From: a virus
DNA: 64,000 nucleotides
Virus record (IMG/VR): IMGVR_UViG_3300030117_005706
Location: 1 to 64,000 of that record
Strand: one strand, 5' to 3'
Shown here: positions 1 through 64,000 of the stretch, piece by piece
How the letters are laid out: every line of letters starts with the position of its first letter
Position numbering within the stretch: the first letter of the stretch is position 1
Notes under the pieces: model-generated
Seen by the model: the letters and a program-made list of their open reading frames with translations, nothing else
Told to the model about the DNA's origin: nothing
Databases searched by the model: none
Made by a program: the position numbers and the translations under genes

Positions 1-135
1 AACAAGGTGAGACAACTTGACCCGCAAGACGCAAACCAACTCCTCGTATGGGCTACCGTCATGCAACAGCATGACAAGCCTGAGCAACGTGACAGCATTT
101 ACTTGGGATATGACAACATCCCGCCTTTGGAGTGA
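1..135 (+). CDS. 3' end of a gene, possible tail assembly chaperone
   Basis: Frame 1 open from base 1: NKVRQLDPQDANQLLVWATVMQQ...IPPLE* (TGA 133-135); lies immediately before the TMP-like gene. Confidence 0.45.
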   Translation, partial: NKVRQLDPQDANQLLVWATVMQQHDKPEQRDSIYLGYDNIPPLE

Positions 136-140
136 AAACA

Positions 141-611
141 ATGGTTGACGAAAAAATAGACACAGGTACGATGGAATCGATGAAACGATTCTCCGAGTTT
201 AGCGAGAAGTCACGCAACAACATGCGCTCGCTACGTGAGGAGATTCAAGAGTTCAATAAAGTGATGAACGCTGCTCATTCAACGACCGATACTTTACGAG
301 AATCTCTAAGACAAATGAGCAATATCCAGCCAGCGGAAACGTTGACTGAAACACTTGAAGCAAACAGAACGAATGCTACGACAAATGCACGGATTGCAAA
401 TACCCCTACCCCCGCACAATCTCAGCCAGCCGAGTCTGTTGGAATGAGTCAGAATGTCACCATCAACACGCTTCGCATCGACGTTAGCGGAGTGACTGAC
501 CGCAGCGATAAGCGTGCATTGGCACGTGAAATCAGCGAGATGGTTACAAAAGAATTGCGAGCAAAAATGGGCGGTCCACTGTCCACGTCAGGATTAAATC
601 GAGGTGTCTGA
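141..611 (+). CDS. Small tape-measure-like protein
   Basis: ATG at 141; helical N-half; C-terminus NVTINTLRIDVSG...ALAREISEMVTKELR resembles tape-measure C-termini; position fits. Confidence 0.45.
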   Translation: MVDEKIDTGTMESMKRFSEFSEKSRNNMRSLREEIQEFNKVMNAAHSTTDTLRESLRQMSNIQPAETLTETLEANRTNATTNARIANTPTPAQSQPAESVGMSQNVTINTLRIDVSGVTDRSDKRALAREISEMVTKELRAKMGGPLSTSGLNRGV

Positions 612-2355
612 TTTGACACAGCGTGTTCCTATTCGTCTTGTACAGGAGAATGGGAACCGTATCGACCTTGATGTTCAAACAATGGATTTGAAAATACACC
701 GTATATTCCAAGCATTCCCCATACCGTTTACAGGTGGCTTCAACGCAGGTGTTGATTTGAATATGGCAACCGTCGAAATCGAACTACAAGGTGTGTTTGC
801 CGATGAACCCGGACAGGAAGAGAGCGCCAAAGCGTCGGCTACAATTGAGTTTGGAGGCGATACGCCTCCTTTTTCTCCTCCCGATTCGGGTAGTGGTCAA
901 GGCGGCGCACCTGAGGCTTTTCCTCCAACTCCAAACGCTGCATCGAGTGGCTTTCGCATCGGCGGCTCAGCGTTCAACCCTTTTGGTCAGCGACCAGTAA
1001 TACCGACGACTCCGCCGACAACAGACGCAGACCAAGCGCAAGCAAATTTCTTGGCAAGGCTTCACAATCGTTATTTCATTCTACCTAACGCTTATCGCAT
1101 ATCATTGGGGAATGCAACTCCTCCGGGTGGTAATTATGTCAAATTCATCTTTGATACAAAGCGAAGTGGTTCAGTCAAAGAACCATTTGCATATCCACGC
1201 ATGGTGACACGCAACACTGACTTGACAACTGCGAGTAGCAGTGCAATCAGTGCGAACAGCGATGGTACACTCACTATTTCAATTGCATCGGGTGACCCAC
1301 GCACATGGTTTGAGACCCCTGATGACTTAGACGATACGGCGTTTGGGCTTGCTGTTGATGATAGCACACTCTTGGGCTACGTTCGCTCGGTTACATCAAA
1401 TAGCATTAAGTTCACACCGTTCGCAGGCGTTTCAGCATCAACCAACATCAACAGCAAAACAATACAAATTTTGACACGTACTGGGCGAGGCATTTACAAC
1501 AAAGCAACTGACCCTCCTACCATCGCTATACCAATCAAGCACATGTTTGACGAGAACCCACCAAACTTTGCCGATGGTTCGGCTCGTTCTGTTGGTACAG
1601 CCTCGTCACCGGGTGAGGTCTTGGCACACATTGTTTCTCAGGCTATAGAAAGCACAACTGCTGCTACAGTAGGCAGAATCAGTGACATTGATTTGGTTGC
1701 AGGTAGTGGTCAGTTGTCAGACGTATTCTCAACTGAACTTGTGACAGCGGGTAGCGGGTTTGACACCACTGTCAAAATCACACAAAAATTTGCTTTTGAC
1801 TTAGGAGCATTAGGAGAAATACCTACTGATATACCTGCAAACATTCGACCTGTCATCAATCCCTTCACGGGCGGTAAGACAGGGAACAAAGTCAAGTCCG
1901 CAGGGGACAAAGTACAGGACATTCTTGGTGTCGTTACTAACAGTCAAAACTTTCAGCAAAATGAAACAAATACAACGATAGGAGATGCGCTTGATTTTAT
2001 CAATCGCCTTACTACAAAATATCTTGACCAAAGGCCCGAAGACATTACTGACTCAGGCGATTACATAACTGGTATTCAAATACCGTATGATAGTTTAGCG
2101 ACGTTCGGCCTTGACTTACTTGACGGCGATACAGCGCAACGCAACTTTTTTACAACGTATGGAGAGAAAGATACGGAGAGCAAAGTTGCTGCTGCAAATC
2201 GCATTCATGCATCCCGCCCATTCAACCCAAGTGCACGAACGCATCGCACGAACGGAATCAAAGCAGTGGTCACAGATTTTGTTACCATGCACGACGCACA
2301 AGAGCGTTTGTATAACTTTACGATGAAACTGATTGCAGTCGACTCGTTACTATGA
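604..2355 (+). CDS. Virion structural protein (distal tail/baseplate-like), paralog A
   Basis: 583-aa ORF sharing N-terminal and SAGDK...GIQIPYDSL...RNFFTTYG blocks with the next gene; tail module context. Confidence 0.6.
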   Translation: MSDLTQRVPIRLVQENGNRIDLDVQTMDLKIHRIFQAFPIPFTGGFNAGVDLNMATVEIELQGVFADEPGQEESAKASATIEFGGDTPPFSPPDSGSGQGGAPEAFPPTPNAASSGFRIGGSAFNPFGQRPVIPTTPPTTDADQAQANFLARLHNRYFILPNAYRISLGNATPPGGNYVKFIFDTKRSGSVKEPFAYPRMVTRNTDLTTASSSAISANSDGTLTISIASGDPRTWFETPDDLDDTAFGLAVDDSTLLGYVRSVTSNSIKFTPFAGVSASTNINSKTIQILTRTGRGIYNKATDPPTIAIPIKHMFDENPPNFADGSARSVGTASSPGEVLAHIVSQAIESTTAATVGRISDIDLVAGSGQLSDVFSTELVTAGSGFDTTVKITQKFAFDLGALGEIPTDIPANIRPVINPFTGGKTGNKVKSAGDKVQDILGVVTNSQNFQQNETNTTIGDALDFINRLTTKYLDQRPEDITDSGDYITGIQIPYDSLATFGLDLLDGDTAQRNFFTTYGEKDTESKVAAANRIHASRPFNPSARTHRTNGIKAVVTDFVTMHDAQERLYNFTMKLIAVDSLL

Positions 2356-2364
2356 GGTGAAAGG

Positions 2365-3960
2365 ATGTCGTTACCAGTTCGTTTGATGTTTGGCGATAAT
2401 CGCTTCACCATACCTGTTCAGGCTGAGGAGATTACTATGGCAGTGCATCGTAAGTTACACGCTTTTCCAGTGCCGTTTACGAACTCTCAGCGAATAGGCA
2501 TTGATACTAACATGGCTACTTTACAGATGAACATGTCACTCATATTGGAGGATGACAGGGGCACCTTTGATTCGACTGGGCGCCCTCTTCAAAGCATTCT
2601 CTCGTTTGCATCATATCCTACAGACAAGGTTGTTCATCATTATGAGCCGTCTGATTTGCGATTTACCTCTTTTGGAAATTATGCAGCGGGTGCTACAAGT
2701 ATATCGATTGCTATTCCAAGAAGCAATGTGTTGCAAGCGATGATTGATGCAGGTTCCGCTACAGCGATTTTTGATAACTTTGGTCAGGTTGCAACAAAGG
2801 CAGCGAGTGAAAACATAAAAACGAGCACGGTTGGTAGCGTGTACAGGTTTGACCTGACACTCACTGGGGGTGGGCTTACACGTGCACTCAAGACAGGTGA
2901 TTTGATTGTCGTCAAATCGACACCATTTGCAAGCAAGATTGTATTCATCCCTGTTGCATCGGCAACAAACGACACTGGGCACATTATCAAATTAGTTATG
3001 GATGGCTCGACTACTTCAAACCGTGCAGGCGGTTCAGGTACTGCAAGCGTACGGTCAGGTCATAATTTGATAGAGAACGGAGATGTCATTATTGACGTGC
3101 CAGTTGGAGGCATCGACACAAACCCTGACAATGGTAACCCTGCTCAGACCATCGCACTCGTTGTAAAAGATGCTTTGGAACTGACGACGAACATCACGAA
3201 TCTTTCAGAAGGGGTCGATACCGTCGGGGGTAAGCGTGTGACCGACGTCGCTGACGTCGCTGTTTCTCCAAACAATGATGCCGTGCTTCTCGTTACGCAA
3301 AAGTTTACTAATCAAGATTTTACTTTTGCTTACAACGTGATAGGTCGTCACGACACACTAACTGACACGAGAACGGCCATTGCCAATACGAAGGCAAGAA
3401 GCAATTTGATGAGTGCAGGTGACAAAGCACAAACACTCATGGGGCTTTTTGCAAACGCTGACAACTCAGGTGATTTACTGAGAGGTATTCAAATCCCGTA
3501 TGATTCCCTCATCCAGTCGGATGCAGTCACACCCGAAGTTCGCAATTTCTTTACGACCTACGGGCGCAAAGCCAAGGCATCTCAAAAGACATCCGAAGCA
3601 AATATACTACCTTCTTCACAGCCCATGTTATCACCATCAGCCACTTCAAAAACTGGTTCAGACGTTTTAGGTGAGGCCGAAGAGTCAGGCGATACGAACT
3701 TACTTGACGAGGCGTTAGGGGCAGCGGAGGATGCTGTTGAGTTCGTACTCGATACTATTGGTTTGGGCAACTTGTATGACGGCTTCAAAGAAATTGCAAC
3801 GGGCATTGGAGATGCACTGACAGGAGAAGCATCTGACCGAGCGGGAATAAATGGTATTTACGTGTTGCCTGAAAACTTTCATTTACGCAAGGAGGCTGCC
3901 TTGAACTACTACGTGGCCGACCTTGATTTGATTATGGTTCACAAAGTGGCAGGTGTTTGA
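2365..3960 (+). CDS. Virion structural protein (distal tail/baseplate-like), paralog B
   Basis: 531-aa ORF with GAGGTGA SD upstream; clear paralog of 604..2355. Confidence 0.6.
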   Translation: MSLPVRLMFGDNRFTIPVQAEEITMAVHRKLHAFPVPFTNSQRIGIDTNMATLQMNMSLILEDDRGTFDSTGRPLQSILSFASYPTDKVVHHYEPSDLRFTSFGNYAAGATSISIAIPRSNVLQAMIDAGSATAIFDNFGQVATKAASENIKTSTVGSVYRFDLTLTGGGLTRALKTGDLIVVKSTPFASKIVFIPVASATNDTGHIIKLVMDGSTTSNRAGGSGTASVRSGHNLIENGDVIIDVPVGGIDTNPDNGNPAQTIALVVKDALELTTNITNLSEGVDTVGGKRVTDVADVAVSPNNDAVLLVTQKFTNQDFTFAYNVIGRHDTLTDTRTAIANTKARSNLMSAGDKAQTLMGLFANADNSGDLLRGIQIPYDSLIQSDAVTPEVRNFFTTYGRKAKASQKTSEANILPSSQPMLSPSATSKTGSDVLGEAEESGDTNLLDEALGAAEDAVEFVLDTIGLGNLYDGFKEIATGIGDALTGEASDRAGINGIYVLPENFHLRKEAALNYYVADLDLIMVHKVAGV

Positions 3961-6900
3961 TTTGGTTGTATCAGCGGATTCCACACATGCTATGCGATTC
4001 AATGGGATTTCCGATGCGGTCATCATCCCAATGCAAAGTTTCTCACAGAACGCAGGTAATTTACAATCAGGGGTACCAACAAGTGAGATGAGTATACCAA
4101 CCATACTCGACTCATTTACATTTGAATCGTGGATTATTCCCGACTCAGGTGGTATTGTTTGGGAATATGAACACGTTATGCGACTTGTAGTGGGCGCTCC
4201 ATCAAGTAGTGCACCTGCAAGTTTCCAAGTGAAATTGCGAAGCAAAAGCACAGGGAACGAAAATACTTTCACACTTAGTAGCGCAACCGCTGTGACGAAG
4301 CCTGACGGGACAGTTTCTCATTACGACGGAGTGCTTTACCCTCGTGCAGCACTTGATTTGCACAACTCTTATGATGCACTGGATGGCAGTAAGTCTGACA
4401 ATGCTGCCGTGCATGATGGGCACCGAGAACTGTTGCAGGTAGCCATTGTTTTCGACAAGCGTCATCTTTCATTACGAATAAACGGAGACGTCGTCGCTAC
4501 CAAAACATTGGACTCGGACCACGAACTTGTTCTTTATCCCACACAAATTTTCGTCGGAGGACAAGGAGGCGAATTCCGTGGCACTATTGAGACCATACAC
4601 TGGGCACGAGGTGCACTTGATAGCAGCATCGACCCACACGCACCAGTGTCCACAGATTCAACTCTCGGCCTTTGGCGGTTTGAAGAACCAGTCGAGCCAA
4701 TTTCGACGATTCTTACATTGCCTTCACTTTCGGCATCCACATCGGCTAACTCAGCCATCACAATCGGAACGACAGAAGCCCAATCCCTCATCGATACACT
4801 AACAGGTAAGAGTGGGATTACTTCGCTTGATTTAACATCTACGACTTATTCAGCAGGTAACTATACAGTGACAAAGAACGCAGCCAACTCAGAAAGTACA
4901 ATTACGATTCCACAAGTATCTTTTAACTTACTTATCAATCCACTCGGCTACAATCGCACCACAGGTGTTGCGAATAGAGAGGCACCTGAACGTGTGCGCC
5001 TTACAAACGTCGATGCAAGTGCAGGTACAATCACAGTTGAGAGTATACATCTTGACTTTGTCTCAAATACAACAAACGGGCGACGTGGGCTGCTCATGGC
5101 ACACAGTGCGAGTGATGCAGTGATTGTCATCGGTGACTGTCTTGTTGATAGCGGAACTGGCAACCAAGGTGTGGGTACAGGCACTCAGTTTTCAAACAGG
5201 CAAGGCCAAGTCGTTATTGACGAAAGTAGTTTTGAAAACCACGGAATTGTATTTTCGACACGCATGGCAATAGCCGATGACCCATACATGAAGTTTTCAG
5301 CAACAACAAACATGGGCACTGCATTCACAGCAGGTCACACAGGTCGACACATACTCAATCATGTCAAGAGTCACCCTTACATCGGTATGCTACCACGCCC
5401 AATTAATTCAGAAGTCGAGCAAAACATAGACGGCTCAGCGTCTGTTATGACGGCTACGTTTGGCCCACAGTATGCAAACGTGCGTGATGCTGCGCCTGCA
5501 AACTCGGTTGTTTCATTCTATGATGTTACAGGTCCATTTTCGGTTATGTCCACGCGCTTCACTGATACGCCTACACAAGTCGTTGAAAACGGAATGGCGG
5601 GTATATCCGATACCAAGCGAGGGTTGTTAGCAATTGGTGGACTGTTTGATGTGTCTCCATTTTTGTTGCGTTCAGGGCCTGATTCGATTCCCGAAGACAA
5701 TAGCGACGAACACATTCGTCACATGACTCCCTCAAAAGAAACGAGGACGGCTATACTAGAAGTTCCGTCTCTTGCTACATACAATCGACCTACACTCGTT
5801 CAAGTCAAATACAACGCAGTTGACATTACTGGGCGTGGCATCAAACACGCTGCGACTGCACGACTAACGACAGGGATTGGCGGTAGCGGAACTGTGTTGA
5901 CGTTTCCTTCGGTCAAGCAATTTGGTGCTAACGGTCAAAAAATACCTGCTGACTTTATTTCTATAGACGGAGAGGTTGCGGGGGTGAACTCAATTGTTGC
6001 AACAATCAACCACAGTGCGAACACTCTTACATTCGGGTCCGCAGCCACATCAGCATTCCAAACAGCAGCAACTGCCAATGCTATCGTCAATGTACATCTC
6101 AATGGAGGGGCTTTACTTGTTGAAAGCACATATCCTGATGTAGCCGAAGAAGTTACCTCAGGTACACGAATCATTGATTTGATTCATACAGACGTGGAAG
6201 CAGGCACTGCTCAACTTCACTCGGCAGGTGGGGTAATTCGTATGGTCAGCAACAGTCAGATGTTGTTCAAAGAAGGCGAATTGAACGGCGATGATGAAGA
6301 GGGCTATCAAACAGAACGTGCCCTTGACTTTTCGATGTGTCCTGACAATTATCTTCCTCTTCACAGTACAGACTCGGCGCAACTCAACCCACGTCGTATT
6401 TTTTCGCCTCGTGCAAGTGATACTACTCGTGATTCTGTATTCAATCGAATTGTCATTACACCGTCAGGTAACACCAGTGATAACTTTGATGTCGATACAG
6501 ATGGTTATCTTGTGCAAGGTAAACAAGGTGCTGTACGCAAAAGCACAGGCGTCTTTGTCAACAATGGTAGCGGTCACGCAGCGGGGACAACGACGATTAC
6601 TGTGGATGGTGCCAACGCTACAAATTTCTTTGCAGCAGGTACAAATGTGTACAGCCTTGACGGTGTTTTGCTCGGTGCAGTAAACAGTTCAACAAGCACG
6701 TCAATTACATTAGCAGCAGGTAGCACACAGGCTGTTGTTGACAACGAAGAGTTGTTTTACCAACCACGCAAGAGTGCAATTGGTACAGTTTCACAAAGTA
6801 GTGCTGTTCACGAGGTGTTTGACATTATATCGCACCGAACCGACAGGAACTTTGTTGAATTTGTTGTACAACCGTCAGACCGTAATCGATTCACACAACT

Positions 6901-9900
6901 GGCTAAGTTGTTTACAACTGGTGATGGAACACTCGTGCGAGCCAACCAGTTTGAGATTCACTATCTCATGGGACGAGGACGTGCGCTCACAATGTCTGAC
7001 GGTGACGCAGGTACGTCTATTCTCCGAGCACACGGGCTTGGGGCTGACATGGCTGCGAACTCAATTAGCGTCAAGGGCGACGGAGCACCTGATTCATTCG
7101 TCGTCAAAGAAACAATGCCCGGTTCGCCCGTTGTTACGGTAACACTCGGAGGTGCAGGTCAGGGTGCTATTAACACAAAGCCAACCTACAACCCTTCACC
7201 AACTGCTCGTCTCGGTTGGTCGACACGAAGAGACTGTTCAGTCAGAGTGTCGGCAACTACCAGTACGAAGGTTACGGTTGTGCCTCTCAATAACAAATCA
7301 TCAGCCCTTGCATCTTGGGGAACGTATTGCTTCCCGAAAGTTGGCCGAATATATTTTGCAGTTCCTGTGGAGTCAGGTGATAGTGCGACGAAGTATGCCT
7401 CAGCCGAATACACCAGCAAAGACGGAACGCAGTTCACGTTCTCTTCGGGAACGGGTCATACTGGTAGTGGTAAGTTTGTACTTACTGATGGGTCTGAAAG
7501 CGATTCTCTCAGTGCTTGGCTAACCGCAACTGGACTGAAAGTTGGGTCAACCGTTGAGGTGGACGACCAGTTCAACGAAGGCTCAATGTGCAACGATGGG
7601 ACAACCATCAATGACCGACTGTTCCAAACACTTGACACAGTTCAACACGATTACCAACTAGGCACTCAATACGCAAGTACACGAGCGATGGTTGAGATTC
7701 CCCTCTTTGACGATTTTTTCTTTGAAAACGAGGACGAGGGAATCTTCCCCGGACCTGACAACAGTATGAAGTTGCATCTTGACCCAACGTATGCTGCTCC
7801 GACATGGGCACCTAATCCTGTCGGACGGCGGGCACCGTCTATTGCGCCGGAAGACCCGACAGTCAACAGCGCATTTTCGACATCAATCAAGACAAATTCA
7901 CATCGTCGAGGCACTGTGATTAGTCAGCCATATGACTCGGCTAACCGACGCATTTATGTTCAAGATTACAAAGTCTTCCCGATTGCTACGGCTGCACCTG
8001 CTACAGTTGCATCAATTGATGGTGCACTCCGTTTCCGTCGGGCGTTTCTACCATCAGGTGAATGGGTGCTGTATGACGTCCGTAACACAAGTGGCTATCT
8101 TGAAGTAGCGGGTAGCACGACGGCTGACGACAACTGGGCGTTCAGCAAGAACTTCTTGCAAGAACTGTCAGTCGGTGTTTCAATCATTCCCGCATCGGGC
8201 TTCCAAGATATGAATTATCCTTCGATTGCTGACAACCCGTTGGTAGATAGTGCAGGGTTTGAATCTCGGCGACCTTACTATTTTGACCGTGCTAACGTCA
8301 TGACACAGGGGGGTAACGTAGACTATGGTATGAAGCAATATGTTAGTGCTGTCGAGTTCCGTGCAGGTCCTCGTGCAAATCCGCATCTTAAGCGTATCAA
8401 GAATAAACGTGCTCGTTCTACGAACAATCAGGCGTATCTTTCCAGTACACTGTTTTTGACTGACATAAGCGACTTTCCAAAGAGCAATGCACATGCATCG
8501 AATTACAAATACAGAATCGCTTGGTGGAATGGGACAGTGTACAAATTTGCTCACTACGATACAATCAACACTACAACAGGTGCGATGGTATTGAACAACA
8601 TTGACTCAGGTTTCACTCCACAAATTGGAGATGAAATTATCCTATGGGACATGCATGCGCCTTCGGGCATTTATCCTGAGGTTAAGGAAGATGCGTTTTT
8701 GAATACGACTTGGGCAAACCCATACTGTAACGGCGGACTGCGAGCAGGTGATACAATTTGGATGAACATGCACTACACAAACCCTCACGCAGTCGAGGGG
8801 CTGTTCTGTAAAAGTCGAGGGACGCTCAACGAGGCTGAGGTTTGGAGTGGATTCTTAGAGGGTGAAGGTGACTTTGCTACGACGCCACGTGAAAGTATAG
8901 CCATGGAGAACTTCTTGATTGGTAATTCGTGTATCGAAACCGCACGTAACTTCGTTCAGCACGTCAACAAAACGATTGAACTAAACTACGAAGCGCTGGG
9001 ATTGAGTGCGACGAATGCACCTACTGTTGCATACATAGACCCCTATCAATCGACTGAGGAACATGCACGTGTATTGTTGTACGACGTGGCGCACGACCGT
9101 GAATTTATTGCGTTCCAAGACCTTTGGATGCAAGTACAATCGAGTCCGCAGGCTGCGACCATCGGTAATGAACCAACATCAGCGGGCACAATCAACAATC
9201 AATCGACGGGAGCAGGTACAGGGCTTGATGTTGCTAACGGCTTCCCTTCACAGAATAAATCGCTTGCATCAACCACGCCATCCGAGTTTATGGAAGCAGC
9301 CATGGCACACAAGTCGACATGGAATTTGAATGTGGCACTTGGTACGCATGCAACTGGCTATCACGGACACACACCTAGTGACCCTGACCTCGTAGGAATA
9401 CAAATTCGCACAAACCCTGCCGTATCGTCAACCAAAGATGATTTAGCCAATGATGAACATCAGCAAATCAATGTATCAACGACTGAAAACTCGACGTTCT
9501 TTGACACACCTGATGGGACACGATGCATTCCAGTATTCTTAGCACTCAAAGGTATTCGTACAACGTCACTTGATTTGTCGACGCACGAAGAATCTCGCTT
9601 GCAGCATTTGCCTCACTGGTCTGACATGGACTTTGTTCGACGGCTTACGATTGACTTTGGCGAGATTGGAATGAAGGACGGCATTCGCAATATCGAGGCT
9701 GCTGCTCGTGAGATTGTTCGTCTGATAAATCAAGCAGGCGCACCCAATGGGCGAACACATGCACGAAAGCCTGCTGACCAATACTTTGGTGAAAGTGAAC
9801 GGTTTGCTTTGTCACGCGTAGCAAATCAGGCTGACGTGACAAATGGTATCATTGACCCTACGGCTGCTCATCTCAACGCAGGTTTTGCTGCTACTGGAAG

Positions 9901-12900
9901 TACACACGACCCTTCGCCATTTTGGGACAGGGAGAGAGCGTTTGCATCTCATGACCGTGGTACACATATGGGTTACATGCGTGCTCACCTTGGTCGAGTT
10001 GTAGCAGACTCAGGAGGTAAGCCCGGATTCAGTATCATTATTCACAGCACGATACCCGGTGCGTCAGGACGTAACTTCTGTGTATGGCTCGACAATGCAC
10101 GTGGTCAGTTATCTTATCGACCGCAGTTTTTGATTGGTCATGGTGGACGATTCCGTAACTATTGGTGTCAGCCTGACGAAATGACGGGCGAAAACATGCA
10201 CCCTGCGCCTATGCCAATCAATAGATTCGGTCGTCCCTTTGCACCAATCACCACGCTCAAAGAATATCTTCCACCCGATGAAGTAAATGAGCCATTCCGA
10301 AACAACCTTGAGTTCGGACCTGAGACTACAGGTACATCAAGTAACATGGCTTCATCAACTAGCGAAATCGCATCAGGTCGCAACTCTAACACAATCATTG
10401 ACGAATCGTTTGAGGCGAAAAGCCCCGCCTCTCAACTCATCGACGGATTGCGTATTGGCACACCTGCACGTGCTCGCATTAACTTCGGCGGTTTGACACA
10501 GGCAGGCATACCCGGTTGGGCACCTGACGCAGGCAACTGGGGCTTTGGCCGTGACCAACAAGATACTCGATTTGAGCACATTTACGGTAACAACGTCGCT
10601 GCATTTGCACAGCATGGAACAGTTGATGCGACATCGACTGGCGGTTACATACCTGATGAGCAATTGAGAACAGACAACATAGGCGACGGTCAACTGTATG
10701 GTATTCGATTCATCGACCATCGTGGTAAAAATCACACCATCCGTATGGTATATCGACAGCATGGTCAACCATTTGCAAACGATTTGACTGTACTACCGTC
10801 AACGCTTGACGATGAAACTGTCATACACTTTGATGACCGTGATGTAGGGCAAGGCGGATTCACGATTGGTAAGCACATGTTTGGCGAGGGTGATGTGTGT
10901 GGAGAGTTTACAGCAGGCACGAAAAAGAAATTTAAGGGTAATCTATGGAACAATTATCCGTCACCTGCGAGTGGTATATCAGCGACTGTTCAGGTAGTCA
11001 CAGTAAGTGGTGCTGATGCTCTTAAGATTACATTTACAGCCCCATACGATACAAGTAGTACGCTGAATCACCCTGACATCTTGGGTTATCTTGGATTCCC
11101 TGAAAAAGGTGTGATTCAACTGAATGACGTTGCGGGTACAGGTAATAGCGGTGAGCCACTCTATTATCAAAGTCGCTCACATCATGGCAAAGCAGGCTCG
11201 TCAGGAGTACACTACTTGTACAATGTTGAAGGTAACACGTCAGCGTATGGTTCAGGTGTCACACGAATCATCTGTCCACGCATGACGTTTACATCAGTAT
11301 TGACGGACGAGGTCATGGCTGCCGCAGTTGAGTTTGCTTTGACCATGGACGACCCAAATAGCGAAAACGTGGACAAGACTACGTTTGACTGTACACACAT
11401 GCTTGCACCTGACGGTCGCACGCTCGGTGAATGGGGTGTATCTCCTACAGCCATTCGTGTCAAATCACATTCAGCATCCAAGCGCATCATTCCACTACGA
11501 AAATTGTTTGAGGTCAGTCGTGAGAAAGACTGGGGATTCCAAGCGGGAGCATCTGTTCAAGCAACAGGTACTGACCACTTGGGCGGCTTGTCGTCTACCG
11601 AGATTGAAGATGGAACACGACTCGATGTTGGCTACATTCCAAAGACTGTGCTTCACATTACTACCAAATATCGAGGTACAAATGCAAACACGGCAACACC
11701 TGTTCTTGTCGATAGTGCGAACAATGTTGTTGATACAATCGATTGGAAACAAAACCTACGAGGCAACACGTTCTATAGAACAGAAGGCGACCGTGTTATA
11801 CCATGCGTCAACAGCCCTATGGTTAATGTCAATTCTAAAACAAGCACGACTATCACATTACCTTCAAGCCAATATCTGTATCTCATTACTACACCTGCGT
11901 CGACTGATACAGACAGTTGGGCTGAGAAAATTACGGTATGGCTTGGTAGCGAAGAATCAGGTATTGTATCAAGTAAACCCGGCGCAACATCAACATCTGT
12001 TCTTGAGTATGTTGCTGATTCAGCGCAGTGGAGTGGTACAATCGCAGCCAATAACATCCTCGTGAGGCAAGGTTCTATAGAGTATTCTTCGGAAGTTGGA
12101 GGTATACGCCGAGCAGGTAGTCATCACGGCGAGCCGTTCTTGCACTTCCGAGGCGCACACGATAGCCCTGACCACTGGGTGCCGCTGTACTTTGGTGGTG
12201 GATTTTCAGGTGTAACGCTCGATGTCAATGACGGTACACAAAACGACTACAGTGAGTTTTATGAACACCCATACTCAGGCGGACCGACAGGTTCGGCTGG
12301 ATTACAAAACGTTGGTGAGATAGCAGGCTCATACGCTTTGCTTGATGCAAACGCTATGCTTGCTATGTTCCCCGGAACACCGTATCTTGACCAACATGAA
12401 GGTCGCAACAGTATGCCATTCTTCAATCAAGATGCCATGCTGTCATTTGATTTAGATGCTGGTAATAGCACAAACGCTTCAAGCACTGGTGTGACGTACA
12501 CGGACAGTTCAACCACTGTTCGCTGTCAGCGACCAAGTCCAATTGTTCTCCGATTTTCACACCCACACGCTCGTTACACTGCGACGGGTGACGCTACTGA
12601 CCACACAACATACATGATTTTTGGACCCGGTCAAAGCGTACCTCACAACTTTGCAGCACACGAACCGCAACTATCCAGCATCGTTACCGGTGGTAACGGC
12701 TACAGCGGTGTGCCAACTGGCAAGAATTTACCTAATGAGATTGCACACGGTGCAGCCAGTCGCAATGGATTTAGTGCTCACTTGCCACCCACTGCTGAAT
12801 ATCAGAAAGGTAACGTACAAGGCTACAATTACGTCATGAATTGGGAGCCGTCAAAAGGCCATCCAAACAGCACTGGATTTGCTCAGACAGCAGGGCAAGG

Positions 12901-15900
12901 GTTGTTTTACGACACTCAGTTCACTGCAACGAATCCACCTGCTCATGCACACCCGATGTCGTATGTGTTTACCGACTTTGCAGGCGTCTCGATGGGTGCA
13001 GCAGGTCTTGCTACCACACTTGCACGTTCGTGTGTATGGCACATGGACGGTGGCTATCACCCCGGCGGTCACTTCCTTGACAATCACATCGAGCGTAACC
13101 CAAAGCATCCAATATCAAATAGTCGCATTGCAGGCGGCTCAGATGCTCAACAAAACCCAACAGTATTCCGTGTGTCGTCTTTGTTAGGAACTGCTTACTT
13201 AGGTACGTTTGGAGGCGAAACAGACATGACAAGCAACTCAGACTACGTTGTCATTGATGCTACACGCGCACAAAACGCTGAGGAACTTGCTGCCATTGTT
13301 TCAGCGGGTGTTAATACATTCCCCGGAACGGACCCATTGAAAGCCATAGGCGGAACATTTTTGCCTTCGTTCCAAACCGCAGCCAAGCAAGATAGGTATG
13401 GGTGGGTTGAACTTGTCATGAATGCAAATGGGTACACAGAACAGGGTGGTGCAGCCGCTACACTACAAGCAACTGCTGCTATACCTACGACGTTACCGCA
13501 GTATGGTTGGCTGCGAGTGACTGACGGTGCCGCTATCAATGGGTTTGCTTCCTATTCATCTTACACAAGTTCGACGTTCACGCTGGCTAAGAATCTGACA
13601 ACGACGACAAACATTGTCGACCCAACAACAAAGACTGCAATTGTGGCTGCACCTCTTAACTCGCTTCCCGGTGGCGCTGTCAAGATTTACGTATGGACTA
13701 AAGCGGGTGCACATCGCTACAACAACACAAGCCAATCTCGTGACCATATGACACAAGTTCACTACAGTGGTTACATCGATGCTGTTGACCGAACTAAGCC
13801 AATTGGAGCAGTCGGCTGGTCAGGAGAAGCGTATTCGTATCTAAACTCGTACAATGGCACTCAAATTGGTAGCACCAAATTCCCTGCGGGCAAAGGTGCA
13901 TGGCATCCGTTCCTTGGATTCAATCCATACGGAGCAGCCGAATCCTGTTTGTCAGGTAGTTCACCCGTTGGTGCTGATTCAATGCCTGCCAGTGTGTATC
14001 AACAGTCGTGCGAAGTTGGCTTAGCCTCACGTCACTTGATTGCTATCACGCACGAAAGTGAGATGCCTTTGATTGCAAAGGCTGACCGTGATGGTATTTT
14101 GTGTGCAGGTGATTGGCTTGACCTCAAGCGAAGCGGCACTCTCGCTAATGCAGGTACAACGCAATGGGACACTGCAAAGGTACACAACCGTGACCGATAC
14201 GTTGGTCCCGCTACAGCAGGCCCGCACGTTGAAGCGATGATGTTGGCCGATGTAAGTTCTTACCCACAAACAGCCTCGTACCCTGCTGTTGGCACGGAAA
14301 CGTACTGGCACAGTCGTGTTACATCAGCAGCACACATTGAGCGTGCTGACCCGTGTCAAAGCCCTACTGGTGATTTGTTTTGGGACGAGTCAAAGGTTAC
14401 TGCGAGTCAGTTCCACGAAGATACTGCCACATACGGCGTGACTTGTCAAGGTATTACATCACTGACACAATACAGTGCTACAGGCACTGGCATTTACAAA
14501 TTCTACAAAACACAACACCCTGCTCGTAACTTCAACGAAGAACACGTTGTATGGAAGCGTATGGACGGCGGTAACCTTACCATGCCTGCGGTCAACGCAC
14601 GGGGTCTTGGTATGGTACCGTGGGTCTATAGAAAGGATGGCGGAGCCTACAAGAAGGTCGGTGAGAAGATACTTGGAAACAATCGATTTTCGTTTGAAAC
14701 AACGAATGGTGCAATGTTCCCAATCATTCAGGCACAGGAGTTATCACACCCGCAACTGGCTGAACAGAATCAATTTGCTACAAAGGTAGAAGATGCACTG
14801 CTCATTCCAAACGAAGAGATTCAGTTCCAAAGCCTACAGGTCGTTGACGATACTGGGCAAGAGCACAGAATTGCAGGTGGCAGTCCACTCGGAACAGTCA
14901 TTCTCGATTTTAGGCATCTAAGCGATAGAGAAATAGAAGGCTTATCACCTGCACTTGCAGGCTCAGGCATCTCGCCTAATTTGAAAATCCGACTTCCTGA
15001 CCCTGATGACATTCCGGGTAACATCATTGTACGACCAAGTTTTGACCGCATACAAGGCTATCAGAACGAAACGATGGGTAGCGGCGGTATGCAACATCCA
15101 TCACAACCTCAACAAGCGATTACGGATATGTTCAGTAATGCAAAGCCCGGACCACGTGCTTGGCCTACGTGGGAGAATAACGGATGGGAGCACCTAAGCC
15201 AAGATGGTACCGACATCTCTACAACAAAGAGTGCAACACGACTCGGCTCTCCTGACTCTTCTGTCGAGGGTTGGTCTGACCACACAAACAACAATCCGCT
15301 TGAGACAGCATACGAGCCACATGACCGTTCATTGCAATTCCACATCACACGCATGGGCGTAACAATGACGCATCGTGACGACGTCGATGAACTGACATTC
15401 ACTTCCTTGTCAGGCACTGACATCAATGTAGGTTCGACGCCTGAGGACGCTGTATGGAAGGTCACCAGTGAACAAAGCGGTGGTCGTTGGTTCTTGCGAG
15501 TCTACGACCCGACGACAAACAAAGGTGTTATTGCATCCTATACTAATACGGGGTCAAGTAAATTTACTGGTGTGGTTGTATCTCCTGACTTTGTATCGTT
15601 TGTCACAGGTAAGACTGGTCTCAAAGTTGTACCTTCTTACTACATGCCTGCGGGTAGCACTCGTTTCTTTGCATCACGTCGATTGCGTGACCATAGCGAG
15701 TACAGTGGCTCAAGCCCTGACATGCCAAACATCGACTGGTCAAGCATTACTACGACTCCTTACACACAATTGACTGCACCAAAGATGACGCCTATGCCAA
15801 TCCCTCGTATGGGCCATCATTACGTCACTCCAACAATGGCATTACTACCCGGTCATTACGCTCACCCTGCCTATCAACGAATGTATGATTTACACCTTGC

Positions 15901-18900
15901 TTGTCGAAGCGCATCAAATAAGCCGTTTGAAGATGCTTACTTGGGCGATAGCGAAGTAGTCAGCAACGCACCGGGGCGTGACCCGCTTGTATGGTTCAGC
16001 GGACCAACGGCTGCGTTTGCACCATCTGATATTCACGGTGGTGCGTTTACGCTCATGACCGAGACGAAGGTCAAGTACGATGGTTATGGTATCGCTGCAT
16101 CGAACGGTTCGGCAGGGACAACCAATTCACAAGGCGGACATTCAATTGTGTTGGAAGCAGCGGGAACGTACACGCTTGACAACCACTTCCCTGACCCAAT
16201 GGAAGTCGGGGCGTATCAGATTATCATTCAGCCGAACGTGTTCTCACAACAGATTACTGGTTACCATCTCAATCACAGTGATGCAACCAAAGCCCCATCC
16301 GAGTCAGGTACGAAGGTAACTGAATTAACAGGGCAACAAGTCAACACTGTCATCGCCATAGAGCATGACAAATCTAACCTTGGTGCAATGACGCTTGTCC
16401 TTGCCGAAGCAACGATGGCCGATGTAAGAGGTTGTGAAATCATCATCAACGAAGTCATACTTGACTTGGAACCTGATGCGGGAAGTCAATTCACCAACAT
16501 ACCTACACTGGGATTGTATAATCCGCTTGGCGTTGATGAAACTGCTTCACCTGCGTTCACACGCCGTAGTCTACCATACCGACCGAACATGTTCATTCAA
16601 ACAACACCGGGTATGACTACAACAGTACCATGGTGGGCGCAGTTGCACAAAGATGGTGCACGTAACAGTGCGGCTGACGAGTTCAAGTTCCTTGAGTGGC
16701 ACACACCGGACCATTACTATCAACTCAATCGACCTGCTTTTGGTGCGGTTGGTGCACAGATTACTCTTGCAGGTTTCTCAACAATCTACCCTGACATCTA
16801 CGGCGAGCACTACCGAGCACGTAGCCTGAACCCAAGTTGTGTTGTGATTTCTTCTGACGCAAGCGCACAGACTGTCACAGTCGACAGCAACGAGTTGTTC
16901 CCTGTCGAGCCGTACTACGGTGAAGTGTTGGAGTATATCGATGCCGATGGTGAGCGCCGTACGGCTACTTACACAAATCGCACAGGCACACTGGCACACG
17001 CTACATTGGCTGCTGCTACGATATTTGAAGGCGTATCGACAGCCAACTTGTTCTTCACCAACCTTACAGCAGGTACAATCCTACGGCTTAGTGGGCCATA
17101 CGATAACAGAAAGGCAGGCGAGGTGTTCAAGGATTCTGAATCAAGCATTGCTACACGCACCCTTGCTCAGACGTTTGCAGGCACACGAGATACCAACTCG
17201 TTGCATACACCTGATGCATTCCTGTGCATGTGGCATCCGAATCTCGGTCGCCCGTATACATACTACTCAGATGACAGCAGTCGTTCGTTCTATAGCGCCA
17301 CAGGTGCAGCCGACTCACCTGTCAACAAGGCATCGCTCAACAACATCCCTGAGCATTTTGAGACAATTCACTACCACGACTTCTTCTATGCAGCGTCAAA
17401 GGGTCCGTTTGCTCTTGGCATGAAGTGGGTTGCTCCACCACATGATGCTGATAACGATGGGGCTACGGCTGACTTCCACGACGGAACGGTATATACCGCT
17501 GCACAAATGGATGCACTTGTTGATGCTTCGGGTACACTCGACCACCAAGGTGGTACGGATGGCTCAGACAAATACAACTTTGCAGGCTACTGGCCGAGTG
17601 GTTCTCGTGGAGGCGCAGGTTCAAGTCGCCTCGACGGATTCCTTGAGGCTGTCATTGGATGGGGCGGTAAGTTGTTTGGTATAGATTGCGTTGGATTCCG
17701 TGACGATAGCGGTATTGAAGAACGCACCTATGCACAGATGACAACCGATTCAGACTATGCACGGAACACATGCTTCGGTTACCGCTTCTCGGTAAGACAG
17801 CCGTACAATCGACCACGATGGTCGCCATACGTGCGGGGTTGGATTGAGGGCACAGGTACAACGAATGCGTTGCTCGGCTACTACCACGGTCCGTTTGTTC
17901 AACAAGATAACAAAACAAACGGCTGGGATTACGTTGGTGCTGACAGCAGTCAATCGGATGCGGACTTCCCTGCTACCTACACTGGTATACTGGAGCGACT
18001 GACGCAAATCAGCGCTATGCTCAACCAAGACCAAATCGGTCGACAGGTACGATACAGCGACGGTCGTCGGATGACGCAGCCGTTTGGTTGCCCTGTCCGA
18101 ACGGTGCGTAATGCGTCGACAGTACGACGCATGTACCCAAACGACCACGCAGGCTTGGGCATTGCTGAACTTGCTCAGGCTCATCGCTTCTACTTAATTG
18201 ACTGGTGGGGCAACACACGTGGTGAAGACGTGCGTCGATTCCCAGTGCGTGGATTCGGTATTCGGCCTGCGTGGGACCCTGAGGATGCTTACGCCGACAC
18301 GAACGTCGCACATCGACCTGCTGCGAACAGCCTGTTTGGTGGTGACGGCACTGACCGCTACAGTGGTAACGCCAACAACGACAACAACGCATCTTCAAAC
18401 ATGGGCACTGCGGACTGGTTTAACCCTGTCAGTGCTATGCGAGTGGGTGACCGTGGTGACGGGCGTGGTGTCCGTTGGCCTACACACTTCAACGAGAGTC
18501 TGTTGGCCGATGTATCTGAAACAGTTGAGCCATCAGGTTTGGTTGTTTCACAACCTACCGCTGAGCCAACTGTAGGAAAGGGATTGATTCGTCCACGAAA
18601 CGACGTACTGCAAACAGACGAAGTCGAACGTGGTATCAGCAATCGACTTGGTCTTGCCGACGAAGATGGATTGCTCAAGCCGACCGCTATGGTCAGCGAA
18701 GGAGTTGAGTCAGTAACTGCTAACTCGCTGTTGGCCGAGCCTGTTGGTGGTGACGGTGTGCGTGCAGGGCTTGACGTTGATACTCTTGGCGAACTGAATG
18801 ATGGTATCAGCCGTGAGTACGTCATCATGAGCACAGAAGCACACAGCCTGCACACTGACCGTGAGGTCGGACAACGTACGACACTGCGTGGAGCACTCAA

Positions 18901-19876
18901 CATTGGTAGTCAGACACTTGGACATCTTGACATGACATCGCTCTCTTGGAGTGGACAGCCTGTCAAGGGTGTGCTGCGTGTATCGAACGCTCACGCATTT
19001 TGGGCGCTCGGTGGCACATACGTGATGGATTGGTCGGTGCGAGAAGGTGTGCTGTCCGACTTCGGCTGGGGCGCAACTGCTGCGGCTGACTCGACCAACC
19101 CGTATCAGGATGCGAACCATTCGCCAAAGGTTGACCGTACGAACAACACGGACAGTACAATTGAGTTCTTACTGCGTCCGGTCATGACACTTGACAAGTC
19201 ACACATCCAAATGTTCCGACACAACCCTGTCGTGACAGGCAGTACACCGCAGGCCAGTCCGAACTTTTATGCAGCCACAGGTGGCTGTAAGTATGGCTTC
19301 TATGTCAGTGACGCACCGTCAGCCCGTACAGGTACGCCTTCGTCGCCTCCGTACAAGCCAGTGCACGGAATTAACCCAGCGATTACTTCAAGCGGTGTGC
19401 TTATCAACAATGGAGGAGGCTATTCCGCAGGCACTACAGGTGCCATGACAGTAGACACGGTAAGCGCTACGGTACACTTTGCTGTGGGCGACCGTGTATA
19501 CAATAGTTCCAGTGTACTGATAGGCACGGTCACAGCAGTAGCGACTACGTCCGTTACCATAGGAGCAGGTACTATCGTTTCTGTTGCTAACAATGATGCT
19601 CTTTACAAGAGCGACATCAAGACATCATCAAGTGACGGTCCGAAGATTCTCGGTGTCGACGTCACAGGATATACGAAGACCGATGTAACACAGCCAGTCG
19701 CCCGTATCGTCATGAGTGAGAACACGCTTGAGCACTTCCGTAGTGATGCGCCTCGTCGATTGGCTGAGGACGGTGAGTCTGACTTCTCAGTCCAGCCACG
19801 TCACAGCCAAACCCTGCACCCGAAGGGCAGTTCGGGCGATACGTCTTTTAACACGGGCGACCACAGTGGAGAGTGA
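3953..19876 (+). CDS. Giant virion/tail protein with N-terminal LamG (concanavalin-like) domain
   Basis: 5307-aa uninterrupted ORF; LamG hallmarks SFTFESWI, FRGTIETI, LGLWRFEE; G/S/T-rich beta modules. Confidence 0.8.
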   Translation: MFDLVVSADSTHAMRFNGISDAVIIPMQSFSQNAGNLQSGVPTSEMSIPTILDSFTFESWIIPDSGGIVWEYEHVMRLVVGAPSSSAPASFQVKLRSKSTGNENTFTLSSATAVTKPDGTVSHYDGVLYPRAALDLHNSYDALDGSKSDNAAVHDGHRELLQVAIVFDKRHLSLRINGDVVATKTLDSDHELVLYPTQIFVGGQGGEFRGTIETIHWARGALDSSIDPHAPVSTDSTLGLWRFEEPVEPISTILTLPSLSASTSANSAITIGTTEAQSLIDTLTGKSGITSLDLTSTTYSAGNYTVTKNAANSESTITIPQVSFNLLINPLGYNRTTGVANREAPERVRLTNVDASAGTITVESIHLDFVSNTTNGRRGLLMAHSASDAVIVIGDCLVDSGTGNQGVGTGTQFSNRQGQVVIDESSFENHGIVFSTRMAIADDPYMKFSATTNMGTAFTAGHTGRHILNHVKSHPYIGMLPRPINSEVEQNIDGSASVMTATFGPQYANVRDAAPANSVVSFYDVTGPFSVMSTRFTDTPTQVVENGMAGISDTKRGLLAIGGLFDVSPFLLRSGPDSIPEDNSDEHIRHMTPSKETRTAILEVPSLATYNRPTLVQVKYNAVDITGRGIKHAATARLTTGIGGSGTVLTFPSVKQFGANGQKIPADFISIDGEVAGVNSIVATINHSANTLTFGSAATSAFQTAATANAIVNVHLNGGALLVESTYPDVAEEVTSGTRIIDLIHTDVEAGTAQLHSAGGVIRMVSNSQMLFKEGELNGDDEEGYQTERALDFSMCPDNYLPLHSTDSAQLNPRRIFSPRASDTTRDSVFNRIVITPSGNTSDNFDVDTDGYLVQGKQGAVRKSTGVFVNNGSGHAAGTTTITVDGANATNFFAAGTNVYSLDGVLLGAVNSSTSTSITLAAGSTQAVVDNEELFYQPRKSAIGTVSQSSAVHEVFDIISHRTDRNFVEFVVQPSDRNRFTQLAKLFTTGDGTLVRANQFEIHYLMGRGRALTMSDGDAGTSILRAHGLGADMAANSISVKGDGAPDSFVVKETMPGSPVVTVTLGGAGQGAINTKPTYNPSPTARLGWSTRRDCSVRVSATTSTKVTVVPLNNKSSALASWGTYCFPKVGRIYFAVPVESGDSATKYASAEYTSKDGTQFTFSSGTGHTGSGKFVLTDGSESDSLSAWLTATGLKVGSTVEVDDQFNEGSMCNDGTTINDRLFQTLDTVQHDYQLGTQYASTRAMVEIPLFDDFFFENEDEGIFPGPDNSMKLHLDPTYAAPTWAPNPVGRRAPSIAPEDPTVNSAFSTSIKTNSHRRGTVISQPYDSANRRIYVQDYKVFPIATAAPATVASIDGALRFRRAFLPSGEWVLYDVRNTSGYLEVAGSTTADDNWAFSKNFLQELSVGVSIIPASGFQDMNYPSIADNPLVDSAGFESRRPYYFDRANVMTQGGNVDYGMKQYVSAVEFRAGPRANPHLKRIKNKRARSTNNQAYLSSTLFLTDISDFPKSNAHASNYKYRIAWWNGTVYKFAHYDTINTTTGAMVLNNIDSGFTPQIGDEIILWDMHAPSGIYPEVKEDAFLNTTWANPYCNGGLRAGDTIWMNMHYTNPHAVEGLFCKSRGTLNEAEVWSGFLEGEGDFATTPRESIAMENFLIGNSCIETARNFVQHVNKTIELNYEALGLSATNAPTVAYIDPYQSTEEHARVLLYDVAHDREFIAFQDLWMQVQSSPQAATIGNEPTSAGTINNQSTGAGTGLDVANGFPSQNKSLASTTPSEFMEAAMAHKSTWNLNVALGTHATGYHGHTPSDPDLVGIQIRTNPAVSSTKDDLANDEHQQINVSTTENSTFFDTPDGTRCIPVFLALKGIRTTSLDLSTHEESRLQHLPHWSDMDFVRRLTIDFGEIGMKDGIRNIEAAAREIVRLINQAGAPNGRTHARKPADQYFGESERFALSRVANQADVTNGIIDPTAAHLNAGFAATGSTHDPSPFWDRERAFASHDRGTHMGYMRAHLGRVVADSGGKPGFSIIIHSTIPGASGRNFCVWLDNARGQLSYRPQFLIGHGGRFRNYWCQPDEMTGENMHPAPMPINRFGRPFAPITTLKEYLPPDEVNEPFRNNLEFGPETTGTSSNMASSTSEIASGRNSNTIIDESFEAKSPASQLIDGLRIGTPARARINFGGLTQAGIPGWAPDAGNWGFGRDQQDTRFEHIYGNNVAAFAQHGTVDATSTGGYIPDEQLRTDNIGDGQLYGIRFIDHRGKNHTIRMVYRQHGQPFANDLTVLPSTLDDETVIHFDDRDVGQGGFTIGKHMFGEGDVCGEFTAGTKKKFKGNLWNNYPSPASGISATVQVVTVSGADALKITFTAPYDTSSTLNHPDILGYLGFPEKGVIQLNDVAGTGNSGEPLYYQSRSHHGKAGSSGVHYLYNVEGNTSAYGSGVTRIICPRMTFTSVLTDEVMAAAVEFALTMDDPNSENVDKTTFDCTHMLAPDGRTLGEWGVSPTAIRVKSHSASKRIIPLRKLFEVSREKDWGFQAGASVQATGTDHLGGLSSTEIEDGTRLDVGYIPKTVLHITTKYRGTNANTATPVLVDSANNVVDTIDWKQNLRGNTFYRTEGDRVIPCVNSPMVNVNSKTSTTITLPSSQYLYLITTPASTDTDSWAEKITVWLGSEESGIVSSKPGATSTSVLEYVADSAQWSGTIAANNILVRQGSIEYSSEVGGIRRAGSHHGEPFLHFRGAHDSPDHWVPLYFGGGFSGVTLDVNDGTQNDYSEFYEHPYSGGPTGSAGLQNVGEIAGSYALLDANAMLAMFPGTPYLDQHEGRNSMPFFNQDAMLSFDLDAGNSTNASSTGVTYTDSSTTVRCQRPSPIVLRFSHPHARYTATGDATDHTTYMIFGPGQSVPHNFAAHEPQLSSIVTGGNGYSGVPTGKNLPNEIAHGAASRNGFSAHLPPTAEYQKGNVQGYNYVMNWEPSKGHPNSTGFAQTAGQGLFYDTQFTATNPPAHAHPMSYVFTDFAGVSMGAAGLATTLARSCVWHMDGGYHPGGHFLDNHIERNPKHPISNSRIAGGSDAQQNPTVFRVSSLLGTAYLGTFGGETDMTSNSDYVVIDATRAQNAEELAAIVSAGVNTFPGTDPLKAIGGTFLPSFQTAAKQDRYGWVELVMNANGYTEQGGAAATLQATAAIPTTLPQYGWLRVTDGAAINGFASYSSYTSSTFTLAKNLTTTTNIVDPTTKTAIVAAPLNSLPGGAVKIYVWTKAGAHRYNNTSQSRDHMTQVHYSGYIDAVDRTKPIGAVGWSGEAYSYLNSYNGTQIGSTKFPAGKGAWHPFLGFNPYGAAESCLSGSSPVGADSMPASVYQQSCEVGLASRHLIAITHESEMPLIAKADRDGILCAGDWLDLKRSGTLANAGTTQWDTAKVHNRDRYVGPATAGPHVEAMMLADVSSYPQTASYPAVGTETYWHSRVTSAAHIERADPCQSPTGDLFWDESKVTASQFHEDTATYGVTCQGITSLTQYSATGTGIYKFYKTQHPARNFNEEHVVWKRMDGGNLTMPAVNARGLGMVPWVYRKDGGAYKKVGEKILGNNRFSFETTNGAMFPIIQAQELSHPQLAEQNQFATKVEDALLIPNEEIQFQSLQVVDDTGQEHRIAGGSPLGTVILDFRHLSDREIEGLSPALAGSGISPNLKIRLPDPDDIPGNIIVRPSFDRIQGYQNETMGSGGMQHPSQPQQAITDMFSNAKPGPRAWPTWENNGWEHLSQDGTDISTTKSATRLGSPDSSVEGWSDHTNNNPLETAYEPHDRSLQFHITRMGVTMTHRDDVDELTFTSLSGTDINVGSTPEDAVWKVTSEQSGGRWFLRVYDPTTNKGVIASYTNTGSSKFTGVVVSPDFVSFVTGKTGLKVVPSYYMPAGSTRFFASRRLRDHSEYSGSSPDMPNIDWSSITTTPYTQLTAPKMTPMPIPRMGHHYVTPTMALLPGHYAHPAYQRMYDLHLACRSASNKPFEDAYLGDSEVVSNAPGRDPLVWFSGPTAAFAPSDIHGGAFTLMTETKVKYDGYGIAASNGSAGTTNSQGGHSIVLEAAGTYTLDNHFPDPMEVGAYQIIIQPNVFSQQITGYHLNHSDATKAPSESGTKVTELTGQQVNTVIAIEHDKSNLGAMTLVLAEATMADVRGCEIIINEVILDLEPDAGSQFTNIPTLGLYNPLGVDETASPAFTRRSLPYRPNMFIQTTPGMTTTVPWWAQLHKDGARNSAADEFKFLEWHTPDHYYQLNRPAFGAVGAQITLAGFSTIYPDIYGEHYRARSLNPSCVVISSDASAQTVTVDSNELFPVEPYYGEVLEYIDADGERRTATYTNRTGTLAHATLAAATIFEGVSTANLFFTNLTAGTILRLSGPYDNRKAGEVFKDSESSIATRTLAQTFAGTRDTNSLHTPDAFLCMWHPNLGRPYTYYSDDSSRSFYSATGAADSPVNKASLNNIPEHFETIHYHDFFYAASKGPFALGMKWVAPPHDADNDGATADFHDGTVYTAAQMDALVDASGTLDHQGGTDGSDKYNFAGYWPSGSRGGAGSSRLDGFLEAVIGWGGKLFGIDCVGFRDDSGIEERTYAQMTTDSDYARNTCFGYRFSVRQPYNRPRWSPYVRGWIEGTGTTNALLGYYHGPFVQQDNKTNGWDYVGADSSQSDADFPATYTGILERLTQISAMLNQDQIGRQVRYSDGRRMTQPFGCPVRTVRNASTVRRMYPNDHAGLGIAELAQAHRFYLIDWWGNTRGEDVRRFPVRGFGIRPAWDPEDAYADTNVAHRPAANSLFGGDGTDRYSGNANNDNNASSNMGTADWFNPVSAMRVGDRGDGRGVRWPTHFNESLLADVSETVEPSGLVVSQPTAEPTVGKGLIRPRNDVLQTDEVERGISNRLGLADEDGLLKPTAMVSEGVESVTANSLLAEPVGGDGVRAGLDVDTLGELNDGISREYVIMSTEAHSLHTDREVGQRTTLRGALNIGSQTLGHLDMTSLSWSGQPVKGVLRVSNAHAFWALGGTYVMDWSVREGVLSDFGWGATAAADSTNPYQDANHSPKVDRTNNTDSTIEFLLRPVMTLDKSHIQMFRHNPVVTGSTPQASPNFYAATGGCKYGFYVSDAPSARTGTPSSPPYKPVHGINPAITSSGVLINNGGGYSAGTTGAMTVDTVSATVHFAVGDRVYNSSSVLIGTVTAVATTSVTIGAGTIVSVANNDALYKSDIKTSSSDGPKILGVDVTGYTKTDVTQPVARIVMSENTLEHFRSDAPRRLAEDGESDFSVQPRHSQTLHPKGSSGDTSFNTGDHSGE

Positions 19877-19880
19877 TAGC

Positions 19881-20450
19881 ATGACACCGATGGATGAGGC
19901 TTGGCTTATTCTCAAAACCAGTCGGCAAATGAAGTTGTACAATTACATAGAAGACTATCCCGGTATGGCTCCAGTGACCGCCTATCGAGGAGTTCCTTTT
20001 TTGAGTACACGACCGCGTGACATATCCACACACAGTCAAAAGCGTAATAACCCTGTAGATATGAATACTATGGGTACGTTTTGGGCTGAACAAGGTACGA
20101 ACGAACCTCATGCGACTGCGTCAACCTTTGGTATTAGGGGGGCGGAAGAAGGGCGACCTGCGCTTTCACGTGTTCGTGTGCTTGGACACAGAGGTCCGTT
20201 AGAAAGTAGTGGTAAAGTTCAGCGAAGAACGGGAGTATGGAACCCTACAAATGATGCGTTTTTGGACGAGGCAATTCTTTCTCATAACAAACCACTTGAT
20301 TTAGAAAACTTAGTCATCTCTTTGCCATCAGAAAGTGAAACATTTGGCATGACTGGGGATGAATATGTAAATTGGGTTACTGAGCAAAAAAAGTTACGTC
20401 CGGGTTCTTATACTGATGTTGAACCTGATTTGTTATTGGAGGACAATTAG
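19881..20450 (+). CDS. AWxxLK-tagged protein with putative ADP-ribosyltransferase fold
   Basis: Likely start ATG 19881 (MTPMDEAWLILK); TAYRG...GTFWAE...ATASTFG...DEAIL pattern resembles ART strands. Confidence 0.55.
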   Translation: MTPMDEAWLILKTSRQMKLYNYIEDYPGMAPVTAYRGVPFLSTRPRDISTHSQKRNNPVDMNTMGTFWAEQGTNEPHATASTFGIRGAEEGRPALSRVRVLGHRGPLESSGKVQRRTGVWNPTNDAFLDEAILSHNKPLDLENLVISLPSESETFGMTGDEYVNWVTEQKKLRPGSYTDVEPDLLLEDN

Positions 20451-21851
20451 ATGGCTGACGCATACAACAGAACGACAGGGCGATTTAGCGAAGCCCAATC
20501 AACTGTCATGAAGCGTGTTCGCAAGCCATCGTTTGTCGACAACGCTGTGCGCCACGCTACATACGTGTCGTCGGCTACCAAGCGTGTAGCAGGTTCACCT
20601 GTGCGTACAGACTTTGAGTCGTCGACCGACAAGACCTACACACTATCAGAAGAGGACGACACCATCCGAATCGAACACACCTCATCGGGTGGGAACAGAT
20701 TTAGGGGCGGTGTCTTTCATGGAGACGACCAGTTCGACGCTTCGTCGACTGTTCCATCGCTGTTCGTTAATGTTGACGACAGTAAACAACGCCTCGCACC
20801 ACATTCTATAGAAACAGCAACGAAAGGCACACGCATTCGCCTCAACAATCTCAAGGGTCGCAGCCTGATTGACATGGGATTCGACGGCAAGCGTTTGCAA
20901 ATCGCACAACCAGTAGCCGTCGGCCTTCGGACGAGTGATTTGGCTGAACGAATCGTCACTGAGGGTAGGAAAACACTCTCAGGTTTCCGTATTTCGGCAC
21001 CAAGCAACGTGTTTGTGGCAAAGAATATCAACAATGTGGATGCTTTGACTGCTTTGCGGTACTTAGCAAGGCACGATGGGTTCATGACAAAGGCTGATTC
21101 GCACGGAATGGTCAGTTATGTGCACCAATTACGTGGCAATCGGTCAGTTTACATCCATCAAGACATGGTCTCTGACGGTATTACAGAAGAAAACATGGAT
21201 GCAGCCCCGAATAGAGTCACTGTACGAGGAAAACGACGTGCAAACAACGATGATAACATCATTCAGGTCGACGATATTGAGTCTCAGAAGGATGGAGTGC
21301 GTGAAGTGCAGGGTGGTATCTTCGCACCGACAGCAAACAACCGCAATGCGACGAAAAACATCGGTCGAAAGTTCTTGGCTACCGCAAAACGTGCGAAAGG
21401 TGCCAAAATGCTGACGGGAACCATCAATTCGATGGCTGTGCGTGCTGGTGACATCGTTTCGTTCCAAGATATTGGCGAAAAGACTCAAGATATTGTTCTA
21501 CGAGTGCGTCACAACCTCACTGAGCGTCGTTCTGACATCAAAGTGTCATCGATTGAGGGTAGTTTGGAAGATTTGATACAACGAGCGCAAGAAGGTGACA
21601 TTTCTTCGATGTTTGACGACGGTCAAGAGGAAAAGCAGCAGGTCAAAGAGAAAAATTACGCTGTCAGCGCTACAATGACCGTCAAAACCACTTGGGTCAT
21701 CGCTGCAAGGCAAGTTCGACCCGAAGGGATGATAATTGGGCACCCTACAAGGGGATTGATTAAAGGAGATGGCTCAGTAGCCGAAGCAGACAACGCATTG
21801 TTGACGTTAGGGACATCTCAGTCGAAATGGATAGTAAAGGGGAATGGTTGA
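20451..21851 (+). CDS. Tail hub/baseplate protein (gpD/gp27-like)
   Basis: 466 aa; DALTALRYLA, NRVTVRG, GDIV..RVRH pattern typical of hub proteins. Confidence 0.55.
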   Translation: MADAYNRTTGRFSEAQSTVMKRVRKPSFVDNAVRHATYVSSATKRVAGSPVRTDFESSTDKTYTLSEEDDTIRIEHTSSGGNRFRGGVFHGDDQFDASSTVPSLFVNVDDSKQRLAPHSIETATKGTRIRLNNLKGRSLIDMGFDGKRLQIAQPVAVGLRTSDLAERIVTEGRKTLSGFRISAPSNVFVAKNINNVDALTALRYLARHDGFMTKADSHGMVSYVHQLRGNRSVYIHQDMVSDGITEENMDAAPNRVTVRGKRRANNDDNIIQVDDIESQKDGVREVQGGIFAPTANNRNATKNIGRKFLATAKRAKGAKMLTGTINSMAVRAGDIVSFQDIGEKTQDIVLRVRHNLTERRSDIKVSSIEGSLEDLIQRAQEGDISSMFDDGQEEKQQVKEKNYAVSATMTVKTTWVIAARQVRPEGMIIGHPTRGLIKGDGSVAEADNALLTLGTSQSKWIVKGNG

Positions 21852-22184
21852 ATGCCGTTATTAACATCAGGACATCGATTTGTAGTGGACAAGTTGGCTG
21901 AGGAGATTACACAGGTGGTCTTTGGCTTTGACGGAGGTATTGCCACCAGTGAAGATGGTGGAGCAGGTCGCCCAGCCGTAACAGTCACGCCAGTTGTCCG
22001 TATTGTCGACGACAACACCATATCGGTTGAGGCTAAACTCACAACCACTGATTCATTCGCCTTACCTCTCCGAGAGGTATGTATTCGCTCGGCTGACCGA
22101 GCATTGTTTCGATACACGTACGACGCAATTACCAAGTCAACCGACACGGAACTAATATTCTCAACAATCATCGAGGTGAACTAA
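21852..22184 (+). CDS. Tail fibre collar/attachment-like protein
   Basis: 110 aa; LTxxG...VFGFDGG...LREVCI...ITK pattern like tail-collar fibre N-terminal domains. Confidence 0.5.
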   Translation: MPLLTSGHRFVVDKLAEEITQVVFGFDGGIATSEDGGAGRPAVTVTPVVRIVDDNTISVEAKLTTTDSFALPLREVCIRSADRALFRYTYDAITKSTDTELIFSTIIEVN

Positions 22185-22185
22185 C

Positions 22186-23334
22186 ATGGTCAACCCACTA
22201 TCAGGACACACAACTGGACAAACTGTATCATCTGAGTCGTTGAAAGACGGAGCAGGGCTAACGAGCACATCACTTACCAATCTGTACGAAGGGTTGCACG
22301 GCAACGGTATCGTTCGACTCGATGACCGTGCCTACAACGACAGTAACCGTCAGAACACAGGTGCCAACACTGCTGGGCGTGTAGACGTAGCAGGTAGTGG
22401 AGCAGTGACCGTGTACGGTGGGTACGCAGTGCTTGGTGGCGTTTTGTACACCTTTGCCAACGGTCCAAACTCATCGAAGACCTACACCGCAGGTGACACT
22501 GCTTGGCATCTTGGTTCACTACCATCTGTGCCTTCAAACAATTCCGATGTGATTGTCACTGTTTACGTCGTCGCCGACAATAACACTGGCGTTGCAAACG
22601 TCAAACATCACTTCGGTACGCCTGTTGTAACATCGACGGGTACGCCTCTTACATCGACTACGTTCTTATCGGCACCCGGACCCACGAACAACCAAGAGGT
22701 CACGGTTCTCGCTGTCTTGCGATATACCATGACAGGTGGCGCAGCAAACGTTACTGCTTCGCTCAACACACCTACGGTCAGTGACAAGCGATGTTTGCTT
22801 AGCAACAGCCCGATGTACCTGACACCACTAACTTCGGGTGCTACGGGTGGCTACGCCAGTTCAGAAGCCATTGACCATGTCAACGGTTCTCTCGACACCA
22901 TGGACTCACGAATAAGTGGGTCTGAATCAGGAGCGTTCAACGCCTCGCCATTGGGTGCGGTGTGGCAAAGCCACAGCCCTGACGGGCACGCAGTCTTGTA
23001 CTACAGCGCTCGGCGAGACCAAGGAGGCTCGCCTGCTCGTAACACGTGGAGACTCGCACCGAACGAGGTCAAGGTTATTTCAACTGCATCAAATCAGACG
23101 TTTACGTTTGATGGACCCAACATTTGGATAATTACGACCTCAGGTAACATCACACTCAACCCGTCAGGTACATTCCCTCACGGTCATACAATTGAAGTGT
23201 ATCATGCTGCGGGAAGCAACAACTTGAATTTTGATGCCACTGGAATCAACGTCAACGTAACAATCAACCTGTATGGTAAGTTCGTTTACACTGGTTCAGC
23301 ATGGGCAAAACTCGACTTGCATACGGTGAGTTGA
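22186..23334 (+). CDS. Tail fibre/receptor-binding protein
   Basis: 382 aa, G/T/S/N-rich beta composition; GAGGTGA SD; end of tail module. Confidence 0.55.
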   Translation: MVNPLSGHTTGQTVSSESLKDGAGLTSTSLTNLYEGLHGNGIVRLDDRAYNDSNRQNTGANTAGRVDVAGSGAVTVYGGYAVLGGVLYTFANGPNSSKTYTAGDTAWHLGSLPSVPSNNSDVIVTVYVVADNNTGVANVKHHFGTPVVTSTGTPLTSTTFLSAPGPTNNQEVTVLAVLRYTMTGGAANVTASLNTPTVSDKRCLLSNSPMYLTPLTSGATGGYASSEAIDHVNGSLDTMDSRISGSESGAFNASPLGAVWQSHSPDGHAVLYYSARRDQGGSPARNTWRLAPNEVKVISTASNQTFTFDGPNIWIITTSGNITLNPSGTFPHGHTIEVYHAAGSNNLNFDATGINVNVTINLYGKFVYTGSAWAKLDLHTVS

Positions 23335-23615
23335 TGGGTGAACTGATTGACCAACTAATGCAGACGTGTGAAGTCTGTAAGACGACAGCGTTACCATTGT
23401 CTATATCAGGCAAATACACCACAGGCTCAGCGATAGTGTTGCATGAGTGTCCCAACTGTGGCTATATCCGTAAGCACGGTGGCTTGGGTCCGATAGCCGA
23501 GCGAGCGTCTCTTTCCAACATACGCAAACGGCTGAAAAAGTCAGGGCATGGACAAATGTCATTGCTGCTACTGCGCCATGCACAGGACACTATCATCAAT
23601 CAGCGGACGCATTAG
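23334..23615 (+). CDS. Small Zn-ribbon protein
   Basis: ATG 23334 overlapping the previous stop; CEVC...CPNCG. Confidence 0.6.
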   Translation: MGELIDQLMQTCEVCKTTALPLSISGKYTTGSAIVLHECPNCGYIRKHGGLGPIAERASLSNIRKRLKKSGHGQMSLLLLRHAQDTIINQRTH

Positions 23616-23872
23616 TATCGCTTGAGGTTCGGGTAGTTGGCCGTAAAGCAATCTTCGCACAGCGGAAAATGAAGACCACCCTCATTGTTTCTCAGTGACC
23701 CTATTCTCCACAATTTTATTTTTGCTCTTTTCTCGCAACCTGACATATAACAGGCGTATTCTGCTGGACCTGCACCGTCCCATAGTATTCTCACATACGA
23801 TGCCCCGTCATCGCTTTTGTAAATGTGCCTGCCCGTTTTATCTTTCTGACCTGTACGTAATTTTTGTTTCAC
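23612..23872 (-). CDS. Hypothetical protein (Cys pairs)
   Basis: 86-aa ORF downstream of the thermosome gene; CYMSGC, CEDC. Confidence 0.5.
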   Translation of the reverse strand: MKQKLRTGQKDKTGRHIYKSDDGASYVRILWDGAGPAEYACYMSGCEKRAKIKLWRIGSLRNNEGGLHFPLCEDCFTANYPNLKRY

Positions 23873-23880
23873 GCAATCAC

Positions 23881-25374
23881 CTATTCGTCAGACTTTTTGC
23901 CGATGATGTCATCAATACGAAGAATGCTGATGCTAACTTCGCTTGCGGACAGGATTGCCTGCCTTACCAAGCCGACTGGCTCCCATACGTTTGCCTCAAT
24001 CATAGAGCAAGTGCCACCGTTCTCGATGTCAGGACCTGCGTCTTGATTACCTTGTTGGTGCTCATTGCGTAGAGCAAGGATGGTGTCCAAAGGCACGAAC
24101 CCTGCGTTCTCAGCGATGGTAGCAGGGATGGTCTCTAAGGCGTCAGCAAACGCTTCGATAGCCATCTGTGCTCGGCCACCAATCTCAGCAGCACGGCTGC
24201 GGAGGTTGAGCGCTGCGCCGACGTAGGATGAGCCACCACCAGTGACGACCCTGCCACTGTTGTAGGCAAGGCATACTACGCCGAGAGCATCATCGAACCC
24301 ACGTTCCGTCTCGTCGAGAGTCTGACGCGTAGCACCACGCAATACGAGCGTAGTCACGTTGCCATCACCCTTGACGATGATGTAGTCCATGTCACCAACA
24401 GTCGTTTGTACGACTGAGGCATCTGAGGCTGTCAGAACACCATCAACCGAATGGCTGACTGTCGTGCCCAGTAATGTAGCCATGGCATCGAGGTCGCTTG
24501 GTGGAACACGATGGGCTACGCTGATGTTGTTCTTAGCGAGTAGGGCTGCTACGAGTTCACTGACGCTGTCACGACAGAACACGGCGCCACCTTTTGGCAA
24601 CTGCTCGACGATTGCATCGACCTTACCTTGCCAAAGGTCCTTGTCAGCATACTGCTTGTAGGACTTGATGTCGCTGACGCTTTGTAGGTTGACCTGCACG
24701 CCTTCTTCTTTCTTGGCTGACAAGCCAGTGTTGATGAGAAGTACTCGCCCCTCAGGTTCGGTTGGCATGTTCGGCGTCAAGAATGTCTGATTGAGCATGA
24801 CACCACCAAAGCAATGCGAATCATCGAGTGAACCACCCGGTTGCCCAATGACACGAATGCGCTTGATGTCACCCTTCGCTTGTTCCGCTGCCTCAACACA
24901 CAGCGCTGATACATGTTCCATGCTTGTCTCAAGTGACTTGCCAGTGATGGCTGTCTTTGCTACGTGATTGAGATATTCCTTTGCATCAACCGCAGTGCTT
25001 TCGATGTGGTCAACTGCCCACTTTGCTGCCTGACGATACCCCTTACAGATAATGTTAGAGTGTAGCCCTTTGTCGAACAGAGGTTCACTGTTGCCGAGCA
25101 AAGAACCCGCCAATACGGTTGTTGTTGTTGTACCGTCATAGCACATGCTTTCTTGCGTGTTTGCTGCTTCAACAATCATCTTTGCACCGGGATGTCCGAT
25201 GTCAAGTTGCTGTAGGATAGTCGCACCATCGTTTGTTACGATGACGTTCCCACCTCCATCAACCATCATTTTGTCCATACCCGCTGGACCCAACGTCGAC
25301 CGAACGGTGTCGGCGATAAGTTTGGCTGCTCGGATGTTGTTGCTTTGTGCTGTTTGTTTCTTTTCTCCAGTCAT
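23881..25374 (-). CDS. ths: Group II chaperonin (thermosome subunit)
   Basis: STLGPAGMDKM, VTNDGATIL, DGTTT, TLVLRG, GGGSSY, SILRIDDII motifs. Confidence 0.97.
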   Translation of the reverse strand: MTGEKKQTAQSNNIRAAKLIADTVRSTLGPAGMDKMMVDGGGNVIVTNDGATILQQLDIGHPGAKMIVEAANTQESMCYDGTTTTTVLAGSLLGNSEPLFDKGLHSNIICKGYRQAAKWAVDHIESTAVDAKEYLNHVAKTAITGKSLETSMEHVSALCVEAAEQAKGDIKRIRVIGQPGGSLDDSHCFGGVMLNQTFLTPNMPTEPEGRVLLINTGLSAKKEEGVQVNLQSVSDIKSYKQYADKDLWQGKVDAIVEQLPKGGAVFCRDSVSELVAALLAKNNISVAHRVPPSDLDAMATLLGTTVSHSVDGVLTASDASVVQTTVGDMDYIIVKGDGNVTTLVLRGATRQTLDETERGFDDALGVVCLAYNSGRVVTGGGSSYVGAALNLRSRAAEIGGRAQMAIEAFADALETIPATIAENAGFVPLDTILALRNEHQQGNQDAGPDIENGGTCSMIEANVWEPVGLVRQAILSASEVSISILRIDDIIGKKSDE

Positions 25375-25385
25375 GTTTGTCCCTC

Positions 25386-25997
25386 TTACCATGTCACCTC
25401 ATATTCAGTGACGGCTCCTGACTCTCGGCATCTTGCCTTGACGAAGCCTTCTTGGTGACCGTGATTCCACAACTCATAGGACAGTTGTGCGTCCTTCAAG
25501 CAATACTCGGCTACTTTGCCGTAGTTGCCTTTGCGCCATTCGATTGGCGCTTCTTCGCTTCGCATGATTTTGTCACTCCCTAAGGTGTGACGACATGCAT
25601 CGGATAGTGGTATGCGTTGCCTTGCTGCGCTTCGCAACAAGACAGACGTGTCAATAATGTGTTCCTTTGATTTAGAAAGAGCATCGCCTGCTGCCCAACA
25701 GTCGAGGCTATCCCGTAAAACGGGAAGGTCGAAGTTCATTAGGTTGTGACCGACGATACGACCCCCTTTGGCGATGTGGTTCGACAAGTCCTTACCCAAT
25801 GTCTCAGGGTGCAGTTCTTTGAGCACCACGCCATCGGGTAAGAACTTCTTAGCCTCAGACTTGTTGCAGTACACAACACCCTCAGAACCGTTCCACGTCG
25901 CTACGACGGTTGGCTCAAACATGTGCGTGTTGTTCCACCCGCCAATCTCATGAGAATAGTTCTCAGTCTCGATGTCGAGTGCCATTACGTCGCTCAT
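25386..25997 (-). CDS. DEDD/RNase H-like 3'-5' exonuclease
   Basis: ALDIETE, GHNLMNFDLPVL, YCLKDAQL. Confidence 0.85.
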   Translation of the reverse strand: MSDVMALDIETENYSHEIGGWNNTHMFEPTVVATWNGSEGVVYCNKSEAKKFLPDGVVLKELHPETLGKDLSNHIAKGGRIVGHNLMNFDLPVLRDSLDCWAAGDALSKSKEHIIDTSVLLRSAARQRIPLSDACRHTLGSDKIMRSEEAPIEWRKGNYGKVAEYCLKDAQLSYELWNHGHQEGFVKARCRESGAVTEYEVTW

Positions 25998-26149
25998 GCT
26001 ATCAGTTCCTTTATCTCGATTATCTGTTGGATGGTCTCTTGCAAGACGCCCCTACATGGCTCACAGACACAGACTTCTTTGTTCCTTCGGTAGCCGAGCA
26101 ACAGGAGTGCTGACTCGTCAGGGTCATGACACACGAAACATTCACGCAT
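25994..26149 (-). CDS. Small Zn-finger protein
   Basis: Likely start MRECFVCH at 26149 after a GGAGG SD; CxxC...CxxC. Confidence 0.55.
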   Translation of the reverse strand: MRECFVCHDPDESALLLLGYRRNKEVCVCEPCRGVLQETIQQIIEIKELIA

Positions 26150-27560
26150 CGTCTCCCTCCTTGAACTTGAGATGCTCTTTACGTAGTCGGACATACTTGC
26201 GTCGACTCTCGCTCGTCTCTTCAAATAGTTTCGCACCGAATTGATTGTACTTGGTGTTGATTGAGTTATCGCTGCTGAGGTTCATATCCTGACCGAACAT
26301 GTTGAAGAGGTCACGCTTCTTGACCCATCCTTCACCACGGTTGTCATCGAAGTCGAATCGCTCCGAACGCTTGTAGGCCATCTTCCATGCTTGCTCGACG
26401 TTCTTACGGTCTTTGTGAGCCATACCCACCTTAACCTCAGATTCAAGCCACTGAATCAGATTGCTGTATAGGTCATACAGAATCTCTTTTGCCATATCGA
26501 TATGGTCACCACGAACGACCCACGTTCCCTCAAGCATCGCCATGTGGTGTGCCAAGACATTCGTATAGTTCTGTAGCCCCATAATGAACGATGCACAGAC
26601 AGATTGCTTATGCGGGTCCATGTTCTCGACAAGGTAGTAGTACTCGTCGATGGCCCCAATCAGTGCAGGTACGTAACCGTCATCAATTGTGAACAGTTCG
26701 TCCATGACCTCCATCGCCCATCCCTCTTGCGTATCATCGTCGGCATCGTCCCATTGCATGGGTTGTATACCCACAAGTTCGCATACTCTTCGCTTGAGTG
26801 AAAGTTGTAAGTCATTGAAGTAGTCAACAATCTCCCTGTACTTGATGTCGTGCTTCGTCCTATTGTGCACGCTTGCAGCGAGTTCGTGTGCTACTCTGCG
26901 TTTCATGTCCAGTGTCCACTCACGCCAATACAGCAAAACACGTTGAAAGATACCCTTGTCGAGAACGTGCTCTTTGATACCCTTCGGTGGGAATGTCGTA
27001 ATCCATAGACTGACCTCCGACTTGATTGTGATTGTTCCGTCACGCAGGTGCTTGGTCAGTATGTTCCGACCTGTACCTGCGGAGTTGAGTGCTGATTGAA
27101 GGAACAAGACAGTTCCTTCCGAATGCTGATTGGGCTTGAGTAGGATTGAACCTTCATCGAAGTTCATGCCCTTCCGACCCGCAAGCACACCCGGTCGTTG
27201 GACAGGTGGCTCGCCTTGTTCTTCTTGAACAAACGACCCCACGAGTGCTGCATCTGTACCCGTCGAATAGTCGACGACATCTAACCCTGAGTCTTTCATT
27301 ACTTTTTGAATGACCTCAAAGGCTACAGATTTACCAGTACGTGTGTCTTGAATCCAAAACACACTCACTCTCGGACATAAGTTGCTTCCTCCGACTGGAA
27401 TGCGAACGTATGGTAACGCTGCTTGTCCCAGTATGAAAAAGAACGACAGTAGTCCGGGGATTTCGTTGTTCTTACTTACTTCTTTGAAGTGGCTCAAGTA
27501 CCCCTTTAGTATGGGATAGCGTGAAACCGCCTCATATTTGTCTGCTCGGTGTTCTATCAT
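26142..27560 (-). CDS. MCM-like AAA+ helicase (divergent)
   Basis: Walker A TRTGKS, TDAALVGS, PGVLAGRKGMNFDE (MCM-type Walker B region), FQR arginine finger. Confidence 0.7.
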   Translation of the reverse strand: MIEHRADKYEAVSRYPILKGYLSHFKEVSKNNEIPGLLSFFFILGQAALPYVRIPVGGSNLCPRVSVFWIQDTRTGKSVAFEVIQKVMKDSGLDVVDYSTGTDAALVGSFVQEEQGEPPVQRPGVLAGRKGMNFDEGSILLKPNQHSEGTVLFLQSALNSAGTGRNILTKHLRDGTITIKSEVSLWITTFPPKGIKEHVLDKGIFQRVLLYWREWTLDMKRRVAHELAASVHNRTKHDIKYREIVDYFNDLQLSLKRRVCELVGIQPMQWDDADDDTQEGWAMEVMDELFTIDDGYVPALIGAIDEYYYLVENMDPHKQSVCASFIMGLQNYTNVLAHHMAMLEGTWVVRGDHIDMAKEILYDLYSNLIQWLESEVKVGMAHKDRKNVEQAWKMAYKRSERFDFDDNRGEGWVKKRDLFNMFGQDMNLSSDNSINTKYNQFGAKLFEETSESRRKYVRLRKEHLKFKEGDDA

Positions 27561-28272
27561 TTTGTTCCCTCTTCTTCTTTGTTGTCCGTTCAACACGGAC
27601 GGGTTCCTCGCTCGTTAGAACGTCTATTAAACGCTTTCGTAGGGTAGGCCCCATACCCTTCACTGTTTTCAGTGATTCTTGGAAAAGCATCTCTTCGATG
27701 CTCCCACATTTTTCTAACAGTTTCACGACCAAATCAGGTCCGAAACCCGGAATTGCATTGAGCATGTCAGCACGAACATCGTTGGTGCTAACTCTCGTAA
27801 CAGCACGTGCACCGTGCCGTGAGGCAGGCTTGTGTGCTTTCTTGTGTAATTTGACGATGAACATCGCCGCTTCGACATGGTCTTTGGCCTTGTAAATGTG
27901 GCAATCAAAGTCAGCCATGATGCGAGCAAACGTGCCCATCAGTTCGTTCGTAACTCGTGAGTAGTTGGCTTTCGCTCCTCGATTCTGAGCCATTTTGACG
28001 TATTTTGCTATGTCGCCATGGACAACCAAAAACACTCGGTCGCAGTTCGCATCGAGGTTGTCGAGTTGTCGCCATAGATGACCACTGTGGCTCGATTGAA
28101 AGAAATCGCTGAGGCTTTTGCACTCAACGTGCCCCGCACCTACTTTGTAGTCTCCCATACCGTTAAGGAACTGGGACTTGACGAGCACACCCTCCTTACT
28201 TGCCATACGATGTATGGCTTCGCACAGCGAGCCTCGTTCGTTACTATCAACTATCAGTGGCGGTACGCTCAT
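27532..28272 (-). CDS. XPF/ERCC4 endonuclease with HhH domain
   Basis: IVDSNE, GDY, VECKSLSDF; C-terminal IPGFGP and VKGMGP HhH pair. Confidence 0.9.
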   Translation of the reverse strand: MSVPPLIVDSNERGSLCEAIHRMASKEGVLVKSQFLNGMGDYKVGAGHVECKSLSDFFQSSHSGHLWRQLDNLDANCDRVFLVVHGDIAKYVKMAQNRGAKANYSRVTNELMGTFARIMADFDCHIYKAKDHVEAAMFIVKLHKKAHKPASRHGARAVTRVSTNDVRADMLNAIPGFGPDLVVKLLEKCGSIEEMLFQESLKTVKGMGPTLRKRLIDVLTSEEPVRVERTTKKKREQNDRTPSRQI

Positions 28273-28510
28273 CCTTATCCCTCACTTTGTACAAATTGAC
28301 TTTACTACTGTTGCCCCCTATAGAGAATGAGCCACACACTTCAATCTCGTTTTTCAGACGTTTATTGATGAGTTGACTGACCGATGCCGAAGTCAAACCT
28401 GACTGACGTGGAGCCAATGAAACTATTTCATTAGCACTGATGGGTCTGCTCTGTTCTCTGATAATTTTCATGACAATATCCATCTTCGTTTTCTGTCCAC
28501 CTTTACGCAT
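28247..28510 (-). CDS. Winged-helix DNA-binding protein
   Basis: PISANEIV...TSASVSQLI helix-turn-helix pattern; ATG 28510. Confidence 0.55.
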   Translation of the reverse strand: MRKGGQKTKMDIVMKIIREQSRPISANEIVSLAPRQSGLTSASVSQLINKRLKNEIEVCGSFSIGGNSSKVNLYKVRDKDERTATDS

Positions 28511-29612
28511 CCGTCGTCGCCTCCTTGATAGCGCCGGTCTTATCCCAGTACCGGCATTTTCCAATACACAGTCCTTTCTGCCATAAGGATTTACACGTTT
28601 GTGGATAGTCCTTACCGACGATTGTGCTCACTTGGTATCGCGTTACACCCAAGTCTTGGTCAGCCCATTGCAGGCTCATCAGGAACTCGACAATTTCTTC
28701 GGCGTGTCCTTGTAGTTGGTCAGGTGAAAAGCGATGCACTGGGAAGAAGTTTCTCTTTCGTGCAGCCAAATACTTCACCAGTTGAACACGGGCGTCATGA
28801 CTTGGGTTTCCTCCCACTTGGCAGGCTGCCTGATTCAGACAAGGCAAGATGATAACGTCGTTCATACGAACAGTCGCTACATCCAATGGCTTGGCATTAG
28901 GGTCGAATACTTGGAGTGATTCAGTCACCTTTCTGACCTTCAACTCAATACCTTTCTCCCCATAGGAGATGGTGCCGTGAGACGGTTCCATGGCCTTCTG
29001 TAAGATGTGGTGATACCCGCCCTCCAAATCTTCGGTGGTCAATGGTATGCTCCAGTACCCACGCTTAGCGTTGTATGAGTTCGGTATTCTGATTAAGCCA
29101 CTTGTGTCAAATGGCACAGCAGGGTCACAACAATACAAGTCAAATCGCTTTACCCAGTCGTTGACCAACTGCATACCTGATTCTCGCAAGGCGGACAGTT
29201 GCCCACCAGTGCTTGGCATGTGGCGGTTGGCTAAGTGAACCCACACGTGATAGCCTCCACCGCTAAACCACACGGCGTGTGATATGTTTTCCTCAATCAG
29301 AAACCGATGCAGTCGTAGTGTTTGCTCAAGGGGTATGTGTGGCTGAACCTCAGCCCCCTTGTCCTTGAAGTTCTTCGGGTCGAAGTCGAGAACGAAGTGT
29401 CGAACGATTGGTGTCTGTAAGTCGACACGCCGATGGTGTGGGGCTTGTGTACCCCGATAGCCATAGACTGTCATGTATGCGTTCGACACGCCATTCTTAC
29501 CACGCCAGTATCGTTCAAACGAACCCTTACTGTCGACCAACTTACGATAGCCCCGACCTTGTTCTGTGCTTAGTTCAAGTACCTCTCTTGGAAAGTCGAA
29601 GTGTATTTTCAT
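28503..29612 (-). CDS. priS: Archaeo-eukaryotic primase, PriS fused to a PriL-like C-terminal Cys domain
   Basis: LDFD, SGGGYHVW, LIRIPNSYN; C-terminal LPCL, HDAR, TRYQV, CKSL..KGLC..C. Confidence 0.9.
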   Translation of the reverse strand: MKIHFDFPREVLELSTEQGRGYRKLVDSKGSFERYWRGKNGVSNAYMTVYGYRGTQAPHHRRVDLQTPIVRHFVLDFDPKNFKDKGAEVQPHIPLEQTLRLHRFLIEENISHAVWFSGGGYHVWVHLANRHMPSTGGQLSALRESGMQLVNDWVKRFDLYCCDPAVPFDTSGLIRIPNSYNAKRGYWSIPLTTEDLEGGYHHILQKAMEPSHGTISYGEKGIELKVRKVTESLQVFDPNAKPLDVATVRMNDVIILPCLNQAACQVGGNPSHDARVQLVKYLAARKRNFFPVHRFSPDQLQGHAEEIVEFLMSLQWADQDLGVTRYQVSTIVGKDYPQTCKSLWQKGLCIGKCRYWDKTGAIKEATTDA

Positions 29613-29869
29613 ACCGTTCCTCTCCTCTTCTTCATGTACATGTAAATGTCCCTCATTGCATCGTGCATGTCCGCAGGGTCGATAAGTACACGGTTGTTGA
29701 GACTGACCAATGCTATCGCTGGAAAGCGTTCGCCGTTGATGACCATCTCATCCTGAGTCATGATGGTCATGACCTTCTCTTGCATCGCAAAAGCGACTGA
29801 GCACTCCACGCCAAATACAGCCGATACCCAATACTCAACACAGCGTTTGACTGATTCAGCCGCTTGCAT
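29609..29869 (-). CDS. Hypothetical protein
   Basis: ORF translationally coupled within the replication operon; likely start MQAAES. Confidence 0.55.
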   Translation of the reverse strand: MQAAESVKRCVEYWVSAVFGVECSVAFAMQEKVMTIMTQDEMVINGERFPAIALVSLNNRVLIDPADMHDAMRDIYMYMKKRRGTV

Positions 29870-30812
29870 TCTCTTGCCTCCGAATGCGTGGCTTAGGTCT
29901 TCTCCAATAAATGTCTCCACCCTCTTGCCATGCTGGACATTCAGTTACGAATTCACACCATGCACACTTGCCTTCACTTGGCTGTGGCACGAAGTTGTTC
30001 GTTAGATATGCTTCAACAAGATTGCGAAGATGTTTCTTGAGTGTGCCGTTGATGTATCGTTTGTTGATTTTCTCATAGGCCACGTGGTTCTCGCTTCTTG
30101 GCACTCCTTCACGCTGCCCGTATGGATAAAACCAACCCCAGTGTGACACATCCTTCAATGGGTGGTCAGCCTTGTGGAGCAGGTCGGTATAGAAAGCCAT
30201 CTCAGTCCGCATCGAGCGAACCTTGAAGTCTGTCCCGACCCACTTACCGGTCTTCAATTCCATGAGTGTATACGTCCCATCCTCGTTCTCATAGCCTCGG
30301 TCGATACTCCCAGCGAAGTGAATCGGCACAGTCACCGTCTCACCATCAAACTCAAAATCAATCTCCTCAAAGGCGTGAACCTCCAACTCATTGATGACAG
30401 GTAAGAACCTGTCAGGGTCCTGTTCAAGTCGAATCAAGTCCCATTCGATGCGCTGACGAATGATGGGTTCCTCACCCAGCGTGTACGGTTTATCCGGTTG
30501 AGGGACGCAGTCAAGGAGCATCTGTAGTGCCTCTTCCCTGTGACCCTTCTTGAGAGCCTCGTACGCTTTACGATACACTGGTCGAGCCAGTACATAGAAC
30601 TCCTCAACAGCATTGTGAACATTTGTACCACGCAACATGTCATCCGTCTCAGGACTCTTACGACCGTCGATGCGCTTGTACTCATACTGCTTCTGACAGA
30701 ATGTAAAATCAGACGTGAGGCTTGATTTGGTAACACGAAGATATTTGTCGTGCCCTACGCGCCACTTGTAGGTGGACTTACCGTATGCTTCCCAATTGCG
30801 CTCCGACATCAA
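29856..30812 (-). CDS. Cas4/RecB-like PD-(D/E)XK nuclease
   Basis: FCQKQY, RGTNVH, GSIDR, ELKTGK, CAWC....CP four-Cys pattern. Confidence 0.85.
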   Translation of the reverse strand: MMSERNWEAYGKSTYKWRVGHDKYLRVTKSSLTSDFTFCQKQYEYKRIDGRKSPETDDMLRGTNVHNAVEEFYVLARPVYRKAYEALKKGHREEALQMLLDCVPQPDKPYTLGEEPIIRQRIEWDLIRLEQDPDRFLPVINELEVHAFEEIDFEFDGETVTVPIHFAGSIDRGYENEDGTYTLMELKTGKWVGTDFKVRSMRTEMAFYTDLLHKADHPLKDVSHWGWFYPYGQREGVPRSENHVAYEKINKRYINGTLKKHLRNLVEAYLTNNFVPQPSEGKCAWCEFVTECPAWQEGGDIYWRRPKPRIRRQENASG

Positions 30813-30813
30813 A

Positions 30814-31341
30814 TCACTGCGGTTGCATCATTTGCGCTGCGATATAAACATATTCGCTGATGAGTTCGGCTCCTTCTTTTGGGTTATCCGCCTTTGATAG
30901 AAGCGTGTCTTCGATTTTCTTCTGTAGCATAATCATCTGAACTGATAGGCTCGTAAGTCCTGTAAGCAACCCCTTCTGTGGAGAAGTCTTGTCAAGTGGG
31001 ACTACTACTGGAGGTTTGTACGTCTTGTATGGCTTGCCTTTGGCTATCATTTTTCTCACCTTTTTTTGTTCCAATCGATGCATGCGCTTCTTCTGTTTGG
31101 CCTCAGCGGACAATTTGTACATACTCCTTCTCTTATTACCAGTTCGCTCTAAGACCCCTTCTCTAACTAGCGTAACCAGTGCATTTGTCACCAACTGCTT
31201 GTTGTCCTTTGTTCCCTTAAACAGCGAATTGTTCTTTACTATATTGTAAAGAGCCACACGAGTAAATATCGTGTCTGCTCCGAACTGGTTCGCTATTACT
31301 GCTTTTCGTGCTTCTTTCTTGCTTGTTTTTTTGGCTACCAT
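30814..31341 (-). CDS. Basic, Lys-rich hypothetical protein (possible HTH)
   Basis: AT-rich ORF; AGGTGA SD before ATG 31341; LxxLVREGVLER wHTH-like segment. Confidence 0.6.
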   Translation of the reverse strand: MVAKKTSKKEARKAVIANQFGADTIFTRVALYNIVKNNSLFKGTKDNKQLVTNALVTLVREGVLERTGNKRRSMYKLSAEAKQKKRMHRLEQKKVRKMIAKGKPYKTYKPPVVVPLDKTSPQKGLLTGLTSLSVQMIMLQKKIEDTLLSKADNPKEGAELISEYVYIAAQMMQPQ

Positions 31342-31386
31342 TTTTCTCACCTTTTTTTCGGACTACATCCTATTATATTAAATGAA

Positions 31387-33777
31387 TCACCAATAAGACT
31401 TAGGCTTTGCTTTACCCGAAGCGTAATCTATATTCCACTCCAGTGCCTTGTATATAGGCTCAATCTTTTTGGTTATCAATTTCAATACCATAGTATCATA
31501 GTCGAGTATAAATTCATCGAGTTCACTCTCTTCATGAAATGATACGATGTCTGTTTTAGGCAGGCCGTCAGGTACGTCTTTTACATATACCCACTTGGCA
31601 CTGTCGCCTTCGTCAAATCTTGACCCGTTATATCGCTCGGCCAAGTGAGCGTTGTAATATCTTGCACCCTTTACACCCGGTACTCCGACACTCGGAGCAT
31701 AGTTGTTCAAGGGCTTTTGAATACGTGTTACACCACATAAATCTTTTAGTGGTATCTCACCATTTTGAATGCGTTTTGCCAGTGGGCGGACTAATGAAGT
31801 TGCATCATTCTCCGTCCCACCATTACAGACAATAGTGAGTAAGTCTCGCTCCAAAGTTCTCGACACTGGGGCGAGCGTTGATATTTTACCGAATCGTGCT
31901 GACTTGGATTTACCCTCATCCTCAGGAGGCCAAGAGCATATACCGTAGTACAGGTTCTTGCCTGCTACAATCCAATACGGCATGTATGCCTCAAATTCAA
32001 CGAACAAATGACTGGCATCGAGTTGTCGCTGTACCTCGTCGGTCAAGTGTTTGGCGAGAGCCTCAGCCTCGTCAAATGGAATCTGAACAAATGCGGAGTC
32101 GGTGTGACCATACAAGGCTGAATAGCCTTGAGCCTCAGACTCCTCCATCAAGAACCGAATAGACTCTCGACCTCTTGATGTGATAGCGCTTGCGATGGCA
32201 GGTGCTGCCCAACCCCAGTGGGTACTGGCACACATACCGTATAGTGACGCCATGACGCGCTTTACTGCGAGTTGCATGGTGTTCCACCCTGAGCGTTCTG
32301 ACTTGGTCTCAGCAGCACGCATGTTCTTCTTGTAGGCATCACGTACCTCAAACAACTCCTCGACGATTGTGGGCAGCAGTCCGCGCTTTGACTGGTCCCA
32401 GCACGTACCGTCCTTGAGTTCCTTGATGTTCTCCTCACCACGTCGTGCGTTGTCGACTTGCGTCTCCCACGACAGGTTATCACTCAGGATAATTGAGGGG
32501 TACAGCCCCTTGTAGTCAACACAGGCAACTCCCTTGTATCGACCCGGCTTGGGTGGAGGGATAAACGCCCCTTCGTAGTCCACCTTCTCAGCACCCGACG
32601 ATGTCGGGGCTTTGTTGCCAGTGCGACGACTAAGCAGGCCACGTGCGAACCGTGTGACGTTGTGACACGATTCAAACATGACACCACAGAAACGCTGTAG
32701 TGCTAAGTAAAAGTTGAGAATGTGGTTGTCCTCGTCGATACGCTTGAGCAAGAGAACGTCTTGCATACAGTAGTCGACGTATTCGTCGAATCGTTCGTAC
32801 CATCCTGTGAACACGTCCATATCGAACTTGTTGGCATAGCCTAACTCCTCAGCAATGGTCGCCAACTTGAGGTTCGATAACTGCGGTCGACCACTGTCTT
32901 TCCATACACGCTCAAAGCCTGTGCCACTCTTGAGAGGAGCAGCAGTGTCGAAGCACAGACGCCCTGCTACGGGTTGGTCTGTGTAGTCGTAGCCACCACG
33001 CTTGTCTTTGCGTGGACGCAACACCCGACCCAGTGGACTGAGCCGTCGATAGGCGTCCCTGCCAAGCAACTTCTTCTGAGTCAATCGACCCACCATGTGT
33101 GGCAGGTCAGCCCACATCAGTGCGTGAGCAACGAAGACGTCAGGATTAGCCTCCTCAAGATGGTCGAGGAAGCGAGTATAGATTGCACGCTCGGAGTTAC
33201 AAATCACTCGTCTGTATGAAAAGTCGGCGGTAGTGCCATCCTCATACTCGTGCTTTACATGACGCACCTCGTCGATGCACTCGTCGTCGCCCAACTCTCT
33301 CGCTGAGCGTTCCGACCAACAGTAGGCTACACTCTCATTGGTGTGGCTGTCTGTGAAAGCAATGACGGTAGTGAAGCCCTTGACCGGGTCCCACTCAAGG
33401 TCGAGGTGCCATACACGTGGTGTCCAGTCAGGCATCTCACTGACTTCGTCAATGAGGTATCTGTCGGGCAACCGTAGGTCAGCCTCCCATGTCTCAATCT
33501 CACGACGCACGCCGTGCAAGTCGTTGGGTCGCATCACGTTGACACGAATCAAGTCCTCACCATACAGACCAGTAGCCTTCGTAGAACGGTCGATGGTCAG
33601 CCCATAGTACCGTTCACTCAGCCGAGTCAAAAGGCGGGGAGGGGTGTCGGCTCTTACCCATGTGTAGGGTTGGAAGTCCGTCACCGTCTCTTCAATCAGT
33701 TCACCTTCGGGTGAGCGCCATCGCTTGTACAGCGCAGCCATGCCCTCAGGGTCAGGATAGTATTGTTCGATAATCAT
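31387..33777 (-). CDS. polB: Family B DNA polymerase
   Basis: HLDLEW exonuclease I, YCMQD, DYKGLYPS, KRVMASLYG, YGHTDS. Confidence 0.97.
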   Translation of the reverse strand: MIIEQYYPDPEGMAALYKRWRSPEGELIEETVTDFQPYTWVRADTPPRLLTRLSERYYGLTIDRSTKATGLYGEDLIRVNVMRPNDLHGVRREIETWEADLRLPDRYLIDEVSEMPDWTPRVWHLDLEWDPVKGFTTVIAFTDSHTNESVAYCWSERSARELGDDECIDEVRHVKHEYEDGTTADFSYRRVICNSERAIYTRFLDHLEEANPDVFVAHALMWADLPHMVGRLTQKKLLGRDAYRRLSPLGRVLRPRKDKRGGYDYTDQPVAGRLCFDTAAPLKSGTGFERVWKDSGRPQLSNLKLATIAEELGYANKFDMDVFTGWYERFDEYVDYCMQDVLLLKRIDEDNHILNFYLALQRFCGVMFESCHNVTRFARGLLSRRTGNKAPTSSGAEKVDYEGAFIPPPKPGRYKGVACVDYKGLYPSIILSDNLSWETQVDNARRGEENIKELKDGTCWDQSKRGLLPTIVEELFEVRDAYKKNMRAAETKSERSGWNTMQLAVKRVMASLYGMCASTHWGWAAPAIASAITSRGRESIRFLMEESEAQGYSALYGHTDSAFVQIPFDEAEALAKHLTDEVQRQLDASHLFVEFEAYMPYWIVAGKNLYYGICSWPPEDEGKSKSARFGKISTLAPVSRTLERDLLTIVCNGGTENDATSLVRPLAKRIQNGEIPLKDLCGVTRIQKPLNNYAPSVGVPGVKGARYYNAHLAERYNGSRFDEGDSAKWVYVKDVPDGLPKTDIVSFHEESELDEFILDYDTMVLKLITKKIEPIYKALEWNIDYASGKAKPKSYW

Positions 33778-34022
33778 TCATCTTCACCCATGCAAAGCAC
33801 ATCGGTGTTGACTGATTTGTATCGGCGTATCAACTCTTTCAAGTGTCTCCGTGAAGTTCGTCGGTTGAAGTATTGCCCGTGTCCACGTAGGTAAAACCGT
33901 ACACTGATGACTCGGTTGTCGTCCAACTCGTCAGGTATGACAATCCACTGTATGGATGCCACTTCTTTCAAGTCGATAATCAGACTATTTGCTGATGCAT
34001 ATTGTTTTTGTATTTCATTCAT
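33774..34022 (-). CDS. Hypothetical protein
   Basis: Likely start MNEIQKQY at 34022; stop overlaps the polB start. Confidence 0.55.
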   Translation of the reverse strand: MNEIQKQYASANSLIIDLKEVASIQWIVIPDELDDNRVISVRFYLRGHGQYFNRRTSRRHLKELIRRYKSVNTDVLCMGEDE

Positions 34023-34137
34023 TTTTCTCTCTCCTTTGTTCTTCTCTTCTGAGCCTTGCACATGTAGCACATCGCTTGCAGTGCTTCCAATACCTCGTGA
34101 TTGGTCGCTTGTTGCAGTCAATGCACATTTGCGTCAT
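34015..34137 (-). CDS. Zn-finger microprotein (40 aa, not in ORF track)
   Basis: MTQMCIDCNKRPITRYWKHCKRCATCARLRREEQRREKNE*. Confidence 0.5.
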   Translation of the reverse strand: MTQMCIDCNKRPITRYWKHCKRCATCARLRREEQRREKNE

Positions 34138-34258
34138 GTGTGTACCTACTCCCGCAACTTTGACAAACCCACGTTTCAACGGCCTTCGATTCTTTGACTA
34201 TCCAAAAGTCGCCAAAGGTATCGCACATCTTACATTCATGACCTGTGATGAGTGTCAT
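34118..34258 (-). CDS. Zn-ribbon microprotein (46 aa)
   Basis: MTLITGHECKMC...WVCQSCG; ATGA overlap with the upstream gene. Confidence 0.6.
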   Translation of the reverse strand: MTLITGHECKMCDTFGDFWIVKESKAVETWVCQSCGSRYTHDANVH

Positions 34259-34362
34259 TCCTCTTCCTCCTTCTTCCACAGTTCGGAGCATCGAGGTCCC
34301 GCACAAAAGCGGAAGCCTCGTCGAGCCGGTAGTGTGCACTTACGCTTGGAACATTTTCTCAT
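34255..34362 (-). CDS. Cys-rich microprotein (35 aa, not in ORF track)
   Basis: MRKCSKRKCTLPARRGFRFCAGPRCSELWKKEEEE*; ATGA overlaps at both ends. Confidence 0.55.
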   Translation of the reverse strand: MRKCSKRKCTLPARRGFRFCAGPRCSELWKKEEEE

Positions 34363-35117
34363 TCGTCCACCTCTTGGTCAAACACAATGAGTAGAAAGTC
34401 ACCATTGCCTCCTCGTATGACGAGGGGTGCGTTCTCACCCATGTGAATCGAAACGTTCTGATTCGGCACCGTGCCCAACAGGTCAGGCAGCCAGTGGGCG
34501 AAGTGCGATACATACGACTCCTTGTCGCCTGACACTTGCTCAGCCTCAGCGTTAACGAACATCTTGCCCTTGCTGGACTTGGACGCCATGACCGTGAAGT
34601 CACTGTCCTTCGGTCGCAACTCGGCCTTACAGGTAAACAGATTACCTATCACCTTCGTTGCCTTCGCCAGTGGGTACAGGTCAGACCCGTCGACCACAGC
34701 CTCGGCAGGCAGGGGTGCGTTCCCAAAGGATGTCCACATGCTCTCCTCGCTTTTCTTGACTATCTTTTCAATCAGGCTGACGTCACTGTCCGATGCAATG
34801 TATGTGCTGGTCGGCAACTCAAGGTTGCTGTTGCCACCCTTGACGTGCAAGGGTCGACCTCGACCTCGTTGGTTGACTGTGACGTCGGCTGATGTCACCG
34901 ACTTGAGGAAGGCCAAGAGGCGAGCGACATCGCTCACGTATATGTGGCCCTCATCATCACTGGTGCAAGGCATACCCTTTCGCAAGTAGTGCGTCAATTG
35001 ACCCACGGCAGCGATGATAGTGCCCGACGATACCCGAAGCACGAGGTCGTCGACACCCTTAGCAAAAGTGTCAACGAAGCCAATCAGTGCTTTTCTGTCC
35101 GCTTCAAAGGTAGGCAT
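34359..35117 (-). CDS. pcn: DNA sliding clamp (PCNA-like)
   Basis: About 252 aa with the two-domain clamp pattern, e.g. MPTFEADRKAL...VSIHMGENAPLVI; lies in the replisome cluster. Confidence 0.7.
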   Translation of the reverse strand: MPTFEADRKALIGFVDTFAKGVDDLVLRVSSGTIIAAVGQLTHYLRKGMPCTSDDEGHIYVSDVARLLAFLKSVTSADVTVNQRGRGRPLHVKGGNSNLELPTSTYIASDSDVSLIEKIVKKSEESMWTSFGNAPLPAEAVVDGSDLYPLAKATKVIGNLFTCKAELRPKDSDFTVMASKSSKGKMFVNAEAEQVSGDKESYVSHFAHWLPDLLGTVPNQNVSIHMGENAPLVIRGGNGDFLLIVFDQEVDE

Positions 35118-35122
35118 ACGCC

Positions 35123-36154
35123 TCACAGGGTCCTGTCTCGTAGTTCCGGCAAGCCGTACCACTCAGCGTTCTGCCCCTTCTTCGTCACGAAGAACGTGCG
35201 TTCCTGACCCTGCAAGTTCGGGTTGGTCTTGACCTTGACGAACTCAGCGGAGTAGCGAGTCTCACCCGTCTCCTTACCGTCTTCGTCACGAACCTTGGTG
35301 TCCTTGCACCATAGAATCTGTGTGAGGTCGTTGTTGGCCTGCTTCTCCCATACGAACTTCCAACCGTCATGGCTGTACTCATCGTCGGCTGACTTGATGT
35401 GCGTCTCCCAATAGACGTCCACGCCAAGCATGTTCATCTGTCGGCACAACGCAGTCAGTTGCTTGAATCGGGTCGAACGGATGTTCCAGTTCCAACCAAT
35501 CTCCTTGTTGAGTTTGGAGGCGGCTGCTTCAATCGCATCCTTTGCATCCATTTCAAGGTCGTAAATCTTCATGTTGTTGATACACACTTGGTCGAACTGG
35601 TCAACCGCAGTGACAAGGAACGCCTTCAATCGAGGCTTGTCCCACTCAGGGTCACGCTGGTTGCGAGCATACTCCAGTGCGAACTTACAGATGTCCATCA
35701 CACGCTGGTGTGTCTTCTGATAGTCGAACGCTGTTCGGTTGCCGACCTGTGTCGACCATGGGTTCCAAAGACGGAAGCGGTCGTCGTCAGGGTAATGCGT
35801 CTCTTTGCAATCGAGAGCACCACTGTCAAAGTCCATACACCACATCATCTCATTGTCCTCAGCATAGTGTGCAAAGGCATCCATGATGGCACCAGTCTTG
35901 CCTCGACCACTGTGACCTCCAATGCCACAGAAGATGGTCGACGGCTTGAACTTCGACTGAACCGTCTGTTGGTCGAACTCGTTCATCAGTTCGGGGTAGT
36001 TCGTCGTAGCACCACTCTTCGGAGCAGGTGCTTCCTCCTTCTTGGCAACTGGCTCAACTGGCTCAGATTGCACGGGGGGTTCGGTCTTCTTCTCTTCTTT
36101 GTTTTCTTCAACAGCCTTGTTCAGTGCTGCCTTCAATGCGTCTAATCCACTCAT
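35123..36154 (-). CDS. RecA/RadA-like (Sak4-type) P-loop ATPase
   Basis: GHSGRGKT, MDFDSG, VTAVDQ; adjacent to the SSB gene. Confidence 0.75.
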   Translation of the reverse strand: MSGLDALKAALNKAVEENKEEKKTEPPVQSEPVEPVAKKEEAPAPKSGATTNYPELMNEFDQQTVQSKFKPSTIFCGIGGHSGRGKTGAIMDAFAHYAEDNEMMWCMDFDSGALDCKETHYPDDDRFRLWNPWSTQVGNRTAFDYQKTHQRVMDICKFALEYARNQRDPEWDKPRLKAFLVTAVDQFDQVCINNMKIYDLEMDAKDAIEAAASKLNKEIGWNWNIRSTRFKQLTALCRQMNMLGVDVYWETHIKSADDEYSHDGWKFVWEKQANNDLTQILWCKDTKVRDEDGKETGETRYSAEFVKVKTNPNLQGQERTFFVTKKGQNAEWYGLPELRDRTL

Positions 36155-36165
36155 TTTTCTTCACC

Positions 36166-37416
36166 TCAAAATTGGTCGATGTCTGTGTTTCCACCCGTTG
36201 CTCCCGGTCGTGCTGTTCGTGGAGGAACATAGATACCGTAAGCCGTGAGGCTCGGCACCATGTCATCTCGGAACATCCGTGTCTTGAGTTGCCCACAGAT
36301 GAGCACTGGTGTGCGCTCAGCATAAGGTACCCATTCACCACCCTTCTTGAACTCAAACGGATTGTTCTCGTCGTTCAGGGTGCCCGGAATCCATACGGTA
36401 ATCTCGGACAGTGGGGACTCTCGACCATACTTCGACTGAGCGCTCAGGCTTGTGATGCTCAGACGGAAGTTGCGTCCCGTTCTGTCGTACTGGTTGTCGT
36501 TCGCCTCTTTGTTGAGTCGACTGACATACCCCTTTGTGATAACTGTCGGCGAAAGGAAGCCGTCGTTGTAGGCAATCTTTCGGTCGTCGTACGCTTCAAG
36601 GAGTTCGGCCATGTCGACGTAAGTGTCGTGCTTGTCGCTGACCCAAAAGCGTGCTGCATCCGAGAAGTCCGTCATGGAACCATCGTTCTCGATGTATGTG
36701 ATTGTGTCACAGAAGTCACGGTTCGTATACACTGTGTCTCGTGTCGGGTCATTCGGAGGAATGACTTGGACTTGGCACAGTTGACCAATATCGTATTGTG
36801 CTGACATGCTGTTGCCACTCAGTGCGATACGCCACAGACGTGGGTTCTCGATGAGGCTGTTGACCTCGTTGCCGAGGAAGTGCATGTAGCGCACTTCGCT
36901 TGTTGGTGCAATCGGCTTGCCGAAGGTGGCTGTGCCCTCACGATTGTTAAGAAGGGCGACCATGGTGTTGTCAACTTCAAGTGCGAACCACGGTAGGTTG
37001 TCACCATCAACACGTTCATTGGTCGGCTCGCCGTTGACGTGCCATACTCCCTCTTTCGCCTTGATTATACCAATCATACCTTGCTCGATAGCACGGTTAC
37101 TGTCACGCTTGAAGAGGTTCACGGCCTCTTCTCGCTGTCGTCGACGTAGGTCGGTCGGGGCGTCGTTCAATCCAAGAACGTGGCCTACGAATTGAATCGT
37201 ATCACGGTTACCACCGCTGCCACTTCGTCCAAGGTTTCGTGTGTCGATGACAAACATCTCAGCCCATTCTGTCAACAGATAGGGGTCTTCACTTTGCCAG
37301 TCAGTCACACCGAACTCATCGCTGAGCCACTGCTCAAACTCCTTCGTTGCTTCTTCTTCTTCTTTTCCAGTTCTTTCTGCGTATGCTTTTATACGTTCCA
37401 TTACTTCATCATTCAT
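36166..37416 (-). CDS. Single-stranded DNA-binding protein (RPA-like, OB folds)
   Basis: OB-fold-like strands (VITKGYV, VLICGQLK), acidic aromatic C-terminus DIDQF; replisome context. Confidence 0.6.
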   Translation of the reverse strand: MNDEVMERIKAYAERTGKEEEEATKEFEQWLSDEFGVTDWQSEDPYLLTEWAEMFVIDTRNLGRSGSGGNRDTIQFVGHVLGLNDAPTDLRRRQREEAVNLFKRDSNRAIEQGMIGIIKAKEGVWHVNGEPTNERVDGDNLPWFALEVDNTMVALLNNREGTATFGKPIAPTSEVRYMHFLGNEVNSLIENPRLWRIALSGNSMSAQYDIGQLCQVQVIPPNDPTRDTVYTNRDFCDTITYIENDGSMTDFSDAARFWVSDKHDTYVDMAELLEAYDDRKIAYNDGFLSPTVITKGYVSRLNKEANDNQYDRTGRNFRLSITSLSAQSKYGRESPLSEITVWIPGTLNDENNPFEFKKGGEWVPYAERTPVLICGQLKTRMFRDDMVPSLTAYGIYVPPRTARPGATGGNTDIDQF

Positions 37417-38360
37417 TGTTTCACTTCCATGTTTTGTTTTAGGGTTGCTACGAAATACTCAAAGAATGCTATATCGTCATCAGGCCATTCGTTCGTCATT
37501 ATAATAAAACGACCGTATGTTCTCATAAACGCATACCACTCTTCTCCCTCTTCCAGCAGGGGTCGTGCTCGGAACCTCAACTTCTTTAATGTTCCGAAGC
37601 GGTTGTTGCCTTCTTCAAGTTCTCGTAGAATATATGCAGCAAGCGACTTATAGTCGCCGCCTGCTAAATTAAGCGCAGCCTTTGCCATGTTGTTACCACG
37701 ACCACGTATATGTTCCATTAGTGCGTCGTCAGTCTTTGACAAAGACTGCAATGTATCAACTACTTTTCTTGCACTGCCGGAGTAATAAGAACCCAAGTTT
37801 CTGTAATACTCTTTCCATGCATCAGGTAATTGCTCTTGCTCGTGAATGTTCAATGCCACCTGTTCTATTTCATCAGATGTCATGGGCTTGAAATGATATA
37901 CTCGGCATCTGTCAATTATTGCTGAGTGGAAACCACCTATATCGTTGGCTGTAAGAATAAATCGTACAGTCCTGTGACTTGTCTCCATGATTTGACGCAA
38001 TGCCTTTTGTGCATCTTTCGTTAGTGAATCCGCTTCATCCAAGATGATGTATCGGTGTGAAGCCATCAGTGCTTTCTGTGAGACAATGTGCTTGAGTTCA
38101 TCTCGGATATACCCAATCCCCCTGTCATCACTGGCGTTGGTGACGACGACGTTGGCAGGGTCAAACGCACTCCCCAATGCTCCCCTCGCCAACGCCATCG
38201 CCGCCGTTGTTTTACCCACACCTGACGGTCCTATGAAGAGAAGGCACGGCGGTGTTGTTTCCGCCGACCATTCTCGTGAATCTCGTTTCAACTCTTGACA
38301 GCCGACCATTTGGTCGACAAGAGTTGGTCTGTATTTTTCCCTCCAAACTTCGGTCATCAT
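37413..38360 (-). CDS. rfcS: Replication factor C small subunit (clamp loader)
   Basis: WREKYRP, GPSGVGKT, NASDDRGI, ILDEADSL, DRC. Confidence 0.95.
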   Translation of the reverse strand: MMTEVWREKYRPTLVDQMVGCQELKRDSREWSAETTPPCLLFIGPSGVGKTTAAMALARGALGSAFDPANVVVTNASDDRGIGYIRDELKHIVSQKALMASHRYIILDEADSLTKDAQKALRQIMETSHRTVRFILTANDIGGFHSAIIDRCRVYHFKPMTSDEIEQVALNIHEQEQLPDAWKEYYRNLGSYYSGSARKVVDTLQSLSKTDDALMEHIRGRGNNMAKAALNLAGGDYKSLAAYILRELEEGNNRFGTLKKLRFRARPLLEEGEEWYAFMRTYGRFIIMTNEWPDDDIAFFEYFVATLKQNMEVKQ

Positions 38361-38378
38361 ATCTCCTCTTTCTTATTT

Positions 38379-38390
38379 CTTTAAATAGGG
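38379..38390 (-). promoter_or_regulatory. Viral TATA-like promoter CCCTATTTAAAG
   Basis: Exact 12-mer also at 47779, 56434 and 61423; about 20-30 nt upstream of the RFC start. Confidence 0.7.
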
Positions 38391-38399
38391 TCATCAAAA

Positions 38400-39857
38400 T
38401 TACACCATTTCGATGAGGTCCGTTAGTTGACTTGTATCACTGAATCCGAGGTTGTCGTCAACATACATTACCTCGCCCACCATCGACATGGTTGACAGGT
38501 TCATATCCTTGACCTGACCAACCAATACAATGGCTTGTTCTTCAATCGGCATCCAGTGATTGCCGACGAGGACTCCGTTCTTCGCCAACCTTGTCCTCAA
38601 GTGGTTGGCAACTGAGGCGTTTAATTTAACCTCAAGCACTTGGTATGGGTCGAAGCCATCCAAGACTCCGAGCCTCAAGTGCGTTTCATACTCCGCATCC
38701 TTCTTTACAGAAAGACCGAGCAAGTGAATCTGATATGCTCCGTCCATCACAACGTAGCCACCATGCCCTCCGATGTCGAGAGGACCGCCGTCTTTGAGAC
38801 GCAGTCGTTCGTTATCGTTGATGGCTATTAGTGCGTTCGTCAAGTTCTCGCCTTCCTCAAGAAGCCTACCCACCTTGATGGGTACTTTGAAGGTTGCTGT
38901 GTTGAGAACCTCGATGCGTTCTCGATAGGGTCGCTTGTACACTTCCCAGTCTTGACCCATCGACAATACATCACTGACTGATACAATCGAATTACCTGAC
39001 ACCTCAACCTCATAGACACCAACAGTCTGAGTCGGCAAGAAGAACGTGTCAATCTTGCCAACAGGTTGCTTGTCCTGATTGTACAGTGTGCCTCGCAGTG
39101 TCCCCGCAGGGAACTCCACGACGTGCAGGTATCGACGCTGTGCTTTGATGACCTCAAGATAACTACTACTTGGTGCAGTTGTCTGTGTCCACGACTTGTA
39201 CACTGGTCCACGAAACGGCTGACCCGGTTGGATGTGGTCGAGGGGTTTGACCTCCTCGCTCTCATCCTTGAGTGTCCTTACAAGATACTCAGCGGGTGAC
39301 ATCGTGTCGAGTATGCGCCTCACTGCCTTGAGGCTCAGCGCCCTACTACCAGTGAGATGTGAACAGCGCTGAATGAAACGGTCGATTGGATAGGGCGGGG
39401 CTTCGCCCAGTGCCCTTGACCAAAACGCCTCAGCCTCAAGTTGACTGAGTTGCTTGGCTACATCCAACACGGGTGTTTCGTTCAGTCGGTGCATGAGCAT
39501 CATCGCTTGCTTGACTGTCAAGTTGCTCGGTTCCTCATTGCTCTCCGATGCAAGGGTCGGCACGATGGGTTGCCCCGCCAATGCCTCGTCCCACACCAAG
39601 CCTGAGATACCAAGTTCTCGACAGACAGACTCTCTGATGTGGCTGTCTGAAATGAACTGGCGAGGATGTCGTGAATACTTCGGGAAGAAGATGTCAATGA
39701 TGTCCTCGTAGTCTTCGGCTGATTGCTCAACCATATCAGACACGGCACGCATGGACTCACGAAAGTCAGCCGCACTGTCGTCGCTGTTGCGTCGATAGTA
39801 CAACCTACGGAGTGTGCGTGCTGCCTCAGCAGCAGTCGATAGTAGCAAGGTAATCAC
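38400..39857 (-). CDS. Degenerate ATP-dependent DNA ligase homolog
   Basis: LSQLEAE (DNA-binding domain), PGQPF, DVL...RPYRERIEVL; no canonical KxDG motif. Confidence 0.6.
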   Translation of the reverse strand: MITLLLSTAAEAARTLRRLYYRRNSDDSAADFRESMRAVSDMVEQSAEDYEDIIDIFFPKYSRHPRQFISDSHIRESVCRELGISGLVWDEALAGQPIVPTLASESNEEPSNLTVKQAMMLMHRLNETPVLDVAKQLSQLEAEAFWSRALGEAPPYPIDRFIQRCSHLTGSRALSLKAVRRILDTMSPAEYLVRTLKDESEEVKPLDHIQPGQPFRGPVYKSWTQTTAPSSSYLEVIKAQRRYLHVVEFPAGTLRGTLYNQDKQPVGKIDTFFLPTQTVGVYEVEVSGNSIVSVSDVLSMGQDWEVYKRPYRERIEVLNTATFKVPIKVGRLLEEGENLTNALIAINDNERLRLKDGGPLDIGGHGGYVVMDGAYQIHLLGLSVKKDAEYETHLRLGVLDGFDPYQVLEVKLNASVANHLRTRLAKNGVLVGNHWMPIEEQAIVLVGQVKDMNLSTMSMVGEVMYVDDNLGFSDTSQLTDLIEMV

Positions 39858-40057
39858 TCAATCGGATATGTAAATTCCCAAGTGTTTGCAGTCAACTCTT
39901 GCAACTCTTTGACAGCGCCCAGTAACATGGTCACTGTCTTGTTGTCACGTTCATACAAATCATTCACCTCGTGGAGTAAGTCCTTGACCTGCTCACGTAG
40001 CGATTCGTTGTCTCGTTCCAATTGTTCAATTCTGTCTTCAATGTATTCTTTGCTCAT
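39854..40057 (-). CDS. Small coiled-coil protein
   Basis: IEQLERDNESLREQVKDL heptads. Confidence 0.55.
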   Translation of the reverse strand: MSKEYIEDRIEQLERDNESLREQVKDLLHEVNDLYERDNKTVTMLLGAVKELQELTANTWEFTYPIE

Positions 40058-40061
40058 GCTT

Positions 40062-40289
40062 TCACTCTCCTTCTTTATTCCATTCATCAAAGCACATCGT
40101 TCTGAAATCGATGCCCCACCGACTACCTAGATAGTCGGCGAGGTCGAGTATATTTAAAAAGTTGAATTGACAGTCACTGTCAAATTTGGCTTGCTCGACC
40201 AACAACCTCATATTATTCTCAGTATCGTTTGCTAACATGCTCAATAGCATTTCTCTCTCATTTGTTTTCATCCGTTTAAACAGTTTCAT
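40062..40289 (-). CDS. Hypothetical protein
   Basis: Coupled ORF starting MKLFKRMK. Confidence 0.5.
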   Translation of the reverse strand: MKLFKRMKTNEREMLLSMLANDTENNMRLLVEQAKFDSDCQFNFLNILDLADYLGSRWGIDFRTMCFDEWNKEGE

Positions 40290-40522
40290 TCTTTCATCTC
40301 CTTTTGAAATACGATGGCACACGGTGTGGGCCATCCCTTCTTGGCAGTGACCATCAGGCCAATCTCCCTGTTATTATTCTTGCCCCATTCAAGGAGCATC
40401 TTATGCATCTTTCGTGCAGTCGATTGTTTGCCGTCGTCGGGAATGAACTGCATTAGTCCGCCGTCGACGATGTCCTTGTGGACGATGATTGAGCCGTGCT
40501 CGCTAAAGTCAACGATGCTCAC
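40286..40522 (-). CDS. Hypothetical protein
   Basis: GGAGGTGA SD, GTG start overlapping the upstream stop. Confidence 0.5.
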   Translation of the reverse strand: MSIVDFSEHGSIIVHKDIVDGGLMQFIPDDGKQSTARKMHKMLLEWGKNNNREIGLMVTAKKGWPTPCAIVFQKEMKE

Positions 40523-41103
40523 GCTGTCACCTCCACGCCTCGCCACCAGTCGGGAGCAGGTGTACCTTTCTCCCACTTAGCGAACTGCTTGGAATGGTAG
40601 TAGCGACGGTAGGCTTCAACTGCTATTTGATGTGAAGCATGAGTGAGTCTTTTGTCGGCATAGTCGTCAGGGTACATGATACCTCTATGCTCGCTAAACC
40701 ACATGGGTCTGAACTCATCAGGCATAGCCAATGCGAATGGTGTAGGGTCACCCGGAGGTATGAGGGCGATAATCATTCCACGCATACGACCTATTGCATC
40801 ATGGCAAGCGTGTACTTTACCGAACCGCTTGCTGTACTCACGACACAACTCGTCGCCGTACTGGGCGAGCCAAGAGTAATTGCTACGAGTGTCGCCCGCC
40901 CATACTGTACATGGGTGGTGAGCGTAGCCACCTTTGTAGGGTGTGCCACTCTTGGTCAGTGGCATTTGCTGGTCAGTCGCACCGTGTCGGCGCAGGGCTG
41001 ATGCCATCATTTGTGCTGCTTCGACACACATCTTAGGAACGTGCTTGTCGCAGTGCATTCGTGCTGCTTCTCTTGCGCTTCTGTCTAATACAAATATGTT
41101 CAT
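40519..41103 (-). CDS. Pyrimidine-dimer DNA glycosylase (T4 endonuclease V-like family)
   Basis: MNIFVLD, HCDKHVPKM..EAAQM, HHPCTVW, NYSWL, YRRYY, PDWW. Confidence 0.85.
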   Translation of the reverse strand: MNIFVLDRSAREAARMHCDKHVPKMCVEAAQMMASALRRHGATDQQMPLTKSGTPYKGGYAHHPCTVWAGDTRSNYSWLAQYGDELCREYSKRFGKVHACHDAIGRMRGMIIALIPPGDPTPFALAMPDEFRPMWFSEHRGIMYPDDYADKRLTHASHQIAVEAYRRYYHSKQFAKWEKGTPAPDWWRGVEVTA

Positions 41104-41465
41104 TCGTCCACTTCCATGCGTTCAGCGATGTATTCATCAATGTAAGACTGAGGAGCCTTCGGCTTACCGCTACAGTGAGTGCACCAAAGATTCCTCATCT
41201 GAACACTCTCCCACATATCGGAGCCGATGTTACCCTTGCTGTCAAAGCAAACGAGGAGTCCTTCTTGTCCCTCTTTGTCCAACGACCAGTAAGGGTCACC
41301 GCAACCGCAGTCAGGTTCTAAGAATGAAGACCAACTGTCAGGCTTGAACCACTCGGAGTCGTAAGCCTCAATCGCTTCCAGCCTCAATTCCTCACGGCGA
41401 ATGGCCGTCGCTTGTTCTTGGTCACTCAATGCTGCAAATTTTTTCATGTCTTCCAGTTTCATCAT
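41100..41465 (-). CDS. Hypothetical Cys-containing protein
   Basis: ORF with CGC and CTHC. Confidence 0.5.
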   Translation of the reverse strand: MMKLEDMKKFAALSDQEQATAIRREELRLEAIEAYDSEWFKPDSWSSFLEPDCGCGDPYWSLDKEGQEGLLVCFDSKGNIGSDMWESVQMRNLWCTHCSGKPKAPQSYIDEYIAERMEVDE

Positions 41466-41469
41466 TTTC

Positions 41470-41733
41470 TCATCCCTTTCGTTCAGTTTCCTCAGCGTGT
41501 GCTGTCCACATTGCTTGTAGTATTTCCCAAAAATTGTCATAGCGATGAGCCTGCCAATCTGTTACAATGTCCACGACACCTTGTCGATGGTTCGGGTCAA
41601 GCGCTGACAGTGCGTTCAATGCCTTGCGAAGAAGGGGTAAGCCCTCCCACGCTGCGTGTTCACCTGACGATGCGTTCTTTCCAAATCGTGCTACGTGTAG
41701 GGCTTTGTCCGCCCATTGTTCTTTTGTTATCAT
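41470..41733 (-). CDS. Hypothetical protein, paralog of the next gene
   Basis: MITKEQWADKALHVARFG...GLPLL...VVDIVTDW. Confidence 0.6.
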   Translation of the reverse strand: MITKEQWADKALHVARFGKNASSGEHAAWEGLPLLRKALNALSALDPNHRQGVVDIVTDWQAHRYDNFWEILQAMWTAHAEETERKG

Positions 41734-41734
41734 T

Positions 41735-42088
41735 TTATTCACTCCTGTCTTTTCGTAATGTGTCTGCATACTGTAATGACCAACCACACGGGAAGTCCTT
41801 ACGGTATGAATCACCTTGTATGGCTTTCTTCTCCTCGTAATATGCTCGAAATATCGCTCCGTTTGTTTCCCATAATCTCTTTGGAAGGCCCGAACCATTC
41901 GCCCATTCAATTACGATGTCAGAAACAGCCGCCCGACCTTCTGAGTCGAGGTCATTGAGTTGTGCAAGTGAGTCATATAACATGGGTAGTCCGAAGAACG
42001 ATGCGCGATGCCCATCTGATTTGTTCGTATTCACTCCATGTCGTGCTACGTGTCGGGCGTCGTCCATCCATTTTTCTTTCATTGTCAT
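41735..42088 (-). CDS. Hypothetical protein, paralog of the previous gene
   Basis: MTMKEKWMDDARHVARHG...GLPML...VSDIVIEW. Confidence 0.6.
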   Translation of the reverse strand: MTMKEKWMDDARHVARHGVNTNKSDGHRASFFGLPMLYDSLAQLNDLDSEGRAAVSDIVIEWANGSGLPKRLWETNGAIFRAYYEEKKAIQGDSYRKDFPCGWSLQYADTLRKDRSE

Positions 42089-42089
42089 T

Positions 42090-42350
42090 CTATTCACTTC
42101 CTGTAACAACCATCACAATCTTTCCTTTGTTGTGTTGGTCAATCGTCCACATGCTCAGTTCAGTGTCTGTCATGTGCGCTCGGTTCTGTTCGTCGTTGCA
42201 GTTCATGCACCAGTCAACATCCTCTTTGGCAAGGTCCTCGTGTTGCCACATCGGTTTGCCACAGTTCTCACAGGGCTGACTCTCGTCGCCCTCTTCGATA
42301 ATCAATGCTCGTAGTTTCAATCCCCACATCGGGACAACTTCAACTCTCAT
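42090..42350 (-). CDS. Zn-finger protein
   Basis: CENC...CMNC. Confidence 0.55.
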   Translation of the reverse strand: MRVEVVPMWGLKLRALIIEEGDESQPCENCGKPMWQHEDLAKEDVDWCMNCNDEQNRAHMTDTELSMWTIDQHNKGKIVMVVTGSE

Positions 42351-42595
42351 TCTTTCACCTCGTCAATCGAGTTCATGATAGCCTGAGCCAACGAGTACGC
42401 ATCCTCTTTGCTCATCCGAACACCTTGCTTTGTCCAACCTGCTCCCGAAGGATGGTCGGCAATGCGACGTACACGGATGTCCATGCGATAGTCGTCAGGC
42501 TCGTGTTCATTGGTCACCGTGCTGAGTACAACCTCAGCCTGACCTTTCCATTTTCGTTCTGTACATGGCCTTCGCCATTGAATCGTTTGTGTCAT
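42347..42595 (-). CDS. PC4/YdbC-like ssDNA-binding protein
   Basis: MDIRVR...GWTKQGVRMS pattern. Confidence 0.6.
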   Translation of the reverse strand: MTQTIQWRRPCTERKWKGQAEVVLSTVTNEHEPDDYRMDIRVRRIADHPSGAGWTKQGVRMSKEDAYSLAQAIMNSIDEVKE

Positions 42596-42606
42596 TCTTC
42601 ATACCT

Positions 42607-43359
42607 CTAAATCCAACTTGCTTTGAACATGACCAAGTTTTTCGATTGATGATAATTGTAAATCTTCGTAAGCATCTTACCATAATTTGATGGGTTGCTT
42701 GATGTAATGACTGATACCCCATGCTCCTGTCCTAACTTCTTCATCATCCGAGCGTGGTCGTAATCATCATGAAAGGCCACATCAGTGTAGGCATGAATAA
42801 ACCTCGCACTATGTGCGTAAGGTAAGTATTGAACTATTTCATCCAAATACGAAACGAACTTGTCGCCTCTTTCCATGTCAGTTGGTCGCCATTTACCTTT
42901 CTTGAAAGCATCTCCACCATACGGTTTACCGTATATCTTAGCAAGCGAAGAGTAAGTCAATTTTTTGCCGTGAGTTACCTTTCTGTCACGTAGTTTACTG
43001 TACGCATTACTGATGACAGGGTCTGAATGTGATGCAAAGAAGTCAACGAAGTTTTCCATGGTCCAATTGACTTGAATAGTATTCAACTCGACTATCGCAT
43101 TCATTGCATCCCAACTGATACTTATCGCTGGCATGTCCAAACCTAACTCACACGCAGCAGTCCACCGGTGTTGTCCGTCTATCAGTAGACACTCGTTTTC
43201 AGTTTCGTAGACGGTCAATGCTGAAAGCACCCCATAATTGCTCATGCTCTCTTTCAATTTGTTCACAAGTGATTTGTTTACTGGTCTGTTGTATTCCAAC
43301 AATTTCACTTTCTTCTTGTCTTTGTTTTTCAATGTTACAATTTTTACTTTCTTGTTCAT
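42607..43359 (-). CDS. ParB/Srx-like domain protein
   Basis: NRPV...LKESM...LIDGQHRWTA; AT-rich gene. Confidence 0.75.
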   Translation of the reverse strand: MNKKVKIVTLKNKDKKKVKLLEYNRPVNKSLVNKLKESMSNYGVLSALTVYETENECLLIDGQHRWTAACELGLDMPAISISWDAMNAIVELNTIQVNWTMENFVDFFASHSDPVISNAYSKLRDRKVTHGKKLTYSSLAKIYGKPYGGDAFKKGKWRPTDMERGDKFVSYLDEIVQYLPYAHSARFIHAYTDVAFHDDYDHARMMKKLGQEHGVSVITSSNPSNYGKMLTKIYNYHQSKNLVMFKASWI

Positions 43360-43372
43360 TCTTCATTCCTCC

Positions 43373-45127
43373 TCAGAAATGCTCACTCTTGAGCGTCTCG
43401 ATAGCACACGCTCGACAGTATCGGTTGCCTGCATACATGCCCTCCAATTGAATGTAGAGTCGAGTTCGTTCTGCACCACAGTCGGTACAGCACTCGACAT
43501 TGAACAAGCCCTTGTCAATCGCTTGGTTGAATGTCAAAGCCTTGCGCTTGTTCCACGCTGCGATGCGTCGTTCCTCAGCCTTTGCCTTTCGTTCCTTTGA
43601 CTCTCTTGCAATCTTTTGCCTGAATGTTTCTTCTGTCATGTTCATTCCTCCATTCCGTAAGGTCTGTAGTCAAAGTACAAGTAAGCAATTGCTTCCGCTA
43701 CGCTTTCGGGTGACATCCAATGATGACCGCCGAAACCAACACGTACATTGCATCCACTCGTGTCTTCCCATGCCTTCTCCAATCCTAAACCACAAGCGTG
43801 CTTACACGCTTTGTCGGCTTCTTCAAAACTACTTTGTTTCTTCCATACTGCTATATTCCATTCACCATTTCTACTTGTCATATTCATTCCTCCTCTCGTA
43901 GTGCAAAGCAATGTGAGCAAGCCATCGTGCCGTCCACATCATACTCCTCGACGCTGTCGACAATCTTGCCACACACGTCGCATTCGTACGCTGCGTTCGC
44001 TCGGTCTTCCCACACCTGTGCGTCCATCTTTTCGTACCAGTCGTACATGTTCATTCCTCCTCGTCTATTAGTGTGCATCGGTTCGGCAGTATGACACGTG
44101 GACCTGCGTCAGTCAGTTTGTGAAAGACCTCGTAGCCACGCGTCGTCTTGCGTACCATGTAACCTACATGTGCACCCGGAACTCGGTGAGCAAATGTGAC
44201 TTGCCACCAGTGTTCGTTGACGTATTCTAAATCCAAGTATGAGTTCTGACCTACAGTCAGTCGAGTCATTCCAACTCGCCTCCGTTCTCGATGATGTCAA
44301 ACTCGCCCGGTGCGTCAGGGTAGTGCTCGTCCAAGAACTGAAACACTCGCAAGGACAATCCTTGAAAGTGCTTCTTCTGATTCTCCAGTTGTTCAACTTT
44401 TGATTTGACATACTCAAGTATGCTCGTCAAGTTTGTCAGTTCATTGACATGTGCTATGCGGTTGGCTGAGTCAACCAACTCTTGTACTGTCTGATATTGC
44501 AATGGTCGTTCGTTCATTCGTTCAACTCCTCGTATCGGTTCTCGCACCATTCGATGATAGCGTCGGCCATCGTGAACTCTATCTCGCACCACACCTCTTG
44601 GATGACCTCGTTCGCAACAGAGTTCAAATCCTCAATCGACAAGTACAGCGCCAATTTGTTTTTCAATTTCTTGACGCCACTGTCGTGGTTCAGCCAGTCG
44701 CTCACCCAGTCGAGTGTCTCTTCTTGTATCTTTTCTAATCCTTCTTCGTTCATTGTTTATTCCTCCCAGTTGATGTAGTCATCCCAATCATCCCTGATGA
44801 TTGACCACATGTTCAGTTGTACCTTTCCCTCCACCCCGTCGCTTCGACGTAGCGTGAAGTATACTTCTTGGCCTTGCCAATCAATGTCTTGTATTCTAAA
44901 ATCCATCTTCATTCCTCCTGTTCTGCTAATTCGTTAATCCATATTCGCTGTTGAGCGCAACTGGCACCATACGTAATCTCGTATCGTTCGTAGAAATCAT
45001 CAGCCACTTCCCAACCACAGACATCAACCAGCATTTCTACTGACTGCCTGTCCCATTCATCCATACCTGCCTGTGCTACAAAGCACGCAAGTCTTGTCAT
45101 TTTCTTGTAATCCCAACTCATGTTCAT
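43373..45127 (-). CDS. Run of eight small coupled genes (43373-43645, 43642-43887, 43884-44054, 44051-44269, 44266-44517, 44514-44753, 44757-44906, 44909-45127), several with CxxC
   Basis: Abutting or overlapping ORFs, most joined by the GGAGGAATGAAYATG junction. Confidence 0.6.
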
Positions 45128-45810
45128 TCCTCCTCTTCGTTCCATTCGTAAATCGCAGGCCGACCACGCAAGTGAATCGGCAGTCGCTCACCGCTGATAC
45201 CACAGACGGAACCAAGGACAACCATGCGCCCTAGTTCTTCGTCTCGTGCATCAACAATCTCAGCCGCCTCAGGTGGATGCACCACCCGATAGGTCACAAC
45301 CTCAGTGCGATAGTTTTCCAAGAAGTCTGTGCCAACAAGCAACTCAAAGTCACGTGGTGGCAACAGAATCTGATGCTCGCACACTGAGCATGGTACCTCG
45401 ACGCCCCAGTCCTCGTAGGACAACACCTTCCCTTCATCGTCCGTGCCCTCTTGCTCACCCAAGAACCGCCAAGATGCTTGGTCAAATCCGTAGGCTGCAA
45501 TCGGTAGCGAACACTCAGGGTTCGGGCATTGCATTGACTCCAGTTGTTGTTGCTTGAGTCCCAGTGAGAACTCAAATTGTTCATCAGGGTCGCCAATCAC
45601 ACGGGCTTCTGATTCGTCAAGGACCCATCCCCTCTTTTCAACCTCACCCTTGATGACGCCGTGCACCTTCGCAGCATCCATTGAATTGAATGTCGCAAGC
45701 AGTTTCAGTTCGTCACCTTCACCTTTCATGTAAACAAGACCTTGTCCGGTCAAGTCCCACACTTGGTATGGCTGTAGTTTATTCAAAATCTCGTTCAGTT
45801 CGTTCTCCAT
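45124..45810 (-). CDS. Hypothetical acidic Zn-ribbon protein
   Basis: 228 aa; CPNPEC, CSVC. Confidence 0.6.
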   Translation of the reverse strand: MENELNEILNKLQPYQVWDLTGQGLVYMKGEGDELKLLATFNSMDAAKVHGVIKGEVEKRGWVLDESEARVIGDPDEQFEFSLGLKQQQLESMQCPNPECSLPIAAYGFDQASWRFLGEQEGTDDEGKVLSYEDWGVEVPCSVCEHQILLPPRDFELLVGTDFLENYRTEVVTYRVVHPPEAAEIVDARDEELGRMVVLGSVCGISGERLPIHLRGRPAIYEWNEEEE

Positions 45811-46120
45811 TTTCTTCCCTCTTCTCCTTCAAAAATTCCTCAGTCGTCCAAATGACTCTGTCGCAGCAGCACAATACGAGCAACCTGTATTGGTTCGTTG
45901 CAAAGATGAGTGTGTCACCGACGGTTCGCTCACCGCACCGTGGGCAGTCACCGATGGGAACATGGGCACTGAGGATAATCTCCTCGTGCTCAGTCTTCCC
46001 GCTGTAGGTAACCATCGCAGGTATGGCAATCGGGTGTCCAAGCAGTGAGTATCTCGCCTCACCGTCAGGACAGAAGTAACCGTCGCTGTCAAAGTCTTGT
46101 GCTCGCATTCTGTCTGCCAT
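45779..46120 (-). CDS. Hypothetical Zn-ribbon protein
   Basis: CPRCG...CCC. Confidence 0.55.
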   Translation of the reverse strand: MADRMRAQDFDSDGYFCPDGEARYSLLGHPIAIPAMVTYSGKTEHEEIILSAHVPIGDCPRCGERTVGDTLIFATNQYRLLVLCCCDRVIWTTEEFLKEKREENGERTERDFE

Positions 46121-47685
46121 CAGTAAATGACCTCCGAAATCATAGGGGTTGCTGCAAGCACACCCTCAATGAGTTCGGATGATGTGCCTCGCAGGTTGTC
46201 AGGCGCAATCACGCTGTTACCGCTGTCGACCATCCACGCCGATTGGACTTGGTCAGCAACACCACGTAGCATCTTGTGTGCTGCGTGCAGTCGCTTGTCC
46301 ATTTGATTGAATCCAAGTTTCTTGCCCTCAAGTGGCTTGTTCTTGTACTGGTCATTGTCTTGATACACAGGCTTGTGTGTAATCGCACCAGTCATCACAT
46401 TGTAAACGTGGTACAGGGTGTTCTTGTCCTCTTCTTGGACACGCACCCAGTGGTTCGCAGGCTTCGTCCATCCGTCCATGGCGACTCGCCACATGTGACC
46501 ACCAGTGAGGTGGCTGATGTTGGCATTGTCGTCACGGTGAACACGTGGCTTGGTGATGAGGTCATGCTTCTCACACAGGGTGAGGAGTTTCTCAAACGAC
46601 TCAGCGCTGACTTCGATGTTTCGCATCGCTTCAACCTCAGCCAGTTCCATCATCGCTTCACGGATGACTGCATCAATCTTGGATGCAAGACCTTGGAAGT
46701 CGAAGTTGCCCATCACACCCTCAGTGTGTTTGAGACTGAACAGCGTCTGTTGCTTGCCCAAGACCATACCGTTGGTGCAGGCAAGTCGCATGGCAATCGC
46801 ATTGACCTTGTAGGCCGATGACCCGTCAAGGCTGTTGTGCACTGAGAAGCCGATGCGGTAATCACCTTGCTTCAAGAAGCCGTGGTTTTGCCACTTTTGC
46901 CCAAGGTGAGTTTTGCCGTAGTCGTCCCAGTTGACACTGCTCGATACGTCACAGTCAAGCCGTGCCTTCTTGCCCTCTTCGTAAGCGAAGACCTTGGCAT
47001 TCCATCCGTTCTTCGCAGCCAGTTCCAAGATAGGGCGGAAGCCCTTGGCGTATGGCATGGCGTAGTACGACGGACTGAATGTCCCAAGGTGAGCACCCGC
47101 AGGGCGAGCCTCAGACTTGTAGTTCGGGTTGAAGACGTGCTTGACCACTGGCTTGCCATCAAGGTTGTTGATGCGTGCCACTCGACCCATGTTGGACTCG
47201 ACATCGTCAAAGACAATGTGACCCATCTTCTCGACTGGGATGAAGTCCCAGTCAGCCGTAGCCTTGTTCTTGCGTCCACCGCTGTACAGCATGTCGTCGA
47301 AGGGACCGACCTCAGCGACGAGAACCTCGCCGTTGTCTGAGACAGACACCTCAACTTCACCCGCTTCAAAGGCAGGTACTTCGTCTTGCACTTCTTCTTG
47401 TGGCTCGATGGTGATGGTGCTCATGTCCTCACCATGCTCAAGCGCACCGGCTATCGCAATGTCGTTCGCCGTTACAATGTACGGGGCGCCGTCGCCAGTC
47501 AGTTCACCTGCGCTGTCTGATACCATCAAGGCGACTCGTCCGTCGCCAAGTATCTCATAGCGCTCTAAGTCACCCATTGGGATGGTTACCGTTTTCAATC
47601 CAGCCACTGACGGGTACTCAATGGTAAACCCGTTCGGACCGCTTTCTGTCACTTTTCCTATTACAGTTGTTCCTGTCATATTCAT
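46120..47685 (-). CDS. DUF932/DUF945-family protein
   Basis: NSLDGSS...MRLACTNGMV...KHT...TLYHVYN signature. Confidence 0.8.
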   Translation of the reverse strand: MNMTGTTVIGKVTESGPNGFTIEYPSVAGLKTVTIPMGDLERYEILGDGRVALMVSDSAGELTGDGAPYIVTANDIAIAGALEHGEDMSTITIEPQEEVQDEVPAFEAGEVEVSVSDNGEVLVAEVGPFDDMLYSGGRKNKATADWDFIPVEKMGHIVFDDVESNMGRVARINNLDGKPVVKHVFNPNYKSEARPAGAHLGTFSPSYYAMPYAKGFRPILELAAKNGWNAKVFAYEEGKKARLDCDVSSSVNWDDYGKTHLGQKWQNHGFLKQGDYRIGFSVHNSLDGSSAYKVNAIAMRLACTNGMVLGKQQTLFSLKHTEGVMGNFDFQGLASKIDAVIREAMMELAEVEAMRNIEVSAESFEKLLTLCEKHDLITKPRVHRDDNANISHLTGGHMWRVAMDGWTKPANHWVRVQEEDKNTLYHVYNVMTGAITHKPVYQDNDQYKNKPLEGKKLGFNQMDKRLHAAHKMLRGVADQVQSAWMVDSGNSVIAPDNLRGTSSELIEGVLAATPMISEVIY

Positions 47686-47778
47686 TCCTCTTTTTTGTTC
47701 TATTTCAATTGTTTGTTTCAATCGCCTCGATTAGTCCCCTAAATTTTGGGGAAGTTGGCAGTCCTATCTTTCTTACTT

Positions 47779-47790
47779 CTTTAAATAGGG
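47779..47790 (-). promoter_or_regulatory. Viral TATA-like promoter CCCTATTTAAAG
   Basis: Repeat copy upstream of the DUF932 gene; leader hairpin at 47735-47752. Confidence 0.7.
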
Positions 47791-47814
47791 CAGCCCAAAA
47801 TCGATGGACTCGTA

Positions 47815-48225
47815 TTATTCTTCTCCCACCTGCTTGAAGAGTTTGCTCTTGTCGTATTCCTCAAACGGCTTGAGCACATCCTTGTGGTTTACTGTGCTGT
47901 ATTCTGATTCGCTCGGCTGGGTGATTTCGTCAGGGGTATCGACCTTTTCTTCGTGTTCAAGGTCAGCCAAGTCGATGCCCAAGTTGTGAGCATCGTTGTG
48001 TACAATCTCTGCTGACAAATCCCTTGTGACCGTAAGCCACTCCGCACCACAGTTGGTACAGAACAGGCGAACCTTGTCCACTCTTGAGAACGTGTCCTCA
48101 ACTGTGAACTGCCATGTGTGCCCTTCTCTCATGCACTGCTTGAGGTCTGACATCAGTGTCAGTTTCTTCTCCAAGTCCCGTGCCTCTTGTGCTAATTCGT
48201 CAATGTGTTCGTCTATTGTTTTCAT
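47815..48225 (-). CDS. Hypothetical Zn-binding protein
   Basis: C....H...CTNC. Confidence 0.55.
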   Translation of the reverse strand: MKTIDEHIDELAQEARDLEKKLTLMSDLKQCMREGHTWQFTVEDTFSRVDKVRLFCTNCGAEWLTVTRDLSAEIVHNDAHNLGIDLADLEHEEKVDTPDEITQPSESEYSTVNHKDVLKPFEEYDKSKLFKQVGEE

Positions 48226-49019
48226 TCAATCAACTCCTGTATGCGCTTTATGATACTCCACATATCTGTTTTCGTGGTTTCAAACTCATCAAGTATATCT
48301 TGCATTCCACTACGCAACCGCTTGACTTCTGCGAGCAGGAGTGGTGCGTCGGCTATGAGGTTTTTGTCGGCTTCTTGCCATTCAACTGATAAGTTCCCAA
48401 CAGTCCAACACCTATTACTTAGTTGAACAGGTTTCCACGGTGCGGGTGTGTGTCCTTTGTATTTTCTTGTGTCAATCATCCAATCAACCCCAATATCTCA
48501 TCAAATCCCTTAAGTTGCTCAAGAATGTCATACTTGTCTTGTAAGAGCCAGTTCAGTTCTCGCAAGGACTCAAGTTCTTGCTGGTAGTTTCTCACCATTT
48601 CACGCTTCTCCTTGTTTTCTTCACGCAACCGCTTGACTTCTGCGAGTGCCCATAAACAATGTACTCGCTCAATTCTCCCTTCATTCATAGCATTCTCAAA
48701 CTCTTCGTATTTGTCTGTGTCAATCATTCTACTCACTCCTAAACAACCACAAACTGAACAAATCCTCGTCAAGTTTGCTGAACAAATCATCTCTACTGAG
48801 GTCGTGTTCACCAACATGGCGAACCGCAGTTATGAACGCTTCACGCAATCGCTTGACTTCTGCCTCAAGGTTCGCTATCGTTTGTCTTGATGCCCAATCA
48901 AATGTAGGGTGTTCTCCATCAATCACTTCACGCAACCGCTTGACTTCCTCTCGTTCCTTTTGCAATTTTTCATTGAAGCCTTTGATTATGTTTCCAACGC
49001 CTATTGTTTTTTCACTCAT
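48222..49019 (-). CDS. Three related small coiled-coil genes (48222-48479, 48476-48727, 48729-49019) with the AEVKRLR motif
   Basis: Near-identical DNA repeats at 48312, 48623, 48843, 48930; the first gene has the HTPxPW...LIAxAP phage motif. Confidence 0.65.
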
Positions 49020-49021
49020 GT

Positions 49022-50998
49022 TTATTCCTCTGTGTAATTCCATCCGTTCTGTTGCTTCAATCGCTTGACCAATTCCTTGACCAAACTTTGTCGCTCTTGC
49101 ACGTCGCCGCCATCGAGCACTGCTCGGACGACTTCACGCTTGGCTTCGACAACCCTGTCGAAGTGCTCGTCGATGCTGTTCACAACGGATAGGTAAACAG
49201 CGCTGACGCTTTGGCTCTCCTGACCAATGCGATACACACGGTCTTCGGCCTGTTCTTCATCGGTCGGCACCCATTCTCGTTCAAGGAAGAGAACGGTGTC
49301 AGCCGCAGTGAGTGTGATACCTTCTTTCGCAGCCATGGTGTTACAGACGAGTACGTCAATGTCACCGGCTTGGAAGGCTTCGACTCGCAACTGTCGTTCG
49401 TTACTGTTGACATCACCACTGATGGTGGACACAGTGTAGTTCTTACCCATGCCATCGACAATGCCTTTGAGCACGTCACGGTGATGGGTAAAGACAACCA
49501 GTTGCTTGTCGGTCTGTTCCAAGTATTGCTTTATCCAATCAACAGCAAACGGAACTTTGATGCGACCACAGATGTGACGCAGTTCGTTCAGCATGTTGAG
49601 CATGTAGCCTTTGGGTAGTGGTACGCCACGAGCAGCGTGTGAGTCAATGACCTGCCAGTGTTCCTCTTGAGTCAGGTCATACTCTTGGCGTTCTGTCTTA
49701 GTGAGTTCCACTGGAATGAACTGACGAACCTTGTCGGGCAACTCGGTGAGTACCTCAGACTTGAGCCTGCGAATGCACAGGTCTCGTGTCCGTTCATTCA
49801 GTTCCTTGATGTTGCTCGCACCAGTGAAGTCCCATCCGAAGCCGTTGTGCCACGGGTCACAGTAGCGTTGCTTGTAGTCCCACTCAGAAGGGAACTGTTG
49901 CGGACGCAGTGTGTTCAGTGAGTTGAAGAACTCCGATGGTCGGCTTGAGATAGCCGTACCACTGAGTGCAATGACTTTGTCGATTGAGCGAGCCAAGTCA
50001 ATCGTTGCTTCGGTGCGTTTGGCTTTCTTGTTCTTGAGATAGTGAACCTCGTCGATGACCATTATCTTCGCCCACAGTGATTGCAGTGATTGACTTTGTT
50101 TGCCAACAAGGTCGTAGTTGATGATGACAATGTTGGTGTCCTCAATGGCTTGCTTACCAGTGTTGACAACAGACACAGTCTCGTCAGGCATCCAACGCTG
50201 AACTTCTTTGAGCCAGTTGTACTTGACGTTGGATGGTGCGACGATAATCATGGGTCGTTGAGTCGGGTGAAGTGCAGCGTATGCAATCGCTTGGATGGTC
50301 TTGCCAATCCCCATCTCGTCACCAATCAAACAACGTCCGTCGCTCGCCTCAGCGAACGCAACGCCAACCTCTTGGAATGGATAGAGTTCAAGACCGTCGG
50401 GCAACGCCTCCTTGAGTCGTCGTCGCAGGTCGTCGGCATCAACCTCCTTGAGTTCAGTTGCACCACTCATCTCGACACGTTCGATGCTGTCCTCAATCTC
50501 CTGTTGGATTTGTGGACAGTCGATGATTGCCTGAGCCAGTGGTTTGTAAATGTCCTCCAACAATCCATGCAATGTTCTCGCCTGTCCGATTGGGATGGTC
50601 CAACACTTCTTGTCAGGATTGAATCGTCTACCTGAGATGGCTCGCACCGTCAGTCGCACTGAGTCTCGCAAGCCCTCGTCAGGAATATACGGCCAGTGCA
50701 ATTCCAACTGACCACCATTCACTTCCACCCACACATCACTGGGCGAGCGCACATCAGCATCACCCACCAATGCATACAGGGCGGAGCAATCATACCCATG
50801 CCCTACCAGCACTTCACACGCCTTGATGATAGTGCCTCTTGCTTGCTGCACTGACCATGCCTTCTTATCCCCTTCCCACTTCACTTGGGGGAAAGGCAAA
50901 GCACTCTTGAGCGCATCCTTCGCATCAGCATTGTACGCAAAGCGCAAGGCAACGCGTGCACCAAACCTATCACTGTATTGTTCAACCTCAACTTTCAT
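49022..50998 (-). CDS. SNF2-family helicase with two N-terminal HARP-like domains
   Basis: DEMGIGKT, DEVH, LSGT, QAEDRVYRIGQ; N-terminal F/W..Y...W...KxW repeats. Confidence 0.9.
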   Translation of the reverse strand: MKVEVEQYSDRFGARVALRFAYNADAKDALKSALPFPQVKWEGDKKAWSVQQARGTIIKACEVLVGHGYDCSALYALVGDADVRSPSDVWVEVNGGQLELHWPYIPDEGLRDSVRLTVRAISGRRFNPDKKCWTIPIGQARTLHGLLEDIYKPLAQAIIDCPQIQQEIEDSIERVEMSGATELKEVDADDLRRRLKEALPDGLELYPFQEVGVAFAEASDGRCLIGDEMGIGKTIQAIAYAALHPTQRPMIIVAPSNVKYNWLKEVQRWMPDETVSVVNTGKQAIEDTNIVIINYDLVGKQSQSLQSLWAKIMVIDEVHYLKNKKAKRTEATIDLARSIDKVIALSGTAISSRPSEFFNSLNTLRPQQFPSEWDYKQRYCDPWHNGFGWDFTGASNIKELNERTRDLCIRRLKSEVLTELPDKVRQFIPVELTKTERQEYDLTQEEHWQVIDSHAARGVPLPKGYMLNMLNELRHICGRIKVPFAVDWIKQYLEQTDKQLVVFTHHRDVLKGIVDGMGKNYTVSTISGDVNSNERQLRVEAFQAGDIDVLVCNTMAAKEGITLTAADTVLFLEREWVPTDEEQAEDRVYRIGQESQSVSAVYLSVVNSIDEHFDRVVEAKREVVRAVLDGGDVQERQSLVKELVKRLKQQNGWNYTEE

Positions 50999-51619
50999 TC
51001 AATTACCTCGTATCTCTTCGTCTCTTCATCGAAACGGATGAAACCGTACACCAACATCAAGTGCCTCACATCTTTACCGAATGCTTGATTGCATTGATTG
51101 GGCTTGCTCCATTCTTCGACTATCTTGTCTCGGAACTCACGCAGTTGCCTGAGTTCTTTCTGTGCTACTCGTAGTGCTATCATTGTTCCACTCATAGTGT
51201 CACGCCCAGTTGTTCAAGTGCGTTCTCAATCTCGCTGAGTTCATCCTCGATTCGACAAAGCACATCTTCGTACTCCATCTCTCCATGATGCGAACCTTCG
51301 ACACCAACTTGACTGCAATATCCCTCAACCTCCGAGATGTAATGCAGCACATATTCAACTGCGTCTTTCGCACGTTCCAGCGTCTTTATCTTGTCTTTCA
51401 AATCGTCAATGTTCATGTTCATTCCTCCTCATCCCAAACGATGTCGTCGAGCAAGTCGCCGTTGCGATAGTTCTTGAGCATCGCAATCAGGTAGCCCTGC
51501 GTAATGGTGAGTACGCCCAACCTCGATAAGTGTGGATGGTCCTCTTGATGTTCTTGCACCAAGAGATGCACTGAGTTCTCAAAATGTTCTGCGTCAATTA
51601 TTTCGTGTATCATATTCAT
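50995..51619 (-). CDS. Three small genes (50995-51195, 51192-51422, 51419-51619)
   Basis: Coupled ORFs with ATGA overlaps. Confidence 0.55.
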
Positions 51620-52335
51620 TCCTCCTGTGGTGTGTCCTTGAGTGACCACTCTTGGTGTGCATCATTCCAGTGAAAGTACATACCGTTGGACAGTGGCTTG
51701 CTCGTGTCGTAACTGAGATGTTCCTCAAAGTAGTGTTGGATAACATCGTCCGCATCAAGGTAAGTATCTTGATGTGGGTTGAGTTCACGAATGATGAATG
51801 TCTCAATGAACTCAGCATCCTTACAGATGCGTTTGTATGTGAGCGTCGGTGCTCCGACGAAGCAGTCGCTGTATCGCTTGTACCCTGCTTTGCGCCATGT
51901 GTCCTCAGCCACACACTTCATGATGGTGAACTGGAACTCCTCACGTGAGGTGTTGCCCACGTTGCACGACCATTCGTTGTCAGCCATGCGCTGTACGAAG
52001 TCTCGGTCTTTCAACACATCAAAGAGCAGTCGCTCCGATGCTTGAAGTTCCTGTTGCCATTCGGTCAACTCCTCATCTTCGTCAGGTTGGTATCGACCTG
52101 CTGCACATCGGACAAACTTGCAAGCGTGTATGGCTACAGCGAATCGTTCAGTCGCTTCATCCACACCGATGTTGTTGTATCGGTCAGGTGCGTTCTCGAT
52201 GTCAGGATTGATTCGACCAATCCCTGCGGTCATCGCAAGTGCTCCCATCTCCAATGAGTGGAGTAGTTCAATCTCGTTCGGGGCAAAGCCCTTTTCTGTT
52301 GCGTTCTTTATTCCTACCATTAGTGGCATGTTCAT
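51616..52335 (-). CDS. Hypothetical protein (239 aa)
   Basis: Flanked by junction repeats on both sides. Confidence 0.65.
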   Translation of the reverse strand: MNMPLMVGIKNATEKGFAPNEIELLHSLEMGALAMTAGIGRINPDIENAPDRYNNIGVDEATERFAVAIHACKFVRCAAGRYQPDEDEELTEWQQELQASERLLFDVLKDRDFVQRMADNEWSCNVGNTSREEFQFTIMKCVAEDTWRKAGYKRYSDCFVGAPTLTYKRICKDAEFIETFIIRELNPHQDTYLDADDVIQHYFEEHLSYDTSKPLSNGMYFHWNDAHQEWSLKDTPQEE

Positions 52336-52969
52336 TCCTCCTCTGTGTATTCCTGTGCTTCGTATGGGTCAACCGTCTCAGGGTCGTAGGCCTCAGCGTA
52401 CAGACAGACAACCTCCATGCTCGGAGCCTTGCCTGCCAAGATGTTGGCTCGGCACTCATCGCCCTCCTCATCTGAGTTCGGTGGGATGAGTCCGGGCTTG
52501 ATGCCAACGTCCTCGCTGCGTACGAAGTTCCACGAACTGTTCATCCGTAGAACGACAGGCTGGTCAGGATGCCAGCCAGCCAGTTGTGCAATCAACTCTT
52601 TCACGGTCGTGCCGTAGTGGTTCTTCCACTTGTCTTGCGTCTGTTGGTCAACGAACATTTTGTTGTTGTTCGCATCAAAGATACGACGAAGCGTAAACGA
52701 ATTGTACGGTCGCTTGCTGTCTATCTCTCGTTCTTCTTCTGTCATGTCTTGCCAATGTTTTATCTCAATCATTCAATCATCTCCTTTTGTATTTTCTTAA
52801 TGTCCTCAAGTGTGTTTCGCCACATGGCGATGATGTAACCAATCCATTCAACCAGTTCATCCACGTCATCCTCCATCCCGTACTCTTTCAAGTCACGATG
52901 TGTAATCTGTGCGTCACCGTTCCAGTGGTGGTTGTATGCTAATTCATCTAATGCTGCTGGGTCAATCAT
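52332..52969 (-). CDS. Two hypothetical genes (52332-52772, 52769-52969)
   Basis: Coupled through GGAGATGATTGAATGATTGA junctions. Confidence 0.6.
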
Positions 52970-53871
52970 TCAATCATCTCCTTCATCTTGTTGTAAATGT
53001 CGTTCATCACTTCGTGCCAGTCCTTGCTCGCTTGGTACTGTACCTTCGTTGCAGCGACCAAGCGCTCAGCCAAAGCAGGTAACTGCACCACGAGTGTGCC
53101 GTCAATGATGCGAGCGTCGTCCTTAATCTCCCAAATCATTTTTTGGTAGTCAGGCTCATCCATGAGGTCGCCAGCCTTATACTCCTTGTCCAGTTCCCTG
53201 TACTCATAACGGTCAGGGTCATTCACGATGAACCGTGTGCTGTACGACAGGCCAAATGACCATGCACCATGTGAACTGCTTGTGCTGCCACACCGATACG
53301 CATCGAATGTCTTGAGTAGGCACTCACGAATCTTGTCTTTCGACAGCACTCCTTTAGCGTTCTTCTCCTCGTTTTCGACACGTAGCACAATGTTTCCAAG
53401 ATGTTGTCGCTGTACTCGCAATGCCTCTTCGTCCTTGAATGCAGTGCGCTTGTCCCAGTGTGCATCAACGATTGCTTGCCAATTCTCCATCCCTTTACGC
53501 TTGATGTTGAATTGGTTCCACACCACTGTCGATGTGATACCACGGTAGTTGCCTCCGTATCGTCGGTAGAGTGTGTACGGTACGTTGAGTCTTACGTACT
53601 GTACATCACGGCTGTAACCACGTGGGTTCTTCGATGAGAAAGCGTATTGCTTTCGGTGTTCTTCAAGCCAAGCCATGCTTGACTTGATTTCTTCCTCAGT
53701 CATTTGCTCACTAAGTTGTTTCATCGTCGTCTTCGTACGTTCCTCAGGGTCGGGCGTGTAGTACACATAACGACCTTTCAAAATCGTAAGTAGTTTGTTC
53801 ACGTTGGGTGGTACATTCGTCCACCCAATCTTGCTCGTCTGTTCTTTCCATTCTGTCTTTGTTCCTGTCAT
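52966..53871 (-). CDS. Hypothetical protein (301 aa)
   Basis: Long ORF in the early array. Confidence 0.7.
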   Translation of the reverse strand: MTGTKTEWKEQTSKIGWTNVPPNVNKLLTILKGRYVYYTPDPEERTKTTMKQLSEQMTEEEIKSSMAWLEEHRKQYAFSSKNPRGYSRDVQYVRLNVPYTLYRRYGGNYRGITSTVVWNQFNIKRKGMENWQAIVDAHWDKRTAFKDEEALRVQRQHLGNIVLRVENEEKNAKGVLSKDKIRECLLKTFDAYRCGSTSSSHGAWSFGLSYSTRFIVNDPDRYEYRELDKEYKAGDLMDEPDYQKMIWEIKDDARIIDGTLVVQLPALAERLVAATKVQYQASKDWHEVMNDIYNKMKEMIE

Positions 53872-54622
53872 TCAATCATCTCCCAGTACCATTTTGTTTG
53901 TTACCTCTCGGTCACCGAGTACCCAACGGAGTGCGTAGGTTGCACCCTGCAATCCCTTGTAGTTCCTCATGTGATGCGCTCGCTCCTTAGTTGAGAGGTC
54001 TCTGTCGAAGGACGCTTCCTTACGTCGTGCACGTTCATGCTCGACGCGTTCAAGCAGGGCTTCAATCTCAGCCCATGTTCGTTCGTATGTAAATTCAATC
54101 ATAGTCTGTCACCGTTCCAGTCGTACTTCCACAGTCCGAAGTCGCCGTCTTCCCATGCCCAATTGAGATAGTACTCACGCTTGCCTTCGATGAAGGGTGG
54201 TCGTAGTGTGTTCTCGTTGAGCCAGTCCACTGCAAAGTTGGACAGATGTGCCAGTCGGTTGAACTGGTCGTCGGTCAGGTCTATAACCGTAGCCGTGAAG
54301 TCCACGTCAGCCAGTGCCCCCCAATCAGCCAGCATCTCGTGCTCGTGTGCAAGGTTAATCAGTCGCCAAGCATTGTATGCGAATCCGAATGCTCCATCAA
54401 AGTAACATCCGACATCGTCGTCTGTGTACTCAGCGATTCGGCTCGGCTTGTCTTCGTCGTGTTGTAGTTCTATCCATTTCATCTTAACAACTCCTCGTGT
54501 TCTTCCATCTTGCCTAAGAAAATGACGCAGGCAAGGTGTTGGTATTCAAGTGGGCGACTGCCCACTGGGACAGCGATGCCCCATATGTCTTCACCGCAGT
54601 GTGTACATTTGTATGCTGCCAT
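53872..54622 (-). CDS. Three small genes (53872-54102, 54099-54482, 54479-54622)
   Basis: Coupled ORFs; 54479-54622 has CTHC...HLAC. Confidence 0.55.
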
Positions 54623-54623
54623 C

Positions 54624-54986
54624 TCAAAGCCACCTGTGATTGATTGCGTAGCCACCTGCTGAGTCAGGCTCGCCGTTGCGACGACCATGTGGTTCAGGTG
54701 TACCGTCAGGCCAAAGGACTTGACCAAGACTGTAAATGACATGGAAGCCCATGTCCATGCCACAGCCTCCAACCTTGATGGCATAGTATCGGTCACTGTA
54801 CTTCCAGTCCAGTGCCTTCGCCACAAGATAAGTGAAGTCGTAAGGATAGTCGTCTTTGATTTGACGCACCTTGATGAAGCGGGTCATGCCCGACTTCGTG
54901 ACGTGTTCCAGTTGTGTGTAAAGTGTGTCGTTGGGTTTGATTGCTTCTCTTAGTTTCTCTATTGCTTCTTCTCTGTTCATGTTCAT
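54624..54986 (-). CDS. Conserved phage protein of unknown function
   Basis: HVTKSGMTR, VGGCGMDMGFH motif recalled from tailed-phage proteins. Confidence 0.6.
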   Translation of the reverse strand: MNMNREEAIEKLREAIKPNDTLYTQLEHVTKSGMTRFIKVRQIKDDYPYDFTYLVAKALDWKYSDRYYAIKVGGCGMDMGFHVIYSLGQVLWPDGTPEPHGRRNGEPDSAGGYAINHRWL

Positions 54987-55183
54987 TCCTCCTGTAGTTT
55001 GTTGAGCATTTCTACGATGCGTGTTCCCCATCGGTCGTCGCACCATGTGGCGAGTTCAAAGATGAGTTCGTCATCGAATCCGTAGTATTCATCATTCATG
55101 GCGTCGATGAGGTTTGCACCCGTATCACCGTAGCCAATCATGTGCATCATCAAGTCAAACATTGCTTCGCTTACCATTCTCAT
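54983..55183 (-). CDS. Small acidic protein
   Basis: 66 aa; ends QEE in the junction repeat. Confidence 0.55.
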   Translation of the reverse strand: MRMVSEAMFDLMMHMIGYGDTGANLIDAMNDEYYGFDDELIFELATWCDDRWGTRIVEMLNKLQEE

Positions 55184-55248
55184 GCCTCCCAGTATTCTTC
55201 GTAGATGAATTCCTCAGTCTCGATTCTGATTTTCAGTTCGCTCATGTT

Positions 55249-55818
55249 TCATTCCTCTCGCTTGGTAAGGTTCTTGATAACACCGAAGCACTCGTCGAAG
55301 GCTCCGCAAATTCGTTCCATGCGACCATCTAATTCGATGATGGCATCGGCGAGGCTATCGTTGTCGATGACATACTTGTCGTAGTCGAACTCAAAGTTGT
55401 CCAGTGTGTAATCCATAATCTCACTCTCGTTGTTGTCCCACAAGAGTTCAGCAACTTTGCGATGTATGTTTTGTCCGAGCAACTTGTTGAGGAGTGCATC
55501 CTCGATGTTCTCAAATTCGATGCGCTCCTCAAGTTCGTAAGCGATGTCGCTAAGGTCAAGTTCTCCAGCGACGTCGCATGCATCCATGTTGTATGCAACG
55601 TCATGTGCATCAATGTATGTCGACAAGTCGTGGAAGCATATGTTCTCACTAACACGTCCAACCACTTCATGCATGTCGAAGTGTTCGCTCAACTCTTGTG
55701 CAAGGTCAGGCATCTCGCTCAACTTCACCGAGAGTTGGTCGTAGTCAATACCGTCCATCAGGCGGTCGTCAATCTGTGCGTCTACAATTTTCTTAATCCA
55801 TTTTCGTATCATGTTCAT
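55249..55818 (-). CDS. Highly acidic protein with about 9-aa periodic repeats
   Basis: IDAHDVAYN/MDACDVAGE/LDLSDIAYE. Confidence 0.7.
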   Translation of the reverse strand: MNMIRKWIKKIVDAQIDDRLMDGIDYDQLSVKLSEMPDLAQELSEHFDMHEVVGRVSENICFHDLSTYIDAHDVAYNMDACDVAGELDLSDIAYELEERIEFENIEDALLNKLLGQNIHRKVAELLWDNNESEIMDYTLDNFEFDYDKYVIDNDSLADAIIELDGRMERICGAFDECFGVIKNLTKREE

Positions 55819-56255
55819 TCCTCCTCAGTGTAACACTCAGGGAACTGTTCTTGTCGGGTTGCTTCGATGGCATCCCACTTGGATTGCAGTTCATCGCTTG
55901 GGGTCTTGTCGATACTGGCATACATCCACAGCGTACCGTAGCCCGTCAGGTAAAGTTCCATCGTCGGGATAGCCGAGACAAAGTTCCCACTATCAAGCGT
56001 ACGTGGTGCGTCGGCGTTCATTCGGTCCCACGTTCTCTTGATGAGTTCCTTTGCCTTCGTCATGCTGAGTTCAACACACGCAAGGTCACCGCTTGTACAA
56101 ACGGTAATCTTCACGGGGTCTCCTCGTCGCCACTTGGGAACTGATTCGTCGCTCACCCTGTCCTTGTGTAGTTGAACAAGGTAGGTCAGTCGGTTCAGCG
56201 TATCGGCTTTCGTTAGTTCTGTGTATCTGTCTTCGTTTTCTTGTGTCATATTCAT
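55815..56255 (-). CDS. Hypothetical protein
   Basis: MNM start and EEE end, junction-flanked. Confidence 0.65.
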   Translation of the reverse strand: MNMTQENEDRYTELTKADTLNRLTYLVQLHKDRVSDESVPKWRRGDPVKITVCTSGDLACVELSMTKAKELIKRTWDRMNADAPRTLDSGNFVSAIPTMELYLTGYGTLWMYASIDKTPSDELQSKWDAIEATRQEQFPECYTEEE

Positions 56256-56433
56256 TCCTCCATTCGGTTGTCGTTCTCACGCATCACTTCTTCGATGATG
56301 GGTGTTAAGTCAGCACAAGGGTCTCCCCCTCGCATTAGATTTCGTATCATTGCTTTGTCAATTTCTTTTATTGTAGGTTTTCTGTACATCGTCATTCCTC
56401 CTTTGGGTTGTTTCGTTCTTCTCTTTCTTGCTT

Positions 56434-56445
56434 CTTTAAATAGGG
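56434..56445 (-). promoter_or_regulatory. Viral TATA-like promoter CCCTATTTAAAG
   Basis: Third exact copy, upstream of the small gene 56252-56389. Confidence 0.6.
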
Positions 56446-56847
56446 CAATCCATTTTCGTTGTTCTCATGTGTAGTCTTGTTTCTTCTCTCCCAAATAGGA
56501 CACATAGTCCAGTTCCAATTGGGCGAGGATGTGTCGAAATGTTGTCTCATGTTTTCGCATAATTCGCACATACAATTTTCTCTTGATGTCATTGTGATTC
56601 CTCCTGTGTGTCCTCAAGAATGAGGACGAGTTCCATTGTGCCATCAGCAAATGTGATGAGCATGTGTGGCGTTGCTTCTCCGTGTCGTGTCTGTATCATC
56701 TGTTCACCCCATAGCCCAAGCCGACTGGCTTTTCGTGTGTGATTCGACAGTGCTTGCAGGTGTAGTAACTCCAAACATTTGGAGGACTCAACGCTGTTGT
56801 GTATCGATGGCATCGACATTGGTCATCTTCTCCGTGTCGTGTTTGTA

Positions 56848-57360
56848 TCATTCAACCAAACCTCCTGTCACCATGCAGCGATAGGTAGTGCGACCGTAGT
56901 AAGGTAGGTCTTCAATGGCATCCAACAAGTCCATTTGACTGTCGAGCAATCCGTGAATCCTCTCACGCATTTCAGGTATGTCATACATCATAGACCAAAG
57001 CGTATCTAAACGCTCGATGATGGGGCGACGATAGTAACTTCTTTTCAGTATGCTTGTCATTGTCTCACTTCCTTTCCGTTGTCGTGCAAGTGCTTACCGC
57101 ACTCGCCACAGTTCTTGTAGTAACAGATGTAAAAGTGTACGCAGTCCTTGCAGTTCTCAATCATATTGTTTCATCTCCTTTTCTATCTGTGCCCACGGGT
57201 CGTCGAACTCCAAGAAGTATTGTACCCATGAATCAATGTCATCGAGCATCACATCTCTTGGTGTTCCGCCGTGCTGACTGCACATCATGTACAGCATAAC
57301 ACTGGTCAGGAATTGTTTATCTTCAAGTGTATATCCATAAGGGTCAGGCTTGGGTTTCAT
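56848..57360 (-). CDS. Small hypothetical genes (56848-57060, 57157-57360)
   Basis: ORFs in the array orientation. Confidence 0.45.
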
Positions 57361-57364
57361 TGTA

Positions 57365-58087
57365 TCATCTCCATGTTGTGTATGTTCCATCATCGTTAGC
57401 AACGAATGAGGTGTAGCCGTTCTCGCCCATGTGTGTGGCGAGGTCTCGTTGTTCCTGAGCACGCTCAGCCTGCTCTTGTTTGTACTCGTCAGTCTTGGAG
57501 TACTCAAGCCAGCGCTTGTGTTCAGCCTCCTCCTCTTCTACGAGTAGTTGGTAGGGTGTCTTGTCAACAGCATCGAACTTGTCGTGTGTGAAGAAGTCGC
57601 CACTCATGTTGGTAATGATGTGGACAATGTGTTGTCTCTTTCGTGAGTAGTCGTACCATTTGAATCGAATGTCTTGCTTTACTTGTGCGGTTTTAATGTA
57701 CTCAAGGTTCTTGTTGAATCTTGCAAGTGTTGACTCGTGAACTTTGTGAGCGTACTCTTGTTGCTCACCACCATAGTCCGTTGCACGCCAGCCTTTCGTC
57801 GGCATACCGAAGTAGGAGTGTGGCAGGTTGTGGTAAGCCCTCATGAGTGGGTCTAATTCTGTTAGTATCTCGACAGTCATGCAAGCCTCAGCATAGCGAG
57901 GGGACACTTTCCACTCGTCTCCCATGTTGTTCCAGTCGTCAGGAGCCTCATTGTGTAGCATCTCGTTCGCCAACTCCTCTATCGCAGCGGCGATTGATTC
58001 AGTCGTGGTAAATAGAAACCGCTTGATGTCAGCAGGTTCGTCGTAGTCGTATGTTTCTCTCCGTTGTTTGTAAATCATTACTGGCAT
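57365..58087 (-). CDS. Hypothetical protein (240 aa)
   Basis: Long ORF in the early array. Confidence 0.65.
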   Translation of the reverse strand: MPVMIYKQRRETYDYDEPADIKRFLFTTTESIAAAIEELANEMLHNEAPDDWNNMGDEWKVSPRYAEACMTVEILTELDPLMRAYHNLPHSYFGMPTKGWRATDYGGEQQEYAHKVHESTLARFNKNLEYIKTAQVKQDIRFKWYDYSRKRQHIVHIITNMSGDFFTHDKFDAVDKTPYQLLVEEEEAEHKRWLEYSKTDEYKQEQAERAQEQRDLATHMGENGYTSFVANDDGTYTTWR

Positions 58088-58566
58088 TACTGGTTCAACT
58101 CCCGTGCTAAGTCAGCAGCGTTCTCACGCTCGGTGATTGAATCGAGTGTGTCATATATCGATTCATTGACGGCATGCGAGATGTTGTATCGCTCAATGCG
58201 ACGAACCAACTGCTCGACTGTGCTTTCACTCACGTGGTTGCCACACTTTGTGCAAGTAAAGTTGCCTTCGTAGTTGCGAATAAGTTCGACAAGGTTGCCT
58301 TCTTTGTCACGTGTCCACTCAAGTGAATCACGACGGTCGAGAAGTATGTCAAGAGAACGCTCAAGCGTGTCAGGCATTTGCTTGAATCGCTTGTCCATGC
58401 GTGGCCCTTCGTGACCATTACACCATTTGATTGGTTCTTTGAACTGGCGACGAGCCTTGACTCGACGTGAAGGCTGTGGCTCAGTCGGCTCAGGAGCGTC
58501 AGCCCAGTGCCGCCAGTTGGTGTTCGATTGCGTGCTACGTGTTTGTTTGTTCTTGTGTTTTTTCAT
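58087..58566 (-). CDS. Hypothetical protein with Zn ribbon
   Basis: CNGH...CTKCG. Confidence 0.6.
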   Translation of the reverse strand: MKKHKNKQTRSTQSNTNWRHWADAPEPTEPQPSRRVKARRQFKEPIKWCNGHEGPRMDKRFKQMPDTLERSLDILLDRRDSLEWTRDKEGNLVELIRNYEGNFTCTKCGNHVSESTVEQLVRRIERYNISHAVNESIYDTLDSITERENAADLARELNQ

Positions 58567-58568
58567 GT

Positions 58569-59909
58569 TTATTTCTCCATTGATATTGTGAATGCGATTG
58601 ACTTCTGTATCTCAGTCAGTTTTACTGCCTTGAAAGCGAGTTCTGATTGCTCGTCTTTGAACGATAGTTTACCCCACATCTCTTCAAATGTGTACAGGAA
58701 CTGAACTATGTTCTCCGTGATTTGTTCGGTTGAGAATGGTTCGTGTGATGATAAGAATGGGTCGGGGTCAAGTATTGGTGTCATGTTTATTCCTCCTCTT
58801 GTATTTGTGTGAGTAAGTGTTTGATTACTTGGATGTCTTCTTCCATCATGGCTTTGACTTGTGTGAGTTGTTCGCCTGTAAAGTTCCAAAGCAACGCTCG
58901 TGCATACCCTGCGTGAACAGGGCCGTTTTCGTATGTCCTGTCGGGGATGATGCTTTCGATGCCGTCGTCTATTGCTGGCTTGACTGTCGGGTGGGTTCGT
59001 GGTATCGGACGCTTGCCTACCCAGTTGTTGCGTGCTATCTTACCGATGAGTGTGTATGCATCGATGCGTCTAAATGGTTTGTCAGTCATTGGCGATGCCT
59101 CCTGTTGCGGTAGTTGTTGTATTCATCCACCATGTGGTCGATGGTTGTAGGAGTAGCGTGGCCTTCTTCATCAGCCAGTTCGCATCCGATGTGGTCAAGG
59201 GCATCGAGAATCACGAAGCCCCACCAGTCATCACTAACATCCTCACGGAAGGGTAACCGTGCTTTGAGTAGGCAGAATGCAGTACGTGCGTAGTTCTTGG
59301 CAGGTTCAAAGGGAAGAAAGGGCGGTGACTTCACAAGTTCATGGAGCAGTGTCATCATCTTCCGACGCTGTGTTTCCATGAGCACTGGGTCACGCTCACG
59401 TCGATGTTTGTTCAGCAGGCTGTAGGCTTCGTCTGTGGTTTCAGGGTATAGGTTTGGCATGGTTATTCCTCTCCAAGTGATTCAAGGTATTCCTTGTACG
59501 AGTCGTGTGGATGGTCAAGGCCCAAGACATTTCGTAGGCTCTTTTGCTGTAGCCAGTCACGTTTGCGCTGGAGTTCTTTGTATTTGGCACGGACTTCCTT
59601 GTACACACGGTGAAACATGTTGCGTAGTTGTTGTTCAGCAGTCGGTTCGTCTGAGGGAAACAGGGAGCCGAGTGATTCTTCTTGAAGGCTGATGTCATTG
59701 ACCTCGCACCACACGTAGTAGCAGTCAACGACAGACGGTTGGTTGGACTGTGGTGTCTTGCCCATGCATTGTTTGACAATCACTTCACACAGGTATTGTG
59801 TTTTGTCACCTGCTGAGATGCCACCGACTCGTGTGGCGAGATGTTTGTAGATGCTCAGGCGGCGTTCTCTTGTGCGTTCGTCTTCTTCTTGGGCTGTGTT
59901 TGGTATCAT
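58569..59909 (-). CDS. Four early genes (58569-58784, 58787-59089, 59086-59460, 59463-59909)
   Basis: Coupled ORFs with junction-repeat variants. Confidence 0.6.
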
Positions 59910-60623
59910 GTTTGTTCCTCCATTGGTTTGCAGTGTCCCGTTTAGAGTGGGACAAATCCTCTTTTACAATGTATACTTCGATGGTGTAGTAGTATTCTTG
60001 GCTCGTATACAACTTTACTACTATACCTTAGATTTTATTATAATATATATCTAAGAGTAAGGAGTATTGTAGGAATCGTCACGACTTATACATCAGCGAT
60101 GCATACTTCGGAAAAGTGGATTTGTCCCCTATGCGTATAGGGATAACGTGAATAAGATAAGTCGCCTCTCCCCCTATACTATACGTAGGGGGTCGACGGT
60201 GAAACGCTCAGCGTTGGCCGAGTGGTGGTGTGAGGTGTTAGGTTGTGTCGCTCTCTGCGATAGGGAGGACTGGGGATGTGGCGATTAGGATGATAATGTA
60301 AAGGGGACATGGATGGTGAACGGCATTCCTTTAACTTGCCAAGTTAGTCCCTGTGTTCGCACGAATGCTACTGGCAGGTATTGGATTTATCACCATCCAT
60401 GTTGAGTAGGAAGGCCACCCACACCGTCACATCACACTGGTATCGCTCCAGTCGTGCGTGCGGTGTGGGTAGCGGGGAGTGTGTGCACGGTATACACCCC
60501 GTGCGGTGGGTCCCGAATCAGAATCCGTCTGTCCTTCGGTGTGGGTATCTGTGTGCGTTCGTGGCTGAGCGTACAGTCTGTTCGATGCTCGCATGGTGTC
60601 GTTGCACACAAGGGGAAAGGGTA

Positions 60624-60655
60624 GCCACCCACCCGACCTGAATCGAGTGGGTGGC
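60624..60655 (-). terminator. Strong hairpin after the 60713-61300 gene
   Basis: Minus strand GCCACCCACTCGA-TTCAGG-TCGGGTGGGTGGC followed by a pyrimidine tract. Confidence 0.55.
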
Positions 60656-60712
60656 GGACAACTGTGGTACGTGTACCACAGGTTACGACGTGAGTGGGTC
60701 AGTCAGACCGAC

Positions 60713-61300
60713 TCAAGCGTTTTTCTGAGCGTCAAGGAATGCCTTGAAGTCGACGAGTTGCGCTTGGGTCATGTGGATGGGGGTCATCTCAGCGTCAGCC
60801 ATTGGCTCAGGTGCGGGTGCACCAGCCTTGAATGCGTCGAGGGCAGCAATGCTTTCGGCCTTGCGTACTGGGTCAGTCACGCCGTTGGCGCCGAACCAGT
60901 CGTTGCCGCAGTTGGCACGAAGCCATGCCTTGTCCTCGGCTGTGAGTTTGCGCTTGGTTTTGCGTGTGCTTGGGTCGTAGTCTTGGCTGTCGATGAGGTT
61001 CATCAACCATGCGAGGTTGGATGATTCGCCAATGCGACCTTGCTTGTCAGCCTTGCCTGTGTAAGTTGCTTCGATGGCGTCGGCCATGCCCTTGGTGTCA
61101 CCCTCGATGAAGGCTCCCTGTATGTGGGTCAGTGTTCGGTGCATGATGCCAAGACCTCGTGCGGTGGTCAAGATGGCTTGCAGGTCTTTGACTGCGGCCT
61201 TCGTGCCCTTGCGTAGTCGCTTCGCTAACTTGGCGACAAAGGTTTCGTTGTTCATGCGTGCTTGCTGTGCTTTGCTTGTCTGTGTACTCATTGTATTCAC
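60713..61300 (-). CDS. Ala/Lys-rich hypothetical protein, first gene of the leftward arm
   Basis: 195-aa ORF with biased codon use, downstream of the promoter at 61423. Confidence 0.75.
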   Translation of the reverse strand: MNTMSTQTSKAQQARMNNETFVAKLAKRLRKGTKAAVKDLQAILTTARGLGIMHRTLTHIQGAFIEGDTKGMADAIEATYTGKADKQGRIGESSNLAWLMNLIDSQDYDPSTRKTKRKLTAEDKAWLRANCGNDWFGANGVTDPVRKAESIAALDAFKAGAPAPEPMADAEMTPIHMTQAQLVDFKAFLDAQKNA

Positions 61301-61422
61301 TTCCGTATTGCAACCGCCCCCCTACGAATGCAGGGAAGCACCCCCACACCAACGGCGCTGATGCACCGAGGGGGAGGTGCCCCCCAAGTGAGGGGGGAAG
61401 CCGACCTATCATTATCTTGCCA

Positions 61423-61434
61423 CTTTAAATAGGG
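61423..61434 (-). promoter_or_regulatory. Viral TATA-like promoter CCCTATTTAAAG
   Basis: Fourth exact copy; flanks resemble the 47779 copy. Confidence 0.7.
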
Positions 61435-61458
61435 CCAGCCAAAAAAGGGCAACTCACA

Positions 61459-62037
61459 GAGGGCTTTACTACCACTCGATAGCGACCACCAATCACACAT
61501 GGGGAGGGCTTTACGAGGGGGGCTTTACGCCGCTTACAGAAGCATCAACAATGACACACACCCATATGTGTGGGGCTTGCCCCCGACCAACCAACCGACT
61601 ACCCCACACAGCGAGGCCACTGACACACCACAGCGGCCTGACTCACACACCACAGCGAGGCGGCTCTCATGCGTGGCTGCTGATTCGCTTTCCCATGAGA
61701 GCAGTGACCCTTTCACGGGCGACGGCTGACCACGCCCCCTGTGCTGACTGACCCCTTTGCGTGTGTGGACTGAGGCGGCTAACCGTGACACTGCGAGGCT
61801 GCTTCACACGTGGGGCGGCGGCCTCTTCTCACACAGGCGGCTACCCTAAACGTGTGACTGCGAGCCGACACACACGTGTTGGTGTGTCCCGTACGTGTAG
61901 TCGCTTTACTACACATGAAAACGCCTTACTGCGAGGGCTTTACGAGGGGCTTTACTTAGGCGGAGGGATGGCTTTACGGGGGCGCTTTACGGTGCTTAAG
62001 CCACACACGGCGCTCGACCAAAATTTTGAAAAATTTT
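61459..62037. repeat. Non-coding repeat region: eight GCTTTAC copies and CACAGCG repeats
   Basis: GCTTTAC at 61463, 61508, 61522, 61903, 61937, 61949, 61971, 61984; 17-bp exact repeat at 61504 and 61933. Confidence 0.75.
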
Positions 62038-62109
62038 AGTATACTAACGCCACCTTAGTGTACTAAAAGCCTGCGACACCGTTAAGCCGCAGGGCTACAT
62101 GGCTCGCTC

Positions 62110-62892
62110 ATGGACCCGTTTGACGCAGCGTGGTCAATTCTCAAAGGAGACTTTATTCTCGGCGGCCAAGACTATGATTTAGGTAACTTCGCTGCTGATT
62201 ACACTGGTCCCGAATACGAGGGCACTCCCTATGAAACAGCCCTTCCGCCCCTTCAACGATTTGAGCGATACGACCCAAGCAACATGCACCTCGGCACGAA
62301 ACGAATGATGGTGCCGCAATCCATGGCAAATATCTCGGAAGGTCAAATGTCTCCACGTGTGACTCGTGTAGTAGATAATGTTCCGACACAGCAGCCGTAC
62401 TTCCGTGGTTCGTCGGTGCCCAGTGTGAGAGATGGAGGCTTAGCAGCCGTCAACGTAGCAAGTGTGTTAGCCGACAAAAAGGTGAGCAACTTCGATGACT
62501 TTGCTCGTTTGGTAGGTAGCACGGCGGCGCATGAGGAAGTGCATCGGCTTATCGAACCTGAAATTCATGAATGGTCAGTGCAGCAGACAGGCGTGAAGAA
62601 TCACGACCCGGAAGACTTTGAGCACTCGCTGCCTGCCAATCGTGCATTTCTAACCCTTAATTCATTGGGTCACGAGAAAGGGGCGTTTGCTCTCACACCC
62701 GGCATGACTCAAAAAGAAAAAGACAAATTTTTGAGGCGACGTTATGCCTTTTCACCTTACCTCAACCCCATTGGTCGTGAAAGGCTCATAAATGAACTTC
62801 ACCTTGCACGAAGCCCTATGCCACCTGACTCGACTCTGACTTTGGACGAGTTGCGAGAGGCTATCGCCGCCCGAATGCGGCAGCAACAATAA
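62110..62892 (+). CDS. AWxxLK-tagged putative zinc metalloprotease
   Basis: MDPFDAAWSILK; AAHEEVH (HExxH) with downstream HEKGA. Confidence 0.65.
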   Translation: MDPFDAAWSILKGDFILGGQDYDLGNFAADYTGPEYEGTPYETALPPLQRFERYDPSNMHLGTKRMMVPQSMANISEGQMSPRVTRVVDNVPTQQPYFRGSSVPSVRDGGLAAVNVASVLADKKVSNFDDFARLVGSTAAHEEVHRLIEPEIHEWSVQQTGVKNHDPEDFEHSLPANRAFLTLNSLGHEKGAFALTPGMTQKEKDKFLRRRYAFSPYLNPIGRERLINELHLARSPMPPDSTLTLDELREAIAARMRQQQ

Positions 62893-63185
62893 TATCACAC
62901 GTCTTCCTCAGACTACCATGTCCAGTCCTGACGAAGCCGCTTGGTTAGTGTTGAAACAACTCTCTTCCTTTCCAATAATCAGTACCGGTCAGCCTTGTCA
63001 GACCTGTGCGGGTACGGGTAAGATGATGACACCTGTTGGTGCTGCACCTTGCTTCGCTTGTCAAGGTACTGGTAACGAGACACCGCTGCCTTCGTCACCT
63101 ACCCCTGACCCTATGACTGGAAGCATTTACCAGTAAGCAAATCGTCGGATAATTTCATATCACACGTCTGCCTCAGACCACCATG
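62892..63185 (+). promoter_or_regulatory. 29-bp direct repeat ending in ATG (62892-62920, 63157-63185)
   Basis: ATATCACACGTCTKCCTCAGACYACCATG, 27/29 identical. Confidence 0.75.
62918..63136 (+). CDS. AWxxLK-tagged DnaJ-type Zn-finger microprotein
   Basis: MSSPDEAAWLVLK; CQTCAGTG and CFACQGTG. Confidence 0.7.
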   Translation: MSSPDEAAWLVLKQLSSFPIISTGQPCQTCAGTGKMMTPVGAAPCFACQGTGNETPLPSSPTPDPMTGSIYQ

Positions 63186-64000
63186 GTCAGCCCTCTTGAT
63201 GTCGCATGGGACGTTGCTAAGGGTGAACCCTTTCACCCAAGTGTAGCAGGCTACATGGCGGCAGGGCACGGCGGAGAACGTGACCGAGCGATTTTGGAAG
63301 AAATGCGCCGGATGGAAGAAATTTACGGCACCATGCCACTACACGGAATGGCGGCACTGGAGTTTCACAACAAGTACATGGAACTTCAAAATTCACTAAG
63401 TGACGACCCGCACGGCCTTCAAACCATGCGTGCTGCAAGGCCGAACGCCGAGCGTGAAAACAGACCTCATAGTTTTCGGCCCTACGACAGATTTGGTGAG
63501 TACGATATTAGTCGACAAAGCACAGACGATATGCCGCCAAGGACAATGCGTTCAGGTGAGCGTGATGCGTTAAGATTACGAATGTACAATGCAGGGCGAG
63601 GAAAACCAGTAGGTCCGACAGGTGAACTTGACACGCTTGCACATCTTTCGGATGAACCTCTTAGGGCTATCAGAACCGACACACAAATTCTTTCTGACGA
63701 ACTTGACCGTGAACACGAGACACGTTTGCCTGAAATGGGAGACACAGGTCGACTTAACCCTTCGATGTTACGCTCATCCGACTCTCCCATTGACACGGCT
63801 TGGTCAATCCTCAAGGAACTGTCACGTGAAGATTTAGAGATGGCTGCTCGCACAGGCGGTATTCCAATTACGGATGCTCGTCGACAGGCATTCGCTGATT
63901 CTCCCGAAGAACTTTCTCCGACTTTGTTACAAACTATGCGACCTGAATTTTTGCCAATGAACCAACCGATTACGGACGACTTCGGCAACATCATCGTCAA
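63183..64000 (+). CDS. AWxxLK-tagged protein, open past the window end (missing from ORF track)
   Basis: MVSPLDVAWDVAK...; no stop up to 64000; internal second tag PIDTAWSILK at 63786-63815. Confidence 0.8.
   Translation, partial: MVSPLDVAWDVAKGEPFHPSVAGYMAAGHGGERDRAILEEMRRMEEIYGTMPLHGMAALEFHNKYMELQNSLSDDPHGLQTMRAARPNAERENRPHSFRPYDRFGEYDISRQSTDDMPPRTMRSGERDALRLRMYNAGRGKPVGPTGELDTLAHLSDEPLRAIRTDTQILSDELDREHETRLPEMGDTGRLNPSMLRSSDSPIDTAWSILKELSREDLEMAARTGGIPITDARRQAFADSPEELSPTLLQTMRPEFLPMNQPITDDFGNIIV

What the first reader, a model, noticed from the sequence alone, without database searches (positions are those of the whole stretch)
62110..64000. Shared P-x-[DE]-x-A-W-x-x-L-K tag on unrelated proteins: candidate virion cargo-loading and processing system
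Seen: five tag copies in four + strand proteins with unrelated bodies: MTPMDEAWLILK (19881), MDPFDAAWSILK (62110), MSSPDEAAWLVLK (62918), MVSPLDVAWDVAK (63183) and internal SPIDTAWSILK (63783). The DNA is diverged, so conservation is at peptide level, and I saw no tag among the - strand early or replication genes. The bodies look like effectors (ART-like, HExxH protease, Zn finger). Established: T4 internal proteins carry a short N-terminal capsid-targeting sequence removed by the prohead protease. Inference: this is an archaeal-virus address tag (amphipathic helix ending in Lys) that loads interchangeable effectors into the head for injection, possibly with cleavage after K.
Basis: partly seen in the sequence, partly recalled or inferred. 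Interest (0 to 1): 0.9.

Follow-up and report, generated by a model that had tools for sequence, protein, structure and literature searches.

The report
Shared address tag on magrovirus proteins
About fifteen otherwise unrelated late proteins of this ocean archaeal virus (a group A magrovirus) carry the same ten-residue helix, P-h-D-x-A-W-x-h-L-K, which most likely loads a changeable set of enzymes into the virus head as phage T4 does, although neither loading nor cutting has been measured.

Summary
All five tags lie at the stated coordinates. The window is the first 64 kb of a complete 103-kb group A magrovirus, which holds 13 clear tags and 2-3 decayed ones. All are on the structural (+) strand and none on the replication strand.

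In five further complete relatives, 40 of 40 tag matches lie on the terminase strand. Across relatives the tag sits on about 80 BLAST-unrelated bodies. It is mostly N-terminal, sometimes C-terminal, and internal where neighbouring genes have fused. Some relatives carry polyprotein-like ORFs with a tag at every module junction.

The commonest body, which includes own 19881 and 65735, has an ADP-ribosyltransferase fold.

My best reading (about 0.5) is a T4-CTS-like virion cargo tag, possibly clipped after Lys by the S78 prohead protease. The support is indirect:
- tagged genes lie only in structural modules;
- conserved h-x-K|small sites occur in the capsid protein and the protease-scaffold;
- HK97's S78 protease cuts K103|S104;
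- the scaffold tail weakly resembles the tag.

Packaging and cleavage are untested. I found no mention in three magrovirus papers. This scan has already noted the same tag in at least eight other magrovirus genomes.

The parts
19881..19916 (+). tag copy 1, MTPMDEAWLILK, N-terminus of gene 19881-20450
   Evidence: tag HMM 19.1 bits
19881..20450 (+). 189-aa tagged gene between the 5307-aa giant gene and the next tail-module gene; divergent member of the tagged ADP-ribosyltransferase-fold family
   Evidence: It matches the HMM of family alignment A3 at E = 3.3e-12. The family profile hits only ART-fold chains in the PDB. Orthologues at 93% identity lie at the same position in L041, L052, L064, L073 and L094.
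62110..62145 (+). tag copy 2, MDPFDAAWSILK
   Evidence: 20.6 bits
62110..62892 (+). 260-aa tagged gene, first rightward gene after the intergenic repeat region; invariant HExxH...E and GHE.GA motifs, fold unresolved
   Evidence: Alignment A2 of 14 homologues, 13 of which keep the tag (one, P0008, is N-terminally truncated). The AF2 model failed at pLDDT 38.5. An ESM Atlas lead points to M10/reprolysin-like peptidases at score 0.90 only.
62892..62917 (+). 26-nt promoter-like repeat, copy 1 (ATATCACACGTCTTCCTCAGACTACC), ending at the ATG of 62918; an AT-rich box lies about 27 nt before the ATG and there is no Shine-Dalgarno sequence
   Evidence: Its function is inferred, not tested.
62918..62956 (+). 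tag copy 3, MSSPDEAAWLVLK
   Evidence: 12.1 bits
62918..63136 (+). 72-aa tagged gene with two CxxCxGxG zinc-ribbon motifs
   Evidence: Pfam DnaJ_CXXCXGXG, E = 1.7e-5, 25.4 bits, below the 32.7-bit cut-off
63157..63182 (+). 26-nt promoter-like repeat, copy 2 (2 mismatches to copy 1), ending at the ATG of 63183
   Evidence: The same cassette precedes a tagged gene in relative L034.
63183..63221 (+). tag copy 4, MVSPLDVAWDVAK (Ala in place of the penultimate Leu)
   Evidence: 10.2 bits
63183..64000 (+). 5' part of a 466-aa two-module ORF that ends at 64583 of the contig; the N-module is paralogous to that of 64603-65334
63786..63815 (+). tag copy 5, internal PIDTAWSILK at residues 202-211; it marks a gene fusion
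   Evidence: In relative L034 the downstream module (ALSREDLEMAARTGG...) is a separate 282-aa gene that begins MVSPLDTAWSILK. Tag HMM 17.5 bits.

Best explanation
The tag is a portable, helical docking peptide, Pro-capped, with a hydrophobic face h..AW.hL and ending in Lys. It recruits a fast-changing set of accessory proteins to the assembling virion, most likely to the inside of the procapsid. This is the same logic as the capsid targeting sequence (CTS) of phage T4 internal proteins and Alt.

The recruited proteins include ADP-ribosyltransferases, a zincin-like HExxH protein, zinc-ribbon proteins, small basic DUF6321/DUF5872 proteins and coiled-coil proteins.

Likely steps, all inferred:
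1. Tagged proteins are made from the late strand.
2. The helix binds a conserved site on the capsid protein or the protease-scaffold, perhaps the site used by the scaffold's own W-containing C-terminal helix.
3. The S78 prohead protease then cuts at h-x-K|small sites in itself, in the capsid protein and at the end of the tag. This frees the cargo inside the head.
4. The cargo leaves with the DNA at infection.

Shown here: the tag, its distribution, its modularity, the ART fold of one cargo family, and the presence of an S78 protease-scaffold and an HK97-type capsid protein.

Not shown: binding, packaging, cleavage and injection.
For: 1. Strand bias. All 12 regex hits in this genome and 40 of 40 pattern hits in five other genomes (at least 98% complete) lie on the TerL strand, opposite PolB. 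The reversed-pattern control gave 0-1 hit per strand per genome.
2. Position. Tagged genes lie only inside or next to morphogenetic modules: after the giant tail gene, flanking TerL, between the capsid and connector genes, and in a cluster just upstream of the head module.
3. Many bodies. The same tag sits on about 83 BLASTP-unrelated bodies. 136 of 182 copies come right after an ATG. In a chance control from cellular genomes only 5 of 80 matches had a Met within three residues upstream, against 62 of 103 in viral loci.
4. Modularity. Modules fuse and split exactly at tags between close relatives. Relatives replace the gene cluster with 700-1200-aa ORFs that have a tag at each junction.
5. A free helix. 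In the confident AF2 model of 65735 the tag is a helix (residues 4-16) with pLDDT 55-64, not packed on the body, whose 10-residue block means are mostly 82-96 (one loop block, residues 121-130, is 61).
6. Cargo identity. That body has an ART fold (Z 9.3). T4 Alt is a head-packaged ART (my own knowledge; not looked up here).
7. The machinery is present. The genome encodes an S78 prohead protease fused to a scaffold-like tail and an HK97-type capsid protein.
8. A protease precedent. The S78 protease of HK97 removes a 103-residue scaffold domain, and residues 103|104 are K|S (PMC10275583).
9. Candidate cut sites. Conserved h-x-K|[SGA] sites sit in otherwise variable stretches of the protease-scaffold. 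The capsid protein has LLK|AD, aligned to SK|AD in halovirus HVTV-1.
10. Scaffold tail. The only non-tag match to a relaxed tag regex in 64 proteins is the scaffold's C-terminal tail.
11. The T4 precedent is documented: diverse internal proteins share only a CTS (PMC3012670). In P1, the DarB N-terminus directs packaging (PMC9024508).
Against: - No virion proteome, no binding data and no cleavage data exist for any magrovirus.
- The residue after Lys is unconstrained (A, G, S, N, R, Q, E and others).
- The 'LLK' before the protease domain and the 'FRILK' at its end align with structural elements of the S78 fold (HK97 gp4 'IAAMK'). They may therefore be conserved for folding rather than for cleavage.
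- C-terminal tags (...AWSILKGA*) would lose only two residues if cut after Lys.
- In polyprotein forms, cutting after Lys would leave each module carrying the next module's tag.
- The tag HMM itself does not detect the scaffold tail. The relaxed regex that does detect it was widened after the fact.
- There is no W-to-M covariation between the tag dialect and the scaffold tail.
- A location next to structural genes does not prove that a protein is in the virion.
Confidence: 0.5

Rival explanations
1. The tag docks late accessory proteins to another viral assembly hub rather than to the capsid interior. Candidates are the portal/terminase complex, the 1803-aa or 5307-aa giant proteins, or the tail. 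The carriers would then be virion-associated but not head cargo, or would be assembly factors.
For: One tagged gene always follows the giant tail gene. In relatives the gene just upstream of TerL ends in the tag, and own 81394 just downstream of TerL starts with it. Multi-tag proteins would suit multivalent attachment.
Against: Carriers are small enzymes and zinc-ribbon proteins, not fibre-like or baseplate-like proteins. The largest cluster abuts the head module. No candidate receptor was identified.
Confidence: 0.17
2. The tag is a short linear motif that binds a host or viral cellular hub, such as the chaperonin, RNA polymerase or the proteasome/PAN. It would recruit non-packaged late effectors to that hub, or time their turnover.
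For: Terminal amphipathic helices are typical hub-docking motifs. The bodies are enzymes that plausibly act on host targets: ART, a SpoT-like HD hydrolase in L005/L045, and an HExxH protein. The virus encodes a thermosome.
Against: No tag occurs on any of about 60 genes of the replication/early strand in six genomes. The tagged genes are embedded in structural operons.
Confidence: 0.13
3. The tag is chiefly a protease recognition and processing signal that separates modules of late polyproteins. The N-terminal copies on single genes would be remnants of, or equivalents to, such junctions, with no role in targeting.
For: Relatives have 700-1200-aa ORFs with 3-5 junction tags of the form [TSAR]-[GS]-E-P-M-[DE]-[IL]-A-[MWFY]-[RQ]-L-L-K, at the position of the separate genes here. 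An S78 protease is present.
Against: Most copies (136 of 182) sit at the extreme N-terminus of single-module genes, where no processing is needed, and they are as conserved as the junction copies. Six of ten positions are conserved, more than a cleavage site usually needs. Some internal copies have decayed (68189).
Confidence: 0.12
4. There is no common function: the shared N-termini reflect paralogy, or a DNA-level element (promoter, translation-start region or recombination site) that is read through as peptide.
For: Two tagged genes share a 26-nt upstream repeat. 63183 and 64603 are paralogues over 210 residues. In the polyprotein dialect the DNA is fairly uniform, and Ser before Glu-Pro is always AGY.
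Against: Conserved residues use all synonymous codons. The bodies have different folds and motifs. The tag works in N-terminal, internal and C-terminal positions. The pattern holds across genomes whose TerL is only 53-80% identical.
Confidence: 0.03

Closest known systems
Capsid targeting sequence (CTS) of phage T4 internal proteins IPI-III and Alt
   Same: A short terminal peptide is the only thing shared by a diverse, fast-evolving set of proteins encoded among late genes (PMC3012670). One carrier class is an ADP-ribosyltransferase, like T4 Alt (my own knowledge). A prohead protease is encoded nearby, and the peptide ends in a candidate protease site.
   Different: - There is no sequence similarity to the T4 CTS.
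- The host is an archaeon.
- The protease is HK97-type S78, with candidate P1 = Lys, rather than T4 gp21, which cuts after Glu.
- There are 13-16 carriers per genome.
- The tag also occurs internally, at C-termini and repeated in polyprotein-like ORFs.
- Packaging and cleavage are unproven here.
N-terminal packaging signal of phage P1 DarB (Dar anti-restriction system)
   Same: An N-terminal segment suffices to send a protein into the capsid for delivery with the DNA (PMC9024508).
   Different: In P1 the signal is described for one protein, not as a shared consensus across dozens of families, and no removal by a protease is described.
Encapsulin cargo-loading peptides, and the scaffold or protease tails that bind HK97-fold shells (HK97 gp4 C-terminal tail, P22 scaffold C-terminal helix-turn-helix)
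   Same: A short terminal peptide binds the inner face of an HK97-fold shell. Here the scaffold's conserved C-terminal tail shares a W-centred pattern with the tag.
   Different: Encapsulin peptides are usually extended and C-terminal, and serve a few dedicated cargo enzymes. The resemblance between tag and scaffold tail is weak, and the tag HMM does not detect it. The details on HK97 gp4 and P22 are from my own knowledge.
MuF-type polymorphic toxins and the large head proteins of haloviruses (HVTV-1 gp113-115)
   Same: Variable enzymatic domains are associated with the head module of a related capsid lineage. HVTV-1 shares capsid protein, portal and protease with this virus.
   Different: There the variable domains are covalently fused to a large head protein. 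Here they are separate genes joined to the system only by a 10-residue tag. The 50-kb late/replication stretch of HVTV-1 that was scanned has no tag.
Herpesvirus assemblin release (R) and maturation (M) sites
   Same: A protease-scaffold fusion has conserved candidate sites at the end of the protease domain and about 30 residues before the C-terminus.
   Different: The protease family and the site sequence differ. The sites here are inferred from conservation only.

Membership tests
T4-type capsid targeting sequence system | A short terminal peptide shared by otherwise unrelated proteins of one virus | tested here: met
   There are 13 clear copies plus 2-3 decayed ones in this genome, and about 83 unrelated body clusters across relatives.
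T4-type capsid targeting sequence system | The peptide is sufficient to direct a foreign protein into the procapsid | not testable with these tools
   This needs expression of tag-reporter fusions with capsid protein and scaffold.
T4-type capsid targeting sequence system | The peptide is removed by the prohead protease at a consensus site at its end | tested here: inconclusive
   For: an S78 protease is present; HK97's S78 protease cuts K103|S104 (PMC10275583); conserved h-x-K|small sites occur in the protease-scaffold and capsid protein. Against: two of these sites align with structural strands of the S78 fold, and the residue after Lys in tags is unconstrained.
T4-type capsid targeting sequence system | Carriers are present in virions and injected | not testable with these tools
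   No magrovirus has been cultured (PMC5434244), and no virion proteome was found.
T4-type capsid targeting sequence system | Sequence relationship to the T4 CTS and a gp21-type protease | tested here: not met
   The tag consensus M-x-P-h-D-x-A-W-x-h-L-K has no likeness to the T4 CTS as I recall it. The protease is Pfam Peptidase_S78. The system is therefore an analogue, not a member.
ADP-ribosyltransferase superfamily (bodies of 65735-66175 and 19881-20450) | ART fold | tested here: met
   AF2 gives pLDDT 84.5 and pTM 0.77. All top Foldseek and VIA hits are ART folds; the best is Tpt1/KptA with Z 9.3, rmsd 2.6 A over 82 residues. The family profile hits PARP16, diphtheria toxin and Tpt1 in the PDB (E 0.05-1.4). 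19881 belongs through the family HMM only (E = 3.3e-12, which includes the tag's contribution).
ADP-ribosyltransferase superfamily (bodies of 65735-66175 and 19881-20450) | Catalytic H-Y-E or R-S-E triad | tested here: inconclusive
   The Y-H-G-T and G.G.Y.T motifs align with the PARP16 H-G-S and G-x-G-x-Y motifs. The third catalytic position was not identified. 19881 has Y-R-G at the first motif.
Peptidase S78 prohead protease (91810-93273 of the contig) | Match to the family model above the curated cut-off | tested here: met
   PF04586, E = 7.6e-11, 42.8 bits against a cut-off of 21. It aligns to HK97 gp4.
Protease-processed viral polyprotein | A repeated conserved junction motif between modules | tested here: met
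   This holds in relatives only: P0056 has five junction tags, and L227-L238 carry multi-tag ORFs. In this genome there are only two-module fusions (63183, 64603, 69136, 75781).
Protease-processed viral polyprotein | The junctions are actually cleaved | not testable with these tools
   This needs protein chemistry.

The most novel reading that the evidence does not exclude
Magroviruses, among the most abundant archaeal viruses of the surface ocean, run a general plug-and-play effector delivery system. Any protein given a 10-residue helix that mimics the scaffold's coat-binding tail would be loaded into the procapsid, clipped free after Lys by the HK97-type protease, and injected with the DNA. 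More than eighty interchangeable payload families, ADP-ribosyltransferases among them, would shuffle at the tag as separate genes or as polyproteins.
Probability: 0.35. Interest if true: 0.85.

Novelty: new variant of a known kind. Interest (0 to 1): 0.75.

Why it matters
If the reading is right, this would be the first cargo-loading signal described for an archaeal virus. It would also be the most widely deployed one known, with over a dozen carriers per genome and dozens of payload families across an abundant ocean virus lineage.

It would turn about 10% of magrovirus 'dark matter' genes into a defined functional class: candidate injected host-takeover or anti-defence proteins of uncultured Poseidoniales hosts.

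It would give a simple sequence rule for finding such proteins in metagenomes. It would also offer a compact tag for loading foreign proteins into HK97-fold shells.

Even if the receptor turns out to be something else, a ten-residue motif that organises gene fusion, fission and shuffling across a virus family is a useful annotation key.

Tried and rejected
- AF2 of 62110 with 14 homologues gave pLDDT 38.5, so no fold search was made.
- Pfam and PHROGs gave nothing for most tagged bodies or for the C-terminally tagged proteins.
Its 80 loci look like chance or unrelated internal matches. It therefore served only as a negative control, and host Poseidoniales genomes remain unsearched.
- Magrovirus records are absent from, or withheld in, the 'phages' collection. 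The 50-kb stretch of halovirus HVTV-1 that I scanned (45001-95000) has no tag.
- The paper with HVTV-1 virion protein data (PMC3592136) is not held, so the real capsid cleavage site of the nearest cultured relative could not be read.
- An earlier scan note says the tag resembles the scaffold tail. A tag HMM does not detect the tail. A relaxed regex does, and uniquely, but I widened that regex after the fact. There is no W-to-M covariation with the tag dialect. I keep this as weak support.
- I considered that 'G-E-P-M' at internal junctions is a read-through Shine-Dalgarno sequence plus start codon. I rejected it as a general explanation, because about half the junctions read Ser (AGY)-Glu with no GG, and N-terminal tags start two codons before the Pro.
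- I considered a 2A-like skipping peptide and rejected it, because the conserved part lies after the Pro, not before it.
- I considered Sec/Tat or pilin-type signal peptides and PIP/APIM clamp-binding motifs. I rejected them by eye on sequence pattern; this was not tested with tools.
Full report
WHAT THE WINDOW IS

The window is the first 64 kb of a single 103,328-bp contig. The first and last 645 nt of the contig are 96% identical, so the genome is terminally redundant and essentially complete.

The - strand carries a replication module:
- a thermosome-type chaperonin;
- a family B DNA polymerase;
- an RFC-like clamp loader;
- a weak, sub-threshold match to a bacterial beta-clamp domain (possible sliding clamp);
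- ERCC4 and PD-(D/E)XK nucleases;
- an SNF2 helicase.

The + strand carries the structural genes: TerL (79914-81413), the portal (83461-85221), a Peptidase_S78 prohead protease fused to a long tail (91810-93273) and an HK97/SU10-type capsid protein (93289-94386).

A thermosome plus an SNF2 helicase is the signature of group A magroviruses (PMC5434244). The nearest cultured relatives by capsid protein are the haloviruses HVTV-1 and HCTV-1/5, at 33-36% identity.

THE OBSERVATION

Four come directly after an ATG and one is internal.

The whole genome has more. N-terminal copies lie on genes starting at 19881, 62110, 62918, 63183, 64603, 65342, 66206, 67887 and 81394, the last probably starting at a TTG a few codons in. 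Internal copies lie in 63183, 64603, 69136 and 75781. Decayed copies start 65735, 68201 and 70228.

A loose regex finds 11 copies in the annotated proteins against 0.65 expected from residue shuffles. It finds none on the - strand.

In 113 distinct DNA versions the conserved Pro, Asp, Ala, Leu and Lys use all their synonymous codons. Selection therefore acts on the peptide.

From 126 distinct copies the consensus is M-[NTSQD]-P-[MIFL]-D-x-A-W-x-[ILV]-L-K, often followed by a small residue, Asp and Pro. This is a Pro-capped helix of about 2.5 turns with a hydrophobic face.

HOW WIDE IT IS

One back-translated pattern found 96 stretches in IMG/VR. Nearly all share TerL, portal, capsid protein, the giant tail protein or the thermosome with this genome, so they are magroviruses.

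Of 182 tag copies, 136 follow an ATG within a few residues. The same DNA pattern in cellular genomes gave only scattered internal matches in unrelated bacteria. There, 5 of 80 matches had a Met within three residues upstream, against 62 of 103 in the viral loci.

Five further genomes, at least 98% complete and with TerL 53-80% identical, have 11, 6, 10, 4 and 9 pattern hits. All 40 are on the TerL strand and opposite PolB. A reversed-pattern control gave 0-1 hit per strand per genome.

The 50-kb late and replication stretch of halovirus HVTV-1 has no tag.

I found no mention of the motif in three magrovirus papers. Earlier notes of this scan report the same tag in at least eight other magrovirus genomes, with the same T4-like reading. 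Those are unchecked AI notes, not independent evidence.

THE BODIES

The 153 unique tagged proteins fall into 83 BLASTP clusters. Many are 60-250 aa long, and several have CxxC ribbons.

The commonest family continues after the tag as RQTxLGE..FPS.YGPV.YHGT. It is the gene that follows the giant tail gene in most relatives. Own 65735 is a member, and own 19881 matches its HMM at E = 3.3e-12.

Three results place this family in the ADP-ribosyltransferase fold:
- Its profile hits only ART-fold chains in the PDB: PARP16, diphtheria toxin and Tpt1/KptA.
- The AF2 model of 65735 is confident (pLDDT 84.5).
- Every top Foldseek and VIA match is an ART fold, the best being Tpt1/KptA at Z 9.3, rmsd 2.6 A over 82 residues.

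A profile search of 1.84 billion representative proteins finds 312 relatives of this family.

For the other bodies:
- 62110 keeps an invariant HExxH...E in 14 homologues, but could not be modelled.
- 62918 has a sub-threshold DnaJ-type zinc-ribbon match.
- 67887 is DUF6321 and 69136 contains DUF5872.
- A tagged gene in L005/L045 looks like a SpoT-type HD hydrolase by motif only.

MODULARITY

The internal tags mark gene fusions. In relative L034 the two downstream modules of 63183 and 64603 are separate genes that begin MVSPLDTAWSILK and MVSPFDSAWSILK. The two upstream modules are paralogues of each other.

In other magroviruses the position of the 62-70 kb gene cluster is occupied by ORFs of 700-1200 aa with three to five junction tags. 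These follow a second dialect, [TSAR]-[GS]-E-P-M-[DE]-[IL]-A-[MWFY]-[RQ]-L-L-K.

In several relatives the 520-680-aa gene immediately upstream of TerL ends in ...EPIDLAWSILKGA*.

So the tag works, or at least persists under selection, at N-termini, at junctions and at C-termini. It is the breakpoint at which modules are exchanged.

MECHANISM: WHAT SUPPORTS A HEAD-CARGO TAG

The strand and module restriction, the diversity of payloads, an ART payload like T4 Alt (my own knowledge), and a tag helix that the AF2 model does not pack on the body (pLDDT 55-64) all fit the T4 CTS logic. In T4, diverse internal proteins share only the CTS that takes them into the scaffolding core (PMC3012670). P1 DarB is a second precedent (PMC9024508).

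Four observations bear on the clipping step:
- The protease is S78, like HK97 gp4. HK97 removes a 103-residue scaffold domain (PMC10275583), and residues 103|104 of gp5 are K|S.
- In ten magrovirus protease-scaffolds, h-[LIV]-K-[SGA] is conserved inside an otherwise variable N-terminus. FRILK|E marks the point where conservation stops. [ILF]-x-K-[SA] is conserved about 30 residues before the C-terminus, in an otherwise variable stretch. HVTV-1 keeps VQK|S at about the same distance from its C-terminus.
- The capsid protein has [LI]-L-K|A-D-[AS]-P at residues 32-38, aligned to S-K|A-D in HVTV-1 at 36% overall identity.
- A relaxed regex, [DEN].[AGS]W..[LIVM][KHR], matches nine tags and exactly one other place in 64 proteins: the conserved C-terminal tail of the scaffold, NMSWDDVH (chance total 0.41). 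In other phages the C-terminal end is the part of a scaffold that binds the coat (my own knowledge).

MECHANISM: WHAT WEAKENS IT

- Two of the 'sites' align with strands of the S78 fold in HK97 gp4.
- The residue after Lys in tags is free.
- The tag HMM does not see the scaffold tail, and I widened the regex after the fact.
- The scaffold tail keeps Trp in genomes whose tags use Met, Phe or Tyr.
- C-terminal and junction tags do not fit a simple 'clip off the leader' scheme.
- No binding, packaging or cleavage has been measured for any magrovirus.

VERDICT

The parts about distribution, unrelated bodies and effector-like payloads hold. Loading and cleavage remain inferences.

My confidence in each reading:
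- head or virion cargo tag: about 0.5;
- another assembly hub: 0.17;
- a host-hub docking motif: 0.13;
- a pure processing signal: 0.12;
- no common function: 0.03.

The system works like the T4 CTS but is not a member of it, because the peptide sequence and the protease family differ. I class it as a new variant of a known kind, with high interest because of its scale, its archaeal setting and its testability.

Noticed in passing
window 3953-19876 (+): A single 5307-aa ORF fills a quarter of the window. Relatives keep it at 59-97% identity over thousands of residues. A 5313-aa representative also matched part of the ART-family profile in six stretches (P0132), but the local HMM search of the own giant protein found nothing.
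   Followed up: partly
window 1-645 and contig 102684-103328: A 645-nt direct terminal repeat at 96% identity. The contig is therefore a complete, terminally redundant genome of about 102.7 kb.
   Followed up: yes
window 61300-62109: An 800-bp gene-free region between the divergent - and + arms. It has clusters of GGGCTTTAC-like repeats and a CACAC-rich core. It could be an origin, a packaging site or a promoter region.
   Followed up: no
window 62892-62917 and 63157-63182; contig about 67855-67886 and 66175-66205: Tagged genes 62918 and 63183 share a 26-nt upstream repeat with an AT-rich box about 27 nt before the ATG and no Shine-Dalgarno sequence. 66206 and 67887 have similar AT-rich boxes. 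This suggests leaderless transcripts with their own promoters. 64603, 65342 and 65735 instead have GGAG-type ribosome sites.
   Followed up: partly
contig 82124-83464 (L002:124-1464): The 446-aa gene conserved between TerL and the portal in all relatives (37-46% identity over most of its length) contains a LAGLIDADG-like motif, AGFMDADGSIF. Pfam found no family.
   Followed up: no
contig 86389-91800 (L002:4389-9800): An 1803-aa protein is encoded between the portal and the protease, at the position of the large 'zeta toxin' head protein of HVTV-1. Its only Pfam hit is a weak ATP-dependent DNA ligase match (E = 2.5e-4, below cut-off).
   Followed up: no
L005 and L045 (relatives), tagged 138-aa gene after the giant tail gene: Its body begins ...FATQAHGDQLYGDQPYMTHVEDVA, which by eye resembles the HD motif of SpoT/RelA-type (p)ppGpp hydrolases. 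This would be another enzyme class on the same tag.
   Followed up: no
L227-L238 (relatives): At internal junction tags the residue before Glu-Pro is Ser or Gly, and Ser is always coded AGY (18 of 18), never TCN. Gly is coded GGY. This points to common descent of the junctions by duplication, or to a nucleotide-level constraint.
   Followed up: partly
contig 68189-69139: This gene has a decayed tag at its start (MSWFEILK). It also has a second decayed ten-residue tag (PELKKSVFVK) directly before the conserved SPEAKRHKVEYD module, which carries a full tag in relatives.
   Followed up: partly
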